Source: Candidatus Dojkabacteria bacterium UBA2022 (GTDB lineage: Bacteria; Patescibacteriota; Dojkabacteria; SC72). Taken from it: 64,000 nt of DNA. The DNA lies in contig DDBW01000006.1 of the NCBI GenBank assembly GCA_002335495.1, positions 72-64,071 of the forward strand, given 5' to 3'. The notes under the pieces were generated by a model. The model was not told where the DNA came from. It worked only from the letters and a program-made list of their open reading frames with translations, and ran no database searches. A program made the position numbers and the translations under genes. This document shows, in pieces, positions 1 through 64,000 of this stretch. Every line of letters begins with the position of its first letter. Positions within the stretch are counted from its first letter, which is position 1.

Positions 1-745
1 TGTTTTCCACCCCGATGTACAAATCGTACTTATCACCCCAGCGCTTGCTGATCTGCGCATTGGCCAGGAAGTAATCCGGCGAGCGCTCCAATGCCCGGTA
101 CTGCGCCGGATTGGAGGCCGTGGACGGAATGCGCCGAGCGCCCTGCCAATTGAGCGTGAAGTCGAAATGCCAGCCGCTTTTGGTTTCGTAGGCAGTATTG
201 AGAAAAGCCCGGTGCCGAGATAAGAGCGGGCGTTCCAGCAAGCCGGGCGCAAAGGTGGTGCGGGCGTCGTTGAAACGGTAGGCCAATCGCAGGTCCCAGC
301 CCGCCAGCAAATCCACATCCAACTGAGCCATAGCGCTGTTGGAAAACGAGCGCCCGTCCAAGTTGCCGATGTGCAGTTCCTGCGGACCTTTGTCGAAATC
401 AACCACCACCTGATTCACAAAATTGGTGTGATACACGCCGGCCGTGAAAGTAGCCGCGCGGTGGTTTATTTCAAAGCCTTGCGTGAAGTTGAGACCGAAA
501 TTCCAGGCTATTTCCGGGCGCAGGCCATAGGGAAGCCCTTCGGCATCGCCATGCAAAACGATGTTGCGATTGGAGGCCCAGATACCGATGTTTTCAGCCC
601 AGACGGAGGCGGTGCGCTGCCCTCTGGCTGCCGAGATGCGAAAGACCGTCAGATCGCGGGGCGTGTAGGAAACGTGCAGGCGCGGCGTAAAAAACAGCCC
701 GTAGTTGTTGTGGTAGTCGGCGCGAATGCCTGCCACGGCCGTCAA
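1..745 (-). CDS. TonB-dependent-receptor-like outer-membrane beta-barrel, C-terminal fragment (partial at both ends; high-GC, probably foreign to the rest of the window)
   Basis: Minus-strand frame is open from about nt 772 to the window edge. Own translation ends ...NFGLNFTQGFEINHRAATFTAGVYHTNF...RLAYRFNDARTTFAPG...SGWHFDFTLNWQGARRIPSTASNPAQYRALERSPDYFLANAQISKRWGDKYDLYIGVEN, barrel-like with a TBDR-type terminus. GC about 60% versus about 36% downstream. The + ORF 371..1084 in this span is the antisense of it. Confidence 0.55.
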   Translation of the reverse strand, partial: MTAVAGIRADYHNNYGLFFTPRLHVSYTPRDLTVFRISAARGQRTASVWAENIGIWASNRNIVLHGDAEGLPYGLRPEIAWNFGLNFTQGFEINHRAATFTAGVYHTNFVNQVVVDFDKGPQELHIGNLDGRSFSNSAMAQLDVDLLAGWDLRLAYRFNDARTTFAPGLLERPLLSRHRAFLNTAYETKSGWHFDFTLNWQGARRIPSTASNPAQYRALERSPDYFLANAQISKRWGDKYDLYIGVEN

Positions 746-1084
746 CTTGAGAATGAGGAAATCCTGGCTTTATACCAGCACGCTAAAGCTCTGCTCTTTT
801 GTGGTATTGAGGATTTTGGATTAGTTCCCGTTGAGGCCATGGCTACCGGTACTCCAGTACTTGCTTTAAAGGCAGGGGGGCTTTTGGAAACGGTTGAAGA
901 GGGTAAGTCTGGGTTCTTTTTTGAGACCATTGATGAACTTTCTGGAATTATTCAAGACGAGAGGGTGCGAAAGATTAATCCTAAATGGTGTATAATGAGA
1001 GCACGAAACTTTACTCAGCAGAAATTTAAGAAACAGATATATAGTTACATAGAAAAGGTTTATGAAGAAGAAAAACGGTATTAA
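746..1084 (+). pseudogene. GT4 glycosyltransferase, C-terminal ~110 aa only (N-terminal catalytic half missing at the compositional junction)
   Basis: Low-GC part of ORF 371..1084 reads ENEEILALYQHAKALLFCGIEDFGLVPVEAMATGTPVLALKAGGLLETVEEGKSGFFFE, the EX7E/GT-B C-terminal motif region. The upstream 125 aa are nonsense read from the antisense of the high-GC gene. Confidence 0.55.
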
Positions 1085-2225
1085 AGTTGCGATTGTCGCC
1101 GATTCCTTAATTGCTTCAGGAGGAGCTGAGAGGGTTATAGATGAAATTCTTCTTGAATATCCTAACGCTACCATTTACACCTCTATTGCAGATTCTAATG
1201 TTATAAAAAGTCATTTCCCAAATAATAGAGTTGTGAAGTCTTTTATACATTATCTTCCATTTGAAAAGCACCTAAGAAAAGAACTATACCTTCTATACCC
1301 CTGGGCATATCGAGCTTTCTCTTTTCTTGGCTTTGATGTAGTGATTTCTGTATCCTCTGCTTTTGGTAAATTTGTAAGACCATGGAGTAGAAAGACGAAG
1401 CACATTCTATACTGTTTAACTCCTCCAAAATTCTTTTGGATGAAAGAGGGAAGGACTATAAAGGATCAGCAAAGGGCGTCTTTTAAATTCTACTCTTTCT
1501 TCATGGATACTTTCCTTGAGAAAATATGGCAGTACTGGGATCGTAAAGCTGCTAGGAAGGCAGATAAAGTATATTCAATTTCAAATGAAGTTCGAGATCG
1601 TATTCAGAAATTCTATGGAATTGATACTGAAGTTGTGTATCCACCTGTTAAAGTTAGTGAAATCAAGTTTAGGAAGGATAATGATGATAGAGAGAATTGG
1701 TTTCTCTATCTAGGAAGAGTTGAAAGGTATAAAGGGGTTCATCTCGCAATTGCTGCAGCTGCGCATGCGAAAGTCCCTTTAAAGGTTGCTGGTACAGGTT
1801 CCCAGATGGAAGATATGAAAAATCTTGTTACAGAGCTTAACGCCAAAGGATACGTTAAATTCCTAGGTGCACCTACGGATGAACAGAAATATGAACTTTT
1901 AAGAAAGTGTAAGGCTTTAATCTTTCCCGTTAGAGAAGAAGATTTCGGTATTGTCGCTGTTGAAGGAAATGCCGCAGGAGCTCCTGTTATAGCTTTCAAA
2001 AGCGGAGGGACTCTTGAAACTATATCAGAGGTTAACCCTAAAACAGGAGTTTTCTTTAAAGAGTGGAATGCCCTTGATCTAGCCCAAGTGCTTGAGGATT
2101 TTGATCCGGATCAGTATGATCCTTTTAATTGTAGAAAACAGGCTGAGCAATTTTCAGCAGAGCTTTTCAGATATAAATTAAAGCATATTGTTAACGATGT
2201 ACTCATTTCTAAAAAGAGCGCTTGA
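1062..2225 (+). CDS. GT4-family glycosyltransferase
   Basis: 387 aa. C-terminal EDFGIVAVEGNAAGAPVIAFKSGGTLETI motif and GT-B architecture. Confidence 0.85.
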   Translation: MKKKNGIKVAIVADSLIASGGAERVIDEILLEYPNATIYTSIADSNVIKSHFPNNRVVKSFIHYLPFEKHLRKELYLLYPWAYRAFSFLGFDVVISVSSAFGKFVRPWSRKTKHILYCLTPPKFFWMKEGRTIKDQQRASFKFYSFFMDTFLEKIWQYWDRKAARKADKVYSISNEVRDRIQKFYGIDTEVVYPPVKVSEIKFRKDNDDRENWFLYLGRVERYKGVHLAIAAAAHAKVPLKVAGTGSQMEDMKNLVTELNAKGYVKFLGAPTDEQKYELLRKCKALIFPVREEDFGIVAVEGNAAGAPVIAFKSGGTLETISEVNPKTGVFFKEWNALDLAQVLEDFDPDQYDPFNCRKQAEQFSAELFRYKLKHIVNDVLISKKSA

Positions 2226-2844
2226 TCTCACAGTCGCTACTTTCGCAATTGTTTTCTTTTCCCCAGTTTTAATATTATTTGCTCTCCTTATTAAATTCGA
2301 TGGGACGGGTGGTCCAATCTTTGTTGATATATCAACAAGAGTAGGGAAGGGTATGAAGAACTTCTATATGTATAAATTTAGATCAATGGTGCCTGGTGCA
2401 CACATTGATTTCTGGGAAAAGCACCCTGAGCTTAAAGAACTTGAAAAAGAATGGAAAAAGATTGGTAAACTGCCGATTGATCAGGATCCTCGTATTACTT
2501 GGGTTGGTAGAATCATCCGTAAGACGGATCTAGATGAGCTTCCTCAGTTGTTTAATGTATTCAAGGGTGAAATGAGTATAGTTGGGCCAAGAGCTCCATA
2601 CCCTGAGGAGTTGGAAAGGTATATGGATGAGTATCCTGAGATTAAAAAAGATGTAGAGAGAACCTTTCAGGTTAAACCTGGTTTAACAGGGGTATGGCAA
2701 GTCTCTGGTAGGAATGCAATTACAATACCCCAACGTTATAAAATGGAGGGTGATTATGCTGACCGTAGAAATGTGCTTGAAGATATCGCTGTTATTATAC
2801 AAACGCCTATCGCTATGATTACCCGTAGGGGTGCAGTAGAATAG
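2188..2844 (+). CDS. Polyprenyl-phosphate sugar phosphotransferase (small bacterial sugar transferase, WbaP/WcaJ C-terminal-domain type)
   Basis: N-terminal TM helix, KFRSM motif and DELPQLFNVFKGEMSIVGPRAPYP signature. Confidence 0.85.
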   Translation: MLTMYSFLKRALDLTVATFAIVFFSPVLILFALLIKFDGTGGPIFVDISTRVGKGMKNFYMYKFRSMVPGAHIDFWEKHPELKELEKEWKKIGKLPIDQDPRITWVGRIIRKTDLDELPQLFNVFKGEMSIVGPRAPYPEELERYMDEYPEIKKDVERTFQVKPGLTGVWQVSGRNAITIPQRYKMEGDYADRRNVLEDIAVIIQTPIAMITRRGAVE

Positions 2845-2847
2845 GGG

Positions 2848-3480
2848 ATGAGGACGCATAGAGATCAGGTTATAATTCTAAAATCCAAAAACTACTCAGA
2901 AGCTGATAAGATTCTTACGGTTTTCGGGAAAGAGTTCGGTAAATTCTCACTACTGGCGAAAGGAGTTCGCAGGCTGACTAGTAAAAATCGCGGAAATATT
3001 CAGACTCTTTCTATTGTTGATATCTCTTTTTATAAAGCGCAAGGAATTCCTCTCCTCCTTGAAACGAGTGTTGTTCATATTCCTGACTTTACAAATTTTG
3101 ATGTTAAAAACTCAGAAAGGGTACTTCACTTGGTGAGTAAATTGATTCCGGAAGAGCAGAAATATTCAAAGGTATTTGATGCTTTAAGATCTGCTATCCA
3201 AAAGGGGCTTATAGATGAGTATACGAGTCGTTTTAGAATGCTTTTGCTTATGGAAGAGGGATTGATGGATAATCTGAAAGCGTGTAGTGAATGCGGTGGT
3301 ATGAGTGAAAAACGTTACATACAGCTATCAAACTTTGTGTTGCTCTGCGAAAATTGTTATATTAATAAAGGGCTGATTGAGAAAGATTTTATGGTGGTGG
3401 ATAGTAGTTTATACAGCGATCTAAGGTTTGTAAGTGCTCTTGATCAGTATATAAATAACCTGCTTATAAATATATTGTAG
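2848..3480 (+). CDS. recO: DNA repair protein RecO
   Basis: N-terminal OB-fold-like region (VIILKSKNYSEADKILTVFGKEFGK) plus C-terminal Cys4 zinc motif (CSECGG...CENC). 210 aa. Confidence 0.75.
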   Translation: MRTHRDQVIILKSKNYSEADKILTVFGKEFGKFSLLAKGVRRLTSKNRGNIQTLSIVDISFYKAQGIPLLLETSVVHIPDFTNFDVKNSERVLHLVSKLIPEEQKYSKVFDALRSAIQKGLIDEYTSRFRMLLLMEEGLMDNLKACSECGGMSEKRYIQLSNFVLLCENCYINKGLIEKDFMVVDSSLYSDLRFVSALDQYINNLLINIL

Positions 3481-3483
3481 TTT

Positions 3484-5313
3484 GTGAAAAATTTAACTGC
3501 CTTTACAATTGCAATTCTTCTGTCGTTTCTATATTTTCTTGGATACCATCCTGTTAATGCTGGAGATGTGAAAGCGGTAGTTGATACCGATGTCCTAGCC
3601 TTTATAGATATAGATCCTTTCTCGACGGTCGAGATCGATGAATCTAACGTTGAAGTTGGGCTTTGGAGGGATATTCGCGTTAGGATTACGGATCGTTTTG
3701 GTGATCCTTTGCAGGGGCGTGAGATCTCTTTTTTTGCTGATCCTCCTGGCTCTGCTGAGTTTGAACAACCGCCTGTTACCGATTCTGATGGATGGGCAAA
3801 TGGAAAGTTTAGATCTTTGACTCCGGGAGTTTTTGCTATAAAAGCGAAGGATTCTACATATCCAATTGATATATTTGTTCAACAAAGTGCTTCTGCATAT
3901 GTCTTTCCGATTCCTACCCCTACATTAAAATCCGAACCTTACTACACAAAGGGGACCTCCAATACTGTTGAATGGAATGCTGTTACTGGACTTGATTCCG
4001 ATTACTCGTATGAGGTTCAGGCGGGGCTTGATTCCAGTTTCGGAAGTGTTGTTGCTAGCTCCCCTTTGCTTGAAACTCTAAGCTATACATTTAATGGCCT
4101 CCAAGATGGGAAAATGTACTTTTACCGCGTTAGGAGTGTTAACTCTGGAGGAGGAGTTAGTTCGTGGTCAGAAGTTACTTTCAGCGTGCAAGATGGAACT
4201 GCTCCTAAAATAGTGAAGACGGAATCTCCTAAAGTTGAGAAGATTGGTAATGTACTTAACGTGACTTTTAAATTCACCGCTTCCGATTCCCTATCTCTCA
4301 AAAAAGTATGGTTGTATTGTAATGATAGTAATGGTTTAAGGGAGTGTGGAGCTCTGCAGAACACCGGAAGTTTGTATAGTGCAAGTATTCCTCTTACAGA
4401 TCTTGAGAGAGGTATATTTCAGAATTATAAACCTGAGTATAGTTTCTGTGTGAAGGCGGATGATGAGGCGGGTAACTCAAGTGAAAATTGTGACTTTAAA
4501 GTTGTATTGAAGGATTACATTGATGATGATGTTGATATCCCTGTCTATACTGAAGTTATCAATTATGTCTTTAGAAATGTTAACGAAACGCTAGACTCCA
4601 TTGATACTTTTGTGGCAGGGTATTTTTCTAGTCTCAAGGCTTTAACTTTAACAATGCTTGGTTTTCTTCTCCTAATTCTATCTGCGGTAATATCTTTATT
4701 TGCTGTGTTGGGTAGCTTAACTCTGGTACCGGTTATCATACGTTCTACAGTAACGAGGTTTTCAAGAGTGATTGGGCTAATTAAGCACGGTGCTCCAGTT
4801 GGGGTTGTTTATGATGCTGAAAGCAAAAAGCCTCTGAGGTTTGCAGAGGTGTCTATTTTTGATAATAACAATGTTTTGGTAAGAAGAGATTTTACTAATA
4901 GCAAAGGGGAGTTTACTGCTAATTTGGATATTGGTAGATATAGGGTTTTGGTTGATAGAAAGGGGTATATTTTCCCAAGTTTGATTGTAAGAAAGAGTGA
5001 GGATGAGAATTATAAGCGGGTGTATAGGGGAGAAACGATTATTGTCTCAAAGAGAAACCCAATGTTTATATCTATTCCATTAGATCCTAAGAATATGATG
5101 GGATACGAAGTGAAGAGTATATATAGAAAGCAACGTTTGGTGCATTTCCTTAAGCATCTCAATGTTCTGATTACTGTCGTTGGTTTGTTAATTGCTTTCT
5201 ATGCTTTTGAAAGAAATGTGACTTGGTTCAACCTTATTTTATTGCTTCTGTATATTCCTGTTTTTGGAATTTATCTTAAAGCCGTAGTCAAATTGAATAT
5301 AGGGTTGAAGTAG
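3484..5313 (+). CDS. Large cell-surface protein with signal peptide, FN3/Ig-like repeats, a CarboxypepD_reg-like domain and C-terminal TM helices
   Basis: GTG start. Signal peptide; FYRVRSVNSGGGVSSWSEV FN3-like strand; VYDAESKKPLRFAEVSIFDNNNVLVRRDFTNSKGEF; hydrophobic C-terminus. Confidence 0.55.
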   Translation: MKNLTAFTIAILLSFLYFLGYHPVNAGDVKAVVDTDVLAFIDIDPFSTVEIDESNVEVGLWRDIRVRITDRFGDPLQGREISFFADPPGSAEFEQPPVTDSDGWANGKFRSLTPGVFAIKAKDSTYPIDIFVQQSASAYVFPIPTPTLKSEPYYTKGTSNTVEWNAVTGLDSDYSYEVQAGLDSSFGSVVASSPLLETLSYTFNGLQDGKMYFYRVRSVNSGGGVSSWSEVTFSVQDGTAPKIVKTESPKVEKIGNVLNVTFKFTASDSLSLKKVWLYCNDSNGLRECGALQNTGSLYSASIPLTDLERGIFQNYKPEYSFCVKADDEAGNSSENCDFKVVLKDYIDDDVDIPVYTEVINYVFRNVNETLDSIDTFVAGYFSSLKALTLTMLGFLLLILSAVISLFAVLGSLTLVPVIIRSTVTRFSRVIGLIKHGAPVGVVYDAESKKPLRFAEVSIFDNNNVLVRRDFTNSKGEFTANLDIGRYRVLVDRKGYIFPSLIVRKSEDENYKRVYRGETIIVSKRNPMFISIPLDPKNMMGYEVKSIYRKQRLVHFLKHLNVLITVVGLLIAFYAFERNVTWFNLILLLLYIPVFGIYLKAVVKLNIGLK

Positions 5314-5367
5314 TAATATATTGAAAAAATATTATTATATTGATATCATCTACAGATTTACAGCCGT

Positions 5368-5443
5368 GGATGTGTAGCTCAACTGGTAGAGCAAGCGGCT
5401 CTTAACCGTTAGGTTCAGGGTTCGAGTCCCTGCACATCCACCA
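5368..5443 (+). tRNA. tRNA-Lys (anticodon CTT), CCA encoded
   Basis: Cloverleaf folded by hand: acceptor GGATGTG/CACATCC, anticodon stem AGCGG/CCGTT, loop CTCTTAA, T-arm CAGGG-TTCGAGT-CCCTG, 3' ACCA. Confidence 0.9.
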
Positions 5444-5527
5444 TTCTCATATTGACCTCATCTTATTTTATAAAATGCAAAGAGACCCTTACAGGCCTCT
5501 TCACATTTATATACTTTGTAACCTTAG

Positions 5528-5974
5528 TTACTTAGTAATCTTTATCTCTTTTGCTTTTACTTCCTCAGCCTTTGGCATTTTTATTGTAAGAACCCCGTTC
5601 TCCATCTTAGCCTCTGCCTTATCTGAATCTATCTTGCACGGAAGATTAAATCTCTGTTCGTATGATGATTCCATACTTCTATAGAAATACTTCTTTTTAT
5701 CATCACTCTTTTCTTCCTCTTTAGATGATGCAGATATTGTAAGGACTTCGTTGTCCAAGGATATTTTTACATCCTCCTCTTTAATTCCTGGAAGGGCCAT
5801 TTTAACGAATACCTCATTTCCTTCCTCCCACATATCAGCACTGAGGCTTTTTGATACAGATGGGGTTAGGGTGAAGAAGTCATCAAATGGAGATGTGAAA
5901 AAATCATCCATTATTGACCTGAATGGCCTGTAGATGACTCTGTTATCGTCGTTATTTCTTTTGATTATTTGCAT
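5528..5974 (-). CDS. Hsp20/alpha-crystallin small heat-shock protein
   Basis: 148 aa, alpha-crystallin domain (MALPGIKEEDVKISLDNEVLTI...GVLTIKMPK). Confidence 0.85.
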   Translation of the reverse strand: MQIIKRNNDDNRVIYRPFRSIMDDFFTSPFDDFFTLTPSVSKSLSADMWEEGNEVFVKMALPGIKEEDVKISLDNEVLTISASSKEEEKSDDKKKYFYRSMESSYEQRFNLPCKIDSDKAEAKMENGVLTIKMPKAEEVKAKEIKITK

Positions 5975-6016
5975 TGTATTTAAAAATGATAAATTAAATA
6001 CCGAAGGGATTACCTT

Positions 6017-6043
6017 CTAGCAAAGTATAGCTCCGAGTGCTAA
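6017..6043. promoter_or_regulatory. CIRCE-like inverted repeat (candidate HrcA operator) upstream of hsp20
   Basis: CTAGCAAAG-N9-GAGTGCTAA versus consensus TTAGCACTC-N9-GAGTGCTAA. Right half is perfect, left half 6/9, spacing exact. Lies 43 nt upstream of the hsp20 start. Confidence 0.45.
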
Positions 6044-6060
6044 TTTCTGTCAAGATGGAC

Positions 6061-7005
6061 TCAGAAGTTAAGGATTAACTCTGAGGTTATATAGACTGCA
6101 TATATAAAAAGGAGAATATAACCTTCTTTTCTGGTTATAGTCCTATCATTGATTACCATGAGGGAGAACATGAATATTGTGATTGATAGTAGAATTAAAG
6201 CGGGGATTAAGCTTGTGAAGTTAACAAGCGTAGTTGGTCGTATTAGGATAAGTAGTCCAAGCACCGCTGAGTTAAAGGTTGCACTGCCAATGAAGTTTCC
6301 TGCTGCCAGTTTACCCATATCACCATTCTTACTTCTAAGCATAATTACGATTTCTGGAAGGTTTGTTCCAATTCCCAGTACGAGCAATCCTATTATCAAA
6401 GGTGGGGTATTTAAGGCTTCTGCAAGTCCTAGGGCGGTTGAAACGGTTAGGTTTGCGCTAAGGATCAGTCCTGCTATTCCAAGAATTGATTTGATTAGAA
6501 GGGTGGATAGCTTTCTGTTGCTATGATTATTAGTAATTTCCCATACTTTACTCTTTGCGATTATATATACGACGAAGCCGGAGTACAGAGCGAGGAGGAA
6601 TATTCCTTCCATCCAGTCCATCCTACCGTCAATGAGTACAAGTATCTGTGCATAGATAATTGCTAAGGAGAATAGTACCTCTTTAGTACTATACATCCCT
6701 TTAAAAGGTAGCGATTTATTCTTGATTGCGCTTATCCCTATAACAAGGGTGAGTAGTATTATGGTTGCTCCCACAATATTTCCTACGGATAATCCCGAGT
6801 ATCCGCTTGAAGCTGCATTGATTGCTACGAAGGTTTCTGGAAGGGAAGAGGTCATTGCAAGAATTACAAAACCTATAAGGAAGGTGTTAACTCCAAGTCT
6901 TCGTGATATCCCAACGAAAGATGACTCTATAAGATCTGCTGATTTAACCAGAAGAAATATTAATACAAGAAGTGATCCTATTGTGGGCAGTATATCCATG
7001 TTCAA
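6061..7005 (-). CDS. Ca2+/Na+ (CaCA/YrbG-type) antiporter
   Basis: 314 aa polytopic. Two alpha-repeat regions: GNIVGATIILLTLVIGISAI and GTNLPEIVIML...GNFIGSATFN. Confidence 0.8.
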   Translation of the reverse strand: MNMDILPTIGSLLVLIFLLVKSADLIESSFVGISRRLGVNTFLIGFVILAMTSSLPETFVAINAASSGYSGLSVGNIVGATIILLTLVIGISAIKNKSLPFKGMYSTKEVLFSLAIIYAQILVLIDGRMDWMEGIFLLALYSGFVVYIIAKSKVWEITNNHSNRKLSTLLIKSILGIAGLILSANLTVSTALGLAEALNTPPLIIGLLVLGIGTNLPEIVIMLRSKNGDMGKLAAGNFIGSATFNSAVLGLLILIRPTTLVNFTSLIPALILLSITIFMFSLMVINDRTITRKEGYILLFIYAVYITSELILNF

Positions 7006-7057
7006 TAGTGTAGCATATGTTTATAAAATATTCAGAATATCCTTATTACCCGTGTTA

Positions 7058-7504
7058 TTAGTTGATTTCAATCCAACTATACCCTCCCTCTTTTTCATAT
7101 AGTTCCTGGTTAAAGAACTTCATTTGAACAGGGGTTATTTCATATACGACTCTTCCTATGCTCTTGATTATCTCCTTTGCATTATACTTTGAAGGATCTT
7201 TTGTGAATTGAGAAATAAACCAGATTACCTTTTTAAGATCCGTAACCTTCTTTGCTTCTCCCCATGCTTGAATAGCTTTCTTTTTATCTGCAGGGGTTTG
7301 ATGTGTATCAGTTATTGTAAAGGCAACTTTGCTGTTCTCTTCAATCTGTTTTACGTGTATGGTTTCTGGACCCGAGAGGAAGTAGAAGTGAAGGTCTTTG
7401 TCTACAACATAATATACGTTACATAACCATGGGTGATCACTGTCGCTTGTTCCTAACGACATTATCTTATTTTTGTCTAAAAAGTCTTTTATTTCCTTCT
7501 GCAT
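7058..7504 (-). CDS. Pyridoxamine-5'-phosphate-oxidase-like FMN-binding split-barrel protein
   Basis: 148 aa; MSLGTSDSDHPWLCNVYYVVD...FYFLSGPETIHVKQI pattern of PNPOx-like family. Confidence 0.45.
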   Translation of the reverse strand: MQKEIKDFLDKNKIMSLGTSDSDHPWLCNVYYVVDKDLHFYFLSGPETIHVKQIEENSKVAFTITDTHQTPADKKKAIQAWGEAKKVTDLKKVIWFISQFTKDPSKYNAKEIIKSIGRVVYEITPVQMKFFNQELYEKEGGYSWIEIN

Positions 7505-7555
7505 ATATTTTCTATATGAATTATTTTTTGAATTATATCAAATGTTATTTAATAT

Positions 7556-8053
7556 ATGGTAAATTGGGGTAGGGATAATTTAAAATTTACGATTATGAAA
7601 AAGAGTACAATTATCTATATATTAATAGCTTTGATTGTTGTAGTAGGTGGAGTTGCCTTGTATATATATTTGAAAAATGGTGATGATGGGTCTTCCGGGG
7701 ATTCTTCCAATAATGGGGGGAATGTCCCTTCCGATAACGATGGAATTAAGGATGATGGTAGGGATTATGCTACATACAAATCAGTTGAGAAAGATGGCTT
7801 TAAGCTGGAATATAAATATGTAGGGGAGAGTACTTGGGATTATAGAATTACAGGGTCTTTGCCAAATCCTTGTTATGATGTAAAGGTGGATTCTTTAGTT
7901 AGAGAGAGCTATCCTGAACAGGTTGTATTCAATTTAACGGTTGTTGGACCAAAGAAGGATGTAGTGTGTGCACAGGTTATTAAGGAATACTCATACAGAG
8001 GAGTGTTTAATGCAAGTGAGAAGGCGAGTGTGGAGATGAATGTTGTAAATTAG
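7556..8053 (+). CDS. Hypothetical membrane-anchored protein with G/S/D-rich linker
   Basis: ORF; TM helix IIYILIALIVVVGGVALYIYL; low-complexity GDDGSSGDSSNNGG. Confidence 0.4.
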   Translation: MVNWGRDNLKFTIMKKSTIIYILIALIVVVGGVALYIYLKNGDDGSSGDSSNNGGNVPSDNDGIKDDGRDYATYKSVEKDGFKLEYKYVGESTWDYRITGSLPNPCYDVKVDSLVRESYPEQVVFNLTVVGPKKDVVCAQVIKEYSYRGVFNASEKASVEMNVVN

Positions 8054-9930
8054 GCTTCTTTCTCAATCTCTAAATAAGCTTTGTAACCTTCTTCTATTAT
8101 CTCTGAAACACTTTTGTTGTTTATAAGTGCAGATCTTATTGCTGCATTTACACCCATCAATAGCATAAATTTTCTATGTGAGATTACTTTCTCTTTTGCG
8201 TCTCTCAGCAGTTTCTCTCTAACTAGAGAAACACGCACTGTTTTTCGCGGATCTTCTTTTCTTCCGTCTGCTAAATTACTCTGAGCATACATACTGTCCG
8301 CGTAGTTTACTGCGTTTAGGTAATCCACAGGTTTGGTCCTAAATCTTGCAGTTCTTATTGCTCCTGATGGAGTTTCAATCTTTGCATCTGCTGTGTTCAC
8401 TCTTAATGTTAGTGCTGATGTAAAAACTGCTCCTTTTAATTTTGTCGATACAAAGGAAGTTTGGTCGGGACCTTTTGAGACCAGGTTTGCATCCTCCTCA
8501 TATGTTGTTTCAAGAACTTTTCTTGGGATGGGATCGGTGTATGCAAACATAAAGCATCCGGTACTTATTCCTTTCTTTGATTGCTCAAACTCAAGTTTAA
8601 GTGTGTTTGCAGTTTCTGCAAGGGCCTGATCTACGGGTATACTAAGGGATGTGAGTAATACTTCTTGAAATTCTTTTATAGAAGAAATCTTTTTGCTAGG
8701 AAGGTTTGATATCTTCTCGTCAATTACTCTTTTCAACTGATGGAGTTTAGCGGGAGCGACAACCCATGCGGTTTGTAATTCGGCTGGAGGGGCTTTTTCA
8801 GGATCTCCTTCTTTTCTTTCGAGGTTTGAAATAGTGCTATCGTCTGGGTCTACGCAAACATATCCTGATCTTTCGTTATTCACGACTTGCCATCCCAGAT
8901 TGCTTGCAGCTGAAGCATATAGTTTAGGTTTAACTGACTTTCGCAGGTCGTTTCTAAATCTCTCTTCGAGTGGGGGGATTTTGTAGGGAACTCTTATATC
9001 TAAAATAGGTACTTTAATGCTTTTTTTATATGTGATTTCAGTCTCTCTGATTATTTCGGGAGGTCTAATTGGTCTATCCTCACTCTCAATATTACATTCT
9101 TCAAACATCTTTTCTGCAAAATCTACTCCGGGTCTCCCATTTATATTAAAGTGAGGGTGCATGAAAATTATTCGATCGACTTTTCCCTTTGCATTCTTTA
9201 AAATGACGATTCTTACTGCTGGCTGCTTTTCTGCAATCTCTTTATAATTTCGTGCTTTGTTAAGATCTAGATTCCCAACAACCATAACTTCGAAGGCTTT
9301 ATTTTCTGATTTTGTTAGATCGGTTCTTATACCTTGCATTTCTTCATCAGCCCTTTTTTGATGTTTTCCATCTGTAAATTTCACTCCTAACTCTACGAAT
9401 TGTTTTTTTGTCTCATCATCTTTATGTTGCCCTAATATCTTTAACCATTTATCTCTGTACTTATCTGAATTCCTCTCCTCAAATGATCCCTCCATTTTAT
9501 TTTGCTGATGAATTCTCCTTAGTCCTTGTTCATTCTCAGCTTTATACTTTTCGATTGCTATCGATAAATTTTTAACGAGTTCTTCCGGATCTACTTCACC
9601 AGCCACTGGGACATCTAAGTCCCAAACTCCAGCTTCACCACCTACATGCTCAGAAGGCTGCCCTTCCTTTTTTGCATATGCCGCCTCATAGGGAAACATC
9701 TCTTTAAAGGCATTTCTAGATGAACCAACCCCTCCGGACATCTCTAATCCAACGTTTATTGCCTTTTCTTTAAATTTATTAGTTATTGTTACTCCATATC
9801 CTGCAGCTAAAGAAAGAGATGTGGCGACCATTAAGCTCTTTTCAGCTTTTATACCCGGAACATCTAATGTCCCAGGTTGTGGTGGATGTCCAAATGAGCT
9901 ATCTGCGCCACTTAAAAACGGAATCCTCAT
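8050..9930 (-). CDS. Large conserved hypothetical protein (626 aa), no family recognised
   Basis: Long ORF with coding-like composition. Stop overlaps the start of the downstream hydrolase by 1 nt (operon). Confidence 0.5.
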   Translation of the reverse strand: MRIPFLSGADSSFGHPPQPGTLDVPGIKAEKSLMVATSLSLAAGYGVTITNKFKEKAINVGLEMSGGVGSSRNAFKEMFPYEAAYAKKEGQPSEHVGGEAGVWDLDVPVAGEVDPEELVKNLSIAIEKYKAENEQGLRRIHQQNKMEGSFEERNSDKYRDKWLKILGQHKDDETKKQFVELGVKFTDGKHQKRADEEMQGIRTDLTKSENKAFEVMVVGNLDLNKARNYKEIAEKQPAVRIVILKNAKGKVDRIIFMHPHFNINGRPGVDFAEKMFEECNIESEDRPIRPPEIIRETEITYKKSIKVPILDIRVPYKIPPLEERFRNDLRKSVKPKLYASAASNLGWQVVNNERSGYVCVDPDDSTISNLERKEGDPEKAPPAELQTAWVVAPAKLHQLKRVIDEKISNLPSKKISSIKEFQEVLLTSLSIPVDQALAETANTLKLEFEQSKKGISTGCFMFAYTDPIPRKVLETTYEEDANLVSKGPDQTSFVSTKLKGAVFTSALTLRVNTADAKIETPSGAIRTARFRTKPVDYLNAVNYADSMYAQSNLADGRKEDPRKTVRVSLVREKLLRDAKEKVISHRKFMLLMGVNAAIRSALINNKSVSEIIEEGYKAYLEIEKEA

Positions 9931-9931
9931 T

Positions 9932-10708
9932 TTAAATCTCTCCTATTCTCTTAATTAAATCTACTAATGCCCTAATATTACTATCTATATTACCATCTCT
10001 TAAGAATGCATGGGGAACGGTATTTATTTCAATGTACTCACCTTTGTTCTTTTCAGGGGTATTATTATAGAAAGATTTAGTTGATTCTACGCTTATTCTT
10101 GTTAGTAATCCTTCATGATCAATCCCTCTAAATTCAGGATCAACATACTGATTACCTTTGGAGTTTCTGATTGTGAAAGGAGTCACATATACTTTGGTGT
10201 TTGAAGTAATACTTTTCATCAAAGACGATAGAGTAGGAAATTGGGGCTTGTAGTCGTGGTTACCTGTCCACTCCCCATCCTTAGTTGATTGTCCTTCCTT
10301 TGTTACGTAGTAGTTGGCTGGATCTAAATATATAGCTTTGGAGATACGACTAGATACCAGGTCTAACAGGGCATATGTTGTTGGTATCGATCCCGCACTG
10401 GTGCATGCTAGAATGATTTCTGAAGTTCGATATTTATTCGAGAAATATTTAATAACTTCAATTGCCTCATTGATAGCATACTTGTATTTCTCGTTTGCTC
10501 TAAAATCTCCTTCCATTGATGAATAATCGAAGGATACCAGAGGGCAAGAAATAGAATTGGCTAGTACTGTGTTAAATGGTATTAAATACTCTTTATCGTC
10601 GCCGTCTCCACCTATAAAAATCAATATTTTGTCAAAACTTTTATCCTCGTTATATAGATCGATTGCTATATTTTTATTTTCTCTACTTTTTATCGTAAAT
10701 GTGTTCAT
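9932..10708 (-). CDS. alpha/beta-hydrolase-fold protein (variant nucleophile elbow)
   Basis: 258 aa; ILACTSAGS elbow-like motif; co-directional and abutting the 626-aa gene. Confidence 0.45.
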   Translation of the reverse strand: MNTFTIKSRENKNIAIDLYNEDKSFDKILIFIGGDGDDKEYLIPFNTVLANSISCPLVSFDYSSMEGDFRANEKYKYAINEAIEVIKYFSNKYRTSEIILACTSAGSIPTTYALLDLVSSRISKAIYLDPANYYVTKEGQSTKDGEWTGNHDYKPQFPTLSSLMKSITSNTKVYVTPFTIRNSKGNQYVDPEFRGIDHEGLLTRISVESTKSFYNNTPEKNKGEYIEINTVPHAFLRDGNIDSNIRALVDLIKRIGEI

Positions 10709-10749
10709 AATATACAGAATATTACGTTATTCTTCTTTAATCAATAATG

Positions 10750-10778
10750 TTGACTATTACGTAACGTAATAGTATAAC
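10750..10778 (+). promoter_or_regulatory. MerR-type promoter: TTGACT -35, 17-nt spacer filled by a 19-bp palindrome, TATAAC -10; transcript probably leaderless
   Basis: TTGACT-attacgtaacgtaatag-TATAAC. Palindrome CTATTACGT-A-ACGTAATAG. ATG of the MerR-family gene lies 7 nt after the -10. Confidence 0.45.
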
Positions 10779-10785
10779 CTCGGTT

Positions 10786-11529
10786 ATGTATTCAATTAAA
10801 GAATTTGCAAAATTAAATGGAGTTACAGTGAGAACTTTACAGTTCTACGACCGTATAGGCATTTTAAAAGCTAACTACGTTAATGAGAAACACTATCGAT
10901 TCTATACTATAGATTCCATTGGCATTCTCAAACAAATTCTCGTTCTAAAGGAGATAGGCTTGAGTTTGAGGGAAATGAAGGATGTTATCGGAAACCAAGA
11001 TAAGTTTAGGAAGGTAGTAGAAGAACGAAAGGAAAATATTGTTGAGAAGATTAGATTATTGAATCTCACCTTAAATGATTTGAATAAATTTTTAGAAACT
11101 AAAAGTATGAGTAGTTTTGATATTGAAGAGCAAATTGAAGAGATCGAGCAGAAACGCAATGAGATGGAAGCTCGTGATAGATGGGGGCATACTGATGCAT
11201 ACCGTCAATCTATGGAGAAGTACTCAAAAATGAGCAAGTCTGATCTTGAAAGGATAAAAAAAGAAGGAAAGGAGATTATGGAGGATTTTGCAGCCTTAAT
11301 GAGAGAAGGAATTTCTGTCGAGGATCCTAGGGTACAGGAATTGGTTGCTCAGTATCATAGGTTTATTGGTAACTTCTACGAGTGTGACTTAAATATCTTA
11401 GGGGAACTTGCTCGTATGTACACTGCAGATTTCAGGTTCACACGCACCTTTGAAAAGATTCAGGAGGGGTTAGCAAAGTATATGTCCGAAGCAATTCTTT
11501 ATTATGTACAAGTGAGGAGTAGTTTTTAG
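10786..11529 (+). CDS. MerR-family transcriptional regulator with C-terminal TipAS-like effector domain (TipAL/Mta-like)
   Basis: N-terminal MerR HTH (MYSIKEFAKLNGVTVRTLQFYDRIGIL), coiled-coil linker, C-terminal WGHTDAYRQSMEKY...TipAS-like region. Confidence 0.75.
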   Translation: MYSIKEFAKLNGVTVRTLQFYDRIGILKANYVNEKHYRFYTIDSIGILKQILVLKEIGLSLREMKDVIGNQDKFRKVVEERKENIVEKIRLLNLTLNDLNKFLETKSMSSFDIEEQIEEIEQKRNEMEARDRWGHTDAYRQSMEKYSKMSKSDLERIKKEGKEIMEDFAALMREGISVEDPRVQELVAQYHRFIGNFYECDLNILGELARMYTADFRFTRTFEKIQEGLAKYMSEAILYYVQVRSSF

Positions 11530-11575
11530 AGTATAAATTTCATACAATGGATGAATAAGTTCATTATTATTTGAG

Positions 11576-11974
11576 ATGAAATATTCATTGCCTAAAAGTA
11601 AGAGTCCTGTTTGGTTTAGATTGTTGGCTTGGATTCTCCTTTTGAATTACTCACTTTTTATCCTTAGTAGAATCATCGTCGGTGGAAATTTAGATGGTAG
11701 AGTTTTATTCTCATTCTTGATTCTCTCTATAGTTGTAACCCTTGTATATTTCTTAGGATATTTTGGAGCTAGAATCTGGGCATATACTTTTGCTTTTGCA
11801 AATATCTTTGCTCTTGGCTACTTAATGTACTCGGTTATATTTAATGTAGCAGATGGATGGACTGATCTAGCTTCATTTATAGGAATGTTGTTCTGGCTTA
11901 TTGCTGGATTTGTTCTTGGAGCTATTTTTCAGTTGGGAATCTTTATATATAGGAAGATTAGTTCAAAGAAGTAG
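11576..11974 (+). CDS. Hypothetical integral membrane protein (4 TM)
   Basis: ORF, hydrophobic segments. Confidence 0.4.
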   Translation: MKYSLPKSKSPVWFRLLAWILLLNYSLFILSRIIVGGNLDGRVLFSFLILSIVVTLVYFLGYFGARIWAYTFAFANIFALGYLMYSVIFNVADGWTDLASFIGMLFWLIAGFVLGAIFQLGIFIYRKISSKK

Positions 11975-12896
11975 CTGGATATAGGTCGTCAAATACATTC
12001 GAAAGTTTTGCGACATATAATCCATCATCTCTCTCAGAATCAAAGTTTTGCCAGTTTAGTAATGGCAAATCCCAAAGGGGAGCTGAGTCGTTAATAAGTT
12101 TGATATCTTCCTGTGACAGTGAGAACGATAGCGAGTTGATATTTTCATCTATGTGATTAATCTGTCCGGCTTTCACAAGTGTTAAATGTCCTAGATCGTA
12201 TAACCAGTTTAGGATGATCTGGTTTTGTGTTGCACCATACTTTTGTGAAAGCTCTACAAGTATTGGCCAATTTCGCAGAGCCGTTCTATTTCTTCTTAAA
12301 CCTTGATAGATAATATGCTGAATGCCTAGCTCTTTACCTCTTTGAATAATGCCGAGCTCTTCGTATACTCTGATTTCAAAATTATGGCATATTTCGTGTA
12401 GTACAATTTTATCTTTAAATATTGAGTGGAAATAATTGAGTTGCTCGAGGTTGAAATTATTTAGGCCAAGTGTTTTCGCGTATCGTTTTTCAAAGATATA
12501 TTCGATTAACTGAATTAAGCCTTCTCTTCCTAGTCTTCCTTCCATTGTGGATGAAACCATGAAAGTATCTACTTCTTTCCTTCCCATTATTTCTAAAAAC
12601 TCAAAAAAGTTTTCAATAGCATCCTCTACTGTTTGTGATTTTCCGGGATATGCACAGAACGTTAAGTATGTATCTGGGAATTCTTTTATAGCTTGTGCTA
12701 GAAGTTTAACTGCATTTCCGTTTGCGTATGTCATATAACCGACTGCATAGTTAATTCCCTTGTTTAATGCATATTTCATACTTTCAATCTGGTCTTGATC
12801 TGTAATTCCCTTCTCTTTTAGAATTTCTTCCCCAAATCCAAAGGATCCGAGTCCAATTGGAAAGAGCTCTTTTCCGCTTATGTTGATACTATTCAT
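11958..12896 (-). CDS. Aldo/keto reductase family oxidoreductase
   Basis: 312 aa; GLGSFGFGEE start; TIM-barrel AKR pattern; LNWL near C-terminus. Confidence 0.75.
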   Translation of the reverse strand: MNSINISGKELFPIGLGSFGFGEEILKEKGITDQDQIESMKYALNKGINYAVGYMTYANGNAVKLLAQAIKEFPDTYLTFCAYPGKSQTVEDAIENFFEFLEIMGRKEVDTFMVSSTMEGRLGREGLIQLIEYIFEKRYAKTLGLNNFNLEQLNYFHSIFKDKIVLHEICHNFEIRVYEELGIIQRGKELGIQHIIYQGLRRNRTALRNWPILVELSQKYGATQNQIILNWLYDLGHLTLVKAGQINHIDENINSLSFSLSQEDIKLINDSAPLWDLPLLNWQNFDSERDDGLYVAKLSNVFDDLYPATSLN

Positions 12897-12897
12897 T

Positions 12898-14244
12898 ATG
12901 GTATATTTATATATGTTTTATTCAAGAGTTTACCACAGTATAGCTATTCTTGCGCTTCTCTTTTTTCTTTTAATTTCACCCTTGAAAGTTCTTGCCCACA
13001 GTGCGGATACTTCTACCTATGCAATAATTACAATTCCTGAGAAAGCCGAGGAGTTGTTTAATGTATCTATTACAATTCCTGCTCCGTTACTTATGCTTGT
13101 TTTAGATGAGAAACTTGATACCCAGAACCCAGCAGAGGTTAAGTTTCAAAATTATAGGGAGGATATCTCAAACTATATATCAGATAATTTTAGAATCTTA
13201 AGTGGAGGAGAGTTATGTTCTGTCTCTGAAAATACGATTCCTGAACAGGATCAGAATAATGTGTTGTTTGGTACCGGTTTGATGGTTGAAAATAAATATA
13301 AGTGCGAAAAGGATGGTGAAGTTGTAATTGAAAATACTATGTTTGTGGATAGACTTCATCACACTAATTCGATTACCATCTACAAAGGCTCAACCGAAAA
13401 CCTTTTGCAGGCCTCACTCCTTACTAAGGACGTAACAAGTTTGCAGGTTGGTAATGCTGAAGTTAAGGAGGTAAAAAATGATAGTCAGAAAGCAGATTGG
13501 ATTTCGAAGTTAACGTCTCAAATAGGGGAGGTCTCCCTTTTCCCATTGATGGGTATTGTATTTCTGCTTGGTCTACTTCACACCTTAGAGGCAGGGCATA
13601 GCAAAACAATCCTAGGTGGGATGTTGGTTGATAGAAAAGTGGATATCAAACAGGCGATGGGGTATATAACAATATTTACAGTGACTCATATCGCTGATAT
13701 TGTTCTTATCGGTATCATTTTCTTAGTTGCAAATTCCTTTGTTGATGTGTATTCGCAACTCCCTTATCTTCAAATATTCTCCCTCTATGCTCTTATGTTT
13801 ATCTCTTTCTATCTGTTATTGAAGGCGGTGGTGGAATTGATCAAAGAGGGTATTCATAAGTACCAGCATAAGCATAACCATGAGCATCACCACCATCATG
13901 AACATGATCATGAGCATGAGCATGAGCACGGACATACTCATGCGGAGTATGATTCAAATACAAGTTTTGGAAAGCAGCTTCTAATGGGTTTTGTCGCCGG
14001 TCTAGCTCCTTGTCTATTTGGCTGGACTATATTTATGGCTGTGCTTTCAACGAGAAATATATGGGCATTATTTCCAGTAATTATTTCTTTCGGACTTGGA
14101 ATATTTCTTGCTCTTACAATATTTGCTTTGATAGTTCTTCGGCTTAAAAAGAGCGTACTTAAAGAAGGCAGTATTATTTCTCATCTTTCTCCAATACTTT
14201 CCTCTCTAATCCTCTTTATATACAGTTTAACTCAGATACTATAG
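12898..14244 (+). CDS. NicO/RcnA-like Ni/Co efflux permease with N-terminal extracytoplasmic domain and His-rich loop
   Basis: LHTLEAGHSKTILGG matches the RcnA HxxExGHxK signature; HKYQHKHNHEHHHHHEHDHEHEHEHGHTH loop; 6 TM. Start moved from ORF-track 12880 to the internal Met of MVYLYMF (signal-like). Confidence 0.6.
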   Translation: MVYLYMFYSRVYHSIAILALLFFLLISPLKVLAHSADTSTYAIITIPEKAEELFNVSITIPAPLLMLVLDEKLDTQNPAEVKFQNYREDISNYISDNFRILSGGELCSVSENTIPEQDQNNVLFGTGLMVENKYKCEKDGEVVIENTMFVDRLHHTNSITIYKGSTENLLQASLLTKDVTSLQVGNAEVKEVKNDSQKADWISKLTSQIGEVSLFPLMGIVFLLGLLHTLEAGHSKTILGGMLVDRKVDIKQAMGYITIFTVTHIADIVLIGIIFLVANSFVDVYSQLPYLQIFSLYALMFISFYLLLKAVVELIKEGIHKYQHKHNHEHHHHHEHDHEHEHEHGHTHAEYDSNTSFGKQLLMGFVAGLAPCLFGWTIFMAVLSTRNIWALFPVIISFGLGIFLALTIFALIVLRLKKSVLKEGSIISHLSPILSSLILFIYSLTQIL

Positions 14245-14663
14245 TGGAGGATTTGGTATTAGTCCGTCTTACCAATATAGAGTTTGATAAGGTTTTAAAC
14301 ATGGGGGTAGGGGAGGTATTTAATCATGTTAATTTGCTTCATGGGGCTACAATGATGAGGGTTGATTCAAGTAAATTTCAGTATGGTATTAGGATTGTTA
14401 AAAACGGTGTTTACGGCAATGGCGATGCAGTTAATACTCCCCCAGAACTCGATTACAGTAAACTAATTAAGTTGGAGTTATTAAATATTAAGGATGGGTT
14501 TGAGGTTAAAGGTAATTATGATTTTGAGAACCTACTACTACATGACGATAGAGGAATCGTTGAATCATTGTATGCAAGGTACCATCCGGTTATAGGAATT
14601 ACTAAAGGAGAGCTTTTAGATATGAAATTTTATGTAAGGAGGTTTAGAATACTAGCCTTTTAG
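14244..14663 (+). CDS. Hypothetical protein
   Basis: ORF only. Confidence 0.35.
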   Translation: MEDLVLVRLTNIEFDKVLNMGVGEVFNHVNLLHGATMMRVDSSKFQYGIRIVKNGVYGNGDAVNTPPELDYSKLIKLELLNIKDGFEVKGNYDFENLLLHDDRGIVESLYARYHPVIGITKGELLDMKFYVRRFRILAF

Positions 14664-15029
14664 TGCCTCTTTAAATGCGGTTTGTATGGCTCCTTCTTCC
14701 TCTGGTGTTACAGGTTCAATACTTAATAGATCAAACCATGTTTTACTATTCTCCCAATGTTCTTGAATCGTTGTTGCGAGTGTCCAAGCGTTCTCTCTGG
14801 CTCCCTTTGCAAACTCTCGGGCTCTTGTATGTAAGCCTAAATCTTCAAATGAATATACCGTTTCATCCCTCATTATCACATTGAAAGATCTGGCAGTCGA
14901 TATCTGTGTGTCACGTACTTTTGCCACTTCGTCATTACCATCAAACACAATATGACTTTTATCCTTATATCCATCGGCCCAAAAGGCTGACTCTTTCACA
15001 TTTTTCAACTGGTAATTTGGACGCACCAT
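14652..15029 (-). CDS. Hypothetical protein
   Basis: ORF only. Confidence 0.35.
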   Translation of the reverse strand: MVRPNYQLKNVKESAFWADGYKDKSHIVFDGNDEVAKVRDTQISTARSFNVIMRDETVYSFEDLGLHTRAREFAKGARENAWTLATTIQEHWENSKTWFDLLSIEPVTPEEEGAIQTAFKEALKG

Positions 15030-15142
15030 ATTTAATATATCCTATAGTTAATTGTTTGATATTCTCTCATCCTAAACCTCTTTCTGTCAAATATATGGTG
15101 GTATAATAAATACAAAGGTTTAAATTTATAATTTCTTCTCAT

Positions 15143-16123
15143 ATGAAAATCTCTTTAACTGAACTACAAGAATTAGTTAATAAAGCTCTTGTTAAATATG
15201 GATATAACGATGAAGAGGTGAAGGTGTTAAGTGAGATTTTAATGTATGCCCAGATGCGAGGAAATAATCAAGGAATAGTAAAGCTTATTGGAAATGGAAT
15301 TCCAAAGAATATGAATGGGAAACCGTATGAAGTAGTTAAAGATACTCCAGTATCTGCTTTGGTTAATGGAAACTACACCCATGCAATGGTTGTTATGGAT
15401 GCCATAACTGACCTTGCCATTGAAAAAGCTAAAGCATCGGGAATTGGAATTGTAGGGAATAATAATACTGCTGAGTCAACTGGAGCAATTGGCTACTATG
15501 CTTCAAAAATAGCAAAAGCTGGATTTATAGGTCTTGCATTCTCATCTGCACCTTTCCAAACTACTGCTCCTCACGGTTCTACGGAGGCTCTTTTTTGTAC
15601 TAATCCTCTCGCATACGCAATTCCAATGGAAGATGGAGAGATAGTTTTTGATATGACAACCTCTGCTGTTGCATACTACGGCCTTATAGAAGCGAAAACA
15701 CAGGGTACTCTTCTTGCTGATAATTATGGGTATGATGCTGATGGTAATGACACAAATGACCCTGTAAAGATAATGGGTGGAGCTATTAAAACAATGGCAG
15801 GCCATAAAGGTTCTGGTCTGGCACTTCTAGTTCAGGTTCTTGCTGGATCATTGGTAGGAGCAGAATCATTCAATTCAAGTAGCGACAATGGTGGAAATTT
15901 GGTTATTGCTATTGATCCTAACATTCTTTCTCAGAGTGATGATTTTAAAAAGGATGTTACAAATATTGTAAAGAGAATTAAGAGCTCAAAACCTGTAAAT
16001 ACTGAAAATGAGGTTATGTATCCAGGCGAAAGAGGGAATCAAGCTACAAAGAACGTTATAGACTCAGGATATATTGAAGTCGAAGATAATCTTCTTAATG
16101 AATTAAAGAAGGTAGTAGGGTAG
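15143..16123 (+). CDS. Ldh_2-family (malate/L-lactate/L-sulfolactate-type) NAD(P)-dependent dehydrogenase
   Basis: 326 aa; AHKGSGLALLVQVLAG and overall family pattern. Confidence 0.7.
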   Translation: MKISLTELQELVNKALVKYGYNDEEVKVLSEILMYAQMRGNNQGIVKLIGNGIPKNMNGKPYEVVKDTPVSALVNGNYTHAMVVMDAITDLAIEKAKASGIGIVGNNNTAESTGAIGYYASKIAKAGFIGLAFSSAPFQTTAPHGSTEALFCTNPLAYAIPMEDGEIVFDMTTSAVAYYGLIEAKTQGTLLADNYGYDADGNDTNDPVKIMGGAIKTMAGHKGSGLALLVQVLAGSLVGAESFNSSSDNGGNLVIAIDPNILSQSDDFKKDVTNIVKRIKSSKPVNTENEVMYPGERGNQATKNVIDSGYIEVEDNLLNELKKVVG

Positions 16124-16422
16124 AGACGAAAAGGTAGATCTCACTCTTGTGTTTATAGTGTCCTGTAGTTTACTGCCATGTAGAGATATAATTGCATGCA
16201 CATGATAGACGCATTGTTACAAAATCAAAACATAATTGAAACCGCGGTAGAGGAATACCAGTTTTAATTGATACTGGGGAAAAATATGTTATTGGCCAAA
16301 TTGCTCATGTTAATCACCTCTTCGCTGCTATTGAATTGCCTAAAGGTCCTTCTTCCTCTGACTATGCAGATATACTTTCCAATACACTCTATGCACTCCC
16401 ATTCAAATATAGGGGAGTACGA

Positions 16423-16590
16423 ATGGATCAGTTATCAGATCACGCTTTAGATAATCTTTTTGCAGAACTCTTTGATAATCTTGACGATGATTTAAGAGTT
16501 GATTTACATAGTATTGCTTTTGATTTATCTACATCACCTGCAATATCGGATGGATATGCAAAACAGTTGGACAGAATTTTAAGTCTTTAA
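16423..16590 (+). CDS. Small acidic hypothetical protein (55 aa)
   Basis: Internal ATG of ORF 16336..16590 preceded by AGGGGAG SD 6 nt upstream; MDQLSDHALDNLFAELFDNLDDD. Confidence 0.3.
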   Translation: MDQLSDHALDNLFAELFDNLDDDLRVDLHSIAFDLSTSPAISDGYAKQLDRILSL

Positions 16591-16676
16591 TAATTGCTTT
16601 CCCCCTACCTCCTTCACCAACACTTCACTCATAGTGATGTAGTATGAGCTATATTTAAATTAATTCATTTATTCTA

Positions 16677-17192
16677 ATGAATAAAAAGAATTTAACTATG
16701 GCCGCAATCGCAGTTACTTCTTCTCTTGTACTCTTTGGAAGTATTTACGGAGGAAAGATCTACGCTGAATCAGCAGATAGTACAATACAAGATACCTTTA
16801 TATCTACCCTTGCTCAGAAACTGGGAGTTACAGAAGAGAAAGTTGAAACGGCTCTAACTGAAACCCGTGAGGTTATCCATGAAGAAAGAGAAACCGCACG
16901 CGAAGCTGCAATCGCTACTGCTTTAGAAAATGGAGACCTAACTCAAAAAGAGGTCGATATTCTAAACGCTATGCACGAAATACGTGAGGAAATTAGAACC
17001 AAAGCTTTACAAGCAGGTGAAAGACCTCAAAGACCAGGATCTCTAGTTGATATGGTCGATGAGTTAAATGAGGCTGGAATAAAGGTTACAGAGGAAGAAT
17101 TAGATGCCCTTCACGAGAAAATTCAAGAACTTGATCTTGGATTTGGAAGAAGAGGAGAGGGCCGTGGAATGGGTATGCATATGGGAATGTAA
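16677..17192 (+). CDS. Secreted LTXXQ-motif protein (CpxP/Spy-like periplasmic stress protein) with GMGMHMGM tail
   Basis: Signal peptide; two LTxxQ/E-like motifs (LGVTEEKVETA, DLTQKEVDIL); immediately upstream of the RR/HK pair. Confidence 0.5.
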   Translation: MNKKNLTMAAIAVTSSLVLFGSIYGGKIYAESADSTIQDTFISTLAQKLGVTEEKVETALTETREVIHEERETAREAAIATALENGDLTQKEVDILNAMHEIREEIRTKALQAGERPQRPGSLVDMVDELNEAGIKVTEEELDALHEKIQELDLGFGRRGEGRGMGMHMGM

Positions 17193-17211
17193 TTAAGGTA
17201 TATAATATGCT

Positions 17212-17868
17212 ATGAAGGTCTTAATTGTTGAAGACGAAAAAGCATTAAGAACTCCTATGAGAAAGTTCCTCGAAAAGAGGAACTTCTCAGTGGAGGAGGC
17301 AGAAGATGGAGCAACGGCTCTATCTTTAGTCGCTACAGAAACCTATGACTGTATTCTACTCGACCTTAATCTCCCTGAGATAGATGGTATTACCGTTGCT
17401 AAAAAAATCAGAGAAGAGTCCCACACTCCAATTATTATGGTTACTGCAAGATCCCAGGTATATAATAAGCTGGAGGGATTTGAAGCCGGAACGGACGATT
17501 ACATTACCAAGCCTTTTGATTTAAATGAGTTGGTTGCCCGAATTGATGCGTTAATAAGGAGGAGTAGTACTAATAAAGAGGTTGAATTGAGGTTCGGAAA
17601 GGGTCTTCTTGATGTAAATAAAAATGTTATAAGCATTGGTAGAAAGGAAGTGCTTCTTTCAAATAAAGAAACTGCACTTCTCGAGTACTTTATTCGAAAC
17701 AAGGGAAGAGTTATCTCAGCTGAAGAGCTCTTAGAACACATATGGGGAAGGGACGTTGATATGTTTTCCGATACTGTAAAAACTCACATCAAGACTTTAA
17801 GATCAAAGATAGATCCGAAGAAGAATTTAATTAAGACAATTAGAGGGAAAGGGTATTTATATGAATAG
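17212..17868 (+). CDS. OmpR-family response regulator
   Basis: Receiver domain (DLNLPEIDG, TARSQV, KPF) plus winged-helix trans_reg_C. Confidence 0.9.
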   Translation: MKVLIVEDEKALRTPMRKFLEKRNFSVEEAEDGATALSLVATETYDCILLDLNLPEIDGITVAKKIREESHTPIIMVTARSQVYNKLEGFEAGTDDYITKPFDLNELVARIDALIRRSSTNKEVELRFGKGLLDVNKNVISIGRKEVLLSNKETALLEYFIRNKGRVISAEELLEHIWGRDVDMFSDTVKTHIKTLRSKIDPKKNLIKTIRGKGYLYE

Positions 17869-19000
17869 TGAAATTAGTTTTATTAAATCTATTAAGTTCA
17901 AACTTGCTATTTGGTATTCAACTCTACTATTTATCTTCTCAATTGGCTTTGTATTCATTTTAAACATAATTGCCGTTAAATATATTGAGAATCAGCCTGC
18001 GTTTCCACAGCCGGTGGGTATGTTTAGGCGTGGAGCAATTGTTAGAGAAATCACTGAGACTGAAAGACTCCTTTTGCACGAAGCTCGTATGAAGGATCTT
18101 GAAAATTTCAGGGAACTCTCTTTCTACTCAATCATCCCTATCGTGCTACTTAGTTTTGTGGGTGGTTACGTTATTGCTGATAGGAACTTGAGTCCTTTGG
18201 AAAAACTAAATGCGGAAATGAGAAGAAGAAATGTGGGTGATCTTTCAACTTCAATTGAGTTTAAGGATAGGGGGGATGAGATCTCCGAACTCATGAATAG
18301 TTTCAATGCTATGTCTGAACGTATACACAGAACTTTTGAATCGCAAAAGGAGTTTGTTGAAAATGTATCGCATGAAATCAAAACTCCATTGGCAATTATT
18401 CAGGCTAATTTAGATTCCGCCCTGGAGGATAAAAAGATATCTAGGGATGAATTGGAAGATATTTTAAATGAGTCAAAAAAGTCTGTAAAAACGATGAATC
18501 ATCTAACGGAGGATCTCCTCCTTCTCTCTGTTTTGCAACATGATATTGCTAAGGAAAAGGTTAGTATTAAGGATATCCTGGATAGTTGTGCTAGTGATGT
18601 GAAGAAGATTGCTAATGGGTTTGAAATTAACATTAACAGTAATGGAAAGGATGTCATGGTATACGGAAATAGTATGTTGCTTAGCCGGGCTATTTCAAAT
18701 ATCTTGGAGAACGCTGTTAAATACTCAGGTGGGAGGATTATTACAGTTAAGGTTGGTAGTAGCGACCAAAAAGACGTTGTTATTTCTATAGCTGACGATG
18801 GGGTTGGTATTCCAAAGGAACAGAGAAAGAAGATTTTTGAGAGATTCTATAGATTAGATAAAGGGAGGTCTAGGAAAGAGGGAGGTAGAGGACTTGGGCT
18901 TGCTATTACGAGTGAAATAATCAAGAACCATGGAGGTAGTATAAAGGTTGTAGATAGTGAGAAGGGGGCTGAGTTTGAAATTAGGCTTGAGAGTGCTTAG
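17861..19000 (+). CDS. Sensor histidine kinase (TM-HAMP-HisKA-HATPase_c)
   Basis: VSHEIKTPL H-box; N, G1, G2 boxes (DDGVGIP, GGRGLGLAI); overlaps the RR stop by 8 nt. Confidence 0.9.
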   Translation: MNSEISFIKSIKFKLAIWYSTLLFIFSIGFVFILNIIAVKYIENQPAFPQPVGMFRRGAIVREITETERLLLHEARMKDLENFRELSFYSIIPIVLLSFVGGYVIADRNLSPLEKLNAEMRRRNVGDLSTSIEFKDRGDEISELMNSFNAMSERIHRTFESQKEFVENVSHEIKTPLAIIQANLDSALEDKKISRDELEDILNESKKSVKTMNHLTEDLLLLSVLQHDIAKEKVSIKDILDSCASDVKKIANGFEININSNGKDVMVYGNSMLLSRAISNILENAVKYSGGRIITVKVGSSDQKDVVISIADDGVGIPKEQRKKIFERFYRLDKGRSRKEGGRGLGLAITSEIIKNHGGSIKVVDSEKGAEFEIRLESA

Positions 19001-19541
19001 TTGTCAGTTCGACTGCGACCTTTTCAATAACAGCCTCGAAGTTATTTGAAGTATCATAATAGTTAATTCCGGAACTTTTACAGATTTCATAAATACTATT
19101 ACTTCTTCTTATCCAACTTGCTATCCATTCCTTTAGTTGAGTTTCCTCAATATCATAGGTCCATTCTGCTTCACTTGGGTTTTCTCTTATATCAAATAAC
19201 TTCTTTTCAGGGGTTGTATCTTTATATCCCAGGAAACAAATTTTTACATATTCATAGTCTTTTATTGTTGCAAGGTCTTCTGGATTAAAGTTTGTTCCCT
19301 CCATTACATAATCGCTTTTATACCATCTATATTCTTCCATTATCCCTTTAAAGAATGGCCATAGTATCGGAGTCTTATCTCTATCACGCATGTCTTCCTG
19401 TATACCAAGTTGCGGATAGGCCTTTCCAAGAGCGTCCCTTAGAATATCGGTTGAGATATATGGAATAGAGTACTTTCTGTTAAGTAACTTTGCTAACTGG
19501 CTCTTACCACTTCTGGGTACTCCGGATATTACATATAGCAT
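18981..19541 (-). CDS. P-loop NTPase/kinase-like protein
   Basis: GVPRSGKS Walker A; 186 aa. Confidence 0.55.
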   Translation of the reverse strand: MLYVISGVPRSGKSQLAKLLNRKYSIPYISTDILRDALGKAYPQLGIQEDMRDRDKTPILWPFFKGIMEEYRWYKSDYVMEGTNFNPEDLATIKDYEYVKICFLGYKDTTPEKKLFDIRENPSEAEWTYDIEETQLKEWIASWIRRSNSIYEICKSSGINYYDTSNNFEAVIEKVAVELTTKHSQA

Positions 19542-19542
19542 C

Positions 19543-19875
19543 TCAGTATATTCTTTTTATTTTAAATCTTATCACTTTTACCTCTGTATCTTTATCTACT
19601 CTATCTCCATAGTATGCTTTGTAGCTTTCGAGGGCATCTTCTACAGGTTCATGTCCTTCGTAGTCCTCCGGTTGTAGCGTCGAAATAGTTCTTACATTTA
19701 CTTTCTCAATTATGGCTTCTCCGAACTCTGTAATAATTTCTCCATCTCTAGTTGCTAGAATAATCTCATCATTCTCAGACAGATCTTTATCGTCAAATAT
19801 TCTCCATGTGACATTTTTCAACCCTTGTTTTACAAGCTGCGTTAATTCGGGAGTGAATTTTACAGTTTTCTTCAT
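19543..19875 (-). CDS. ASCH (PUA-like) domain protein
   Basis: 110 aa; ASCH-like pattern (VKQGLKNVTWR...). Confidence 0.5.
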   Translation of the reverse strand: MKKTVKFTPELTQLVKQGLKNVTWRIFDDKDLSENDEIILATRDGEIITEFGEAIIEKVNVRTISTLQPEDYEGHEPVEDALESYKAYYGDRVDKDTEVKVIRFKIKRIY

Positions 19876-19939
19876 ATCAGTACTTTATTCAAAATACTGT
19901 ACCTAGTCAAATAAATTGAGTATTATTACCTAAATAATA

Positions 19940-20590
19940 TTGAATATATCTACAATGAAACTACTTCTAACTTCAATTGGAATATGTAACGACACACTGG
20001 ATAGAGAACTTGAGAGTTTAGTTGGAAAATCCAAATTAGATATCAAAATTGGTGTTGTTTGCACAGCGGGTCTTGTTGAAGGAGGAAGCAAAGATGTATT
20101 TCTTGATTCAATGAACAACCTTAGGAAATATGGGTACAGATGGATTGATATTATGGATATATCCAATCCTAACCATGACTGGAAAAGCAGGTTATCACAA
20201 TGTGATGTTATTTATGTCTCAGGTGGAAATACTTTCTTTCTAATGGATCAGTGTAGAAAGGTTGGATTTGACCAGTGGCTGAAGGATAATATTGAGAATC
20301 ATGTCTATGTGGGAGTTAGTGCAGGGTCTATTACTGTAGGAAAGTCTGTTGAGATTGCTACGGTTGAACCTGCTGATGATAATTTTGTAGGAATGGCTGA
20401 CTTTACGGGTATGGGACTTGTCCCTTTTAACCTCTCTCCTCACTCCCCAGATATGGTTAGTTATGAGAGCAACGAAGAGTATCAGAAGAAAGATGGAGGA
20501 GTATTATATGCATATGATGAGCAGAGTGCAGTTAAGGTTGAGGGAGATAGTACTGAGATTGTTGGAGGAGGGAAAATCTTTAGTTTGTAG
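19940..20590 (+). CDS. Peptidase S51 family (dipeptidase E/cyanophycinase-like)
   Basis: VYVGVSAGSI nucleophile motif; 216 aa. Confidence 0.65.
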   Translation: MNISTMKLLLTSIGICNDTLDRELESLVGKSKLDIKIGVVCTAGLVEGGSKDVFLDSMNNLRKYGYRWIDIMDISNPNHDWKSRLSQCDVIYVSGGNTFFLMDQCRKVGFDQWLKDNIENHVYVGVSAGSITVGKSVEIATVEPADDNFVGMADFTGMGLVPFNLSPHSPDMVSYESNEEYQKKDGGVLYAYDEQSAVKVEGDSTEIVGGGKIFSL

Positions 20591-20930
20591 ATTCTTCCTT
20601 CACTCTAAATCTTACTATCTTTTTTATTAATTCAATAGGGAAGGGTTTATTATGTGGGAATTGTACGGCTCCTTTACTGGTAGTATATGGTTTCAACTCT
20701 TTTTCAAAAGCCTTTATCCCTGATGGGATAGGGTAGAAGCCAATATGATTTTTATACCCTGCAAAGTGTACTAAGTTTCTTTTTAGCTTATACGTGGGCA
20801 TTTGGTATCCAATTGTTTCAGTGGCTTCTGGAACGAGGCCCTTAATGGTTTCTCTGAGTAGAATTAATCTCTCTTTTACCTCTCCTTCAAACTGTGAAAT
20901 ATACTCATCTACATTTGTAATCTTATTCAT
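20580..20930 (-). CDS. DUF1801 (YdhG-like) domain protein
   Basis: Start trimmed to internal MNKITNVDEY; domain pattern HFAGYKNHIGFYP. Confidence 0.45.
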   Translation of the reverse strand: MNKITNVDEYISQFEGEVKERLILLRETIKGLVPEATETIGYQMPTYKLKRNLVHFAGYKNHIGFYPIPSGIKAFEKELKPYTTSKGAVQFPHNKPFPIELIKKIVRFRVKEESTN

Positions 20931-20976
20931 ATCTACATCATACCATAAGTGGACTATAGGGTGTATAATTAACCCT

Positions 20977-21474
20977 ATGGTAAGAGGAAGATTTGAAGAA
21001 AATTTAAATGTATCACAGGACGTTGCTCTCGCTATCGAGGTTTGGGTCACACGAACTGACCATCTTATTATTCCTGATCCTCAATGGGGGAGAATTTTAA
21101 AAGGTGCAGAAATTGATTCTGCCTGTGAACCCATTGTAGAAAAGATTCGGGATCAATTTTATTTAGAGGGCTTAACGTCGTCTGTGGCTATTGGAGTTAT
21201 GGAAGCGGGGGCATTCCACCCACCATTTATTCGTAATGTGGCAGGAGTACCAAATGCAGTGAGGGTTTATAAAATACTCGCAGGAGGTTTTACCTGTTTA
21301 CAAGATAGGGTTGCTACTTATATGGATTCATCTTCTGATGTTATATGTATCGGCAATGGAGATGTGTTCTCATTTAAAGCTGGGGATATAGGATGTGTAT
21401 ATACAATTGTAGATTTCCCGGCTTTTTCACTGGAGTACGATGCTAACGATATTACATCTGAATTAGCAACCTAA
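20977..21474 (+). CDS. Hypothetical protein
   Basis: Internal Met of ORF 20794..21474, chosen so it no longer overlaps the opposite-strand gene. Confidence 0.3.
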   Translation: MVRGRFEENLNVSQDVALAIEVWVTRTDHLIIPDPQWGRILKGAEIDSACEPIVEKIRDQFYLEGLTSSVAIGVMEAGAFHPPFIRNVAGVPNAVRVYKILAGGFTCLQDRVATYMDSSSDVICIGNGDVFSFKAGDIGCVYTIVDFPAFSLEYDANDITSELAT

Positions 21475-22217
21475 GCGACACAGTTGTGCATATTAATTTC
21501 TTTTACGTCGTCAACCTTTTCCGCGTGTATAATTAAACTGCTTCCAAGATGAGGAAACAATTTTGCAAGAAAATACGATTCAAGTCTATTTTTCTTAAAA
21601 GAGGCAAACCTGATTCTATTAGATTTTAAGTCTAGTACTTTAAGTCCTGATGAGGTCATTAGCTGTTTGAGCATTCTAAAATTGAAGGGTCTAATATGAA
21701 AGCGATGGATTTCACAAAGTGGATTTATGTGACGTACAGGAAATCCAAGTAGGAACTTAATTCTATCATCAAAACCGTTAAGATTAGGGGTTGTAAGTAC
21801 AAGTTTTCCTCCTGGTTTGAGTATTCTGTTTATTTCAAGCATGTGAAGGTTTGTGTTAAAGAGGTGCTCCAAGGTCTCGCCTGAGTATATAATGTCAAAC
21901 ATCTTGCTTTCATATGGTAGTGCTTCTTCAAGATTGGCAACAATCGCTTTTACTCCTTTCTCTTTTGCTTTTCTTACAGATGTTGGGGAAATGTCTATTC
22001 CATACACTTCGATGCGTTTGGATATAAGCTTTTCCAGTAGTCTCCCATCTCCACATCCAATGTCGAGTATTTTAATCTTGTTACTAGAGTTGCTGTTTAT
22101 TGATTTCTCAATAAATTTGCAGGCAATATTATTCCTAACTCGATGGGACTTTTTATCTAAATAGTTATGTCCCAAGGGGGACTCGAAGCTCTGGCAGTTT
22201 TCAAGAGCTATATCCAT
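21471..22217 (-). CDS. Class I SAM-dependent methyltransferase
   Basis: ILDIGCGDGRLLEKL motif I; VLTTPN. Confidence 0.8.
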   Translation of the reverse strand: MDIALENCQSFESPLGHNYLDKKSHRVRNNIACKFIEKSINSNSSNKIKILDIGCGDGRLLEKLISKRIEVYGIDISPTSVRKAKEKGVKAIVANLEEALPYESKMFDIIYSGETLEHLFNTNLHMLEINRILKPGGKLVLTTPNLNGFDDRIKFLLGFPVRHINPLCEIHRFHIRPFNFRMLKQLMTSSGLKVLDLKSNRIRFASFKKNRLESYFLAKLFPHLGSSLIIHAEKVDDVKEINMHNCVA

Positions 22218-22287
22218 TAATCCAGTTTACTAATTTGGTCGTAGATTATATATCTTCGATTCGTAAAAAGGAATACATGCAAACTGG

Positions 22288-22536
22288 TTATCTGTACTCA
22301 GTACATTTAGGTGTACCTGGTGTCTCGCAGTACATCAATGTGCATGCTTCGAGTTTTCCGTTCCTCACACTACAAGTATTGCATCCGTCATACCAGGAGG
22401 TACATCCTTTCGGAATTTCTCCATTGTTATTTGGTGTATCTTTAGAAGTCATGTATTGGGTTATGAATATAACCGATGATGTTAGAGCAATTAAAGATAG
22501 CAGGGCATAGATTATAAATTTTTGAGATTGGTTCAT
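22288..22536 (-). CDS. Small secreted/membrane Cys-rich protein (82 aa)
   Basis: Hydrophobic N-terminus and 6 Cys in the C-terminal 40 aa. Confidence 0.35.
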   Translation of the reverse strand: MNQSQKFIIYALLSLIALTSSVIFITQYMTSKDTPNNNGEIPKGCTSWYDGCNTCSVRNGKLEACTLMYCETPGTPKCTEYR

Positions 22537-22561
22537 ATAAATAGAGTATCACTTTTCATAT

Positions 22562-23122
22562 ATGGTATGTAGTAGTTCGCAAATGTATAATATAGCCATG
22601 AGAATATTCATATTAGGAGGACAGAGTTTAAGTAATAGAGAGTGGGTGCTTGAGATTAAAGAAAGTATAAATGATTCCTTTACCACTGTAGATGTTATTG
22701 ATTATGAACATTGGAAGAAGGGTGAGGGAAGGGCAGATGTTGATCTTGAGAGTAGTAGGTTTATTGAGAAGGTTAATTCGTTGCCCGAGGATTACATGAT
22801 TTTTGCGAAGTCCATTGGAACTGTGATATTCCTGAATTCATTATCCAGATTAAAAAAGCTTCCTACTAAAGTGGTTATGGTAGGAGTTCCTCTTAATGTT
22901 GCCAAAGAGCAGGGCTATGATTTTGAAAAATTAAAAGAGGTAACTGAATTTCCTATTGCAATTCATCAGAAGAAGAACGATCCTTTTTCTGATTATGAAA
23001 ATCTTAGAGTTTTAGAAGGAGGAATGGTAAAGGTTAATGTGTATCCTTGTCTGAACGAACCTGAGAATGATCATCACTATGCAAATATGGAAACGGTTGG
23101 GGGGATTATTCTTGGTAGTTAG
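22562..23122 (+). CDS. Hypothetical protein, possibly alpha/beta-hydrolase-like
   Basis: ORF; weak Rossmann-like start (RIFILGG). Confidence 0.35.
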   Translation: MVCSSSQMYNIAMRIFILGGQSLSNREWVLEIKESINDSFTTVDVIDYEHWKKGEGRADVDLESSRFIEKVNSLPEDYMIFAKSIGTVIFLNSLSRLKKLPTKVVMVGVPLNVAKEQGYDFEKLKEVTEFPIAIHQKKNDPFSDYENLRVLEGGMVKVNVYPCLNEPENDHHYANMETVGGIILGS

Positions 23123-23780
23123 TAATCTCAGATAGTACTGTTTTGTACAAATCTACTTTATATTCTCCCGTAAAGTCGTGGTCACCTTCTAATTCAATTA
23201 GCTTTGCATTGGAAATTTTGTCCAGATCCGCCGATTGTGTGAGCCCATCTTTGTTTCCGTAAATAAGGGTTAGAGGTAGTTTACTACCAAGCTTGTTGTA
23301 TAAATCGTATTGATTTGTATTAAATCTCTCTGTCCAGTACTCTGGTGGAATCACTGTTACTTTCCCGTCCGAATGTAGTCTTCTTGATATACTGTTAAAA
23401 TCTGTTGTACTTCCAGGTCTTGAATTGTATCTGTCTTCAACAGCTTTTCGATCTGTTAGAAAGAATGGAGATATTCCAATTACCTTCAACACTCCTTCTA
23501 CATCACATAGAGTTGGTATCAATGAACCTTGGGATTGGGCAACTATAACTATATTCTCGCTTGCATCCCGGATGTTGTTAATTTGTTTTTGTAAAACTTT
23601 TGCATGCTCGGAAAAGGGTGTAGTAAATACTTCTTTGGTCTCTTCGTTATAGTCGTAGTAGTCAAAGAGAACTGTTTTATATCCTAGCTTATCAAGTTTC
23701 TTTGAAAAGTACGTAAATAGTCCTAGGTTATCTTTTCTAATACCAAATCCATGGGAAAATAGAATTGTTGGTTTACTCAT
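23106..23780 (-). CDS. alpha/beta hydrolase (serine hydrolase)
   Basis: ILFSHGFG; AQSQGS GxSxG elbow. Confidence 0.65.
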   Translation of the reverse strand: MSKPTILFSHGFGIRKDNLGLFTYFSKKLDKLGYKTVLFDYYDYNEETKEVFTTPFSEHAKVLQKQINNIRDASENIVIVAQSQGSLIPTLCDVEGVLKVIGISPFFLTDRKAVEDRYNSRPGSTTDFNSISRRLHSDGKVTVIPPEYWTERFNTNQYDLYNKLGSKLPLTLIYGNKDGLTQSADLDKISNAKLIELEGDHDFTGEYKVDLYKTVLSEITNYQE

Positions 23781-23829
23781 AATGTTTTGATTATATCATT
23801 TACTATAACTCCTAGAACATTAAAATACT

Positions 23830-24408
23830 TTGATGATAGTATGGTGTGATATGTATATTGAATTTTTAGCATTATATCTCTTCTGGTTTATTGCGTGGGG
23901 AATATATAACTACTATTTTAATCTGAAGGGATTTTCAACAGAGTATACACCGCTGCGTACCTCATTATTTTTCTACTTCCTTTTCTGCCTTCTTTTTATT
24001 AGCTTCGATTTAGTTGTATATACAGAGAACCTTGCTTCTTGGTGGTTAGGGGTTGGGGCGTTAGTAGGTCTTTGTACTACTCGAAATATCTACTTTGCAC
24101 GCTTTTCTAACTCCCTTTTTCAAATGCTTTGGGTTTATGCTTTGTCAGTTGTTATTACAACTGACCTTTTACATCTTGCTTTGTTATTTTTTGTAGGTCA
24201 TATCCCTATTTTTCTCCTTCCGCATTTAAGTAATAAGGGTCGTCTATTTATATTTGTATCTTCTTTCGCAGGGGGAATTATATTTGCATTAATATATCAT
24301 AGTTTTGATTTTCTTCCTGCCATAGTAGTTAACTCATTAATTCATACTTTGTTCTATGCAATTCTTAGACCATACGATAGAAAACTTCATATGAATATAA
24401 TTAATTAG
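23830..24408 (+). CDS. Polytopic membrane protein
   Basis: Five or six hydrophobic helices. Confidence 0.4.
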   Translation: MMIVWCDMYIEFLALYLFWFIAWGIYNYYFNLKGFSTEYTPLRTSLFFYFLFCLLFISFDLVVYTENLASWWLGVGALVGLCTTRNIYFARFSNSLFQMLWVYALSVVITTDLLHLALLFFVGHIPIFLLPHLSNKGRLFIFVSSFAGGIIFALIYHSFDFLPAIVVNSLIHTLFYAILRPYDRKLHMNIIN

Positions 24409-24427
24409 TAATGATATAGTTTGGCAT

Positions 24428-24772
24428 GTGAAGAGATATTGTGAACAAGCAATTGCCGGACCAACTACAGATGAAATTGAGTTAGGATTAAGGCCTACCT
24501 TTGGTGATAATAGAACAATTTGGTTTGCATCTGCATCTAATTGTAATAACAAAGATTTCAATATAACTACTCAATCCAATGGTTACGTTACAATTCAATT
24601 TTGTAGAGATACAATGCTTGCGGGGGATATGTCAGGGTTCATAATAGAACAACAGTTTGAAAGTACTCTTAAGGAGTTTGATGATGTAACGAAGGTTCGA
24701 ATTCTTGATTCAAAAGGACAGTGTTTTAATGATATGAGAGGTGATCCCGACCCTAATACCTGTTATAGATGA
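24428..24772 (+). CDS. Hypothetical protein
   Basis: ORF (GTG start). Confidence 0.3.
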   Translation: MKRYCEQAIAGPTTDEIELGLRPTFGDNRTIWFASASNCNNKDFNITTQSNGYVTIQFCRDTMLAGDMSGFIIEQQFESTLKEFDDVTKVRILDSKGQCFNDMRGDPDPNTCYR

Positions 24773-24785
24773 TTGAAGCAGGAGT

Positions 24786-25415
24786 TTGAGGTATACTGTT
24801 TGTATGGATAAGAACTCTGATTTGCTTAAAATTCTCGATTTTTTTAGAGTTGTCATAAGACTCAAAGAAACATATCGATTTACTCCTAAGGGCGAGAATG
24901 TATTCGAAAATGATGCTGAACACTCTTGGAGTGTAGTTATGCTTTGTATGCTTATAGGTAAAAGGGTGGGTGAGGAGTTAAAGGTTGAAATAGATGTAGA
25001 GAAGATGCTTAAAATGGCCGCGTTGCATGATATTGCAGAGGTGATTACGGGAGATACAAAGACGTGGGATAGTAATGCACGAGTTTCCAAGGAAGAGAGG
25101 GAGAGGAGGGCTGTTACAGAAATGTTTCAAAAACTTCCTAATGACCTTCGTGATGAATTTATAATATTGTGGGAAGAGTGCGAAGCTAGATCTACAGTAG
25201 AAGCTAAGATTGTTAAGTCTCTTGATAGGGTCGAGCCAGTTCTTCATAGAGTTCTACTCAACTACGGATGGGGAAATTTCGGGAAAGATGATCCTGAAAA
25301 AACAGTAGCTGCTTTAGATGAAAGACAGCTTGTTAGACATGAGTTCTCAAATATTCTCACTCAACTCTACAAGGAGATTAGGCAGGAGGCATTAGATAGG
25401 AAGATGTTAGAGTAA
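24786..25415 (+). CDS. HD-domain phosphohydrolase (YfbR-like 5'-deoxynucleotidase family)
   Basis: ENDAEHSW...LHDIAE HD motif. Confidence 0.7.
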   Translation: MRYTVCMDKNSDLLKILDFFRVVIRLKETYRFTPKGENVFENDAEHSWSVVMLCMLIGKRVGEELKVEIDVEKMLKMAALHDIAEVITGDTKTWDSNARVSKEERERRAVTEMFQKLPNDLRDEFIILWEECEARSTVEAKIVKSLDRVEPVLHRVLLNYGWGNFGKDDPEKTVAALDERQLVRHEFSNILTQLYKEIRQEALDRKMLE

Positions 25416-25423
25416 TTTGAGCT

Positions 25424-26323
25424 ATGGATACATCACTTTTCGAAATCTACAAACAATCTCATGAGTATACTCTATGGCCTTTAAAAGAAGATAAGTTCCT
25501 ATCTATTCTATATGGTACCGATAGCAGTGATATAAATAATCAAACTAAGGTCTTTACCCATATAGAATCCAATAATCCTGTTGGATTTGTTTCTGCCAAA
25601 ATCAAAGATAGCAAAGGAGTTATTGTTTTCCTATTTGTTTCCCCCGAATCTAGATTGAAGGGAGTAGGCACGTCTCTTCTTAAACAATCCCTTGAATGGT
25701 TTAAACAGAATGATGTTCATGAAATTGCATTGGGGGCTAAAGCAGGTTCCTATATATTTCCAGGACTACCCAAGAATTTGGGAATAGAAGGCTTCTTTAA
25801 AAAGAATGGATTTGAAATTTCAGATGATGGGCTAGTTGATATGTATCAAGATATAACTAACTGGGATGTACCACAAAGTGTATTTGATAGTGTTGAGAGT
25901 GAGAATGTGAAGATCAATTTTTCGAATGAGAAAGTTGCAAAGGATATTGTGGAATTTACTAAAAATAATTTTCCCAATTGGTATGATAACTACAAATTTG
26001 ATATGGAGAGGAAGAAGTATGAGAAGGTATTCTATGCAAGTATTGGAGATGAAATTGTTGGGATAAGCAAACTGTGGGTTGGAGACTGTGTATGGGATTT
26101 ACTATTTGAAAACAATGTGGGAGGTGGTGGAGCCTTGGGGGTATCAGAAAAGCACAGAGGTAAGGGGATTGGACTCGCTATGAAGGCTTGGGGAACCATT
26201 AAGATTAAAGAAAAGGGTATAAAATATGTATGGATTGGTTGGACCTACGCAGTAGATTTTTATAAAAAACTTGGATTTAAAGTCTGGAGAGAATATTATA
26301 AAGGTAAGTTAATGTTGAAATAA
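25424..26323 (+). CDS. Tandem GNAT N-acetyltransferase
   Basis: Two acetyl-CoA motifs (RLKGVGTSLL; HRGKGIGLAM). Confidence 0.7.
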   Translation: MDTSLFEIYKQSHEYTLWPLKEDKFLSILYGTDSSDINNQTKVFTHIESNNPVGFVSAKIKDSKGVIVFLFVSPESRLKGVGTSLLKQSLEWFKQNDVHEIALGAKAGSYIFPGLPKNLGIEGFFKKNGFEISDDGLVDMYQDITNWDVPQSVFDSVESENVKINFSNEKVAKDIVEFTKNNFPNWYDNYKFDMERKKYEKVFYASIGDEIVGISKLWVGDCVWDLLFENNVGGGGALGVSEKHRGKGIGLAMKAWGTIKIKEKGIKYVWIGWTYAVDFYKKLGFKVWREYYKGKLMLK

Positions 26324-26327
26324 TAAT

Positions 26328-27362
26328 ATGAAAAATTTCTTTATAATCCACGGTACTGATGGTCACTCACAGGAGAATTGGTTTCCATGGATGAAGCAAC
26401 AGTTAGAATCAAGAGGATACGAGTGTATTGTTCCTGATTTTCCATGTGAAGATGGTCATCAGCTCTCTAAATGGTATGGTGAGATGGATAAGTATAAAGA
26501 TAATATTACTGAAGAAACTATCTTCATTGCTCATTCAAGAGGAGTTTCATTTATTCTTAACCTTCTTACAGATTTCAATTACAAAATAGACTCACTATAT
26601 ATGATTGGAGGTTTTATAGATTATTTATGGCAAAAACCTAATACCCCTCCGACATCTTTCTTTGCTAAACCTTTTGACTATATGAAGATTAAGAAGCAGT
26701 GTAGTAGGTTTGTTAATTATCAATCTGATAATGATCCATATATTCCTGTTGAACATGGCAAGAAAGTGAGTGATGTTTTAAATGCCCGATACGAGTTTAT
26801 TCCCAATGCCGGGCATTTCAATACGGCTGCTGGTTATACTGCTTTTGATGTCCTTCTGGATGATATTCTTGGTGAATCAGAAGATAAGCTCAGAATTATT
26901 AGAGAAAATATAGATGGCTATAATTACTTTCAAAATACCCTAGAAATTCTCTCTGCTGACGAACTTCAAACCCCGAATATTTTGGGGCACTGGGGAGTCA
27001 AAGAAATTATAGCTCATCTCTCGGGTTGGGAGACTATTGTGCTGGGGGAGATTGAGCAGATCCTAGAGGATAGGCTTCCTGATACCGTTGGTATTCCTGA
27101 CCAGGAGGTTGATAGGATAAATATTGAGGAGGTTAATAAGCGGAAAGGTTTGAGCTTTGAAGAGACTGTGCAGGACTGGAGGAATACTTTTAAAAATTTG
27201 CATGAAAAACTTGAAACTTTATCTGCGGATGATTATAGTAAAGTAGTTAGCAAGCTCGATCGTAGTACAAGTATAAAAGAAATCTTTGATTATCGGTACG
27301 AGGGCTTCGATCATACTACTGCTCACGCTAAGCAAATCAGAGGTTTCTTCAATAAAGAGTGA
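26328..27362 (+). CDS. Fusion of a YdeN/RBBP9-like serine hydrolase with a ClbS/DfsB (DUF1706) four-helix-bundle domain
   Basis: FIIHG...IAHSRG hydrolase half; C-terminal W-rich DUF1706-like half. Confidence 0.55.
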   Translation: MKNFFIIHGTDGHSQENWFPWMKQQLESRGYECIVPDFPCEDGHQLSKWYGEMDKYKDNITEETIFIAHSRGVSFILNLLTDFNYKIDSLYMIGGFIDYLWQKPNTPPTSFFAKPFDYMKIKKQCSRFVNYQSDNDPYIPVEHGKKVSDVLNARYEFIPNAGHFNTAAGYTAFDVLLDDILGESEDKLRIIRENIDGYNYFQNTLEILSADELQTPNILGHWGVKEIIAHLSGWETIVLGEIEQILEDRLPDTVGIPDQEVDRINIEEVNKRKGLSFEETVQDWRNTFKNLHEKLETLSADDYSKVVSKLDRSTSIKEIFDYRYEGFDHTTAHAKQIRGFFNKE

Positions 27363-27719
27363 TTTTTCTTAGTCTTCTAACCTTTTTCTAAAGGTTTTTG
27401 TTACTCATCAATCAGACTGTTACTTAGGCACTCTTAATTTCTTTCACAACATTTTACGCCGCCCTATAATTTCTATCTCTTGTTTTCCATATGGTTTAGG
27501 TGTACCTAGTGAGTAGGAAGCGATGACCCATCCTATACACTTGGTCGCTAGGAAGGATGGAGAGTTAATAGCGAACCCACTCCTAACTACTAGGGGGCGG
27601 TAGTACTTACATTCTCCCAAATAAACCTTATCTCACCTCCATATCTAACTTTTGTATATGAAAGGAGGATAGATAAAGGGTTTAAAATTTTCTCTCTATT
27701 TATTTAATATTCGATCACT

Positions 27720-28316
27720 ATGAAAAGGATATTAGCTAGCTTGGTAACTATAGCTCTGCTTGGAGCCTTAGCCGCAGGTGCAACCTTTGCTGTATTCACG
27801 GATCAGGAAGTGTTAGGAAGCAACACCGTTGCTACCGGAACCCTTGCCCTTACCTTGAATCACTCAGCAGGTAAGCCATATTCGATCTCAAATGCATACC
27901 CAGGGTATGTGGGAAGCTGGGAGCATATTGATATCTTTAATGCTGGTACATTACCTTTTGAAGGCTACCTTAGTTTCAACAAAACTGGGGGAGATACAGG
28001 TTTGTACAATGAGCTTACGATGAAGATAGAGACTGCGGGAGGAGATGGTTTATGTAATACCAATGACTTTGCCGAGAACCTTATATATAACGGTAAGGTC
28101 TCCGCTTTCACACCACAAACTTTGGTAAGTAGCCTTAACTATTGGCACTTAGCAAATGAGGATGATGCAAGTGGCTCTCCAGCAGATAATATAAGGAGCA
28201 ACTGGACAGAGAGACTCTGTCAGCAAGTTGGAGTTGATGTCAGTGCGGGTAATAGCATAATGGGAAAGAGCGTTACTTTCTCAGAAGTTGTTGATGCCAT
28301 GCAGGATAACGACTAA
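27720..28316 (+). CDS. SipW-cognate-signal-peptide protein (TasA/camelysin-like secreted protein)
   Basis: LGALAAGATFAVFTDQEVLGSNTVATGTLAL fits the xGTxAxF[ST]D...N.[FI].[AT]GTL.L signature of the SipW-cognate class; SD AAAGGAGG upstream. Confidence 0.6.
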   Translation: MKRILASLVTIALLGALAAGATFAVFTDQEVLGSNTVATGTLALTLNHSAGKPYSISNAYPGYVGSWEHIDIFNAGTLPFEGYLSFNKTGGDTGLYNELTMKIETAGGDGLCNTNDFAENLIYNGKVSAFTPQTLVSSLNYWHLANEDDASGSPADNIRSNWTERLCQQVGVDVSAGNSIMGKSVTFSEVVDAMQDND

Positions 28317-28371
28317 CGGTTTGATTAGGCTGCACCAGTCTTCCTTGGGTGCAGCCAAGGTATAAGTTTTA

Positions 28372-28911
28372 ATGAAATGTAGTTTGGAAGAAGTAATTAT
28401 TGAGGATAAAAAGGAGAAAGATTATATAAAAACTCTTGTGTACACCCTATTGGGGTTACTATTACTTCTGCTTGCATTTGGAGCCTATGTAAATCGTGAG
28501 CAGATTGCCAAATATAGTATTTATATTGTTCAGTCCGGATCCATGCGTCCAGCCTTAAGAGAAGGAGACCTGATATTCACATATAAAAGTGATGATTACT
28601 CTAAAAATGACATTATCACTTTCAAATCATTAAATAAGCAGGTAATTACACATCGACTTATTGATGTGCTTGATAATGGAAACTATAGAACGAAAGGAGA
28701 TTACAATTCCGTTGTAGATATTGATGAAGTTTCTAAAAAGCGAGTGCTAGGTGAGTATCTCTTTAAGATTCCTCTAATTGGTTACCTCTTCAACTTTATT
28801 AAATCTGATGTCGGTCTTATTCTGCTTGTTTTTGTACCGTGTACGATTTTGATCTATGAAGAAATTAAAAAAATTAAAAGTGAAATTAAAAAGCTTAAAT
28901 CTAAAAAATAG
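28372..28911 (+). CDS. Signal peptidase I, SipW/archaeal-ER type (S26B)
   Basis: SGSMRPALREGDLI catalytic Ser box; N-terminal TM; 179 aa. Confidence 0.75.
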   Translation: MKCSLEEVIIEDKKEKDYIKTLVYTLLGLLLLLLAFGAYVNREQIAKYSIYIVQSGSMRPALREGDLIFTYKSDDYSKNDIITFKSLNKQVITHRLIDVLDNGNYRTKGDYNSVVDIDEVSKKRVLGEYLFKIPLIGYLFNFIKSDVGLILLVFVPCTILIYEEIKKIKSEIKKLKSKK

Positions 28912-29548
28912 TTGGGTTGTAGCTATTGTTACTGTAATTATTATGGTTTTTGTTACAGATACCCAGGCGCAGTTCGCAGCCCGTAGGGTAGTTGGGGGTA
29001 ATACTGTTAGAGCTGCCTCTCTCGACTTTCTCCCGCAAGTTATCGAGGTTAGTAATCTTCGTTCTTCTCTCAACACAGGTAGTCATGAAAGTTTTAAACT
29101 GGATATTCATAACACTAAACAACTTCCTATAAAAGCTTTCGTGACGGCAAATTCTCTCCCTGCTAGCTGTAGGTTGTTGAAAGTAAGGGTTATGGATTAT
29201 AGAGGAGGAGTTCTGTATGAGGGGAATTTAGAAGATCTGGTTATCAATACAGGTGTAATTAAATTTGGAGGAAGGGTAGAGTATAGTTTCGATATCTCGT
29301 CCGATTCACATGATAGTGTTACATGTAGAATTCCCTTGAGTATTACAGCTTGGCAGTCAATATTTACAACTCCAAGGTTTGGTTATGTCGTCGTTAGAAG
29401 AGTGTATAGAAACGTGACCTTTATAAATATCCCTGAGGAAGTACCAGAGGAAGTCACAGAAGGGGGTATTTCTGTCTCCGACCGCGTTGGGGTAGAACGG
29501 GAGGTTAGTATTGAAACTGTTGAAACAATAAATGCTGATTCAAATTAA
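28856..29548 (+). CDS. Second SipW-cognate-signal-peptide protein; 5' end overlaps sipW in another frame
   Basis: KNSWVVAIVTVIIMVFVTDTQAQFAARRVVGGNTVRAASLDF is an n-h signal region followed by the same [FV]TD...GN...LD motif. True start may be the GTG near 28880. Confidence 0.5.
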   Translation: MKKLKKLKVKLKSLNLKNSWVVAIVTVIIMVFVTDTQAQFAARRVVGGNTVRAASLDFLPQVIEVSNLRSSLNTGSHESFKLDIHNTKQLPIKAFVTANSLPASCRLLKVRVMDYRGGVLYEGNLEDLVINTGVIKFGGRVEYSFDISSDSHDSVTCRIPLSITAWQSIFTTPRFGYVVVRRVYRNVTFINIPEEVPEEVTEGGISVSDRVGVEREVSIETVETINADSN

Positions 29549-29590
29549 GCCTTTAAGTATCGCTCCCAGAGTTGTTTGTAGAATCTTGGT

Positions 29591-30061
29591 TTAATTGTAA
29601 GGATTTTCAGGTTGCTTACCTAAAGTACTACCTTGATAATATTTAATTGCTTCTATTTCTGATTCCCATGTATTTTGATCATTTAATTCTTCTAACGTAA
29701 ATAATTTTGTTTTCATTGGTGAGTTTGAAATTATTTCTTCTGCCTCTTCTAAACTAATTTCAATTTGAAATAAAGTGTTTATCATCATACTGCCATCTTT
29801 AAATAAACTATCAAAGAATAGCTCTTCTGTATTAGCTGTTTCTATTTTTAATCCTACTTCTTCTTTTAACTCTCTTTTAAGCCCTTCAAGTAATGATTCA
29901 TTAATATGTACATGTCCACCGGGATGTTTATATTTCTTAGCTCCTTCATTCAGAACCATTAGGTATTTATTACCAACTACTATTAGTGCACTAGCTCTTA
30001 GACTAAATGACTTTACTGTGCCATTATCTGAAATAAATGTGTTTTTTCTGAACTCTCTCAT
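29591..30061 (-). CDS. NUDIX hydrolase
   Basis: GGHVHINESLLEGLKRELKEEVGL Nudix box. Confidence 0.75.
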   Translation of the reverse strand: MREFRKNTFISDNGTVKSFSLRASALIVVGNKYLMVLNEGAKKYKHPGGHVHINESLLEGLKRELKEEVGLKIETANTEELFFDSLFKDGSMMINTLFQIEISLEEAEEIISNSPMKTKLFTLEELNDQNTWESEIEAIKYYQGSTLGKQPENPYN

Positions 30062-30069
30062 TAGATTGG

Positions 30070-30651
30070 TTATTTAATAAATTTTGTAAAAGAATCTACT
30101 GAATCAATACTGTTTTCTAAAACCGCCTTGTAAATATCAATACTCTTTACCTTATCTTTATACTTAATTCCATCAAAGTATGCTTCTTTTATTTTTAGTA
30201 TAATTTCTCTCTTTTCAGGATGCTCTTTTAGAATCTTTTCAAACGATTCAATGCAAGAAAGTACTAATTTTGTATATTCCTCATCTGGCCTAAGGTACCA
30301 AATATCAAATTTCCATTTTTCATTATTCTTAACGACAATTAATTCCCAATAGTACCCTTTAGGAAAATCATTTTCTGGATATGTTTGATAATCCGCTACA
30401 GCTACTGTTTGAAATTTATTAGAATCCAGAAGTCGTTTGGTAACTTCCTTCGCTTTCGTATTATGAATGTCATCAGATAGGACAAACAAATCTATATCGT
30501 TTCTATACATAACATCTAACCTAAGACTACCAATTACCACCACTTTTCCAATTGAGGAAAATAACTCAAATGCTTTTACATCTTGCAGTATATCCAGTGC
30601 AGTTCTCTTTTTCCAATCTGTGTTATCAAGAAGTGTGTTGCTCATATACAT
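30070..30651 (-). CDS. Nucleotidyltransferase (Pol-beta-superfamily NTase) domain protein
   Basis: VVVIGSLRLDVMYRNDIDLFVL, the GS...D.D motif. Confidence 0.6.
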   Translation of the reverse strand: MYMSNTLLDNTDWKKRTALDILQDVKAFELFSSIGKVVVIGSLRLDVMYRNDIDLFVLSDDIHNTKAKEVTKRLLDSNKFQTVAVADYQTYPENDFPKGYYWELIVVKNNEKWKFDIWYLRPDEEYTKLVLSCIESFEKILKEHPEKREIILKIKEAYFDGIKYKDKVKSIDIYKAVLENSIDSVDSFTKFIK

Positions 30652-30734
30652 AAAGTACTTCTTTATTTGAAAATAATCAATTAAATAAATGTTCGGAATC
30701 TGTTAGAAGGGTAGGCGGTGATAAATAGTAGTTG

Positions 30735-30815
30735 ACCTTATTAATAAAGAATTATTTCACCTTCGGGGGAATTGTGAAAAGGTATGGCGGGACATACGAG
30801 TCTGGAACCTATGTC
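30735..30815. repeat. Direct-repeat copy of the tRNA-Asp 3' flank (att-like), ending in a GACATA-N13-TATGTC hairpin that overlaps the methyltransferase stop codon
   Basis: About 80% identity over ~75 nt with 40088..40156 (ttaataa.ag.at.atttca..ttcgggg.aatt.tgaaaa.gtatggcgg). Confidence 0.5.
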
Positions 30816-31543
30816 TTTGTTATTACTGCGGCATATGTTGGATCATTAGCACTGAAATGTTTCTCTACTTTCCATCCGGTCTTTTTCAGAAGATCTTCTA
30901 ATTCTAACTGTGAAGTAAGAAGGTATTCAATCCAATCGCTTTCATAATCTTCAGCTTTAATTTTAATTCGTACTTGTCCGGGCATTCGACCCTTATTCGT
31001 ATTAAACTTGTGATAGTTTAGGTGTTCAGGGTCATCTGTTTGGTAGGGGTCTAATCCATCTCCAATTATTCTCGCATGCTCAGAAGTAATTTGGTGTAGC
31101 CTTTCTAAGGTTTTTTGTGCTAACTCTTTATTTCCTAGCAACCCAAGTCCAAGTCCGAAGAGGACCACAGTATCAAACTTCTCTCCATTTAATATATTAA
31201 TTTCTTCTATTGGAATAACTCGGGCATCTTTAACCCCTCTTTTTTTGCATACTTCAACTGCAAGTGGCGAATTATCGATTGCCGTTACTTCATGCCCTTT
31301 ATCTTGTAAATACATGGAAACGCGTCCCGCACCTGCTCCAATATCTAATACCTTACCTTGGGTGAACTGTATTGCTTCTTGTTGAACATGTGGCCAATCC
31401 TTGAATTCTGAAAAATAAGCAGGTGAGTATTGCGACTTTTCAGTGTGACCGTCATCTCTTTCTATTATTTGAGTTGGATTCTTGCCATTATAGGCATCTA
31501 GGAGATATTTCCCATATGCATCTGTTTTGTCATTAGTGGTCAT
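30809..31543 (-). CDS. Class I SAM-dependent methyltransferase
   Basis: VLDIGAGAGRVSMYL motif I. Confidence 0.75.
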   Translation of the reverse strand: MTTNDKTDAYGKYLLDAYNGKNPTQIIERDDGHTEKSQYSPAYFSEFKDWPHVQQEAIQFTQGKVLDIGAGAGRVSMYLQDKGHEVTAIDNSPLAVEVCKKRGVKDARVIPIEEINILNGEKFDTVVLFGLGLGLLGNKELAQKTLERLHQITSEHARIIGDGLDPYQTDDPEHLNYHKFNTNKGRMPGQVRIKIKAEDYESDWIEYLLTSQLELEDLLKKTGWKVEKHFSANDPTYAAVITKT

Positions 31544-31618
31544 ATAGGAGAGATTATATCAGAAGAAATTTCAGGGTACTAATAGAATAAGGGAATAACT
31601 GTAGTACAAAAAGCTTCT

Positions 31619-31800
31619 ACCTTCGAACAAAGGAGTACTAAAAACTGCTCAAAATATGGATATTTTCATCCACCAGGATGTGAAATTGATAATTAACTTT
31701 TTAAGAGGAAAATAGTGAAGCAACCAAGGGATTCCTAGAGATAGTGGACGGGTCTTGTCGCAACCTTGAAAGAATAGCGGGACATATGAGTCTGGTACCA
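31619..31800. repeat. Intergenic repeat family L, copy 1 (~180 nt)
   Basis: Shares a 55-nt identical core (gaagcaaccaagggattcctagagatagtggacgggtcttgtcgcaaccttgaaa) plus flanking similarity with 35677..35862. Confidence 0.5.
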
Positions 31801-31816
31801 TGTTGTATAATGAAGT

Positions 31817-32284
31817 ATGAAGATATATTTAACAGGAAGTTCAGGTAGCGGAAAAACTACGTATGCTAAAAAGTTAGCAGAATTAACAGGGGTGAGTTTA
31901 TATTCCACGGATGACTTTTATAATGAAAAAGATAAAAGGATGTTCACATTAGACGAGATTATGGCTGTTGTACCAATAGATTCTGATTGGGTTATTGAAG
32001 GGGCATATTACATTCCAGAATATATTAAAGCAGCAGACAAGGTGATTTATATAAGAATTGGTCCTATTAAGACTGCATGGAGGATTGTTAAAAGATGGAT
32101 GCAGAATAACGACTTGAGAAAGAAGTTTACACTTTCAGAAACACTTAAACTTGTTTATACAACTGTTCGTGATATGTATATTAGTGATGATGTTGATTTG
32201 AATTCTCCAGAGCAGAGGCATTATAAAGAAAGGGATAGGTATCTACTTTGCAAAAATAACGCAAAAGTATTAGAAGTGTTATAG
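31817..32284 (+). CDS. P-loop kinase-like protein (adenylate-kinase/topology-modulation FlaR-like)
   Basis: MKIYLTGSSGSGKTT Walker A at the N-terminus; 155 aa. Confidence 0.55.
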   Translation: MKIYLTGSSGSGKTTYAKKLAELTGVSLYSTDDFYNEKDKRMFTLDEIMAVVPIDSDWVIEGAYYIPEYIKAADKVIYIRIGPIKTAWRIVKRWMQNNDLRKKFTLSETLKLVYTTVRDMYISDDVDLNSPEQRHYKERDRYLLCKNNAKVLEVL

Positions 32285-32307
32285 ATGTGTATGTTTCTCC
32301 TATGAAT

Positions 32308-32364
32308 ATGGTGGGACATACACGTCTGGAACCCAAAATGAGACAAAAGAGACATATAAAAAAG
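32308..32364. repeat. Intergenic repeat family S, copy 1 (~60 nt)
   Basis: ggGACATAcacGTCTGGAACCcAAAATGAGACAAAagAGACAtATAAAAAAG; near-identical copy at 35174..35232. Confidence 0.45.
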
Positions 32365-32434
32365 TAGTAGATTGTGTCTCAGAAGAAAAGGTAGCCCTCA
32401 ATTTTTGGTTGAGGGCTATCCCTTTTGTTCTTTG

Positions 32435-32947
32435 TTATGCGTTTTGAAGTTGTTCGAGATATTCGAGAAGCTTTTCGAGAGCATCAATTGTATTTTCCAA
32501 TTGACTGTTTGACATTGCTGTCAAAGACCGCTCAAGATAAATCTTCCCTTCCTTTTCTTGAATCAACATCAATCCGCTCCAGCCTAAGCCGTTTTCTCCG
32601 CCATCAAAAAGCAATGGTACCACGGTATATTGTGGTGAGGAGTAAACAGACATAGGTGGTGTCTCAACTTCAGTTATCAGGTGCTTTATGGTCACATATC
32701 CGTTCGCATCCACTTTTACATGGTATACGTATTGCATCGGATAGTTGACCGCGGTCACTTTTAAACCATCATAGGGAACTTCTTCCCAGTTCATCGGCGT
32801 ATTGGTTGCCGTGTAGATGGTTTCGACCATTAAATTCACCCGAGTTTGAAGTTCGCTTGGAGTAGAATCTGGAGTCGGCGACGCCGGCTCGGGCTTTCCG
32901 CCACAAGCTGTAATAACAAAGAGCAATAAAACTAGGAACTTCTTCAT
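32435..32947 (-). CDS. Lipoprotein (signal peptide II, lipobox ITAC), unknown function; GC-richer than neighbours
   Basis: MKKFLVLLLFVITACGG; local GC about 45%. Confidence 0.5.
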   Translation of the reverse strand: MKKFLVLLLFVITACGGKPEPASPTPDSTPSELQTRVNLMVETIYTATNTPMNWEEVPYDGLKVTAVNYPMQYVYHVKVDANGYVTIKHLITEVETPPMSVYSSPQYTVVPLLFDGGENGLGWSGLMLIQEKEGKIYLERSLTAMSNSQLENTIDALEKLLEYLEQLQNA

Positions 32948-33071
32948 GAGTCACCTCTTGTTTTTTTAGTACCCTTTTCAGGATCCAAGTTATTATACCA
33001 TCCTATAGTATGACTGCGCACTAGTAGGATAATATGTTTCAGAAAATATGGGATTGTGATAGATTGTAATT

Positions 33072-33998
33072 ATGAAGACAACACCATTCTTTAGTAAGGA
33101 AATCAAAGTAGGTAGGATATTTAAGGCTTTAGGTGTTTCTTTGCTCTGTCTCGTTTCTATTACCACGGTTTTTACATTTGGTTATGATTCTCTTTTAACC
33201 TTATATAGTAAATATTCGGCTGCTTCGTATGTAAAGAACTCGGAAGTATTGGGTGTTGAGGATATGGCTGAGTTTACAGGCTCATATGGTGATTATAAGT
33301 ATGATGAAGCAGTCTGGGACTTTGAGATGGACAGAGAAGGGTATTACAAACTTGATGAGTTAATTACATACCCTGAGTTCTACCTTCCAGTAAATAAAGG
33401 GGCTGTTAAGGAAACTTGGTTATTAAAAGGACAAAGAAAACTAAACCTATCCTGTCCTGACTTGAGCAAAGAACTGGTTGTGGCAGGTAACTCATATGGT
33501 TGTACCCTTACTTACAATAATCAAGTGTTAAATAAGAATGTAAGGATGATTGGGACTTGCGATGATGTTGATAAACAAACAGGATGTAGTCTAGAAGTTG
33601 CATTTAGGGTCTATTCAAATAGATGGGGTTCAAGTAATGCAAATGAATACATAGTTACCTATGAGTGGGCTACTGGCTCCAAAGATGAAATAAGTGTTTA
33701 TAAACTAAGTGATGGAAAATCAACCCATCTTAAATTCAATGAAGATGGTAGAGTTGAAGATAAATGGTTTATTTCTTCATATGCTTCAGAGTTGTATGGA
33801 AAATATACAACTTGGGAGAATAAAGTAGATTTTAACGATGAAGTTGAACTTGTTACATTATTACATGAACCGAGCATGGGTAGTGGAAATAATCTCGAGA
33901 ATATATTCAAAATTTGGAAGGTTAAAGATAGTCAACTTATACGAATAAAGACCGTTTTTGATTTGTATAGAGACGATGAGGGGAGGTACTGGAATTAG
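33072..33998 (+). CDS. Hypothetical membrane-anchored extracytoplasmic protein
   Basis: N-terminal TM; 308 aa ORF. Confidence 0.4.
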   Translation: MKTTPFFSKEIKVGRIFKALGVSLLCLVSITTVFTFGYDSLLTLYSKYSAASYVKNSEVLGVEDMAEFTGSYGDYKYDEAVWDFEMDREGYYKLDELITYPEFYLPVNKGAVKETWLLKGQRKLNLSCPDLSKELVVAGNSYGCTLTYNNQVLNKNVRMIGTCDDVDKQTGCSLEVAFRVYSNRWGSSNANEYIVTYEWATGSKDEISVYKLSDGKSTHLKFNEDGRVEDKWFISSYASELYGKYTTWENKVDFNDEVELVTLLHEPSMGSGNNLENIFKIWKVKDSQLIRIKTVFDLYRDDEGRYWN

Positions 33999-34018
33999 CT
34001 ATTAATATAATTACTAGT

Positions 34019-35008
34019 ATGAAAATGACAAGGGAACAGGCACTTCGTACTCTTGGACTTGGGAAATCTCCTACTAGAGGAGAGATTACTTCCGCGTATC
34101 GAAAGCTTGTGAGCAAATTGCATCCGGATAAAAATTCTTCAAATTTAAGTAAATTTTTAGAGACTAAAGAAGCCTACGAATTTCTTAAAAAAGTAGGAAT
34201 AAAAAAGGGGCTTTCGGAGATTCGAGAGCTAATCTGCCCGTTTTGTTACGCTAATCTTACACTTTCGTTAGCAGAAAGGCGTAGAGATTGTGATATTGTC
34301 TGCCCACAATGCAAGAAGGACTTCTCTCTGGATTATGGCCTCGCTTTTTATTCTTCTTTGTCTACAATCACTTCTGGCAACTGTCCTTCCTGTAATACTA
34401 GTCTAGCATTTGATGTGAATGCTCGTGTTCCTGGAAGACTTATCTCCTGTGCTAATTGCAATGAGGAGTTTTATATCAATGAGATAAATGGAGAGGGGTT
34501 ACTGCCAAATACTCCTATGTTTTGTAGCTCGTGCTATGAACCTTTGGTGTTAAACCTCAAAGAAAGAAGAGGTGATTGTGACATATTTTGTTCAAGTTGC
34601 AATACTGAAACAAAATTTCGGGAGTTCGTTCTATTCAACACCAGCTTGAGCCCATATACACAAGGAGAATGCCCTAATTGTTGTGTGAAATTACAGTTCC
34701 CGATTGGATCAAGAATTCCCGATGAGTTAATAGAATGTCCCGATTGCAAGGAATCTTTTTACTTAGAAGAGGCTGAGAATCTTACAAGTGAGGCGATTGA
34801 GCAAAGTATTGCGCATAAACGCCGAGATATAAGGCTCATAGAAGGGCGTAACCAATTTAATAGGGGGCTTCTGGTACTGGCCATTGGAATAGTTGTTACT
34901 TTTATTTCTTATTCTACTGCTGAAGATGGCGGGACATATATTCTTACTTCAGGGGCTATTTTTTGGGGGCTTTGGGATGTTATTGCTGGATTTTTAAAAA
35001 TGTCCTAG
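34019..35008 (+). CDS. J-domain protein with four zinc-ribbon repeats and a C-terminal TM anchor
   Basis: HPDKN J-domain motif; four Cxx(C)...CxxC modules of ~45 aa; hydrophobic tail LLVLAIGIVVTFISY. Confidence 0.6.
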   Translation: MKMTREQALRTLGLGKSPTRGEITSAYRKLVSKLHPDKNSSNLSKFLETKEAYEFLKKVGIKKGLSEIRELICPFCYANLTLSLAERRRDCDIVCPQCKKDFSLDYGLAFYSSLSTITSGNCPSCNTSLAFDVNARVPGRLISCANCNEEFYINEINGEGLLPNTPMFCSSCYEPLVLNLKERRGDCDIFCSSCNTETKFREFVLFNTSLSPYTQGECPNCCVKLQFPIGSRIPDELIECPDCKESFYLEEAENLTSEAIEQSIAHKRRDIRLIEGRNQFNRGLLVLAIGIVVTFISYSTAEDGGTYILTSGAIFWGLWDVIAGFLKMS

Positions 35009-35173
35009 CTTTTTACCCCGTATACTTATGTAATCCCATTATTTTTAGTTGCGGTAAAAGGTTTTTTTGAGCTAGAAGAAGTTATTTGGATTTTATGATG
35101 ATTTTTTAATTATAACTCAATCCCCATAAAGGTTTTTAAGCATAGTAAACGAGACTTGTTGGAACCTGTGAAG

Positions 35174-35232
35174 TATGGCGAGACATATGAGTCTGGAACC
35201 TAAAATGAGACAAATAAGACAGTATAAAAAAG
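35174..35232. repeat. Intergenic repeat family S, copy 2
   Basis: See 32308..32364. Confidence 0.45.
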
Positions 35233-35275
35233 GAAAGGGTGCTTGTAAAAAATTAAATTATGGTAGAATCCTAGA

Positions 35276-35668
35276 ATGAAAGTATACTTGGCAGGACAAC
35301 CTAGTGAATATGATAAGTGGAAAGAGAGCTTTAGGGAAGTTAAGGGTTTTGACTTTTATGACCCCGAGATAGATTCAGATCAATCCTCATCTGATACTTT
35401 CTTTCCCCAAGATCTTAAGGCAGTTTCAGAAGCGGATATCCTAATGGCGAATCCCGGCTTGGCTCCCTCGGAAGGTACATGGATAGAGATTGGATATTTC
35501 TTAGCTCTTAATACTGAAAAGCCTGGGGATAGATGTAATAGATTAATCATTATTTGGGATAAAGAAAGGATACCTTGGTCTATTGAATTTGTTAAGAAAG
35601 CAGGAATTATAGTATCAACTGTAGAGGAGGCAATAAATAAGCTAGAAGAAATTAGGTTGGAGAAATAA
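35276..35668 (+). CDS. Nucleoside 2-deoxyribosyltransferase-like protein
   Basis: MKVYLAG start and a WIEIGYFLAL Glu-containing motif in a ~130 aa Rossmann-like protein. Confidence 0.45.
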   Translation: MKVYLAGQPSEYDKWKESFREVKGFDFYDPEIDSDQSSSDTFFPQDLKAVSEADILMANPGLAPSEGTWIEIGYFLALNTEKPGDRCNRLIIIWDKERIPWSIEFVKKAGIIVSTVEEAINKLEEIRLEK

Positions 35669-35676
35669 GCGTTTCA

Positions 35677-35862
35677 CCTTCGAACCAAGGGTTATTAAAA
35701 CTCCCTCTTTTTTGACCTTTTTCATACACCAGGATACGAAATTGAGAATTAACTTTTTAAGGGGGAAATAATGAAGCAACCAAGGGATTCCTAGAGATAG
35801 TGGACGGGTCTTGTCGCAACCTTGAAAAAATGGCGAGGGATATGGAATGGTATCCGAACTTT
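35677..35862. repeat. Intergenic repeat family L, copy 2
   Basis: See 31619..31800. Ends with a GGATA-N8-TATCC hairpin + CGAACTTTTA, also found at ~39048..39078. Confidence 0.5.
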
Positions 35863-35923
35863 TAGCTCAAATAATTCAGTTAATTACTTAGCGATTCCAA
35901 AATTAATGAATTACAAATAGCCT

Positions 35924-36811
35924 CTATACTTCTTGTCCATTTAATTGACTGCGTATTTCTTTGGCTATTAAGTGAGTGAATTTATGACCTGGAACATCAA
36001 TCTTAAAATGTCCATTTATTCTATATCCAACTAATGCAAGATCTCCAATTGTGTCTAACATTTTATGCATTGCAGGCTCATTCTCAGCTTTTAATGGAGT
36101 TAAAAACTTTGATTCAGTAAATGTTATTACAGGTGATTGTCTAGGGTCTTCGGGAAGAGCTTTATAAACAGATCTTATTCCATTCCATTTAGTCAAATCA
36201 GTAGGATCTAGAGGTGATCTTAAAAAAGTTCTAGCCCATGATACTTTCTTCTCAAAATCATCATTCTCAGAATAATTTACAGTATATGTATTTATCGGGG
36301 CGGGGTATGGAGCTGTTAATTCTATAGATAATCCATTAGAATTTGAAGATAATGTTGCCTTTCTACCCTCAAATTCAGGCTGTTCAAAATAAAGATTTTC
36401 ATGTATCTCTACTACCGTCCTTTTAGCACCTTGTACAGTAATACCCGCTTCTTTTAATGCTTGTGCAAAAGGTTCAGCTGATCCATCCTGAGCTGGGATT
36501 ATTTTTTGATCCAGTTTAATTTCAATATTGTCAATTCCCATCCCCCAAATTGCTGCTAGAAGGTGTTCAACCATTAAGACTTCTGCATCGTCCTTTGTTA
36601 ATGATGTTGTGTGAAGCTCCGTGAAGTTCAAATAATCAGAAAGTGCAGGGATTTTTGTTCCATTAACATTAAAAACAATCCCTGTATTTACCTCGGCTGG
36701 AAGTAATTGCATAGATATCTTAGTAGAGGAAAAAAGAGACTGACCTTCAAAAGTTATTTCTTTAGCTATTGTTCTTTGAGATTTATTACTTTCTTTAAGG
36801 GATAATTTCAT
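35924..36811 (-). CDS. lpxC: UDP-3-O-acyl-N-acetylglucosamine deacetylase (LpxC) homolog
   Basis: VEHLLAAIWGMGIDNIEI (E-H pair), HKMLDTIGDL (His/Asp zinc ligands) and GH near the C-terminus align with E. coli LpxC catalytic positions. Confidence 0.7.
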   Translation of the reverse strand: MKLSLKESNKSQRTIAKEITFEGQSLFSSTKISMQLLPAEVNTGIVFNVNGTKIPALSDYLNFTELHTTSLTKDDAEVLMVEHLLAAIWGMGIDNIEIKLDQKIIPAQDGSAEPFAQALKEAGITVQGAKRTVVEIHENLYFEQPEFEGRKATLSSNSNGLSIELTAPYPAPINTYTVNYSENDDFEKKVSWARTFLRSPLDPTDLTKWNGIRSVYKALPEDPRQSPVITFTESKFLTPLKAENEPAMHKMLDTIGDLALVGYRINGHFKIDVPGHKFTHLIAKEIRSQLNGQEV

Positions 36812-36838
36812 ACGATTCCGTCCTATAATATGTTATAA

Positions 36839-38044
36839 TTGCTCACTACTTATTATAGCACACTCCAAATGAGTAACTACGAGAAGCTTGATAGGATAAA
36901 AACGATTACTAAAGAGATTAATCCCAATGTTGTTTTTAACTGCGAAACTGTTTCTTTCGGAAAAGACCGTTTTACAAACATTTACTGGTTAGAATTGAAG
37001 AAAGATTCTTTAAAATTCAAATTGTCATATGCTGACAAACTATTACCATTGAAGGATTTTGAGAAAAATGATTCAAGTGTAATTGCTGGGATAAACGTTG
37101 GAGGCTTTTATCTATCTGACGATAACTTAACTCCACCAGTACAATATTACAATTTAGCTGTTGATGAGGGGCATATTAAACAGCTTCCTAGCAATACTCG
37201 TAGTTGCATTCAGACTTACAATGGAAATCTTACAAAATCATTAGTAATAGCTCATGGGTTAATGCGAATCGGTCAAAAGGATTTCTCATGGTCTGGCTTA
37301 AATGAAAAACAGGACTCGCAATTGATTGTGTATGGAATGTTCAATCTTGATATAACTAAAAATAAGTTTAGGAACCCTTCGAATGCAAGAGAAACAGTTG
37401 AGACCTCTAGATTTATAAAAGCGAATAATAACGAGATCTTATTGGGAATAGGCACATCAGGAACTAATCCGTCTGTGCAACGAATATCAAAAAATACTCT
37501 TGATTTGATTCAGTACAGTTTTATCTTAAAGGGTAATAAAAACTTGCTAAAAGAAATAAGTGTAGGGAATGAAATAACTAGGGTGAGGTTTGGTCATGTT
37601 GAACATAATGCAAGTGCAAGTCTTTGCAGCGGATCATTTATTTTAGGAAAAGATAAGGTTGATCTTGATAAAAATCTTCGTAATGAGTTGATACATCCTG
37701 TTGATGGTAATCCCAAACCAATGTCTGAGGAATATAAGAAGTCTTGGAGTGTGATATTAGAAACGAACGATTCATATATTTTATTTATTAATGATGCACG
37801 ACCGAAAGTACCCAATCAAAATGGTATAACGGTTTACGAGCTTCAAGACTTAATCCTTAAAAAGTTTGATTATACATGGGGAGTTGTTGGTGATAGCGGT
37901 CAGAGTAGTAAGTTATTTGTTAGGGAAAATGGAGAAAGAACAGTTTATGGAAATCTGCATTATATAAATTATTCTAAAACTGAATCTTATTGGGATGGAA
38001 TAAACGGTCGCCCTGTAAGTGTAGGATTACTCGCTTATGCTTGA
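36839..38044 (+). CDS. Hypothetical protein, possibly phosphodiester-glycosidase (DUF2233/NAGPA-like) family
   Basis: SVIAGINVGGFY and C-terminal WGVVGDSGQSS resemble that family; weak. Confidence 0.35.
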   Translation: MLTTYYSTLQMSNYEKLDRIKTITKEINPNVVFNCETVSFGKDRFTNIYWLELKKDSLKFKLSYADKLLPLKDFEKNDSSVIAGINVGGFYLSDDNLTPPVQYYNLAVDEGHIKQLPSNTRSCIQTYNGNLTKSLVIAHGLMRIGQKDFSWSGLNEKQDSQLIVYGMFNLDITKNKFRNPSNARETVETSRFIKANNNEILLGIGTSGTNPSVQRISKNTLDLIQYSFILKGNKNLLKEISVGNEITRVRFGHVEHNASASLCSGSFILGKDKVDLDKNLRNELIHPVDGNPKPMSEEYKKSWSVILETNDSYILFINDARPKVPNQNGITVYELQDLILKKFDYTWGVVGDSGQSSKLFVRENGERTVYGNLHYINYSKTESYWDGINGRPVSVGLLAYA

Positions 38045-38906
38045 TCACAGCACTCTACAATATGAACAATTACTGTCTGATGTTACGCAAACCCTATCCG
38101 AGAAAGAGCGTGCACTGTTTGATCTACCTAGAAGGTTAATGGGACCTGAATCTGTTAATGAAATAAGAGAAATATTAACAAACATGGGATTTGTGCGATT
38201 TGAAGGAGGCCCAGTACTTATGGGAATCAATGATGGATTACCATGCTCAATTGAAGGAACTAGATTAAATGAAACTCCTGCACGTGAACTATATGTCCCT
38301 CCTTTTTATGTATCAAAGTATACCGTATCTAATTTGGAGTATGAGCAATTTGATAAGAGGCATAGTAGGACTAATACTTCGTCAGGTGATAAAAATCCGG
38401 TAACATGCGTTACATACGGTAAAGCAGTCGGCTATGCATTGTGATTAAGTGAACAAACAGGACTTGCTTTCTCACTCCCAACAGAGCCTCAATATGTAGC
38501 TGTAACTGCTCCGTATGGATGGCAATATCCGTATCAGCAGGAGGGTTTGCCTAAAAGAAAAGAGCAAAATCACTTTAGAGCTTTCCCTGATAAGTATCCT
38601 GACGGAGAGCTAGGCTCAACTTTAGAGGTTGATGACCCAATCGGTACTCCTAATCATTTGGGACTATTCCATGCAACAGGTAATGTCTCAATCTTTTCGT
38701 TAGGTCATTATCCAACAGCAGGACATTGGGGCTCCACATCAGATGGTTCCTATATTGTCGCATTGGGTGGTAACTTTAGATTATGTCCATTTGGTACACG
38801 AAATATAACTAGGGGTATCCTTGATGTTACTGGAATTGCCGATACAGTTGGAATAAGATTGGTTCACCCTGATCCTGAGTATTTATTGAGCCAAAAGCGA
38901 GATTAA
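38037..38906 (+). pseudogene. Formylglycine-generating-enzyme (FGE/SUMF1)-domain gene interrupted by an in-frame TGA at ~38442
   Basis: ORF 38037..38444 (FYVSKYTVSNLEYEQF...NPVTCVTYGKAVGYAL*) continues in the same frame after the TGA as LSEQTGLAFSLPTEPQYVAVTAPYGW..., reaching ORF 38547..38906 (GNVSIFSLGHY...GIRLVHPD). Together these make one FGE domain. Confidence 0.55.
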
Positions 38907-39171
38907 ATTATTGAGAAGGTGTTTCCCTGCTAAAGTTCGGGTTTCCGTTTACCCTACTGTGTTGATAATCTATTACCGAACCATAAGTTGGCTTATTCTA
39001 TATGTTTTTTTACTAAGTTCGGGGAAATATCTTTCAGAAACGGAGGATATGGAACGGTATCCGAACTTTTAATTATGGCGATGATAGTATCCTTGTGCAT
39101 ACCTTGATATATAAATATCTTTAGATCTGCTACTATAAAGTGATACTAAATAATATAACCCTGTCACTGAA

Positions 39172-40038
39172 ATGAATATTTATGTTTGCTCTACTTCAGC
39201 TCCCTTACCGGTAGGTGAAAACGATCTGGAAGTCGCTAAGAAATTTCTTGAATCGTTTGGTCATACTGTAACATATTCCGGAAATATGTTTGCAAGAACC
39301 GGAAATACTGCTGGAACTATAGAACAAAGAATTGAAGATCTCCATGAAGGATTTGCAAATGATAAATATGATTTAGTTCTTGCTGCTACAGGAGGTTTTA
39401 ACAGTAATGAAATATTACCGTACATTGATTATGATCTTATCTCAAAGAGTAAAAAGACATTTTGTGGGCATAGTGATAACACTACCTTATGTTTGAACCT
39501 CTATCAAAAGAGTAAGATCAGAAGTGTATATGGACTTTGTTACGAATATTTGAGATTTTCAAAGTCTAAGGATGAACTTATAGATTATAATGATGCTCTG
39601 ATATCAGCCCCCAATTATAAAGCAAACCTTGTAAGTCAATTATCTACTGGAAAAGTCTTAAGAGGAGGAGAGATGAAAGGTACTCTGATAGGCGGAAATC
39701 TCTCTGTAATAAACTGGTTGTTAGGTACAAAGTACGGTATGGAACTAACTGACGATTCTATTCTCTTCATAGAGGACGATGAAGACTCGCATGGCTCATA
39801 TTGGCAAATGTATCTAAGGAAGTTAGAAATGCTTGGATATTTTAATACTATCAAAGGTTTAATTATTGGAAAGACTCCCTTTACAGAATTCAACGAGGGG
39901 GCAGATATGAGAAGCATATTAGATACAGTCTTGAAAGACTACAAATTCCCTGTGATATATGATGCCTATTTTGGACATCTAAGGGATAACACTATGCTCA
40001 ATATTGAATTAGGAATTAATATTGCTCTTAACGTCTAA
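39172..40038 (+). CDS. LD-carboxypeptidase (peptidase S66, LdcA/MccF-like)
   Basis: ATGGFNSNEILPYIDY...FCGHSDNTTLCL...ED..SHGSYW pattern. Confidence 0.65.
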   Translation: MNIYVCSTSAPLPVGENDLEVAKKFLESFGHTVTYSGNMFARTGNTAGTIEQRIEDLHEGFANDKYDLVLAATGGFNSNEILPYIDYDLISKSKKTFCGHSDNTTLCLNLYQKSKIRSVYGLCYEYLRFSKSKDELIDYNDALISAPNYKANLVSQLSTGKVLRGGEMKGTLIGGNLSVINWLLGTKYGMELTDDSILFIEDDEDSHGSYWQMYLRKLEMLGYFNTIKGLIIGKTPFTEFNEGADMRSILDTVLKDYKFPVIYDAYFGHLRDNTMLNIELGINIALNV

Positions 40039-40087
40039 ATCCCTCAGATAATAGTGTTCGGGTACCGTTAGGTAGAGTAGGCGGGGA

Positions 40088-40156
40088 TAAATAATAACTA
40101 AGCTTGTTAATAAGAGGATATTTCAGTTCGGGGAAATTATGAAAATGTATGGCGGA
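40088..40156. repeat. tRNA-Asp 3'-flank repeat (att-like), partner of 30735..30815
   Basis: See 30735..30815; overlaps the last ~7 nt of tRNA-Asp (tggcgga). Confidence 0.5.
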
Positions 40157-40226
40157 GTGGACGGGACTCGAACCCGCAACCTTCGCAGTGACAGTGCGAT
40201 GCTCTAACCAATTGAGCTACCACTCC
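40150..40226 (-). tRNA. tRNA-Asp (anticodon GTC), CCA encoded
   Basis: Reverse complement folds as GGAGTGG acceptor, anticodon stem TCGCA/TGCGA, loop CTGTCAC, T-arm GCGGG-TTCGAGT-CCCGT, CCA. Confidence 0.9.
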
Positions 40227-40320
40227 ATAAAGTGCTGCAAAAGTATATCAAACAACCCTCCTATTTACAATAATTACAAAAGAAATATAATGGAAAAGAT
40301 AATAGATAACCTGCCCAAAA

Positions 40321-41154
40321 TTGAAACCCTCCGACATTGTTAAAATTCAAACGATTGTATTAGACCCCAACCTTGATGTTATAGCTACCTCTATCAAAGA
40401 GTATAAAGGATATAACTTCTACGACCTTTTAAGCCCACCTAAAAGTGCGATACGAGATGCCATGCGATCCCTAAAAGAAATGCAAAGCATAAGTGCGGAT
40501 ATATCAATATCAACACCTTTAACCCCTATAGAGCAGTACTCCGTGGTGATACTGCGAACTCCGTCCCACTACTTCCTAACCCTTGTACCTTTAACTCCAG
40601 CCATGCAACTTGTTGAAACGGTTACTAAGTTAGAAGAATATGCCTATACTGACCAACTCACAGGAGCACTGAACCGCCATGCATACTGGAAACTTCTAGA
40701 AACCATGCTTTACGAAATAGGTCGTGAGAACCTTGGATTAGGGGTTATCTTTTTAGATATCGATGGACTTAAGGGAATTAACACAAACTCAGGATATGCA
40801 GAAGGAGATAGCACAATCGCTTTTGTCGCAAAGTGTGCTCAAAAGAGTCTTCGAAAATACGATCTCCTTATTAGAATGGGAGGTGACGAGTTTCTAGCTA
40901 TATTCAGAATCGATCCCAAAAAAGACTTCACAGTTGAAGATATGGCTATGCGTATTTTAAACACGGTTCGCAGAGAAAGCGGTGGAAATATATCTGTCTC
41001 GATGGGGGCAAACTATATAAAACCAGGAGTTATTCATACTCTTGTTTCAGGTCCTAAATGGAAAAAAACCTGGAATAATCTATATAACGATCTTGATTCT
41101 AAACTTCGTAAAGCAAAAAAAGAGGGAAAGAACCAAGCGATTCTTTCCCTCTAG
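40321..41154 (+). CDS. GGDEF-domain diguanylate cyclase with N-terminal sensory region
   Basis: TTG start; RMGGDEFLAIF GGDEF motif, LTGALNRHAY. Confidence 0.75.
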   Translation: MKPSDIVKIQTIVLDPNLDVIATSIKEYKGYNFYDLLSPPKSAIRDAMRSLKEMQSISADISISTPLTPIEQYSVVILRTPSHYFLTLVPLTPAMQLVETVTKLEEYAYTDQLTGALNRHAYWKLLETMLYEIGRENLGLGVIFLDIDGLKGINTNSGYAEGDSTIAFVAKCAQKSLRKYDLLIRMGGDEFLAIFRIDPKKDFTVEDMAMRILNTVRRESGGNISVSMGANYIKPGVIHTLVSGPKWKKTWNNLYNDLDSKLRKAKKEGKNQAILSL

Positions 41155-41170
41155 AACTATTCTTCCCTTG

Positions 41171-41497
41171 TTACTTTCCTGCGTGGACTTCTAACGCTCT
41201 CTCATATACAGCTTTTGGCTGTACTCCTATGAAGGTTTGTACAGGTTTCCCGTCCTTAAAGAGAATAACCGTAGGGATACTCATAACCTGATACTTCATT
41301 GAGGTTTCTGGATTCTCATCAACATTCAATTTCATAACCTTAACCACATCCTTTTTCTCATGAGCGATCTCCTCAATTATTGGTCCAAGCATCAAGCAAG
41401 GCATGCACCATGCCGCCCAGAAATCCACCATTACCAGCCCCTTGCTCTCATGTACACTCTCTTGAAATGTACTGTCTGTTACTGCTAAATCTGCCAT
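41171..41497 (-). CDS. Thioredoxin (unusual WCMPC active site)
   Basis: Start trimmed to MADLAVTDSTFQ; VDFWAAWCMPC. Confidence 0.8.
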   Translation of the reverse strand: MADLAVTDSTFQESVHESKGLVMVDFWAAWCMPCLMLGPIIEEIAHEKKDVVKVMKLNVDENPETSMKYQVMSIPTVILFKDGKPVQTFIGVQPKAVYERALEVHAGK

Positions 41498-41572
41498 TGT
41501 TATTATGATATAATTTAATATGTAACCTATGTTACTACATATTCTAGTTCTTAAATATGTATAAGTCAAGGA

Positions 41573-42679
41573 ATGAAAATTATAAGTATAAAAGATCATA
41601 CAGTAGAAGAAATTGCAGCCCAAGCAGCATTAGTTTTGGAGAATGGAGGCTCTGTTATATATCCAACTGAAACCTGTTATGGAATAGGGGTTGATGCTAC
41701 AAATCAGAAAGCCGTTGACATGCTCTATGACTATAAAGGATTTAGAGGTCAAAAACCCTTTTCTATGGCTGTTGTTGATAGGGAAATGGCTGAAAAATAT
41801 GTGCATATCAATGAAATGGCAGACAACTTGTACAAAAACTACCTACCAGGCCCAGTTACTGTAGTATCTGAAAGCAAAGGATTAGTTGCCAAAGGCGTTG
41901 AAACTGAATATGGAACAGTTGGAATTAGAATCCCTGATCATGAGATTCCTGTTGCTATTGTTAAAGCCTTTGGAAATCCAATGACTTCAACATCCGCAAA
42001 TGTATCTTACAAGCCAGTCCCGTATAGCATTGAACAACTTCTTAAACTCACTCCAAAAAAGAGCCAGAAATTCATAGACCTCATTATTGATGCGGGTACC
42101 CTACCAAAGAACGTACCCTCAACTGTTTTAGATACTACGATGAATAGTCTTGAGGTGTTAAGAGAGGGGAAGATTGAATTCGAAGATGCCATTAAAAGAT
42201 CTAAACTTGTAAAACAGGTGGAAACCAAAACTACCGATGAGACTATTTCACTCGGAGAGGAAATTGCTAACCTGTTTATAGAGAAACATACTAACGGCCC
42301 GTTAGTATTCGCCCTTAGCGGTGAGCTTGGAGCGGGTAAAACACAGTTTACAAAAGGTGTCGGCAACTTGCTTAAAGTAGAGGATATTGTTAACTCTCCA
42401 ACCTATACAATTATTAATGAATATCAGTATAAAGACGGAGACAATACTCGAACCCTTGCTCATATGGATACCTGGAGAATTCAGGATGAGAATGAGTTCA
42501 ATAGATCTGGACTACAAGAATATCTTGAAAGATCGGATATTGTAGTTATCGAATGGGCAGATAAGTACTATAATCAGCTGGAAAGCTTGGTGAAAGAATT
42601 CGGAGGAAGAATTGTTAAGGTTAACTTCAGATATCTAAGTCCTCAAGAACGAGAGATATCTATATACGAAACCAATTAA
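41573..42679 (+). CDS. Fused L-threonylcarbamoyladenylate synthase (TsaC/Sua5-type) and TsaE (YjeE) P-loop ATPase
   Basis: N-half YPTETCYGIGVDATN...FRGQKPFSMAVVD; C-half ALSGELGAGKTQFTKGV plus TsaE-like tail. Confidence 0.7.
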   Translation: MKIISIKDHTVEEIAAQAALVLENGGSVIYPTETCYGIGVDATNQKAVDMLYDYKGFRGQKPFSMAVVDREMAEKYVHINEMADNLYKNYLPGPVTVVSESKGLVAKGVETEYGTVGIRIPDHEIPVAIVKAFGNPMTSTSANVSYKPVPYSIEQLLKLTPKKSQKFIDLIIDAGTLPKNVPSTVLDTTMNSLEVLREGKIEFEDAIKRSKLVKQVETKTTDETISLGEEIANLFIEKHTNGPLVFALSGELGAGKTQFTKGVGNLLKVEDIVNSPTYTIINEYQYKDGDNTRTLAHMDTWRIQDENEFNRSGLQEYLERSDIVVIEWADKYYNQLESLVKEFGGRIVKVNFRYLSPQEREISIYETN

Positions 42680-42695
42680 ATTATTCAAAACCCAA

Positions 42696-43298
42696 ATGGT
42701 AAAAGCAATCTGTTTCGATCTTGATGGTGTGTACTTCACAGAGGATAGTTTCAAGCGATTTGCACAGGCAATGTCTGTAAATACTGACTACGATACCGCC
42801 GTACAGATTCTTAAAAAATCTCCTGAGATGGCATCATTCAAAAAAGGTGAAATGTCGGAAGAGGCATATTGGGATTTTGCCAGAAGGGAGTTGAAGCTTG
42901 ATTATAGTAACGAGAAAATATTTGAACTCCTTAGGGGTAGCTATGAAGTAAACGAGAGAGTGGTTGAAGTTGTAAAAAAGGTTAGGGAGTTGGGGTATAA
43001 AACATGTATATGCTCTAACAACTTTGAGACAAGGATTCGAGAAATTGATGCGAAGTTTGATTTCTTGAAGAACTTTGATGTTAAAGTCTTTTCGTATCTG
43101 GTTGGTTGCATCAAACCATCTGAGGAAATATTCAAATACCTTGTAGGAGCTGCCTCTGTAGACCCTTCCGAAATTGTATATTCTGATGATTCTTCTGAAG
43201 CCGTTGAAACAGCGAAAAAGATTGGAATAAATGCACTGCATTATGAGGATTTTGATGGCTTTATTAAATACTTAAATGAGTTGGGAGTTAATATCTAA
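42696..43298 (+). CDS. HAD-superfamily hydrolase
   Basis: ICFDLDGVYF motif I; SNN motif; DD near C-terminus. Confidence 0.65.
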   Translation: MVKAICFDLDGVYFTEDSFKRFAQAMSVNTDYDTAVQILKKSPEMASFKKGEMSEEAYWDFARRELKLDYSNEKIFELLRGSYEVNERVVEVVKKVRELGYKTCICSNNFETRIREIDAKFDFLKNFDVKVFSYLVGCIKPSEEIFKYLVGAASVDPSEIVYSDDSSEAVETAKKIGINALHYEDFDGFIKYLNELGVNI

Positions 43299-44353
43299 TG
43301 ATAATCCTTGGTATCGACACCAGCTGTGATGAAACTTCTATTGCTATTTCAGATGGCAGAAAAGTGCTGTCCACTATCCGAGCCACTCAGGTGGATATTC
43401 ATAAAGAGTGGGGCGGTGTTGTTCCCATGATTGCCAAGCGTGCCCATGAAGAAAATATTGAGGGTGTATTCAATAAAGCTCTAAAGAAAGCCAAGGTTAC
43501 TATTGAAGATATCGATTACATTGCGGTTACGAAAGGACCAGGACTGGCAATTGATCTTGAGGTAGGAATTCAATTCGCAAAGAAATTGAGTAAAGAGTAT
43601 GGTAAACCTTTTGTTCCGGTTAATCATATGGAAGGACACCTTCTCTCCTCTCTTGCCTTAAATAGTAAAGGGAACGGACTTGTTTCAGACGAAGACTTGG
43701 AGAATCTTTTCCCAGCTCTTGGATTACTGATGTCTGGAAAGCATACCGAAATTATCTATGTTGAAGGCTTTGGAAAATATAAAAAGTTGGGACTAACATT
43801 AGATGATGCAGCTGGAGAAGCTTTTGATAAAGTCGGGAGGATGCTAAATTTCGGATATCCAGGTGGGCCAGTGGTTTCTGAGTTTGCCAAAAGAGGTAAG
43901 GTTGGAGTTATTGATTTACCAATTCCTATGGAAAAATCAGGGGACTTAAACTTCAGTTACTCTGGTCTTAAAACAGCAGTTTTGTATAAAGTTAAGGAGT
44001 ATGAGCAGAAGGGGATTCCTCAAAAAGAATGGGTTTATGATCTATGCCGTGCATTTGTTCACTCAATTGAGATGTCTGTAACAGTTAAGCTCCTTAGCGC
44101 TATTAAACAATATCCTGAAATCAAGAGTGTACTTGTTGGAGGAGGGGTATTTAGTAGTGAGTACATTTTGAGGAAGATAGGGCAGGTGGTTAAGGATAAG
44201 GGTTTAAGGTATTTGTATCCAGAACCTGATTATAGGAGCGATAACGCTGGGATGATATGTATTGCAGCGTACTACAATATTCTTGATAATAAGTTTTTAA
44301 CTGATAATACTGATATTGATAATATAGACAGAGATCCAAGACTTAGTCTCTAG
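43298..44353 (+). CDS. tsaD: tRNA N6-adenosine threonylcarbamoyltransferase TsaD (Kae1/Qri7 family)
   Basis: MIILGIDTSCDETSIAI; HMEGHL metal-binding motif. Confidence 0.85.
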   Translation: MIILGIDTSCDETSIAISDGRKVLSTIRATQVDIHKEWGGVVPMIAKRAHEENIEGVFNKALKKAKVTIEDIDYIAVTKGPGLAIDLEVGIQFAKKLSKEYGKPFVPVNHMEGHLLSSLALNSKGNGLVSDEDLENLFPALGLLMSGKHTEIIYVEGFGKYKKLGLTLDDAAGEAFDKVGRMLNFGYPGGPVVSEFAKRGKVGVIDLPIPMEKSGDLNFSYSGLKTAVLYKVKEYEQKGIPQKEWVYDLCRAFVHSIEMSVTVKLLSAIKQYPEIKSVLVGGGVFSSEYILRKIGQVVKDKGLRYLYPEPDYRSDNAGMICIAAYYNILDNKFLTDNTDIDNIDRDPRLSL

Positions 44354-45290
44354 GAAATTCAAATACTTTAATGTCTCTATCAATATAAGATTCTATTTCA
44401 AGAATAACTCTATCTGTATCTATATACGGTGTTATAAGGTAAACAGCTTTACCTTTTCTATCAAAGATTGTTATCTGAGCCGTAGGAGGGTTAAATTCTG
44501 TCCCATTAACACTCATCTCTATATCAAGTCCTGTTATATTCTTAACGGTTTTAATAATTGTCTTTCTATCCTCGCTATGGAGCTTATCTTTATTTAGATT
44601 TATTATCTGGAAGACGGAACTTAGGTCTCCAGTTAAATCATTTCTGTCTAGGAGTATTTTTGACGCAGGAAATGTATTTCTATTGTTTAGCTCCTCTGAA
44701 ATCGTAAATATATTTCTAGCGACACCTGCGCATGCGTCTTTAAATTGATTAATTGCTGAGACTGATGCGTCTATCTGAGAACTTATTGCGCTTCTTATAT
44801 CAACTCTTCCATCATTAAAGCGAAGTATAAAGTGATTATTTTCATCATCCTCAATCTCTAAAACCGAGCCGTTTTTTGTTTGGTATATTGATGTAGTTAG
44901 TGCTACTCTACCTGCAAAATCATAGTGTCGATTTACCATTGCGTAGATGTAATCGTCTTCTGGGGCTTTTTGAAACTCAACATCGAAATCTGCATTTATT
45001 CCACTCTCCTGAAATTTAGGGAGTACTTTCCATTCACTTAAAAAATCACTTGAGTGTGTGTCATATACATAAATCATTTGCTGTAGATATGTCGATAAAT
45101 CACTCCGTCCGAGTCTGAATTTTGCATCAGAAAAGTATTTTGGATTGTCTATAAAATCAGTACATTCTGGAAGTCCTATTCTTATGGCATCAACGGCAGC
45201 ATTAAACTGGTGTACAAAGTTAGTTCTGTCTTGAAGTTCCTCTTTCTCAGCTCTCTGTAGTGATCCTGTTACCCATCTTGGAGCAGGCAT
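44343..45290 (-). CDS. Hypothetical protein
   Basis: 315 aa ORF. Confidence 0.4.
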   Translation of the reverse strand: MPAPRWVTGSLQRAEKEELQDRTNFVHQFNAAVDAIRIGLPECTDFIDNPKYFSDAKFRLGRSDLSTYLQQMIYVYDTHSSDFLSEWKVLPKFQESGINADFDVEFQKAPEDDYIYAMVNRHYDFAGRVALTTSIYQTKNGSVLEIEDDENNHFILRFNDGRVDIRSAISSQIDASVSAINQFKDACAGVARNIFTISEELNNRNTFPASKILLDRNDLTGDLSSVFQIINLNKDKLHSEDRKTIIKTVKNITGLDIEMSVNGTEFNPPTAQITIFDRKGKAVYLITPYIDTDRVILEIESYIDRDIKVFEFPRD

Positions 45291-45358
45291 TATATGTTCA
45301 GTGTCTAATTCATTGAGCAGTAGTATAATTATACATTATATTACGTAATAACCGCAAT

Positions 45359-47173
45359 TTGATGATATTAAACCCCACTTTAAAGACCCTTCCATTACTC
45401 AAGGATGAAAAATCCGATAGTGTATTTACCCTTATAAAATATCTTAAGTGGGTTTTAGGCCTTAATTTCAAGCTCCTTCCTTGGGTTGTTACTATTAGAA
45501 CTCTCTACATCTTTTACTTTAATATCGAACCGATAATTCACGGTTATATTTGGGGGAAGGTTATAGATGCGCTTATAAGTAGGGAGAGCTCTCTAATCTC
45601 AAACTACTTGATTGTATATCTAATAATTATTGCTTTCTCATTTGTATTAAGTGCCGTCGGAGATAGGATTGATATGTATGGTAAATCAACCTCAATGTAT
45701 AAATATCGGGTGTACTTCTCTACTATTATCGCTTCTCTTGGAATCCCAAGTTTAGAAAACCCTCAGATATCAAATAAAATATATAGACTTAATGAATCAT
45801 ATAACGATCTGTGGAGTTTGACCCAGAAGGTTAGCAACTTAGTGTCCTCCTCTGTAAGCGTATTGGTATCTCTTTCTCTAGTTCTAAAAGCTCATTGGTT
45901 ATTTGCGGCTGCCATATTTGTTATTGTACTTGCTCGAGCATATGTTCATGGAAAAGAACTTAAGGAGGATTGGAAATTTACAACTTCAAACACTGAAAAT
46001 AGGCGAATATCTGAAGGGTATATTAGCTCGCTTATTCGTATTGATCATCTTAAGGAAGTTCTTCAAACAAACTCTTTTAATTTCTTCATGAAGAAATACC
46101 AAAAGTTTTCTAATTGGTATTACTCTATTATTGCGAAGATGAGACTCAGAAAGGGTCTTTTCGATGCAGGCTTCGAAATCCTATTCGTTATTGTTCTTGG
46201 ATTTCTCATCACATATTTTATTCGCCAATATCTTGATGAAAAGATCTCAATAGGTGAGATTACCTTCTATGTAGCAACGTTTCGCTCCTATATTAGTTCC
46301 TTGAAGAGTTTTCTTGCTGGTTTTGTTGTAGTGGGGGAGGCTAAGGAGAGAGTTAAGGATGCATATGAAATCTCACAAGTTGACTCCGTTAAAGATGTGA
46401 ATAGAGTAGTGGCACTTGATTCAAAAAATATTGATATATTAATCGATAATATTAATTTCACATATCCTGAGTCCAAAAGAGAGGTTATTTCTCAACTTAG
46501 TCTTGAGATTAAACAAGGAGAGAAAATTGCTATCGTAGGGGAGAATGGAGCAGGAAAAACTACTTTAATGAATCTTCTCCTTGGTTTCTATCCGCTTAAT
46601 AGTGGAAGTATAAAGGTAAATGGAGATGATCTCTCAACTATTGAACTAGGCTCTTGGTATAAGCATGTGGGTATGTTGATGCAAAGCTTTAATCATTACG
46701 ATTACCTAAGTCTTGAAGAGAATATAACGTTAGGAGTCAAGGATGAAAATCGTTTGAATAAAATGATGAAGATGTTTGGAGTCTCTGACTTTGCTTCTAA
46801 ATATGAATTTGGTAAGAAGCAGATGCTTGGGTCTAGGTATAGTAATGGGATTACTCCTAGCGGTGGTCAGTGGCAGAAGATTGCTATGGCAAGAACCTTG
46901 TATAGAAATACTCCGGTAGTGGTTCTGGACGAACCCACTTCAGCTCTTGATCCTGTTTCTGAGGCAGAGATTTTTGAGAATTTGTTTGAAGAACTAAATG
47001 GAAAAACAGTAATAATTATCTCTCATAGATTCTCAACGGTTAAAAAGGCTGACAGAATTATTGTAATGAAGGAGGGTAGAATAGTGGAGGAGGGAAGTCA
47101 TGCAAAATTAATGAAGCTGGATGGTGTATATGCTAAATCGTATAGATTACAAGCAGATTCGTATAGGGATTAG
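45359..47173 (+). CDS. ABC exporter, fused permease and ATP-binding domains
   Basis: 6-TM N-domain; GENGAGKTTL Walker A; LSGGQWQKIAMAR signature; VVVLDEPTSALD Walker B. Confidence 0.85.
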   Translation: MMILNPTLKTLPLLKDEKSDSVFTLIKYLKWVLGLNFKLLPWVVTIRTLYIFYFNIEPIIHGYIWGKVIDALISRESSLISNYLIVYLIIIAFSFVLSAVGDRIDMYGKSTSMYKYRVYFSTIIASLGIPSLENPQISNKIYRLNESYNDLWSLTQKVSNLVSSSVSVLVSLSLVLKAHWLFAAAIFVIVLARAYVHGKELKEDWKFTTSNTENRRISEGYISSLIRIDHLKEVLQTNSFNFFMKKYQKFSNWYYSIIAKMRLRKGLFDAGFEILFVIVLGFLITYFIRQYLDEKISIGEITFYVATFRSYISSLKSFLAGFVVVGEAKERVKDAYEISQVDSVKDVNRVVALDSKNIDILIDNINFTYPESKREVISQLSLEIKQGEKIAIVGENGAGKTTLMNLLLGFYPLNSGSIKVNGDDLSTIELGSWYKHVGMLMQSFNHYDYLSLEENITLGVKDENRLNKMMKMFGVSDFASKYEFGKKQMLGSRYSNGITPSGGQWQKIAMARTLYRNTPVVVLDEPTSALDPVSEAEIFENLFEELNGKTVIIISHRFSTVKKADRIIVMKEGRIVEEGSHAKLMKLDGVYAKSYRLQADSYRD

Positions 47174-47343
47174 ATTACGAGTTGAGCAACAGTGGGTTCA
47201 CCCTCTCTTTCAGAATAAATGTCCAAAACTACGCTTTCCCCCATTTGAGTCAGTAACATTCTGTAATCTAAATCTCGTGGATTCTCTGTTTTCGAAACAA
47301 AAATATGTGTTGATGTAAAACCTCCTCCTCTTAACACTCCTTC

Positions 47344-47655
47344 TCAAGTAATGAAAATTCCTGATCTACCAAGATCCTTATTAATTCTATCAAAGTTTAG
47401 AATGTCCTCTCTATGTCGGTATATTGTTTGAAGTATTGTTAGCATATGAGTGTAAAGGTCTCCGTTTGGTATATTGCTTCTTAGTCCGGGAAATACTTCG
47501 GGGTTACTAAAGAAGTTTTCCTCAAATATATGTAGAAAACTTGCTGTTGCGCCTACACAATGCTTGTATTGGTTTAGAGCCTCAACACTATGATGCGTTT
47601 GAGTGAATTGTGCTTCCTCTGATTGTAGTAAACTTGCAACCCCTTTTAATTTCAT
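47344..47655 (-). CDS. Hypothetical protein
   Basis: ORF only. Confidence 0.3.
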   Translation of the reverse strand: MKLKGVASLLQSEEAQFTQTHHSVEALNQYKHCVGATASFLHIFEENFFSNPEVFPGLRSNIPNGDLYTHMLTILQTIYRHREDILNFDRINKDLGRSGIFIT

Positions 47656-47704
47656 ATGAGGATTATGCTATAGGGCGCTAGTTCTGGTCTAGTGAGAGTT
47701 TTAA

Positions 47705-48223
47705 CTAAATTTTCTCATCTACCTTCACAATTACTTCAACTGCGGGGGCTGTTGATAACATGTTTCCGGTTCTTGGTGCTACTGCTATTCCAGCTTTGAT
47801 TTTTCCATCTGTAACTAGAGCAATACCATATGTATTAGAGTCAACCTTAGGGTTAAATGTATTCTCATCAAATCGACCTATCCTTAATACTTCTCCTTGG
47901 GTACTAGTTGGAATTTCAATCACCATACTATACGGATCTCGTTGTAGACCCGCGATTTGTAATTCTGGATTTTTTGTCGCTACTGTATACAGACGGGGGA
48001 TTTCCTCTTTTTTATGGACTATACTTTCTAGTATTGACCTAAATATGCTGCCATTCGTTAGTTCTGTGCTGGCAAACATGTTTGGACTTTCGGCTAGTTT
48101 TTTTTCTATTTCAGCAACCATTCTTTTTAACGATGCATAATCTCTACTCCCAATATTCTCAATAGGTATGAACGCCCCAATTGCATCTCTAATACTTAAA
48201 GGAGCATTTTGTTTATCTGGCAT
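47705..48223 (-). CDS. Hypothetical protein
   Basis: ORF only. Confidence 0.35.
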   Translation of the reverse strand: MPDKQNAPLSIRDAIGAFIPIENIGSRDYASLKRMVAEIEKKLAESPNMFASTELTNGSIFRSILESIVHKKEEIPRLYTVATKNPELQIAGLQRDPYSMVIEIPTSTQGEVLRIGRFDENTFNPKVDSNTYGIALVTDGKIKAGIAVAPRTGNMLSTAPAVEVIVKVDEKI

Positions 48224-48235
48224 TGTCTTATTTGA

Positions 48236-49510
48236 TTATTTTATCTCACTCTCAATCTCTAACAATCTGTTGTATTTTGCAAGTCTCTCACCTCTGTCTG
48301 GTCCTCCAAACTTACTCTGGCTTGAGCCTGTTCCTACAACTAGATCTGCAATCATATCATCGTTAGTTTCGCCTCCTCTATGGGAGATCACTGCTTTCAT
48401 ACCTGATTTATGTGTTAGTCTAATAGCATCAATTGTTTCCGTAACAGAACCTATTTGATTAAGTTTAATCAAAACTGCGTTCATCGCTTTTAGATTTATA
48501 CCCTTGGTTATTCTCTCTACATTTGTTGTGAGCAGATCATCTCCTACGACTTGATATTTATCTCCTGAGTTTCTCATCAAATACTGCCAACCCACCCAGT
48601 CCTCCTGGTCAAAAGTGTCTTCAACCGAGAATATTGGATACTCATTAAACCACTCAAGTTGTTTTTCTAACCATTCTGTACGAGTCAATTCTAATCCTTC
48701 TCTTTTAAGAACATACTTCTCCTTTTCATCATCGTAGAATTCAGATGCGGCTACGTCAATCGCAAGTCTGAAATCGATATATGGCTTATATCCAGCCCTC
48801 TCTATTCCTTCCATTATGATATCAAATGCCTCTTTATTTGATTGTAGTTCGCTTGGGGCATATGCTCCTTCAAATCCTACGTTAGCACTATATTTCTTCT
48901 CTACAAGAATATCGTGCATAGCATGGAATATCTCGGCTCCTGCTCTAAACTTCTCTTTGAAGTTTGGAAATCTAAATTCATCGGGAACAACCATGTACTC
49001 TTGGAAATCTGTTGCCCAGTTCCCATGGAGTCCCCCCTCCATTACAAGAATTAATGGATTTGGAAGTTTAAAGAAATCTTTATCATATCTATCATTTGTG
49101 TATATTTTGGCAAAGTATTCATAAAGAAGGATTCCCATCTCTAATGCTGTCGCTCTACAAAAAGCCATTGAGAGAGAAAGAATGCTATTTCCTCCCAGGT
49201 TCGTTTTGAGTTTTGTTCCATCCATATCAATCAGGAACTTATCAAACTCCTCTTGTGATTTGAAATCTCTACCGACGATCTCTTTTTTTATCTGATTATT
49301 TACTGTGTCTACTGCCTTGAGTACCCCCTTGCCTCGGTAACGACCTTTATCGCCATCTCTAAGCTCCAATACCTCAGTATCTCCTGTGGATGCCCCTGAT
49401 GGAACTTCTCCCTTGGCCCACACCCCCGAATCAAGTACTATTTTAGTGGATAGGGTAGGGTATCCTCTGGAATCCAGAATCTCTATTGATTTTACGTCTT
49501 TAATTCTCAT
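48236..49510 (-). CDS. eno: Enolase (phosphopyruvate hydratase)
   Basis: IEILDSRGYPTL, SGASTGDTEVLELRD, and C-terminal enolase signature region. Confidence 0.9.
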   Translation of the reverse strand: MRIKDVKSIEILDSRGYPTLSTKIVLDSGVWAKGEVPSGASTGDTEVLELRDGDKGRYRGKGVLKAVDTVNNQIKKEIVGRDFKSQEEFDKFLIDMDGTKLKTNLGGNSILSLSMAFCRATALEMGILLYEYFAKIYTNDRYDKDFFKLPNPLILVMEGGLHGNWATDFQEYMVVPDEFRFPNFKEKFRAGAEIFHAMHDILVEKKYSANVGFEGAYAPSELQSNKEAFDIIMEGIERAGYKPYIDFRLAIDVAASEFYDDEKEKYVLKREGLELTRTEWLEKQLEWFNEYPIFSVEDTFDQEDWVGWQYLMRNSGDKYQVVGDDLLTTNVERITKGINLKAMNAVLIKLNQIGSVTETIDAIRLTHKSGMKAVISHRGGETNDDMIADLVVGTGSSQSKFGGPDRGERLAKYNRLLEIESEIK

Positions 49511-49528
49511 TTGGGCAGTTATTCAAAT

Positions 49529-50377
49529 TTACTTATTTAAATCCAGTATGAAGCTAGAATCTCCCCCAGCCATAACTTCTGGAAGAATACCATTCCATTT
49601 CTCAATATACTGCTTCTGGATAAGTTCTTTGCTTAAGGTTTGCTGTTGAAGTCTCTGTGCTTCTGCTTCACCCTGGGCTTTTGTAATCAAAGCCTTCTTT
49701 TTGAACTCTTCCTGTTGAGCTTTATACTCTTCGGTTGCAATCCTCTCTTTCTCTATCTGTTTCTGTTCAATGGTGTTTACATAATCTTCTTGAAACGAGA
49801 TTGATCGAATTCCGAATTCATCAAGGATAATTCCGTTCTCTTCGAAGCTTGGAACTAACTTTTCTGCAATCTGTTCGGATACCTCTTGAATATTACCTGT
49901 ATAGAGGTCCAAGGCTGAGAAACTTCTTGGCATATTTCTTGCCCAAATTCTGGAGTCAGTCTTTACGATTTTTTCAACTACTTCACCTTCTGTTCCCAGA
50001 CGTTCTGCAATGTTTTTTACTTCCTTCGGATTAATCGAAAATCTTACAGTGTATCTTACGGAAATCTGTTGCCCGTCCTTTGTTGTTGTATCAACCGCAT
50101 AGTCCTGGTAGTTGGCTTGTGAGTTGCTGTTTGCCATTACATCCGCTGCTAGAGTCTCGTAGATAATCTTCTGCGTTCTATATACGAGAACTTTGTCTAC
50201 AAAGGGAATTTTTACATGTAATCCTGGTTTAACAGGGGATCCTACGATCTGTCCAAACCTTGTAACTACACCTATGGTTCCATAGTTAATGGAGTATAGG
50301 GTGGAGGAGAGAAGCACTATTGCTGCTGCAACTCCTATTCCTACGAGCATGACTAGCTTTGCTTTTTCTTGATTCAT
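49529..50377 (-). CDS. SPFH/band-7 (prohibitin/HflK-like) membrane protein
   Basis: N-terminal TM, SPFH domain, coiled-coil C-terminus. Confidence 0.7.
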   Translation of the reverse strand: MNQEKAKLVMLVGIGVAAAIVLLSSTLYSINYGTIGVVTRFGQIVGSPVKPGLHVKIPFVDKVLVYRTQKIIYETLAADVMANSNSQANYQDYAVDTTTKDGQQISVRYTVRFSINPKEVKNIAERLGTEGEVVEKIVKTDSRIWARNMPRSFSALDLYTGNIQEVSEQIAEKLVPSFEENGIILDEFGIRSISFQEDYVNTIEQKQIEKERIATEEYKAQQEEFKKKALITKAQGEAEAQRLQQQTLSKELIQKQYIEKWNGILPEVMAGGDSSFILDLNK

Positions 50378-50467
50378 TATGATATTAAAAAATGTTATCT
50401 CTATATTGTTACATTAAATTATTGTTGGATGCAATTCTTTTTGGTAGAATACTCATGAAATCATTTA

Positions 50468-50553
50468 GCCGAGGTGGTGAAATTGGCAGACACGCTACCT
50501 TGAGGTGGTAGTGGGAGTTAAATCCCTTGCAGGTTCAAGTCCTGTCCTCGGCA
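50468..50553 (+). tRNA. tRNA-Leu (anticodon GAG), long variable arm, CCA not encoded
   Basis: GCCGAGG acceptor; anticodon loop TTGAGGT; T-arm AGGTTCAAGTCCT; close to canonical bacterial tRNA-Leu(GAG). Confidence 0.8.
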
Positions 50554-50580
50554 TATGTGTGGTATAATCTCACACTATTG

Positions 50581-50657
50581 GGGCGATTAGCTCAGCTGGT
50601 TAGAGCACCTCGTTTACACCGAGGGGGTCATAGGTTCGAATCCTATATCGCCCACCA
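50581..50657 (+). tRNA. tRNA-Val (anticodon TAC), CCA encoded
   Basis: GGGCGAT acceptor; anticodon stem CCTCG/CGAGG, loop TTTACAC; T-arm ATAGG-TTCGAAT-CCTAT. Confidence 0.9.
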
Positions 50658-52439
50658 TTTATCCTCGTCTACCCCGAAGCTCCGTTCAAGATCGTTCATA
50701 ATCTCGCTTGGTAATCTAAGTCTTATGTTCAATTTGTATGGAATCATTTGTCCTTTTTTCTGCCTTCCTGCAATGATATCCTTTTTTGTCACAGGTCTTG
50801 AAAAGACAATTATGTCATGAATAATCAATTGCAAGATATCTCTTAATTGTTCTCTGTCTTTGTACAAGTTTTCTAGCTCCTCTAGATACTTCTTTTTGAA
50901 GAGCTCAAATACTTTGTTATATCCTTCATCTATCGTCAGATCTGCCAATCTAGATTCAAGTTCATCATAATCAGCTTTATTCTTTTTATATAGTTTATCT
51001 TCTTCATCCATTTGCTCTGTAAATTGGTTGTCAGATAGATGCCCATTTTTATGTTGAAACTTTATGCTATCTATAGTTCTGCTGTGACTATTTATTAGCC
51101 TTTTAAGAACCGATAATCTCTTATTTAACATCTCTTTTTCAAGTCTGCGAGATTCTAACTTTAGTTGATGGTTATATACATCTCTCGGATTTCGTATAAG
51201 CTTTTTTAGGAAATCAACAACATACTCCTCAATGCCGTAAGCTGGAAGAGGAAGGCAACTACAGTGGATAGAACTATGCTTGGGACTTTTCCTTTTACAT
51301 TTGTAATAGTAAGAATACTTTCCAGTCCCTTTATTAACTAGCTTTCTTTCTCCCACCCAGTTATGTGGTTGCATGTCAATTTCAGGATTGTAACAATTTG
51401 CACATCTTAATAATCCCCTTAGTAAATAAATACTATCACTATGCATTCCTTGATCTCTACGAGTTATTTCGTCTTTGAGTAACTTCTCCTGTACAGCTAC
51501 AAAAGTCGGTTTATCAATAATTGCATCATGTATGTGTTCGGATAGTACCCTTTCTTTATCCTTACCCTTCTTCTTTGAGTACCAATACTCACCCATATAT
51601 ATCTTGTTTCTCAGAATATGCTTAATGACATTTGAGTCCCAAAAGTATGGTTTATTAACTTTTCTTCTTTTCCCTCTATATTTCTCATGCATCTCAGCAG
51701 AAACACTTGGAGACGGAACTTTATGTTGCATTAACCAATCAGCGATAGCCTGTCTACTTGAGTTTTCCCATAAATACATGTTAAAGATTTGTCTAATATA
51801 GTTAGCTTCCTCTTCTAGTATTACTAACTTTTTATCTAGGTCCTTCTTGTATCCATAAGGAGCATGTGACCCCATAAATACACCTTCTTTAGATGCAGAG
51901 GCTTTACCTGTATGAGTTCTTTCCATGATATTTTCAAGCTCAAGTTCTGCGATGACTCCTATAATCCCTAAAACTGCCTTTCCGAAAGGGTTAGTGGTAT
52001 CAATACTCTCATTTGCAGAAATAAACTCAATGTCTTTCTCGTCAAAATAATCAATTATTTCAAGAAGAACTTTTAACCTACGAGCAAATCTGTCAATTTT
52101 GTAGACAGCAACAACATCAAACGGTTTTTGTAAACCTTCTGTATTATCTATATCCGAAATCATTCTCCTGAAAGCAACTCTCTCATCCATAGGTAGAGTT
52201 CCACTCGCACCCTCATCTATATAGATATATTGGTCGTCTATTACATTTCCCTTCTCATCCATCCCTCCGGCATAGACATATCTATCCTTTCCTTCAATAG
52301 TTTTCCCTTTAGCCTTTATAAGATTTAGAAGTGTCTCTTTTTGCATCGGAATGCCGAACTTTTCTACTTGTTCATCGGTTGAAACCCTTATATACAAGGC
52401 AACTCTTTTAACATTTTCTTGGTCAAATCTGTTTTGCAT
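50643..52439 (-). CDS. Large serine recombinase (resolvase-recombinase-zinc-ribbon-coiled-coil integrase)
   Basis: ALYIRVSTDEQ catalytic Ser region; recombinase domain; Cys-cluster zinc ribbon (CANCYN...CKRK...HCSC); last 5 codons (KWWAI*) are antisense to the tRNA-Val acceptor/CCA. Confidence 0.85.
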   Translation of the reverse strand: MQNRFDQENVKRVALYIRVSTDEQVEKFGIPMQKETLLNLIKAKGKTIEGKDRYVYAGGMDEKGNVIDDQYIYIDEGASGTLPMDERVAFRRMISDIDNTEGLQKPFDVVAVYKIDRFARRLKVLLEIIDYFDEKDIEFISANESIDTTNPFGKAVLGIIGVIAELELENIMERTHTGKASASKEGVFMGSHAPYGYKKDLDKKLVILEEEANYIRQIFNMYLWENSSRQAIADWLMQHKVPSPSVSAEMHEKYRGKRRKVNKPYFWDSNVIKHILRNKIYMGEYWYSKKKGKDKERVLSEHIHDAIIDKPTFVAVQEKLLKDEITRRDQGMHSDSIYLLRGLLRCANCYNPEIDMQPHNWVGERKLVNKGTGKYSYYYKCKRKSPKHSSIHCSCLPLPAYGIEEYVVDFLKKLIRNPRDVYNHQLKLESRRLEKEMLNKRLSVLKRLINSHSRTIDSIKFQHKNGHLSDNQFTEQMDEEDKLYKKNKADYDELESRLADLTIDEGYNKVFELFKKKYLEELENLYKDREQLRDILQLIIHDIIVFSRPVTKKDIIAGRQKKGQMIPYKLNIRLRLPSEIMNDLERSFGVDEDKWWAI

Positions 52440-52475
52440 CTTTAATACAATGACTTCTCCCCGAAGTATATATAA

Positions 52476-52868
52476 TTATTTCTTTCCTCTGGTTTTCATC
52501 AATAGGGTATGAAGTAGTCTTTTATCATTTTCTTCAATTGAAGTTACAACTACCTCCATCTCCAATACTTTATTGTTACTTTCTACTTTGAGCTTTTTAT
52601 TTACCTTTTTGTAAAGTAACTTCCCATTGGAATCAGTAGCCTTTGCATTATCAACATAGTCAGGAAGTACTCCAAACATACTTTCCTTGCCCTTCCAATC
52701 CGATGATTCTATCCAATGTGTAAGATCCATTTCTTTTTGGGAAGTAATTTCAATATAGATATACTCTCCATTATTGTCTTTAATTGCCTTCATTGGATAT
52801 TGGGAGTTTTTTGGGGGAGAATCGTGTACTTTTGAGAAAAGTTGTTTTATTTCGCTTCTTGTTTTCAT
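52476..52868 (-). CDS. Hypothetical protein
   Basis: ORF only. Confidence 0.3.
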   Translation of the reverse strand: MKTRSEIKQLFSKVHDSPPKNSQYPMKAIKDNNGEYIYIEITSQKEMDLTHWIESSDWKGKESMFGVLPDYVDNAKATDSNGKLLYKKVNKKLKVESNNKVLEMEVVVTSIEENDKRLLHTLLMKTRGKK

Positions 52869-52990
52869 GAATATATATTACTTGACGGAGTGTCAACATG
52901 CAATGCACCACGAAGTCCATTATCTGCTGGAGGTTGGTGATACAACATAATTATATATTCAGTTTCCGGGTAACTATGGTATATTTACAT

Positions 52991-53593
52991 ATGGCTACTG
53001 CCCGTCAAATAAAAGCTATAGAAAAATTATCAGATTTTATCAGAAACACAAAAGGTACAAAGATTCCTTTCAAAACACTTGGAGAAATACTCCGAGAAGC
53101 AGGTTACTCTGATAGTGTTTCTAAATCCCCTCAAAGGGTAACTGAGAGAAAGGGATGGAATGAGTTAATGAGTGAATACTTTCCGGAGAAAGATTTAATT
53201 GACTTGCACAAACGAATATTAAATAAGTCTGAGTCGTTCAGGTATAAAGATAAAGTCGTTAAAACAAATCAGCCACATTCGGATGCAAAATATGCCTTAG
53301 ATATGTACTACAAATTGAAAGGAGCATACAAGTACGATCCTGAAAAAGTTGCTTATCAAAAACCACATCCTGGCTTTGAGTTTTTCCAAACGGATATAGC
53401 ATGTGAGTTCTGGTTGCATAACAGATATTTCAGAAACTTTCTAAAAGCTAAAGAATTGAATGTTCCAATGACACATCCTGATGCAGGAAGAGACCTGGAT
53501 CATATAGTGATTAGAGGATATGCAGAGGATTACTCTTACGAAGATGTTGTTCAAATGTTCATTGAGAAATATGAAAGAGGTGAAAGGGATTGA
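52991..53593 (+). CDS. Hypothetical protein with N-terminal HTH-like segment (terminase-small-subunit-like?)
   Basis: Internal ATG (MATARQIKAIEKL...GEILREAGYSDSVSKSPQRV) of ORF 52898..53593; weak resemblance only. Confidence 0.3.
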   Translation: MATARQIKAIEKLSDFIRNTKGTKIPFKTLGEILREAGYSDSVSKSPQRVTERKGWNELMSEYFPEKDLIDLHKRILNKSESFRYKDKVVKTNQPHSDAKYALDMYYKLKGAYKYDPEKVAYQKPHPGFEFFQTDIACEFWLHNRYFRNFLKAKELNVPMTHPDAGRDLDHIVIRGYAEDYSYEDVVQMFIEKYERGERD

Positions 53594-53598
53594 AAATC

Positions 53599-54243
53599 TT
53601 AGGGTTTTAGAAATAGATCAGCAAGAACATATGTTCTACTAAATGACTTTTGCCCTTCTTTCGTTTTTAAGACAATCTCAACATCAATCTCAGGAGTTTC
53701 TTCGCTATAAACTTTAGTGTCATATATTTTTCTATCCGATTCCTCCCTAAGTGCCAAAGTTGAAAATACTCTAATCCATTTTTCAAAATGTTCAGAAGTA
53801 TTAGCATTAACTTTAACCGGTAGGTTCAGTCTATTACTCGCACTGCCTTTTATTTTCCCGTACCAATCCAACTTCCTACCATTGATAATAATTCTTTCAA
53901 TGTATATATCGTAATCACTGTAATTATGAATATAGTAGGGAATCTTATACTCAGTTTCGTTTGTTCGTGAGTATGATACAAAACTTGTTCCTTTCCTTAT
54001 CTGTTCGTATTCAACTTCAATATCAAATATTTTATATCGCAAATAAACTTTGTATGTGGAGTAAAATAGAAAAATAAAAGCAGAAAACAGGAGGATTAGG
54101 TTACTGTATTTTTGGACTAACAATGAGTACACAGAAGCACTCATCCCACTAAAAAGTATTACATACTGAATCCAATCAACCCCGTCCTTCCAAAATATCA
54201 AAACTTCGGAGAGATATTTCAAAAACTTTTGATAATTCTTCAT
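53599..54243 (-). CDS. Hypothetical 2-TM membrane protein
   Basis: ORF; two N-terminal hydrophobic helices. Confidence 0.4.
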   Translation of the reverse strand: MKNYQKFLKYLSEVLIFWKDGVDWIQYVILFSGMSASVYSLLVQKYSNLILLFSAFIFLFYSTYKVYLRYKIFDIEVEYEQIRKGTSFVSYSRTNETEYKIPYYIHNYSDYDIYIERIIINGRKLDWYGKIKGSASNRLNLPVKVNANTSEHFEKWIRVFSTLALREESDRKIYDTKVYSEETPEIDVEIVLKTKEGQKSFSRTYVLADLFLKP

Positions 54244-54279
54244 CTGTTGGATTGTACTCTAAAAGGTCTTTTAGAACAA

Positions 54280-54495
54280 TTATAATCCTTCGGTCAGTTT
54301 ACTGACTGTAATTCCAATAGCCTTTGCAATACTGTAGACAACTGATAGGGAGGGACTAACCGTTCCTCTTTCAATTCTACCTATATAATTACTACTCACA
54401 TTTGCCTTAAATGCTAACTTCTCTTGTGTTAATCCTGCCTTAGTTCTTGCTTTTCTAAGTAAAGCACCAAACTTTTTCTCTATTTGATTTGCCAT
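54280..54495 (-). CDS. XRE-family HTH transcriptional regulator (71 aa; candidate island repressor)
   Basis: LRKARTKAGLTQEKLAFKANVSSNYIGRIERG helix-turn-helix. Confidence 0.75.
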   Translation of the reverse strand: MANQIEKKFGALLRKARTKAGLTQEKLAFKANVSSNYIGRIERGTVSPSLSVVYSIAKAIGITVSKLTEGL

Positions 54496-54584
54496 ATCTA
54501 AAGATTATGCAATCACAGCCCTATAGACAACGAGCTATCTACACGGTACAATCTGCATGGCTAAGTTAAATAAATGCAGTTAAG

Positions 54585-54827
54585 ATGGATATATTTCTAA
54601 CAATTCTCAAGTGGGTTATTGGATTGATAATTCCGTTAATAGTTAGATATTTAGTCATTAAAAAATCTGTTACAAAATGGGTTGCAATTGGGATACTTGT
54701 TGTAAATTGGTTCATTTGTGCCTTCCTTTACTTTTCACTCCTTGAATCCATGGATGTTATGGCTGATGTTGGAGTACCAATTTTTGTGATTATTTCATTT
54801 GCAGGGTATTCAATTCTTACCAATTAA
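54585..54827 (+). CDS. Small 2-TM membrane protein
   Basis: ORF, divergent from the XRE gene. Confidence 0.35.
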   Translation: MDIFLTILKWVIGLIIPLIVRYLVIKKSVTKWVAIGILVVNWFICAFLYFSLLESMDVMADVGVPIFVIISFAGYSILTN

Positions 54828-54830
54828 AGT

Positions 54831-55394
54831 ATGAAATGGTTTTGGGTTATATTAACAACTATCTTGCTATCAATCCTTTCCGGAGCATTCTACTGGTTTG
54901 CATATAGACCATATGAGATCAAAAGGGATTGTTCGGTCGTAAGCGAAATTAGTAAAGAAATAAGGGAAATTACAACTCAAGATGTACACGAAAGTATCAG
55001 ATTGAATAATCTTTGTAATCAATTCACTGAAAGATATGCAAAAACTTACTACAATTGTTTACAGGAAAAGAAGAAAAACTATATTAAGACAAGTACAGAA
55101 GATTCAGAATTATGGAAATCGTGCGATGAAATAGAAAAAGTATGCAGGAAGGAATTAAATAAAGAAACAAGCAACAAATACGACTTCCTATTCAGTAGAT
55201 TGACTCAACCTACATGTGAACGAGAAGATCAGACAAAAAAGAATCGTTTCTACGATTACTACTACGAAAACGGGATTTACTGTAACGAAAGCTTCCCTGT
55301 ACTTAAAGAAAGAGATGGCGAACAAGAAAAGACCCTAAAAAGAGATGCAACTAACGAAGAGTATCAAAAGTGCCTTAGAAACAATGGACTATAG
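54831..55394 (+). CDS. Hypothetical protein with N-terminal TM
   Basis: ORF; Cys- and charge-rich. Confidence 0.35.
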   Translation: MKWFWVILTTILLSILSGAFYWFAYRPYEIKRDCSVVSEISKEIREITTQDVHESIRLNNLCNQFTERYAKTYYNCLQEKKKNYIKTSTEDSELWKSCDEIEKVCRKELNKETSNKYDFLFSRLTQPTCEREDQTKKNRFYDYYYENGIYCNESFPVLKERDGEQEKTLKRDATNEEYQKCLRNNGL

Positions 55395-55439
55395 GGATAT
55401 TTAGGTATAAAATCGTTAATAAACTTTTATCAAATTACT

Positions 55440-56423
55440 GTGGCAGTAACAAAGTGTCCAAAATGCGATCATTCACTTGAAGTAGATACACCCGGTAAGT
55501 ATAAATGCCCTGAATGTAAAAGCCTTTTTACATACGAAGGGAAAGACATTCCTAGAAAAGCAGAGAAAATCTCTGACAAGAAATCCTCAAATGTAGGATG
55601 TGGGACAATAATTATTATCTTTCTCGCATTAGGTGTTATTGGAGCATTTATTTCTGCTGTACAAGAAGCCCTTACTCCTGCAAGTTTTACCCTGAATGGA
55701 AGGGATGAGAGAGTCGCATCTACACCTACAACTACATTAACTTTTGAATGTGTAAAGATTGATTCTGTTAAAATAAACGATACTCTTTTGAGAGAAAGTG
55801 AGAAAGAGGGTTTATGCGATACAGGTTATGAAATATCCTTGAAGGACGGTAAAAACGAATATAAGGTACAGGCACTTGGAGATGATAAAACCTTTCAGGA
55901 AACCGTAACAATTTCATTTGATAAAAAGGCTTACGATAAAGCACAGGCAGAAATCGCTAAAAAGAAGAAAGAAGCAGAGGCGAAAAAGAAAGCGGAAGAG
56001 GAAGCTAAACTAAATGCACTTGCAAAAGATTATTGCTCACAAAGAAAAAGCGATATTAGAAAGTATCCAACACTAAAAATTGATGGCTCAAGCTATATTA
56101 TGGAGTTTAATACCGCAAAACAAGGGAGATACTTAACCCAGACAGACTGCAAAAATAGAATAACTCAATTGCTCAAGTTAGCTGAAAAGGATGGGACTGT
56201 TATTTCAGATAGTAGAATGAAAGACATAATCCAGAAGAAACATTGGATTGGAATGAGGGACTATCAATTTGTTATCTCGGTAGGTAATCCTGACGACATT
56301 AACAGTTCCAACTATGGTTCGTACAAGAGTGACCAGTATGTATACCACAAAGATTCATATGGAATAAGTGCATATTATGTCTATTTTGATGATGGAAAAC
56401 TTTCAAGTACTCAAGACTTTTGA
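55440..56423 (+). CDS. Membrane protein: N-terminal zinc ribbon, TM helix, extracytoplasmic coiled-coil and unknown C-terminal domain
   Basis: CPKCDHSLEVDTPGKYKCPECKSLF; TM GCGTIIIIFLALGVIGAFISAV; KKKEAEAKKKAEEEAK coiled-coil. Confidence 0.5.
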   Translation: MAVTKCPKCDHSLEVDTPGKYKCPECKSLFTYEGKDIPRKAEKISDKKSSNVGCGTIIIIFLALGVIGAFISAVQEALTPASFTLNGRDERVASTPTTTLTFECVKIDSVKINDTLLRESEKEGLCDTGYEISLKDGKNEYKVQALGDDKTFQETVTISFDKKAYDKAQAEIAKKKKEAEAKKKAEEEAKLNALAKDYCSQRKSDIRKYPTLKIDGSSYIMEFNTAKQGRYLTQTDCKNRITQLLKLAEKDGTVISDSRMKDIIQKKHWIGMRDYQFVISVGNPDDINSSNYGSYKSDQYVYHKDSYGISAYYVYFDDGKLSSTQDF

Positions 56424-57841
56424 TGAATATGAAAAGGATCTCTTGTCCACAATGTAATCAGACTCTTAATATAGAAAAAGAAGGTGTATATAAATGTCCC
56501 GACTGCCAAAGTACCTTTGAATATACAAAAAAGAAAGTAAATCTCTTGGAAAAGGGAAACGGTAAAACATTATCTACTCAGGTAGTTACTTACTCATTAT
56601 GGGTACTTTCCTTATTAGGAATACTCTTTTCCTTTGTGGTTTTAGCTACAAGTTTATTTGGAGGGTTTTTAGTACTACTTTCAGCTATTCTTATCATGCC
56701 TCCTATAAGGAATCTATATTCACAGAGATTGAAGGTCAGATACCTACATGCACTAATCATTTCGTTTATCTTTTTTATAGTTGGTTTGGGATACATGATG
56801 AATGTATATGTAAATAGTGATGAATATAAGCAGTCAGTTGCACAACAAGAGTCGGACAAGAAACTAGAATCAGAAAGACAAAAGAGATTAGAAGCAGAGA
56901 GAATAGCAAATGAAGAAAAGAAAGAGCGAGAAAAGGCAGAAGAACTTGCAAAAAAAGAAAAAGAGGAACGAGAGAAGTTGGAGAGGCTTATTGCAGAAGC
57001 ACAAGCAATAAATGAAGACTATCCAGAAGAAAAGGATGGAGTAAAGACAGATGTAAAGGGTACACAAGATGCAAATATAAGGTTAATTAATGAAACTGAA
57101 ACAATTTCAGATAAAGAAACAAACGAAGAGAAAACACTAACAAAGCTACTTGATGTTATTGAAGTGGTAGATGGTGACACAATAAAAGTCTCCGAACTTG
57201 GTACATTAAGACTTATTGGCATTGATACTCCAGAAACAGTAGATCCTAGAAAACCAGTACAATGCTTTGGGAAAGAAGCATCAGATAAAGCAAAATCTTT
57301 GTTGAGTGGTAAAAAGGTTAGATTGGAGTTTGATACCTCACAAGGAAGACTTGATAAATACGGAAGGACACTTGCTTATGTATACCGTGAAGATGGATTA
57401 TTTTTCAATAAAGAGATGATTAAGCAGGGCTTTGCACATGAATACACATATTCAACCCCATACAAGTACCAAAGTGAGTTTAAGAAGGCTCAGAGCGAAG
57501 CACAGGAAGCTAAGAGTGGGCTGTGGGGTAGTGCATGTAAGTGTGAGAAGGGAGAGGAAGTATCCAAGAGTTGTACCGCATGTAACCAATTGACAGTAAA
57601 GAAATACAATTGGGATTGCAGTACATATACAGAGAAAGTTTCAAGTAGCTCATGTTCTTACAAATGTTCAACTACAACTCCGGTAGCACCTAAACCATCT
57701 TCTCCATATACATGTAATTGTAGTAAAACTTGCTCACAAATAACTAGCTGTGCCGAAGCTCAATATCAATTAAAGACCTGTGGTTGTTCTGCTAGAGATG
57801 GAGATGATGATGGAATAGCTTGTGACTCTATGTGTCAGTAA
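56420..57841 (+). CDS. Membrane-anchored nuclease: zinc ribbon, 2 TM, coiled-coil, staphylococcal-nuclease (SNase/thermonuclease) domain, C-terminal Excalibur Ca-binding domain
   Basis: CPQCNQ...CPDCQSTF; LIGIDTPETVDPRKPVQCFGKEASDKAK...LDKYGRTLAYVY SNase motifs; C-terminal CAEAQYQLKTCGCSARDGDDDGIACDSMCQ Excalibur-like; start overlaps the previous gene by 4 nt. Confidence 0.7.
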   Translation: MMNMKRISCPQCNQTLNIEKEGVYKCPDCQSTFEYTKKKVNLLEKGNGKTLSTQVVTYSLWVLSLLGILFSFVVLATSLFGGFLVLLSAILIMPPIRNLYSQRLKVRYLHALIISFIFFIVGLGYMMNVYVNSDEYKQSVAQQESDKKLESERQKRLEAERIANEEKKEREKAEELAKKEKEEREKLERLIAEAQAINEDYPEEKDGVKTDVKGTQDANIRLINETETISDKETNEEKTLTKLLDVIEVVDGDTIKVSELGTLRLIGIDTPETVDPRKPVQCFGKEASDKAKSLLSGKKVRLEFDTSQGRLDKYGRTLAYVYREDGLFFNKEMIKQGFAHEYTYSTPYKYQSEFKKAQSEAQEAKSGLWGSACKCEKGEEVSKSCTACNQLTVKKYNWDCSTYTEKVSSSSCSYKCSTTTPVAPKPSSPYTCNCSKTCSQITSCAEAQYQLKTCGCSARDGDDDGIACDSMCQ

Positions 57842-57901
57842 GTAGTTGATACATTGTTATGAGGTAATTGCTTTAAAGCTCAAAATAAATATAATGAATG
57901 T

Positions 57902-59044
57902 ATGGAAACCCCTTTGGTGAACCCAATAGTCTTAAAATGGGCGAGAGAGAAGAACGGCTTCACAATACAGCAAGCCTCAAAGAAATGTGGTGTTACTGAA
58001 AGTACCTATCTTTCTTGGGAAGAAGGGAAGGTTGAGATTCCAATAAGGAAACTGCCTGTTTTTGCGAAAGTCTTCAAATATACATCTGCAATTTTTTTGT
58101 TGGATGTTATACCAGAAGAGAAGTATCCGATTGAGTTTAGAAACTTCTTTATTACATACGGAAATATAGGTAGAGAACTCAATTTAGCCATTAGATCTGC
58201 ACAATATGTACAATCAATCTTGAAAGAGTTGTCTGAATACTCTGACAACAAGTTCGTGAAAAGAATATCCGAGTTGGGAGAAAAGTCTAAGAAATTTGAA
58301 GAAATTTCCACGATCCTTGAAGAATATCTAAATCTTAATTACTCTCTTCTTCACGGGCAAAGGGATCAATTCAAGGTTTTCAAGAGGTGGAAGGAATATG
58401 TTGAATCTCAGGGAATCTCCGTTATGGAGAGAGGATTTCCACAGAATGAGGCGAGGGGCTTCTTGTTATACGATGAAATAGCCCCGGTTATTGTATTGAA
58501 TACAAAAGATTCTATTCATTCAAAAATATTCTCGTTAATACATGAGCTTGCACATGTCGTCTATAGACAATCAAGCATTGATAATGAAATAACCCTGACA
58601 GAAAACAAAAAAGGTGAAATTGAAACATTGTGTAATCAAATTGCAAGTGAAATTCTTGTTCCCCCAACTATACTTGAAGAAAGAATTATCTCTGTTCAGT
58701 CCTCTCCTTTAGAGGTAGTTATTTCGGACTTGAGCAAATATTTTTGTGTTAGTAGGGAAGTTATTGCTTATAAATTATTAGATTTGAAATACTATACAAG
58801 GTCAGTAATTGAACAATATATAGAAGAAGTAAGGCAGGAATCATTGCTATTCAAATCTAAGAAGAATAATGGAGGAGACTACTACAAAAATGTGATAGTT
58901 AACAATAGCCCATTGTATTTATTTACTGTTTTTGATGGGCTAAACAATAATAAAATCACTTTTGGTGAAGTGGTGTCAATTCTTAAAGTGAAATCAGAAA
59001 ATATAACCAAATTGGAAAGAGTTCTCCTAGACTACTATGAATAA
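57902..59044 (+). CDS. XRE-HTH fused to ImmA/IrrE-family (COG2856) zinc metallopeptidase domain
   Basis: N-terminal HTH (WAREKNGFTIQQASKKCGVTESTYLSWEEG); HEXXH motif SLIHELAHVVY. Confidence 0.7.
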   Translation: METPLVNPIVLKWAREKNGFTIQQASKKCGVTESTYLSWEEGKVEIPIRKLPVFAKVFKYTSAIFLLDVIPEEKYPIEFRNFFITYGNIGRELNLAIRSAQYVQSILKELSEYSDNKFVKRISELGEKSKKFEEISTILEEYLNLNYSLLHGQRDQFKVFKRWKEYVESQGISVMERGFPQNEARGFLLYDEIAPVIVLNTKDSIHSKIFSLIHELAHVVYRQSSIDNEITLTENKKGEIETLCNQIASEILVPPTILEERIISVQSSPLEVVISDLSKYFCVSREVIAYKLLDLKYYTRSVIEQYIEEVRQESLLFKSKKNNGGDYYKNVIVNNSPLYLFTVFDGLNNNKITFGEVVSILKVKSENITKLERVLLDYYE

Positions 59045-59501
59045 ATATTTACTTGATACAAATGCCTATATAGAAATTGATAGAGGTGCATCGGTTGATA
59101 TGTTTCCTACTACACTGTGGGCTAGTATTGGAGATTCAATAAAGAAGGGAGAGATTTTATTACTTAAGGCCGTATATAACGAAGTTACAAAGTCTAGTGA
59201 TGGATTAAGTAGCTGGATGAAAGGTTATTCAGATTTCATATACGATCACCTCGCGGATATTGATTTAATAGCAAGAGCAAAGATAATTGTAAATAAATAT
59301 CCAACAATAGTTGATCCCAAAAATATCAATGATCAAGCAGATCCATATATAATTGCTTGTGCTTATGAAAAGTCACTATGTATTGTAACGAATGAGGGTA
59401 GAAAGCATAGTAAGATAAATATCCCGTATATCTGTGATGAGTACAATATTAATTGTATTCAGTCATATGAGTTTATGAGAAACACTGGATGGAAGTTCTA
59501 G
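59037..59501 (+). CDS. DUF4411/PIN-like domain protein (predicted nuclease partner of the ImmA/IrrE-HTH gene)
   Basis: YLLDTNAYIEI N-terminal Asp motif; further acidic positions (QADPYIIACA, VTNEG); 8-nt overlap with the upstream gene. Confidence 0.5.
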   Translation: MNKYLLDTNAYIEIDRGASVDMFPTTLWASIGDSIKKGEILLLKAVYNEVTKSSDGLSSWMKGYSDFIYDHLADIDLIARAKIIVNKYPTIVDPKNINDQADPYIIACAYEKSLCIVTNEGRKHSKINIPYICDEYNINCIQSYEFMRNTGWKF

Positions 59502-59706
59502 CCAACCATAATTGTTACTTATAGTAAGTAAAAGAACCGCATTACTGGGCTTTTTTTGGGGCAAGTAAACAAATTGTTTAACATCTCACGAGTCATATAT
59601 ATTATTTTTATCCTGCTTTGGGGTTCTTGCTTTTTGGGGAAATTGATATTCGCCCTTATTTCTCATAGTCTTAAGCCATCTTTTCCCTTCGCGACAATAC
59701 AATTTA

Positions 59707-59735
59707 TTGTAAATCATAACCATATGCCCTATAAT
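59707..59735 (+). promoter_or_regulatory. Sigma70-like promoter (TTGTAA-17-TATAAT) for the graspetide precursor
   Basis: Perfect -10, good -35, 17-nt spacer, followed ~30 nt later by the AAAGGAGGTGAGG SD. Confidence 0.5.
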
Positions 59736-59767
59736 ATTCTATCTCAACCCGAAAGGAGGTGAGGTTA

Positions 59768-59863
59768 ATGTTTGCAGTGAACTTTTTCACTCGGATTGAG
59801 TCCGCTGATGCCAAAGGAACCGGCACAGTAGACAAATCCACAGGTCAGACTGACTTTGACTAG
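59768..59863 (+). CDS. Graspetide (omega-ester RiPP, microviridin-like) precursor peptide, 31 aa
   Basis: ATG 7 nt after a strong SD; MFAVNFFTRIESADAKGTGTVDKSTGQTDFD; leader FAVNFFTRI resembles the PFFARFL leader motif; Thr/Ser + Asp/Lys-rich C-terminal core; below the 60-aa ORF-track cutoff. Confidence 0.55.
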   Translation: MFAVNFFTRIESADAKGTGTVDKSTGQTDFD

Positions 59864-59885
59864 TCGTCAACCTGCAAGCAAGAAA

Positions 59886-59941
59886 GGAGATGTAGAGAAT
59901 CAATACCGTCATCAATATGACAACCCTTTCTCTACATCTCC
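59886..59941 (+). terminator. Perfect 14-bp stem hairpin between precursor and ligase (attenuator or partial terminator)
   Basis: GGAGATGTAGAGAA-N28-TTCTCTACATCTCC followed by CCAGCTCTTTC. Confidence 0.4.
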
Positions 59942-59972
59942 CCAGCTCTTTCAAATCGTTTAAGGAGACACC

Positions 59973-60908
59973 ATGCACACAGTACTAGTAATAACATCGT
60001 TGCCTGACCCCCATGTGGAAATGGTCAAGGAGCATCTTTCTGCGGATGTAGAAATGGTGATTTTTGATCCAAAGGCTCTCGGTATTTCTGGAAGTTTTAC
60101 TATTTCAGAATCAGGAGAGCTGCTTTCACTTGGTGGACAGAGTCCTGTCTCAGTCTGGTACAGAAAGCCGAAGTATTTATCAGAGTCAGAGATAGAAAAA
60201 CTTAGAGTCCCGAAAGATTATCTTCCTGCAATTGCTTCATTGCATGAAGAAGGGTTCTCACTAATCCAAGAAGCATACCCAGATAGTCTGTGGGTATCTA
60301 AACCAGCTGCAATCAAGAGAGCTTCCAACAAGCTTCTGCAATTCTTGACGGCAAAGAAGATTGGTTTCGCAATTCCGGAAACAATCTTTTCAACAGATCC
60401 AAAAGCAATTGATGAGTTACGAAGTAAGGTGGGAGACATTGTGATGAAACCATTGGGGAGACCATTTGCAAATGTAAATGGAGTACCGTCGTGGTTTTTC
60501 GCAACAGTCATCCCTGCAAGCCAGACCATGAATTATGAGGGTCTTGGATTAACACCCATGATCTTTCAGCAATTAATTCATAAGGCTTATGATTTGAGGG
60601 TAACAGTTATCGGTAACAAAGTCTTTGGATGTAAGATAGTTTCAGAGAAAATTGATTGGCGAGTAGCTCAATCAGAACCTGAGACATTGTATACTCCACT
60701 TGACCTTGATAAGGAAACTACCGAAAAATGTTTACTCATGAATCAACAGCTTGGTCTGAACTTTGGAGCCTACGACTTCGCATACTCCAATGAAGGAGAA
60801 CTTGTTTTTCTTGAGATAAATCCAAACGGACAGTGGGGATTTGTTGAGAATAAAACAGGATTACCTTTATCAAAGGCAATGGCGGAGGTGCTTATTGGTT
60901 CTTCTTAG
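59973..60908 (+). CDS. ATP-grasp RiPP maturase (graspetide/microviridin-type ligase, MdnC/MvdD-like)
   Basis: Pre-ATP-grasp N-domain (MHTVLVITSLPD), WYRKP, and FLEINPNGQWGFVENKTGLPLSKAMAEVL C-terminal motif characteristic of this ligase family; GC higher than surroundings. Confidence 0.75.
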   Translation: MHTVLVITSLPDPHVEMVKEHLSADVEMVIFDPKALGISGSFTISESGELLSLGGQSPVSVWYRKPKYLSESEIEKLRVPKDYLPAIASLHEEGFSLIQEAYPDSLWVSKPAAIKRASNKLLQFLTAKKIGFAIPETIFSTDPKAIDELRSKVGDIVMKPLGRPFANVNGVPSWFFATVIPASQTMNYEGLGLTPMIFQQLIHKAYDLRVTVIGNKVFGCKIVSEKIDWRVAQSEPETLYTPLDLDKETTEKCLLMNQQLGLNFGAYDFAYSNEGELVFLEINPNGQWGFVENKTGLPLSKAMAEVLIGSS

Positions 60909-60944
60909 ATGTGCTGGAGGGTAGTTTTTTGGTAGAATACACCA

Positions 60945-61505
60945 ATGAAACAAAGCTACCCTCCAGTTACAACTAAAAGAGTGGATGTAAAGAAAATTGC
61001 TAAAAGATTAATCATGATGGCAAAGCGAGATCAAGAAGTAAGAGATAAATACTTTGCTCTGAATGATAAAAAGTATCTGGACGAAATGTGGAAGATTGAT
61101 GAAAAGAATCAAAGGGAGTTTAAGGAAATCTTTAGGCAAGTAGGTTTAATCACCTCAGAGTATGGATCAGAAGCACAAATGTCTGCTTTCTTGATCGTTC
61201 AACACATGTCTAGAGAAGAAGTGAAGTTTATGAAAAACTACCTTTCTCTAATGAAAAAGAATATTACAGGTTATCCACTCAATATTTATGCAATGTTAGT
61301 TGACAGAGTTAGAAATTGGGAAGGTAAAGACCAGTTATACGGGACTCAGTTTATGCCTGTAGAAGGGAAAGAAAACACCTACAAACTTAAAAAGCTATAC
61401 AAGTCTCATTTGGTAGAAAAGAGAAGAATGGAGTTAGGTTTAGAGCCTCTAGGAGAGTACATTAAGAAACTTCAGGAAGAGAGGGGAGTTACTTTAATAC
61501 TTTAG
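60945..61505 (+). CDS. Hypothetical protein
   Basis: ORF; start codon lies in the loop of an 11-bp stem (60914..60966). Confidence 0.35.
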   Translation: MKQSYPPVTTKRVDVKKIAKRLIMMAKRDQEVRDKYFALNDKKYLDEMWKIDEKNQREFKEIFRQVGLITSEYGSEAQMSAFLIVQHMSREEVKFMKNYLSLMKKNITGYPLNIYAMLVDRVRNWEGKDQLYGTQFMPVEGKENTYKLKKLYKSHLVEKRRMELGLEPLGEYIKKLQEERGVTLIL

Positions 61506-61617
61506 TACCTTCTAATTGCTTTATCTAGATCATGTATAATCAATACCAACCTTCTTTCTTGGGCTTCTGGGTGGTACAATATCTCTGACCATTTTCCCAT
61601 TATGATATGATATTAAT

Positions 61618-62043
61618 ATGACGCAAGAAATTGAAGAAGAAATAAAGGCACATATTGCATTAGGAATCATTTTGAATGAGAAAGGTGAAGTCCTTATTAT
61701 TCAGAGAATCAAGGAAGAAAAGGGGGCAGGTGAAGTTACCCTCAATTGGGCGTTTCCAGGTGGGAAAATTGAAGAAGGTGAAGATAGCGTAAGTACTTCT
61801 ATAAGGGAAGTATTGGAAGAGACAGGGTATTCAGTAAGCATTAGTAATGAAATTTCAGGAAGAAAACATCCTCAATTTCCAGTATATGTTCATTACATGG
61901 CAGGTGTTTTACTCTCATCTACCCAGCTTGATTACGACCAGTCTGAAATAAAAGAGGTTAAGTGGGTTAAACCTGAACAATTGAAAGATTACTTCTCAAC
62001 CGACTTTGACGAGAAGGTACAAGACAGCCTAGGGATTCACTAA
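61618..62043 (+). CDS. NUDIX hydrolase
   Basis: GGKIEEGEDSVSTSIREVLEETGY Nudix box. Confidence 0.7.
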   Translation: MTQEIEEEIKAHIALGIILNEKGEVLIIQRIKEEKGAGEVTLNWAFPGGKIEEGEDSVSTSIREVLEETGYSVSISNEISGRKHPQFPVYVHYMAGVLLSSTQLDYDQSEIKEVKWVKPEQLKDYFSTDFDEKVQDSLGIH

Positions 62044-62087
62044 TGATTTCAAATTGATTGCTAATTAGAAAGATATACTATCAATGA

Positions 62088-62153
62088 GTAGTTAGTTTTA
62101 AGTTCCATGCTTTGAAGTGTCGCCCACCATTTTTCGTTCTCTACCCATAAATG
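62088..62153. repeat. att-like direct repeat A (degenerate tRNA-Val 3' end, gttttaagttccaTgct...gtcgcccaccattttt)
   Basis: 12-13 nt identical to the tRNA-Val terminus plus flank similarity; partner copy at 63148..63210. Confidence 0.45.
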
Positions 62154-62169
62154 ATTCTGTATTGTAATA

Positions 62170-63147
62170 TTGGATGAAATGTCAGAATCTTTAATTGAAA
62201 ACCGGCCACAAATACCTCAATCACTTGGTGAAACAGATTTGCGAAATTATTTATCTCAAAGGGATATTGTCCTTAGCGATGAGGAGTTGGAACACTGTAG
62301 ACTGATTGAAGTACCAGATGGGGTACCTATACTAATCATTGATCGTGAACACGATGAGTGGGAAGGCGGTGATGACCCGCTCCTGGCAAAATGTTTAGGC
62401 AGTCCTTCCTGCAAAGAATTTATCCCAGAATATTTTCTTCCCGACCTCAAAAGGGATGAGGATAAATACCCAGATTTTGTTAAAAAGCTTATGGGGTTCA
62501 GCGCTGATGATACAAACGCTGCATATGAGAAGAGGGGGGGATTCTTCTATTATCATGCACAAAAGTTTATGGGAGTGGAAGGAAAGAAAGTTTCTGTTGT
62601 TGATATTGCAAACACTGGCTTGTATGAAGCATATTTCAGCCTCTGGCCAGCAGTGTATTCGTTAACAGGCAGTGCATTACCACTTCCCCCAACACTTAAA
62701 ATCATCACAGTATTAGCGCCGTGGGTAATGCGGGCAATTAACTACATTGGTGATGGTCAAAAAGTAGGGGATCAAAAGACAAATGAAAACGGACGCGGTA
62801 TATATGACAAACGCCATATAAATAGCTATGAAAAAGCCATTTACGACATGGAAGATGCAAGACGAGTATATGCAGCAAGGGCGCTAGAGAAATTAAGTAA
62901 TGACAGGAAAAAACAATATCCAAATAATGATCAACTATTAGTGGCTGTATATCCTAAGGCGCATGCAATGAGAATAGCCAACTATTTAACCAATTTAAAT
63001 CCATCTACGGCAATTTCCACACAAGTCAAGAATCTCTTATACCGATACCCAGGCTTGGAATTTTCAACAAGAACATATGAGAAAAAGAAAAGCTATGGTA
63101 GCAAACCAGAGGGTTATTGGGATTTAGTTGAAAACGTTAAATTCTAA
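62170..63147 (+). CDS. Hypothetical protein (325 aa) in a cassette flanked by the A/B repeats
   Basis: ORF only. Confidence 0.4.
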   Translation: MDEMSESLIENRPQIPQSLGETDLRNYLSQRDIVLSDEELEHCRLIEVPDGVPILIIDREHDEWEGGDDPLLAKCLGSPSCKEFIPEYFLPDLKRDEDKYPDFVKKLMGFSADDTNAAYEKRGGFFYYHAQKFMGVEGKKVSVVDIANTGLYEAYFSLWPAVYSLTGSALPLPPTLKIITVLAPWVMRAINYIGDGQKVGDQKTNENGRGIYDKRHINSYEKAIYDMEDARRVYAARALEKLSNDRKKQYPNNDQLLVAVYPKAHAMRIANYLTNLNPSTAISTQVKNLLYRYPGLEFSTRTYEKKKSYGSKPEGYWDLVENVKF

Positions 63148-63210
63148 GAATCAAAATAACACCAGTTTTAAGTTCCAGGCTACTTTGTACTGCCCACCAT
63201 TTTTTAGAAA
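63148..63210. repeat. att-like direct repeat B (gttttaagttccaGgct...ctgcccaccatttttt)
   Basis: About 45-nt similarity to repeat A. Confidence 0.4.
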
Positions 63211-63222
63211 TTACCTTAACAA

Positions 63223-63729
63223 ATGGGAACTGGATTATCCTTAATTACTGAATATGCACTCGGAGGACTTATTTTCTGGTCTACATTAGTCGTAGGATTC
63301 TTCCTTTCGAGTATCTTTCCTGCTGAACTACTTACTAACTTATCACCTATCTTAACCGGGTTAGTCCTAATTGGATCTCCTTTCGTGTATTTAACCGGAC
63401 TTTTAATTGATATATTGGGGAATGAAGTTCTTCAATTGATTAAAATCGAAAGAAATCTGGGCTCAGATAACTACAATAAAATAGTTGTAAATGGCTCAAA
63501 TTCAGCTAAAGACAGAGTAAGGGGATTTGAGTCAACAAAAAGGTTTCTGCGGATTTCGTTTATATCCTTTTTGATTAATGTAGTTATATTTTTGATCACC
63601 GGATGTATTACAAATCAGCCGTTACTCTTCTGCTTTACAATAATCGCTTTATTTATTGGAATTCTTTCTTTCACAGGCTATTTAATGATAAAGCAAAAGT
63701 ATGAAGCAGTTTTGGAGCAATTGAGTTAA
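63223..63729 (+). CDS. Hypothetical polytopic membrane protein
   Basis: ORF with 4-5 hydrophobic helices. Confidence 0.4.
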   Translation: MGTGLSLITEYALGGLIFWSTLVVGFFLSSIFPAELLTNLSPILTGLVLIGSPFVYLTGLLIDILGNEVLQLIKIERNLGSDNYNKIVVNGSNSAKDRVRGFESTKRFLRISFISFLINVVIFLITGCITNQPLLFCFTIIALFIGILSFTGYLMIKQKYEAVLEQLS

Positions 63730-64000
63730 GTATTGTCCAGCTTCTAATAAAGAATAGTTTCTGATCATTTCCCATCATTTCCCCAAGAATAATATATTAT
63801 TAACGAGTGACCAACTTAGATAAGCATAATAAAATTAGGGAAGATTTAGTTGAAATTGATAGTATACCTAATCCCCCTTTCAATACCAGGTCAATTAAGA
63901 AATACTTACAGTGGAAGGTAGGGTCTCTTGGTTTTGATCTTGTTTCAAATCCATACTACTCATATATTCATGTTACTTCCAATCCTGGTGCTCAGAAGTT

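What the first reader, a model, noticed from the sequence alone, without database searches (positions are those of the whole stretch)
55440..57841. Operon of two paralogous zinc-ribbon/TM/coiled-coil membrane proteins, the second ending in an SNase-Excalibur nuclease
Seen: two adjacent, 4-nt-overlapping genes share an N-terminal CxxC-N13-CxxC ribbon, TM helices and a K/E-rich coiled-coil. The second adds a staphylococcal-nuclease-type domain (LIGIDTPE..., RLDKYGRTLAYVY) and a Cys-rich C-terminus with the DGDDDGIAC Excalibur signature. Established: SNase/thermonuclease domains are Ca-dependent DNA/RNA nucleases, and Excalibur is an extracellular Ca-binding module. Inference: a cell-surface-tethered nuclease with a cytoplasmic zinc-ribbon tail plus a nuclease-less paralog (sensor or partner). 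It sits in an integrated element between an XRE repressor and an HTH-ImmA/DUF4411 pair. It could be a membrane-spanning defence or DNA-scavenging module rather than a simple secreted nuclease. I do not recognise this two-gene architecture as a described system.
Basis: partly seen in the sequence, partly recalled or inferred. Interest (0 to 1): 0.6.

Follow-up and report, generated by a model that had tools for sequence, protein, structure and literature searches.

The report
Surface nuclease beside unrelated surface protein
The second gene encodes an ordinary kind of membrane-anchored, outward-facing DNA/RNA-cutting enzyme in a tiny 'candidate phyla' bacterium; the gene in front of it only shares the same membrane anchor and is not its conserved partner, so this is not a new two-gene system.

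Summary
Both genes exist as described, in a Candidatus Dojkabacteria genome, on an ~11.5 kb element integrated at tRNA-Val.

**Gene B (56420/56429-57841)**
- It has a CxxC-N13-CxxC ribbon, three TM helices and a 62-residue charged helix.
- These are followed by an intact SNase domain (all Ca-binding and catalytic residues kept), a Cys-rich module and a borderline Excalibur domain.
- Predicted topology puts the nuclease outside the cell.
- Its core (membrane anchor, SNase, Excalibur) matches B. subtilis prophage nuclease YokF and resembles S. aureus Nuc2.
- Thousands of membrane-anchored SNase homologues exist, many from Patescibacteria.

**Gene A (55440-56423)**
- It resembles B only over the first ~71 residues (ribbon plus first TM).
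- The rest is an Ig-like domain, a charged helix and an uncharacterised non-enzymatic head.
- This head family has about 160 cluster representatives.

**The pair is not conserved**
- None of 13 informative loci with A-like genes has an SNase gene nearby.
- None of 4 loci with ribbon-SNase genes has an A-like head.
- The ribbon, TM anchor, Ig domain and helix recombine freely with different heads.
- A-like genes recur on tRNA-integrated serine-recombinase elements.

Verdict: an anchor variant of a known surface nuclease, adjacent to an independent surface protein. Low interest.

The parts
55440..56423 (+). Gene A: 327-aa membrane-anchored surface protein (GTG start)
   Evidence: ORF. Identical protein P0121 is in the public collection. 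AF2 model has mean pLDDT 89.6.
55455..55526 (+). A zinc ribbon, CxxC-N13-CxxC (res 6-29), cytoplasmic
   Evidence: Cys positions. Beta-hairpins in the model. Similar to the B, P0002, P0005 and P0124/5 ribbons. Matches phrog_6586.
55602..55670 (+). A single TM helix (res 55-77)
   Evidence: Hydropathy 2.72. Helix 55-77 in the model. K-rich segment upstream.
55683..55919 (+). A Ig/FN3-like beta-sandwich (res 82-160), extracellular
   Evidence: Model strands. Foldseek hits to Ig/FnIII-like modules. The same domain occurs in SNase-headed P0007/P0023/P0030 and in many proteins with other heads.
55923..56042 (+). A K/E-rich long helix (res 162-201)
   Evidence: Model helix. 50% charged, 12% large hydrophobic residues.
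56061..56417 (+). A C-terminal alpha/beta head ending ...YQDF/TQDF (res 208-326); uncharacterised family, last ~85 aa BLIP/lipoprotein-like fold
   Evidence: 160 representatives at E<=1e-3. Conserved C199 and C237. No Pfam hit in 29 members. Foldseek hits: 3d4e and phage lipoprotein-like proteins.
56420..57841 (+). Gene B: 473-aa ORF (most likely 470 aa from ATG 56429); membrane-anchored thermonuclease
   Evidence: ORF. P0001 is named 'thermonuclease family protein [Candidatus Dojkabacteria bacterium]'. AF2 pLDDT 87.1.
56444..56515 (+). B zinc ribbon, CxxC-N13-CxxC (res 9-32), cytoplasmic
56570..56812 (+). B three-TM anchor (res 51-131) with ILMPPIR / positively charged inside loop
   Evidence: Helices 51-77, 79-103 and 107-131. 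Loop 97-110 has +4/0 charge. The same anchor occurs in A-headed P0124/5/7, P0174 and other proteins.
56819..57004 (+). B 62-residue E/K/R-rich helix (res 134-195), stalk
   Evidence: 60% charged, 18 i/i+4 opposite-charge pairs.
57146..57532 (+). B SNase (thermonuclease) domain (res 243-371)
   Evidence: Pfam PF00565 E 3.7e-28. PDB 1sye alignment. D251/D253, R264, D269, T270, E272, K313, Y314 and R316 are conserved.
57536..57667 (+). B Cys-rich small beta module (res 373-416)
   Evidence: Cys list. Strands 380-408. Conserved in homologues.
57713..57835 (+). B Excalibur-like Ca-binding module (res 432-472), D460-x-D-x-D-G-x-x-C-D
   Evidence: Pfam PF05901 20.5 bits, against a cut-off of 22. Homologues pass the cut-off. 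Matches phrog_5854.
50581..50657 (+). tRNA-Val, integration target (attL side)
50643..52439 (-). Large serine recombinase of the element; its stop codon lies inside the tRNA 3' end
   Evidence: Resolvase, Recombinase and Zn_ribbon_recom domains.
62094..62134 (+). attR: degenerate copy of the tRNA-Val 3' half, containing the 13-nt repeat TCGCCCACCATTT (62120-62132)
57902..59501 (+). HTH-ImmA (Peptidase_M78) plus DUF4411 (PIN-like): a separate toxin-antitoxin-type module, not part of A/B
   Evidence: PMC5499597.

Best explanation
A and B are two independent, modular surface proteins that are cargo of a tRNA-Val-integrated serine-recombinase element in a Candidatus Dojkabacteria (Patescibacteria/CPR) genome.

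**B.** B is a YokF/Nuc2-like surface nuclease. A cytoplasmic zinc ribbon and three TM helices hold it in the membrane. A ~9 nm charged single helix projects the catalytic part away from the membrane. That part is a Ca2+-dependent SNase domain, stapled by disulfides and followed by a Cys-rich module and an Excalibur-type Ca-binding module. There it cuts extracellular DNA/RNA.

The likeliest physiological role is to make nucleotides and oligonucleotides available to a bacterium that, like other CPR organisms, cannot make nucleotides de novo. This role is inferred, not shown.

**A.** A is non-enzymatic. It has the same kind of ribbon, one TM helix, an Ig-like domain, a charged helix and a protein-binding-type head. 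Its family is typically carried by such integrative elements.

**Why they resemble each other.** The A/B resemblance comes from shuffling a shared N-terminal anchor module among Patescibacteria surface proteins. It does not come from a functional pairing.

**Shown and inferred.** Shown: gene structure, domain content, catalytic residues, lack of co-occurrence, modularity and the element context. Inferred: topology, Ca dependence, the stalk function and the physiological role.
For: **B is an intact SNase**
- Pfam, NCBIfam NucI-like and 284 PDB SNase sequences matched.
- The equivalents of S. aureus D21, R35, D40, T41, E43, K84, Y85 and R87 are present. They are invariant or nearly invariant in 30 homologues.

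**Outside topology**
- Positive-inside charge distribution and three TM helices.
- 15 Cys after the SNase domain.
- Homologous SNase domains sit behind lipoprotein or signal-anchor N-termini.

**Known architecture**
- SPbeta YokF is lipoprotein signal peptide + SNase + Excalibur, with 41% identity to B over the SNase domain.
- YokF is membrane-localised (bioRxiv 10.1101/2025.10.26.684598).
- S. aureus Nuc2 is described in its paper's title as a surface-attached extracellular nuclease (PMC3994088; title seen, paper not read).

**Abundance**
- 3174 homologues at E<=1e-3 among the candidates scored; many of the named ones are from Patescibacteria. Only 6 of the top 120 carry the ribbon.

**No pairing**
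-.

**Modularity**
- B's 3-TM anchor occurs in A-headed proteins.
- A's Ig domain occurs in SNase-headed proteins.
- The ribbon occurs in both.
- A's ribbon is closer to the ribbon of P0002 (44-47%) than to that of its neighbour B (30%).

**A has no enzyme fold**
-.

**A-like genes sit next to XRE genes and large serine recombinases abutting tRNAs in other Patescibacteria**
-.
Against: - The genes are tightly packed (5-nt gap or 1-4-nt overlap) and probably co-transcribed. A strain-specific functional link therefore cannot be excluded.
- No multimer prediction could be run.
- Nucleotide scavenging is inferred from general CPR biology, not from this locus. Location on a mobile element fits an exclusion or barrier role at least as well.
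- The co-occurrence sample is small (13 + 4 loci) and some flanks are short.
- Excalibur is below Pfam's cut-off in B itself.
Confidence: 0.7

Rival explanations
1. The element-encoded surface nuclease B is a DNA-entry or DNA-exit barrier that serves the mobile element. It would degrade incoming or outgoing foreign DNA at the cell surface: competing elements, plasmids or transforming DNA. This is analogous to prophage SPbeta YokF, which blocks nanotube-mediated plasmid exchange and is held in check by its C-terminal Excalibur-type ('TNM') domain.
For: - B lies on an integrated element.
- The ribbon-SNase homologue P0008 also lies 1.5 kb from a large serine recombinase abutting tRNA-Lys.
- P0002 is followed by MazG-like, Schlafen-type helicase and NucS_C/MrcB_N genes, a defence-island flavour.
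- YokF has the same anchor-SNase-Excalibur core. It is reported to act this way, with the C-terminal domain auto-inhibitory (bioRxiv 10.1101/2025.10.26.684598).
- Cultivated Saccharibacteria, which are Patescibacteria, take up DNA by a ComEC-dependent route (PMC10633639).
Against: - Other close homologues sit among housekeeping genes: trigger factor, ClpP and dUTPase in L005.
- Most of the thousands of homologues have no shown element context.
- YokF's mechanism depends on FlhA and nanotubes, which were not looked for here.
- PADLOC gives only a domain-level hit.
- The YokF work is a preprint.
Confidence: 0.2
2. One reading: A and B form a dedicated two-component membrane module. Their cytoplasmic ribbons and charged helices would heterodimerise, with A acting as sensor, regulator or inhibitor of the nuclease.
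For: - The genes are adjacent and probably translationally coupled.
- They share a ribbon and first TM helix.
- A's head has a BLIP-like, protein-binding-type fold that could in principle bind an enzyme.
- The pair is retained in a second metagenome sample of the same strain (L012).
Against: - There is no co-occurrence in any other locus of either family.
- A's family associates with XRE and serine-recombinase elements irrespective of SNase.
- The helices lie at non-equivalent positions and lack a clear heptad pattern.
- A's ribbon is more similar to that of a distant SNase protein than to B's.
Confidence: 0.08

Closest known systems
YokF of Bacillus subtilis prophage SPbeta (membrane-localised thermonuclease with C-terminal Excalibur/'TNM' domain)
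   Same: - Membrane anchor, then SNase, a linker and an Excalibur domain at the C-terminus.
- 41% identity over the SNase domain, E 1e-29.
- Encoded on an integrated mobile element.
- The catalytic domain is exported.
   Different: - YokF uses a lipoprotein signal peptide. B uses a cytoplasmic zinc ribbon plus three TM helices and a 62-residue charged helix.
- B has an extra Cys-rich beta module, and its Excalibur is Cys-rich and scores below Pfam's cut-off.
- B comes from a different phylum.
- YokF's partner, FlhA/nanotubes, was not examined here.
Staphylococcus aureus Nuc2 (surface-attached thermonuclease; PMC3994088) and NucI-type thermonucleases
   Same: - SNase catalytic domain. NCBIfam NucI E 3.8e-40, below the equivalog cut-off.
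- Tethered to the outside of the cytoplasmic membrane.
   Different: - By my recollection (the paper was not read here), Nuc2 has a single N-terminal signal anchor.
- By the same recollection, Nuc2 has no ribbon, no long stalk and no Excalibur domain.
- NucI equivalog membership is not met (137 bits against a cut-off of 250).
Membrane-anchored SNase +/- Excalibur proteins, many from Patescibacteria (annotated 'thermonuclease family protein' or 'endonuclease YncB')
   Same: B's own family: more than 3000 hits, with SNase domains 40-60% identical and N-terminal TM anchors.
   Different: Only a small sub-clade (P0001, 2, 3, 5, 8, 15 among the top 120) has the N-terminal zinc ribbon. Others have Ig-like domains or plain anchors.
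Small phage/prophage lipoproteins and BLIP-like (DUF3862-type) domains, e.g. PDB 3d4e and Salinibacter phage M1EM-1 lipoprotein
   Same: The last ~85 residues of A superpose on these small alpha/beta protein-binding folds: Foldseek E 1e-6 to 1e-2. They are exported and often element-encoded.
   Different: Only weak structural similarity, and no Pfam or sequence-level membership. A has an additional conserved N-terminal half of the head (YC..RK...DCR), an Ig domain and a ribbon anchor.

Membership tests
SNase / thermonuclease (PF00565) | Profile match above the curated cut-off | tested here: met
   98.5 bits against a cut-off of 21, E 3.7e-28, res 262-369. PDB staphylococcal nuclease E 2.6e-23.
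SNase / thermonuclease (PF00565) | Ca2+ ligands (S. aureus D21, D40, T41) and catalytic residues (R35, E43, R87; also K84, Y85) | tested here: met
   B has D253, D269, T270, R264, E272, R316, K313 and Y314 aligned to the S. aureus residues. They are invariant or at least 90% conserved in 30 homologues.
SNase / thermonuclease (PF00565) | Ca2+-dependent nuclease activity | not testable with these tools
   Needs an enzyme assay of res ~225-473 with and without Ca2+/EGTA.
Excalibur Ca-binding domain (PF05901) | Profile match above the curated cut-off | tested here: inconclusive
   B scores 20.5 bits against a cut-off of 22. Homologues P0008 (25.6) and P0009 (28.1) pass it. B's C-terminus is 52% identical to that of P0008.
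Excalibur Ca-binding domain (PF05901) | DxDxDGxxCE loop | tested here: met
   B has D460-G-D462-D-D464-G465-I-A-C468-D469, with E replaced by D. D464 and C468 are invariant; D460 and G465 are at least 90% conserved.
YokF-type plasmid-exchange-blocking nucleases (bioRxiv 10.1101/2025.10.26.684598) | Three parts: membrane-targeting N-terminus, TNase domain, C-terminal TNM (= Excalibur) domain | tested here: met
   B has a TM anchor, SNase and an Excalibur-like module. YokF's TNM 256-296 is Pfam Excalibur 260-295. The anchor type differs.
YokF-type plasmid-exchange-blocking nucleases (bioRxiv 10.1101/2025.10.26.684598) | Blocks DNA transfer; interacts with FlhA; auto-inhibition by the C-terminal domain | not testable with these tools
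   Functional assays only.
Conserved two-gene system (A+B) / anti-phage defence system | The two genes co-occur in other genomes | tested here: not met
   0 of 13 informative A-like loci have an SNase gene, and 0 of 4 distinct ribbon-SNase loci have an A-like head. The only repeat, L012, is the same strain.
Conserved two-gene system (A+B) / anti-phage defence system | Match to a known defence-system model | tested here: not met
   PADLOC gives nothing for A. B hits only the SNase part of 'SNc+LTD'.
Paralogy of A and B | Significant similarity along the proteins | tested here: not met
   Only res 1-71 are similar (E 2e-9). All other segments have E>0.06. The domain order differs.
Zinc ribbon | Two CxxC knuckles on beta-hairpins, conserved in relatives | tested here: met
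   CxxC-N13-CxxC is present in A, B, P0002, 3, 5, 8, 15 and P0124, 125, 174. Beta-hairpins appear in both models. Metal binding was not tested.
Coiled coil | Heptad pattern of hydrophobic a/d positions | tested here: inconclusive
   The best register gives 44-55% hydrophobic a/d positions even counting Ala. The helices are 50-60% charged with many i/i+4 opposite-charge pairs. This is more like an ER/K single alpha-helix. No oligomer prediction was possible.
HTH-ImmA(DUF955)/DUF4411 three-component TA-type module (neighbour, not part of A/B) | Fused HTH-Peptidase_M78 gene followed by a DUF4411 PIN-like gene | tested here: met
   Pfam hits. spr1629-type antitoxin and RmrA models. The arrangement is described in PMC5499597.

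The most novel reading that the evidence does not exclude
Patescibacteria carry a family of small tRNA-targeting serine-recombinase elements. These elements display cargo proteins on the cell surface through a shared, exchangeable 'zinc ribbon + TM anchor + charged stalk' scaffold. On this reading the YokF-like nuclease B, and perhaps the YQDF-head protein A, act as element-encoded surface exclusion factors. They would control which foreign DNA, or which competing elements or phages, can enter these naturally DNA-scavenging cells. The cytoplasmic ribbon might couple the surface modules to an intracellular partner.
Probability: 0.15. Interest if true: 0.5.

Novelty: new member of a known kind. 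Interest (0 to 1): 0.22.

Why it matters
- As found, the result removes a false lead. The apparent new two-gene nuclease system is a chance adjacency of two mosaic surface proteins. The nuclease belongs to a well-populated, already annotated family.
- CPR bacteria depend on external nucleic acids, so their surface nucleases are physiologically important. This one shows an unusual anchor (cytoplasmic ribbon, three TM helices, ~9 nm helical stalk).
- The recent YokF preprint suggests that element-encoded versions could police DNA traffic.
- The uncharacterised YQDF-head family recurs on tRNA-integrated serine-recombinase elements. It is a small lead into the poorly known mobile elements of Patescibacteria.

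Tried and rejected
- **Word-indexed search for A.** It found only 2 proteins and made A look like an orphan. The exhaustive HMMER search found 160 representatives, so 'orphan' was rejected.
- **Repeat of the indexed search with an alignment.** It again returned only 2 hits, probably swamped by low-complexity K/E words.
- **The search for related loci with the full alignment A1.** A trimmed C-terminal alignment A2 worked but gave only 4 + 15 loci.
- **Promoter and terminator scan.** Counts did not exceed shuffles, so it is uninformative about operon structure.
- **L012.** It looked like independent support for the pair, but it is the same strain and its end is chimeric.
- **att-like site in L007.** None was found.
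- **Literature.** Searches for Patescibacteria + thermonuclease and for Excalibur + SNase + membrane gave nothing.
- **A as nuclease inhibitor (BLIP-like head).** Considered and kept only as part of the low-confidence rival, because there is no co-occurrence.
- **The element as a prophage.** Not supported: there are no structural-gene hits.
Full report
**What is at the coordinates**

Two same-strand ORFs are present: A at 55440-56423 (327 aa, GTG start) and B at 56420-57841 (473 aa from a TTG start).

A's TGA stop is at 56421-56423. B could start at TTG 56420, ATG 56423 or ATG 56429. NCBI's identical protein P0001 is 470 aa, which corresponds to ATG 56429. The ribbon-bearing homologues all begin M-x-x-x-[K/S]-C-P. 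The likeliest arrangement is therefore a 5-nt gap rather than a 4-nt overlap. Either way the genes are tightly packed.

P0001 is named 'thermonuclease family protein [Candidatus Dojkabacteria bacterium]', which places the window in Patescibacteria (CPR).

**How alike are A and B?**

BLASTP finds one significant segment only: residues 1-71 of A against 4-73 of B, with 30% identity and E 2e-9. This segment is the CxxC-N13-CxxC ribbon plus the first TM helix (Cys positions).

Nothing else is similar. The AF2 models show different architectures:
- A (pLDDT 89.6): ribbon, one TM helix (55-77), an Ig-like sandwich (82-160), a 40-residue helix (162-201) and an alpha/beta head (208-326).
- B (pLDDT 87.1): ribbon, three TM helices (51-77, 79-103, 107-131), a 62-residue helix (134-195), SNase (about 227-370), a small Cys-rich beta module (380-408) and a C-terminal Excalibur-like module.

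The K/E-rich helices are 50-60% charged with 12-15% large hydrophobic residues and no clear heptad pattern. I read them as ER/K-type single-helix stalks rather than demonstrated coiled coils. This is an inference.

**B is an intact, outward-facing SNase nuclease**

- Pfam SNase scores 98.5 bits, E 3.7e-28.
- NCBIfam NucI-type gives E 3.8e-40, below the equivalog cut-off.
- 284 PDB staphylococcal-nuclease sequences match.

In the alignment to S. aureus nuclease, the Ca ligands and catalytic residues are all present. In B they are D253, R264, D269, T270, E272, K313, Y314 and R316, matching S. aureus D21, R35, D40, T41, E43, K84, Y85 and R87. They are invariant or at least 90% conserved in 30 homologues.

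The C-terminal 40 residues match Pfam Excalibur at 20.5 bits, just under the cut-off of 22. They carry D460-x-D-x-D-G-x-x-C-D. Homologues P0008 and P0009 pass the cut-off.

Topology evidence:
- The N-terminus has 9 K/R.
- The 44-residue hydrophobic block forms a TM hairpin.
- The loop 97-110 has four K/R and no acidic residue, and a third TM helix follows. This gives N-in, C-out.
- B has 15 Cys after the SNase domain.
- Homologues with more than 50% identical SNase domains sit behind lipoprotein-type or signal-anchor N-termini, for example P0025 and P0053.

**B's family and closest known relatives**

The search returned 3174 homologues at E<=1e-3 among the candidates scored. Most are TM-anchored SNase proteins with or without Excalibur, and many of the named ones come from Patescibacteria. 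Only six of the top 120 have the ribbon.

A tblastn search against phages hits yokF of SPbeta. YokF is lipoprotein signal peptide + SNase + Excalibur and is 41% identical to B over the SNase domain.

A 2025 preprint reports that YokF is membrane-localised and blocks nanotube-mediated plasmid exchange. It also reports that the C-terminal domain (256-296, which is Pfam Excalibur 260-295) is auto-inhibitory (bioRxiv 10.1101/2025.10.26.684598). S. aureus Nuc2 is described in the title of PMC3994088 as a surface-attached extracellular nuclease (title seen; I did not read the paper).

B is thus a new member of a known kind, with an unusual anchor.

**A is not an orphan and not an enzyme**

The indexed search found only two proteins. 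The exhaustive HMMER search found 160 representatives: 45 at E<=1e-10.

The conserved part is the C-terminal ~150 residues. It has two nearly invariant Cys (C199, C237) and the motifs KYWIGM, P-D-IN-T-x-YG and QWVYYKDSYGISAYYIY..GKVTSYQDF. No Pfam family covers it in any of 29 members.

Foldseek gives only weak hits:
- Ig/FnIII-like modules for residues 82-160.
- A putative BLIP-like protein (3d4e) for the last ~60-85 residues.
- Small phage lipoprotein-like proteins, with a best E of 1e-6.

No catalytic fold was detected.

**The pair is not conserved**

I fetched 19 loci that encode A-like heads. Thirteen distinct loci have at least 1.1 kb downstream of the A-like gene. A tblastn search with B's SNase domain finds nothing in any of them. 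The exception is L012, which is 99.96% identical to the window over 2251 nt and then becomes chimeric.

Conversely, four distinct loci carry ribbon-bearing SNase homologues: P0002 at 66%, P0003 at 62%, P0005 at 50% and P0008 at 40% identity to B. None has an A-like head.

Their neighbours differ:
- P0002: Zur/CobW/ArsP_1-DUF1980 upstream; Trypsin_2, MazG-like and helicase genes downstream.
- P0005: trigger factor, ClpP and dUTPase nearby.
- P0008: small ORFs and a serine recombinase.

**Why they look alike: module shuffling**

- B's three-TM anchor (LW.LS..G...ILPPIR...LRY) occurs in A-headed proteins (P0124, P0125, P0127, P0174), in proteins with other heads, and in ribbon-less SNase proteins.
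- A's Ig-like domain occurs in the SNase-headed proteins P0007, P0023 and P0030.
- The ribbon occurs in both head classes. It also occurs as 5-10 tandem copies in unrelated cytoplasmic proteins and in a phage family, phrog_6586.
- A's ribbon is closer to that of P0002 (44-47%) than to that of B (30%).

**Genomic context**

A large serine recombinase (50643-52439, minus strand) ends inside the 3' end of tRNA-Val (50581-50657).

The 13-nt sequence TCGCCCACCATTT recurs at 62120. It is embedded in a degenerate copy of the tRNA 3' half. A second such copy lies at 63164-63204. This defines an ~11.5 kb integrated element plus a ~1 kb remnant.

Cargo of the element:
- an XRE gene;
- four consecutive membrane or surface-protein genes, including A and B;
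- an HTH-ImmA/DUF4411 module, a previously predicted three-component TA type (PMC5499597);
- an ATP-grasp RiPP maturase, DUF6624 and a NUDIX gene.

No phage structural genes were detected.

A-like genes elsewhere show the same setting. A divergent XRE gene is present in four loci. A large serine recombinase lies within a few kb in six loci, and where a tRNA gene was found in the fetched sequence (L008, L018, L019) the recombinase gene ends inside or against it. The ribbon-SNase P0008 also lies on such an element.

**Mechanism**

Best-supported (confidence 0.7): B is a surface-displayed, Ca-dependent nuclease that acts on extracellular nucleic acids. A is an independent, element-associated surface protein.

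The physiological role is inferred. One option is nucleotide scavenging, since CPR bacteria generally lack de novo nucleotide synthesis (my background knowledge). The other is a YokF-like barrier to DNA traffic that serves the element (rival, about 0.2). A dedicated A-B module is unlikely (about 0.08).

**Verdict**

The 'novel two-gene system' interpretation is not supported. Interest is low. The side leads are the modular ribbon-anchor scaffold and the YQDF-head gene family on Patescibacteria integrative elements.

Noticed in passing
window 50581-63204: An ~11.5 kb integrated element lies at tRNA-Val. attR (62094-62134) and a second copy (63164-63204) are degenerate copies of the tRNA T-arm/acceptor 3' half. 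This implies two successive integrations, the second leaving only a ~1 kb remnant with ORF 62170-63147.
   Followed up: partly
window 50643-50657; L018 8481-10139; L019 9828-11369; L008 4842-6381; L004 7864-9406: There is a recurrent design in Patescibacteria: the 3' end of a large serine recombinase gene overlaps the 3' end of a tRNA gene (Val, Asn, Lys). These small elements usually carry an A-like 'YQDF-head' surface-protein gene, often just after a divergent XRE gene.
   Followed up: partly
window 59973-60908 (and 60945-62043): An ATP-grasp ribosomal-peptide maturase (TIGR04187/MvdC/MvdD-like, E 1e-54) is further cargo of the element. It is followed by DUF6624 and a NUDIX hydrolase. No precursor peptide was identified.
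   Followed up: no
window 57902-59501: An HTH-Peptidase_M78 (ImmA/IrrE) gene overlaps a DUF4411 PIN-like gene by 8 nt. This is a predicted three-component toxin-antitoxin-type module. It matches PADLOC RmrA models and the NCBIfam spr1629 antitoxin family.
   Followed up: partly
window 54585-55394: Two further small membrane-protein ORFs lie directly upstream of A. One is 80 aa. The other is 187 aa with an N-terminal TM helix and a Cys-rich exterior. Neither has homologues in any library searched. Together with A and B they form a run of four surface or membrane genes downstream of the XRE switch region.
   Followed up: no
proteins P0190, P0162, P0180, P0223, P0240: The same CPxC-x13-CPxC ribbon unit occurs as 3-10 tandem copies in otherwise unrelated proteins. 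Examples are one with a TIR-like N-terminus (P0190) and a 2731-aa protein (P0162).
   Followed up: no
L001 1227-12234: The closest full-length homologue of B (P0002, 66% identity) sits between two gene groups. On one side is a Zur/CobW/ArsP_1-DUF1980 metal-homeostasis cluster. On the other is a run of defence-like genes (MazG-like, Schlafen-type helicase, NucS_C/MrcB_N).
   Followed up: no
window 1-850: The first ~850 nt are 54-60% GC, against 35-39% for the rest of the window. They encode a partial GT4 glycosyltransferase. This is either a chimeric contig end or recently acquired DNA.
   Followed up: partly
L012 2252-2790: Public contig ERZ761609 NODE-21191 is identical to window 55719-57969 and then switches abruptly to high-GC sequence. 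It is probably an assembly chimera.
   Followed up: yes
L007 6169-6711 vs window 63223-63729: A 168-aa membrane protein lies just outside the element's right end. It has a 65%-identical homologue 4.3 kb downstream of the B homologue P0003 in another metagenome contig. This hints at partial synteny of the locus. No att-like sequence was found there.
   Followed up: partly

Follow-up and report, generated by a model that had tools for sequence, protein, structure and literature searches.

A Candidatus Dojkabacteria genome (CPR/Patescibacteria) very probably carries a self-contained three-gene cassette for a graspetide (omega-ester RiPP). The cassette consists of a gene for a 31-amino-acid precursor, a gene for an ATP-grasp macrocyclase and a gene for a DUF6624 protein, and it lies in the 64,000-nucleotide stretch of DNA that we analysed (the window). 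No protease or exporter is encoded in the cassette. The locus is genuine, though fairly ordinary. Its enzyme branch and the association with DUF6624 have already been published (PMC8939145; PMC13097080), and what is new here is the precursor family. The novelty that a preliminary description of this DNA saw in the cluster is thus limited to the precursor.

Ligase, precursor and predicted product

The macrocyclase gene (59973..60908, + strand) encodes 311 amino acids, including the FLEINPNGQW motif, as had been described. The best profile for the protein is TIGR04187, an actinobacterial model of the SAV_5884 type (1.1e-54, 185.8 bits), which aligns with its positions 1-311 to ligase residues 3-307. 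The ligase profiles MvdC (3e-44) and MvdD (2e-38) follow, and the RimK family reaches 1e-14. In the comparison with RimK, GshB and LysX models that the preliminary description proposed, the graspetide models are about 40 orders of magnitude better than RimK/LysX. TIGR04187 is the best-matching model, yet at 185.8 bits against a cut-off of 350 the ligase falls short of curated membership in this subfamily. It stays below the curated cut-offs of all named NCBIfam graspetide models (MvdC 151.6 against 425; MvdD 132.2 against 475). The RimK family (54.3 against 143.4 bits), LysX (35.7 against 275.6) and GshB (22.9 against 272) are all below cut-off as well, and the Pfam RimK domain is sub-threshold (20.3 bits, cut-off 21). 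Identity to Streptomyces homologs is about 28-32%.

Structural data point the same way. The ligase matches PDB sequences of MdnB (E 5e-30), AMdnB, MdnC, PruB, CdnC and PsnB. The N-terminal domain is covered: PruB (9bou, identified by its Foldseek description) aligns over ligase residues 3-307 and PsnB over 4-308. In a Foldseek search with the AF2 model (pLDDT 91.5), PruB, CdnC and MdnC come out on top with TM-scores of 0.73-0.85, compared to 0.60-0.67 for RimK/LysX. All matches above RimK, which has rank 33, are graspetide ligases. The full-length matches to TIGR04187, PruB and PsnB, together with the TM-scores, agree with the earlier reading of the protein as a RiPP macrocyclase with an N-terminal pre-ATP-grasp domain.

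Upstream of the ligase, a 31-codon ORF begins with an ATG at 59768 and its stop codon ends at 59863 (+ strand); the product is MFAVNFFTRIESADAKGTGTVDKSTGQTDFD. The same 31-amino-acid ORF is found upstream of 11 of 11 distinct close ligase orthologs (53-77% ligase identity), counting full-length orthologs with upstream DNA. It is exactly 31 codons long in 10 distinct orthologous nucleotide sequences. Across these 10 sequences, 14, 15 and 29 of the 31 columns vary at codon positions 1, 2 and 3, respectively. Invariant residues are encoded by up to four synonymous codons, and the invariant T18 uses four. Judged by this substitution pattern, the peptide is under purifying selection. Both the conservation of the ORF upstream of close orthologs and its coding pattern uphold the initial proposal of a genuine precursor. 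The ORF had also been called unannotated. This holds for NCBI record DAOMYW010000002.1, in which DUF4411 and the ligase are consecutive gene calls, but not for JGI/IMG, which lists the peptide.

To follow the precursor into other loci we used exact cluster look-ups and ORF scans of homologous loci. In locus L166 (41% ligase identity) the precursor is MIPFGVDDLVVVAGSDATATSTTQDNGQTDFDFDDD, with the pattern MIPFGVDDL...GQTDFDFDDD. Precursor-like peptides near homologs, which the preliminary description had proposed to look for, are thus present at the 11 close orthologs and also occur as candidates at greater distance: of 101 homologous loci, 54 have an upstream peptide with a PFG-type leader, a Thr/Ser-rich stretch and then an Asp/Glu-rich tail, as counted with a crude motif filter. 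Examples are TxTxTxT...DxDxD in L016 and THTHT...DxExDxD in L013. The precursor models in Pfam and NCBIfam match neither the 31-mer nor the L166 or L016 peptides; the L013-type peptide obtains sub-threshold matches only (PF14408 at 0.029, TIGR04186 at 3.2).

The precursor can be divided into a minimal leader, MFAVNFF (residues 1-7), a linker and a predicted core from T18 to D31. The leader consensus MFAV[KN][YF]F starts at Met1. Microviridin leaders are recognized through the motif PFFARFL. MFAVKYF lines up with this motif position by position (P/M, F/F, F/A, A/V, R/K, F/Y, L/F), with the initiator Met replacing Pro. In alignment, MFAV[KN][YF]F is the counterpart of the PFGAKYL and PFGVDDL leaders in related CPR loci, and the L166 precursor bridges the MFAV leader to the PFGV leader. 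The leader is of the PFFARFL type, as first suggested, and L166 relates it to PFG-type leaders.

T18, T/S20, D29 and D31 are invariant among close orthologs, position 20 being Ser in one of them. The core motif had not been recognized as belonging to a characterized group. A known pattern does apply: TxT...DxD matches the sequence-wise parallel Thr-Asp ladder of stem-loop graspetides of the fuscimiditide/amycolimiditide type. Thr-Asp stem-loop ladders and their equal spacing are established (bioRxiv 10.1101/2023.06.21.545981; PMC13001092). When the rule of equal interstitial spacing is applied to T18-x-T20...D29-x-D31, two nested esters follow, an inner T20-D29 and an outer T18-D31. The predicted product is a bicyclic stem-loop with the esters Thr18-Asp31 and Thr20-Asp29, which would be 36 Da lighter (-36 Da) and have an 8-residue loop whose last residues are the invariant G-Q-T. 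Which residues are cross-linked, and how many links form, is predicted from conservation. In the proposed mechanism, the ligase would bind the minimal leader and convert the side-chain carboxylates of Asp to acyl phosphates, which Thr hydroxyls would attack.

It is possible, though on the whole unlikely, that the product is a graspetide with a ring pattern other than T18-D31/T20-D29. It could contain a single ester or a third link of [ED]11 with S12 or T8, its donors could include T28 or S/T25, or D31 could carry a link from a side chain to the C-terminus. Conservation is complete or nearly so at S12, [ST]25, T28 and [ED]11 too, and cross-links could involve the donors S12, S/T25 and T28, the acidic residue 11 (E/D) and the free carboxylate at the C-terminus. 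For SsfA, a link between a side chain and the C-terminus has been postulated (PMC13001092), and Makarova et al. report that cores vary substantially within a single ligase branch (PMC8939145). What argues against other ring patterns is that the numbers of alternating Thr and Asp rise together, from 2 and 2 in the window to 3 and at least 3 in L166 and 4 and 3-4 in L016/L013. Compared to the window precursor, L166 has one added Thr (TxTxT) along with an extra Asp (DxDxD), as the ladder model predicts. Furthermore, 4 of 4 characterized graspimiditides are Thr-Asp stem-loop ladders, three of them with equal spacing (PMC13001092; bioRxiv 10.1101/2023.06.21.545981).

With the T18-D31/T20-D29 ladder, the two-ester stem-loop would resemble fuscimiditide. 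More generally, the predicted product shares the ladder of N-side Thr and C-side Asp and its equal spacing with the stem-loop graspetides of Actinomycetota (fuscimiditide, amycolimiditide, albusimiditide; group 13). The window locus differs from group 13 in its leader, which is cut to about 7 residues, and in having a DUF6624 partner in place of the PIMT-type O-methyltransferase. No methyltransferase domain is encoded in the roughly 10 kb to each side, and an aspartimide is therefore not expected. The microviridin system (MdnA with MdnB/MdnC) is similar in its ligase fold with a pre-ATP-grasp domain (MdnC TM 0.84). However, it uses two ligases instead of one. The window core TGTVDKSTGQTDFD does not contain TxKxPSDx(E/D)(D/E), and the window locus has no conserved lactam Lys, no GNAT and no ABC transporter.

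DUF6624 partner and genomic setting

The cluster had been described as a minimal pair of genes. We find a third member: a gene for a DUF6624 protein of 186 amino acids (60945..61505, + strand; Pfam PF20329, 3e-15) adjoins the ligase gene in each of the 11 distinct close orthologous loci examined, and in 8 CPR loci at greater distance. Among distant loci, the arrangement occurs in WWE3, Saccharibacteria and Microgenomates. Invariant residues of the protein are H87, D120, R121, QLYGTQ at 130-135 and R160-R161. The AF2 model (pLDDT 92.2) is mostly helical, the window protein has no signal peptide, and structure and sequence searches of the PDB return no informative match.

The combination of ligase and DUF6624 has been met in two earlier surveys. 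Makarova et al. (2022) define a CPR "Branch 2" of ligases, all of whose loci contain cluster 23 (PMC8939145). The alignment of cluster 23 shares the VQH...DR...Q[LR]YGTQ motifs with the window DUF6624 protein. For two Branch 2 entries, a WS6 ligase fragment and a WWE3 ligase of 316 amino acids, no precursor was assigned, and missed small ORFs were suggested as the reason (PMC8939145). Both entries recur among our loci. L006 is the 126-amino-acid fragment from GW2011_GWF2_39_15 (WS6 being an older name of Dojkabacteria); it shares 86% identity with residues 171-310 of the window ligase. L016 is the WWE3 RAAC2 ligase, with 37% identity. By identity to these listed entries and by the cluster 23 motifs, rather than by a rebuilt tree, we place the window ligase with CPR Branch 2 and cluster 23. 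The enzyme branch and the motifs of the DUF6624 partner are hence the same as in the published set. The difference lies in the precursors, which are absent there. Here we provide one for Dojkabacteria and candidates for L016-type WWE3 loci. Neither GQTDFD nor MFAVKYF occurs in the part of the PMC8939145 supplement text that was searched, and a text search of the literature returned no paper joining "graspetide" with "Patescibacteria".

In the second survey, by Carter et al. (2026), group 42 is an SSN cluster of synthetases at alignment score 70. It comprises BGCs from candidate phyla with a synthetase and DUF6624, and PF20329 is present in 18 of its 22 BGCs (PMC13097080). The same authors report DUF6624 in graspetide groups 18, 20, 23 and 42 and flag it as a possible undiscovered biosynthetic enzyme (PMC13097080). 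Group 42 resembles the window locus in architecture, kind of host and the co-occurrence of DUF6624. Its representative precursor, from Ca. Komeilibacteria (MKKNSTPKPLILDRLRQPIEDIYKGGEKAMEGFTTHGTPNDPDSGGTD), differs from that of the window in its leader, which is longer, and in its core.

DUF6624 would act on or with the peptide, a role that need not be biosynthetic. Alternatively, DUF6624 may stand outside the pathway as a neighbour by chance or operon inertia, and the functional unit would then have two genes. We regard this as quite unlikely. The family is very large, with 11,477 representatives of 50%-identity clusters (E at most 1e-3), and judging from published graspetide counts most members are probably found outside graspetide loci. 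In L006, DUF6624 is intact (80% amino acid identity) even though this locus has lost the precursor gene and half of the ligase gene, at its 5' end, and in L166 the gene is on the opposite strand. Against a bystander speak both independent surveys (PMC8939145 cluster 23; PMC13097080) and the adjacency in distant loci of three CPR lineages named above. DUF6624 also adjoins the ligase in all close orthologs, although their flanks are unrelated and include dnaX/ybaB, tRNA-Gly/rplS, a tRNA synthetase and MazG.

The preliminary description further ascribed elevated GC to the cassette and let it ride on a probable integrated island. A recombinase-bearing insertion does adjoin the cassette: the upstream window segment 50660-59701 (9.0 kb) extends from a large serine recombinase through DUF4411. 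In the related genome L169, however, the cassette stands behind tRNA-Leu and tRNA-Val, 86 nt from tRNA-Val. The 9.0-kb segment is therefore a later insertion beside a resident cassette, and this comparison rules out the recombinase island as its carrier. The GC content of the cassette (0.396) is indeed above the window mean (0.367, sd 0.018; 96.6th percentile), but the signal is too weak, and we dropped it as a sign of horizontal transfer. IMG/VR contains only distant ligase homologs (identity at most 32%), thus a phage-borne origin is not supported.

Putative expression signals and conserved stem-loop

A putative sigma-70-like promoter, TTGTAA-17-TATAAT, is located at 59707..59735 (+ strand), where it had been noticed before. 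The promoter scan by itself is at chance level (7 sites, 6.1 expected). In 9 of 10 close orthologs, a -10 hexamer (TATAAT/TAAAAT) with a TTGnnn box 17 nt upstream keeps a constant distance to the precursor ATG, and the surrounding DNA diverges while the hexamer spacing stays fixed. The strong Shine-Dalgarno region that had been reported ahead of the small ORF, GAAAGGAGGTGAGG, can be read directly from the sequence at 59751..59764 (+ strand). Within it, GAAAGGAGGTGAG is invariant across 7 aligned orthologs and nearly invariant in further ones.

A conserved stem-loop at 59886..59941 (+ strand) separates the precursor and ligase genes. Its perfect 14-bp stem, the inverted repeat of the preliminary description, has arms at 59886-59899 and 59928-59941 and encloses a loop of 28 nt. 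Covariation backs the structure. Among orthologs, 9 of 13 stem pairs have compensatory double changes. The stem scores 0.415 for covariation; shuffles give 0.22, none of 500 attaining the observed value, and slid controls stay at or below 0.156. For the window sequence the folding z-score is -5.0, and a search of Rfam finds no matching family. The terminator scan finds no terminator-like site in this region of the window, and no canonical U-tract follows the stem (3' flank CCAGCUCUUUCAAAU). Distant loci have stem-loops of unrelated sequence at the same position, and in L007, L016 and L018 U-tracts follow the stem.

RNAalifold predicts an additional helix (59946..59967, + strand) in which CTCTTT (59946-59951) pairs with AAGGAG (59962-59967), the Shine-Dalgarno sequence of the ligase gene. 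None of its 6 pairs is lost in any of the 10 sequences, and CTCTTT is invariant. As no pair has changed on both sides, covariation neither supports nor tests this helix, which may possibly sequester the Shine-Dalgarno sequence.

A role of the hairpin as an attenuator that sets stoichiometry, as initially proposed, is plausible. The stem-loop would lower the expression of the ligase and DUF6624 relative to the precursor, either through partial termination, through stabilization of the transcript 3' end, or jointly with the pairing of CUCUUU to the ligase Shine-Dalgarno sequence.

Such an arrangement also invites the idea that the small ORF is a regulatory uORF or leader peptide that controls the ligase together with the hairpin, and that the true substrate is encoded elsewhere. 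Attenuation leaders have the same upstream position with a stem-loop next to it, and the 5' UTR and the sequence after the hairpin are highly conserved. We nevertheless consider a regulatory ORF very improbable. Selection acts on the amino acids of the C-terminal GQTDFD and of TxT, not on runs of rare codons. The leader aligns with recognition motifs of the PFFARFL type, and homologous loci encode longer peptides with PFG leaders and the Thr...Asp cores typical of substrates.

That the ATP-grasp protein is instead a ligase of primary metabolism or ribosomal modification (RimK-, LysX- or GshB-like) beside a coincidental ORF is scarcely credible: the only Pfam signal is the sub-threshold RimK domain and several sources label homologs as "glutathione synthase/RimK-type ligase", but the profile gap, the exclusively graspetide matches ranked over RimK, the full N-terminal alignment with PruB and PsnB and the small ORF kept alongside the ligase across 41-77% identity all argue against it.

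Implications

A graspetide cassette of precursor, ATP-grasp macrocyclase and DUF6624 genes does not change the view of graspetides. It adds one more RiPP to a reduced CPR genome, a phenomenon that has already been reported. It does fill a gap, because precursors are missing for most CPR Branch 2 ligases (PMC8939145), and the Dojkabacteria precursor is a small uncalled ORF, as guessed there. The same approach leads to candidate PFG-leader precursors for relatives in WWE3, Saccharibacteria and Microgenomates.

The precursor of 31 amino acids has a leader that is nearly the recognition motif alone. This makes it handy for the study of leader recognition, and at this length it can also be synthesized chemically. 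DUF6624, strictly conserved as a neighbour in the three-gene unit, offers a tractable way into a large protein family.

A bolder and rather doubtful reading combines three propositions. The cassette would be the smallest natural leader-dependent graspetide system, with a 7-residue leader from Met1 in a 31-amino-acid precursor. DUF6624 would be indispensable, as a catalyst or as a partner, and could serve in tailoring, in leader trimming or as a ligase chaperone. The product would mediate interactions of episymbiotic CPR bacteria with their hosts or competitors. If this were true, the cassette would provide a model of two enzymes and one peptide for assigning a function to the DUF6624 family.

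The ATP-grasp ligase and its relatives

The window locus is a graspetide locus, as the preliminary description had proposed. Its 311-aa ATP-grasp ligase (59973-60908, forward strand, in the ORF listing) was correctly reported to contain FLEINPNGQW. Pfam yields only a sub-threshold RimK domain for this protein. The NCBIfam graspetide maturase models score better (TIGR04187 1.1e-54 over the full length, MvdC 2.7e-44, MvdD 2.2e-38) than models of the primary-metabolism type (RimK family 1.2e-14, LysX 5e-9, GshB 3e-5). Every graspetide score lies below its curated cut-off, hence the ligase is a divergent relative that stands outside all named subfamilies. Its significant sequence matches in the PDB are graspetide ligases only (MdnB, AMdnB, MdnC, PruB (9bou), CdnC and PsnB), and the PruB and PsnB alignments span residues 3-308, N-terminal domain included. 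With a confident AlphaFold model (pLDDT 91.5), the best Foldseek matches are PruB, CdnC, MdnC, AMdnB and PsnB (TM 0.73-0.85); RimK, LysX and ArgX rank lower (TM 0.60-0.67). Profiles, PDB matches and Foldseek all favour the graspetide clade. A primary-metabolism enzyme lacking the N-terminal domain, the outcome that would have spoken against a graspetide locus, is not what is seen: the domain aligns, and the graspetide models score best.

An identical protein is found in a MAG of Candidatus Dojkabacteria (formerly WS6; CPR/Patescibacteria; record DAOMYW010000002.1). About 15 protein clusters follow at 53-77% identity. Those with a source name bear the label Dojkabacteria; for two matching loci the label reads Saccharibacteria MAG. 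Below these, homologues from WWE3, Saccharibacteria, Microgenomates and other groups share only 35-41% identity, and those of Streptomyces and Kitasatospora about 30%. IMG/VR holds no close relative of the ligase.

The precursor gene, its leader and its core

Upstream of the ligase, the claimed promoter-like hexamers TTGTAA-17-TATAAT (59707-59735), the SD GAAAGGAGGTGAGG (59751-59764) and the 31-codon ORF MFAVNFFTRIESADAKGTGTVDKSTGQTDFD (ATG at 59768, end at 59863), all on the forward strand, are present in the sequence read from 59400 to 61300, the ORF listing and the promoter scan. The hexamers alone do not prove a promoter, because promoter-like sites are no commoner in the scan than in shuffled sequence (7 observed vs 6.1). 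It is the comparative evidence that carries the case. In 9 of 10 orthologues, a TATAAT/TAAAAT box and a TTGnnn 17 nt upstream of it are found at one fixed distance, the exception being L161, where the cassette lies inside another operon, and the SD is invariant across the aligned orthologues. In our upstream scan of the fetched loci, every full-length close ligase orthologue with sufficient upstream DNA has a 31-codon ORF at the equivalent position (L001/L081, L002/L169, L003, L004/L084, L005/L170, L009/L087, L161/L162, L163/L164 and L165). The ORF occurs in 10 distinct nucleotide versions. In their alignment, codon position 1 varies in 14 of 31 columns, position 2 in 15 and position 3 in 29. 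Several synonymous codons encode invariant residues (four for T18, three each for G26 and S12). Residues M1, F2, A3, F7, [ED]11, S12, T18, [TS]20, [ST]25, G26, Q27, T28, D29, F30 and D31 are invariant or almost so. This pattern of substitution argues that the ORF is a real gene, the precursor. It is unannotated, as claimed, in NCBI record DAOMYW010000002.1, but JGI/IMG calls the gene with an unnamed product. Some orthologues carry the label 'hypothetical protein'.

An absence of precursor-like peptides near homologues would also have spoken against the locus. By a crude motif filter, 54 of 101 homologous ligase genes have upstream candidate peptides with a PFG-like leader and a tail of Thr/Ser then Asp/Glu. 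Candidates such as MKSKRKPVKVVPFGAKYLKKVAMANKRSSSNTNTGTGTSQPDADHD lie upstream of the ligases in L016 (3753-3893), L018 (3754-3894), L013 (3774-3926), L019 (3732-3929), L011 (3799-3924) and L012 (2582-2719). The ligases of these six loci are those of WWE3, Saccharibacteria and Microgenomates. Examples of the peptides encoded by more distant CPR loci are ...VVPFGAKYLKK...TNTGTGTSQPDADHD (L016, L018) and ...VVPFGVSFMQ...TRTHTHTGMGDSGQDSETDSD (L013, L019), and that of L166, whose ligase is 41% identical, reads MIPFGVDDLVVVAGSDATATSTTQDNGQTDFDFDDD. Because these peptides show a PFG[AV]-type motif, we assign MFAV[KN][YF]F as the leader; it is the PFG[AV]x[FYL][LM] motif shifted to the extreme N-terminus, with Met replacing Pro. 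It aligns residue for residue with the PFFARFL motif of microviridins. It also matches the leader signature 'Phhx(1,2)h' of Makarova et al. (2022; PMC8939145).

The core of the window family has T-x-T on its N-terminal side and D-x-D on its C-terminal side. In L166 these become T-x-T-x-T and D-x-D-x-D(DD); in L016 and L013, four alternating Thr are matched by three or four alternating acids. The Thr ladder and the acid ladder lengthen together across these peptides. The characterised stem-loop graspetides fuscimiditide, amycolimiditide and albusimiditide carry 'sequence-wise parallel' Thr-Asp esters whose interstitial spacing is equal, a rule that foretold the albusimiditide structure (bioRxiv 10.1101/2023.06.21.545981; PMC13001092). 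Applied to the window core, the rule would predict the esters T20-D29 and T18-D31, a connectivity that we infer by analogy. S12, S/T25, T28, E/D11 and the C-terminal carboxylate are other possible participants in cross-links.

The stem-loop and the DUF6624 gene

The perfect 14-bp inverted repeat claimed between precursor and ligase is indeed there (59886-59899 with 59928-59941; repeat search). RNAalifold recovers a 13-pair helix from 10 orthologous intergenic regions, with two-sided changes in 9 pairs and no broken cell in the first nine pairs. In this structure 95.8% of cells are paired, and its covariation score of 0.415 compares with 0.220 for shuffles (0 of 500 reach 0.415) and at most 0.156 for slid registers. 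The window sequence folds at -30.9 kcal/mol (z = -5.0). In distant loci, too, precursor and ligase are separated by a strong stem-loop, unrelated in sequence. Together these patterns indicate that the stem-loop structure is under selection. A classical U-tract follows the stem in some distant loci (L007, L016, L018); the 3' flank in the window's family is CCAGCUCUUUCA. The terminator scan gives no site at the window stem-loop, and Rfam no match for the region. An invariant CUCUUU could pair with the ligase SD AAGGAG, a helix that covariation neither supports nor tests because no pair changes on both sides. A dosage-setting partial terminator, a stabiliser or a translational damper are plausible but unproven roles.

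The third gene encodes a DUF6624 protein (60945-61505, forward strand; Pfam). It directly adjoins the ligase in all close orthologues and in L010-L013, L016, L018 and L019 (tblastn), as gene tables confirm for L161-L166, L169 and L170, with a convergent orientation in L166. The spacing varies among orthologues (3 nt in L169, an overlap in L163). In the window, a 15-bp inverted repeat (60914-60966, 93% complementary) bridges the ligase stop and DUF6624; the start codon (60945) lies in its loop and the 3' arm within the coding region. The gene has no obvious SD.

Flanking genes differ between genomes: L161/L162 have dnaX and ybaB-recR, L163 a tRNA synthetase, L165 MazG with an S41-like peptidase, and L170 rplS and tRNA-Gly. 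Since the adjacency outlasts this complete turnover of flanks, a partner or tailoring role for DUF6624 would rank above coincidence. Carter et al. (2026; PMC13097080) find DUF6624 frequently in graspetide groups 18, 20, 23 and 42 and propose a biosynthetic enzyme class still to be discovered. The invariant residues of the window family's DUF6624 (H87 within AFLIVQH, D120-R121, QLYGTQ 130-135, R160-R161) can be seen in Makarova et al.'s 'Cluster23 and homologs' alignment (PMC8939145), hence cluster 23 is DUF6624. Many members described there are of lipoprotein type; the window protein differs in having no N-terminal hydrophobic segment. A full-library profile search (E<=1e-3) returns 11,477 representatives of 50%-identity clusters. 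Judged by published graspetide counts, 264 cluster 23 homologues (PMC8939145) and 22-51 BGCs per group among the groups listed (PMC13097080), the majority of the family is probably found outside graspetide clusters. Many of the best-scoring relatives are proteins of 330-660 aa in which DUF6624 domains stand in tandem, two or three per protein; N-terminal extensions of 30-130 residues occur in others.

Genomic setting and known systems

The preliminary description placed the locus on a probable integrated island. A recombinase-bearing insertion does adjoin the cassette, but the cassette was already resident. The Dojkabacteria contig L169 is syntenic with the window (tRNA-Asp, tsaC/E, tsaD, enolase, tRNA-Leu, tRNA-Val), and its cassette homology begins 86 nt past tRNA-Val (7431-7648 = window 50440-50659; 7735-9516 = window 59702-61498). 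Because L169 runs from tRNA-Val straight to the cassette, we infer that about 50660-59701 (9.0 kb) is an insertion. Its first gene, for a 598-aa large serine recombinase (50643-52439, reverse strand), overlaps tRNA-Val at its 3' end. The insertion further encodes a membrane-anchored SNase/Excalibur protein (56420-57841), an HTH-Peptidase_M78 (RmrA-like) and DUF4411 pair (57902-59501), an HTH protein and several hypothetical proteins. The claimed GC excess of the cassette exists but is small.

The tRNA-Val 3' end (50648-50674) has two degenerate downstream copies (62094-62146 and 63164-63204, at 62122 and 63192; AGTTTTAAGTTCCA[TG]GCT...GCCCACCATTTTT), which flank a 325-aa ORF (62170-63147). Within the 64-kb window GCCCACCA occurs only at the tRNA-Val 3' end and these copies, and TTTAAGTTCCANGCT has 2 matches vs 0.03 expected. 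The copies resemble what serial integration at tRNA-Val would leave of att sites, and since they lie downstream too, the whole area is a tRNA-linked variable region. Directly downstream of the cassette, a NUDIX hydrolase gene (61618-62043) gives a hit at 2e-18 to PDC-S07, a PADLOC candidate defence model. L166 and L170 have NUDIX genes close to the cassette as well, but these are not close homologues, since the window protein has no tblastn match at either locus.

The genes dnaX and ybaB-recR are usually neighbours. In L161/L162 the whole cassette (4806-6537) sits between them; it lacks a recognisable promoter of its own, and no mobility genes lie nearby. In L006 (3977-5121; LBWK01000001.1, WS6 GW2011_GWF2_39_15) the att-like repeat seen in the window's tRNA-Val copies is fused at ...CCCAC directly to mid-ligase, at the point that corresponds to window 60517. 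This locus has lost the precursor and the first ~545 nt of the ligase; DUF6624 is intact (80% aa identity). The fusion accounts for the 126-aa 'ligase' among the Branch 2 entries (PMC8939145).

CPR graspetide clusters were reported in 2022 (PMC8939145). There, the WS6 fragment and the 316-aa WWE3 ligases (including WWE3 RAAC2), relatives of the window ligase, are listed in Branch 2 without precursors. In the RODEO survey of 2026 (PMC13097080), group 42 shares the architecture of synthetase and DUF6624 in candidate phyla, but its representative peptide is unlike the window precursor. The searchable supplementary text contains neither GQTDFD nor MFAVKYF in the 2022 paper (PMC8939145), and neither GQTDFD nor 'Dojkabacteria' in the 2026 paper (PMC13097080). 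Earlier work had already established the graspetide system, its host group and its association with DUF6624. New, relative to that supplementary text, is a family of precursors whose N-terminal leader is minimal; new as well is a clean three-gene definition of the cassette.
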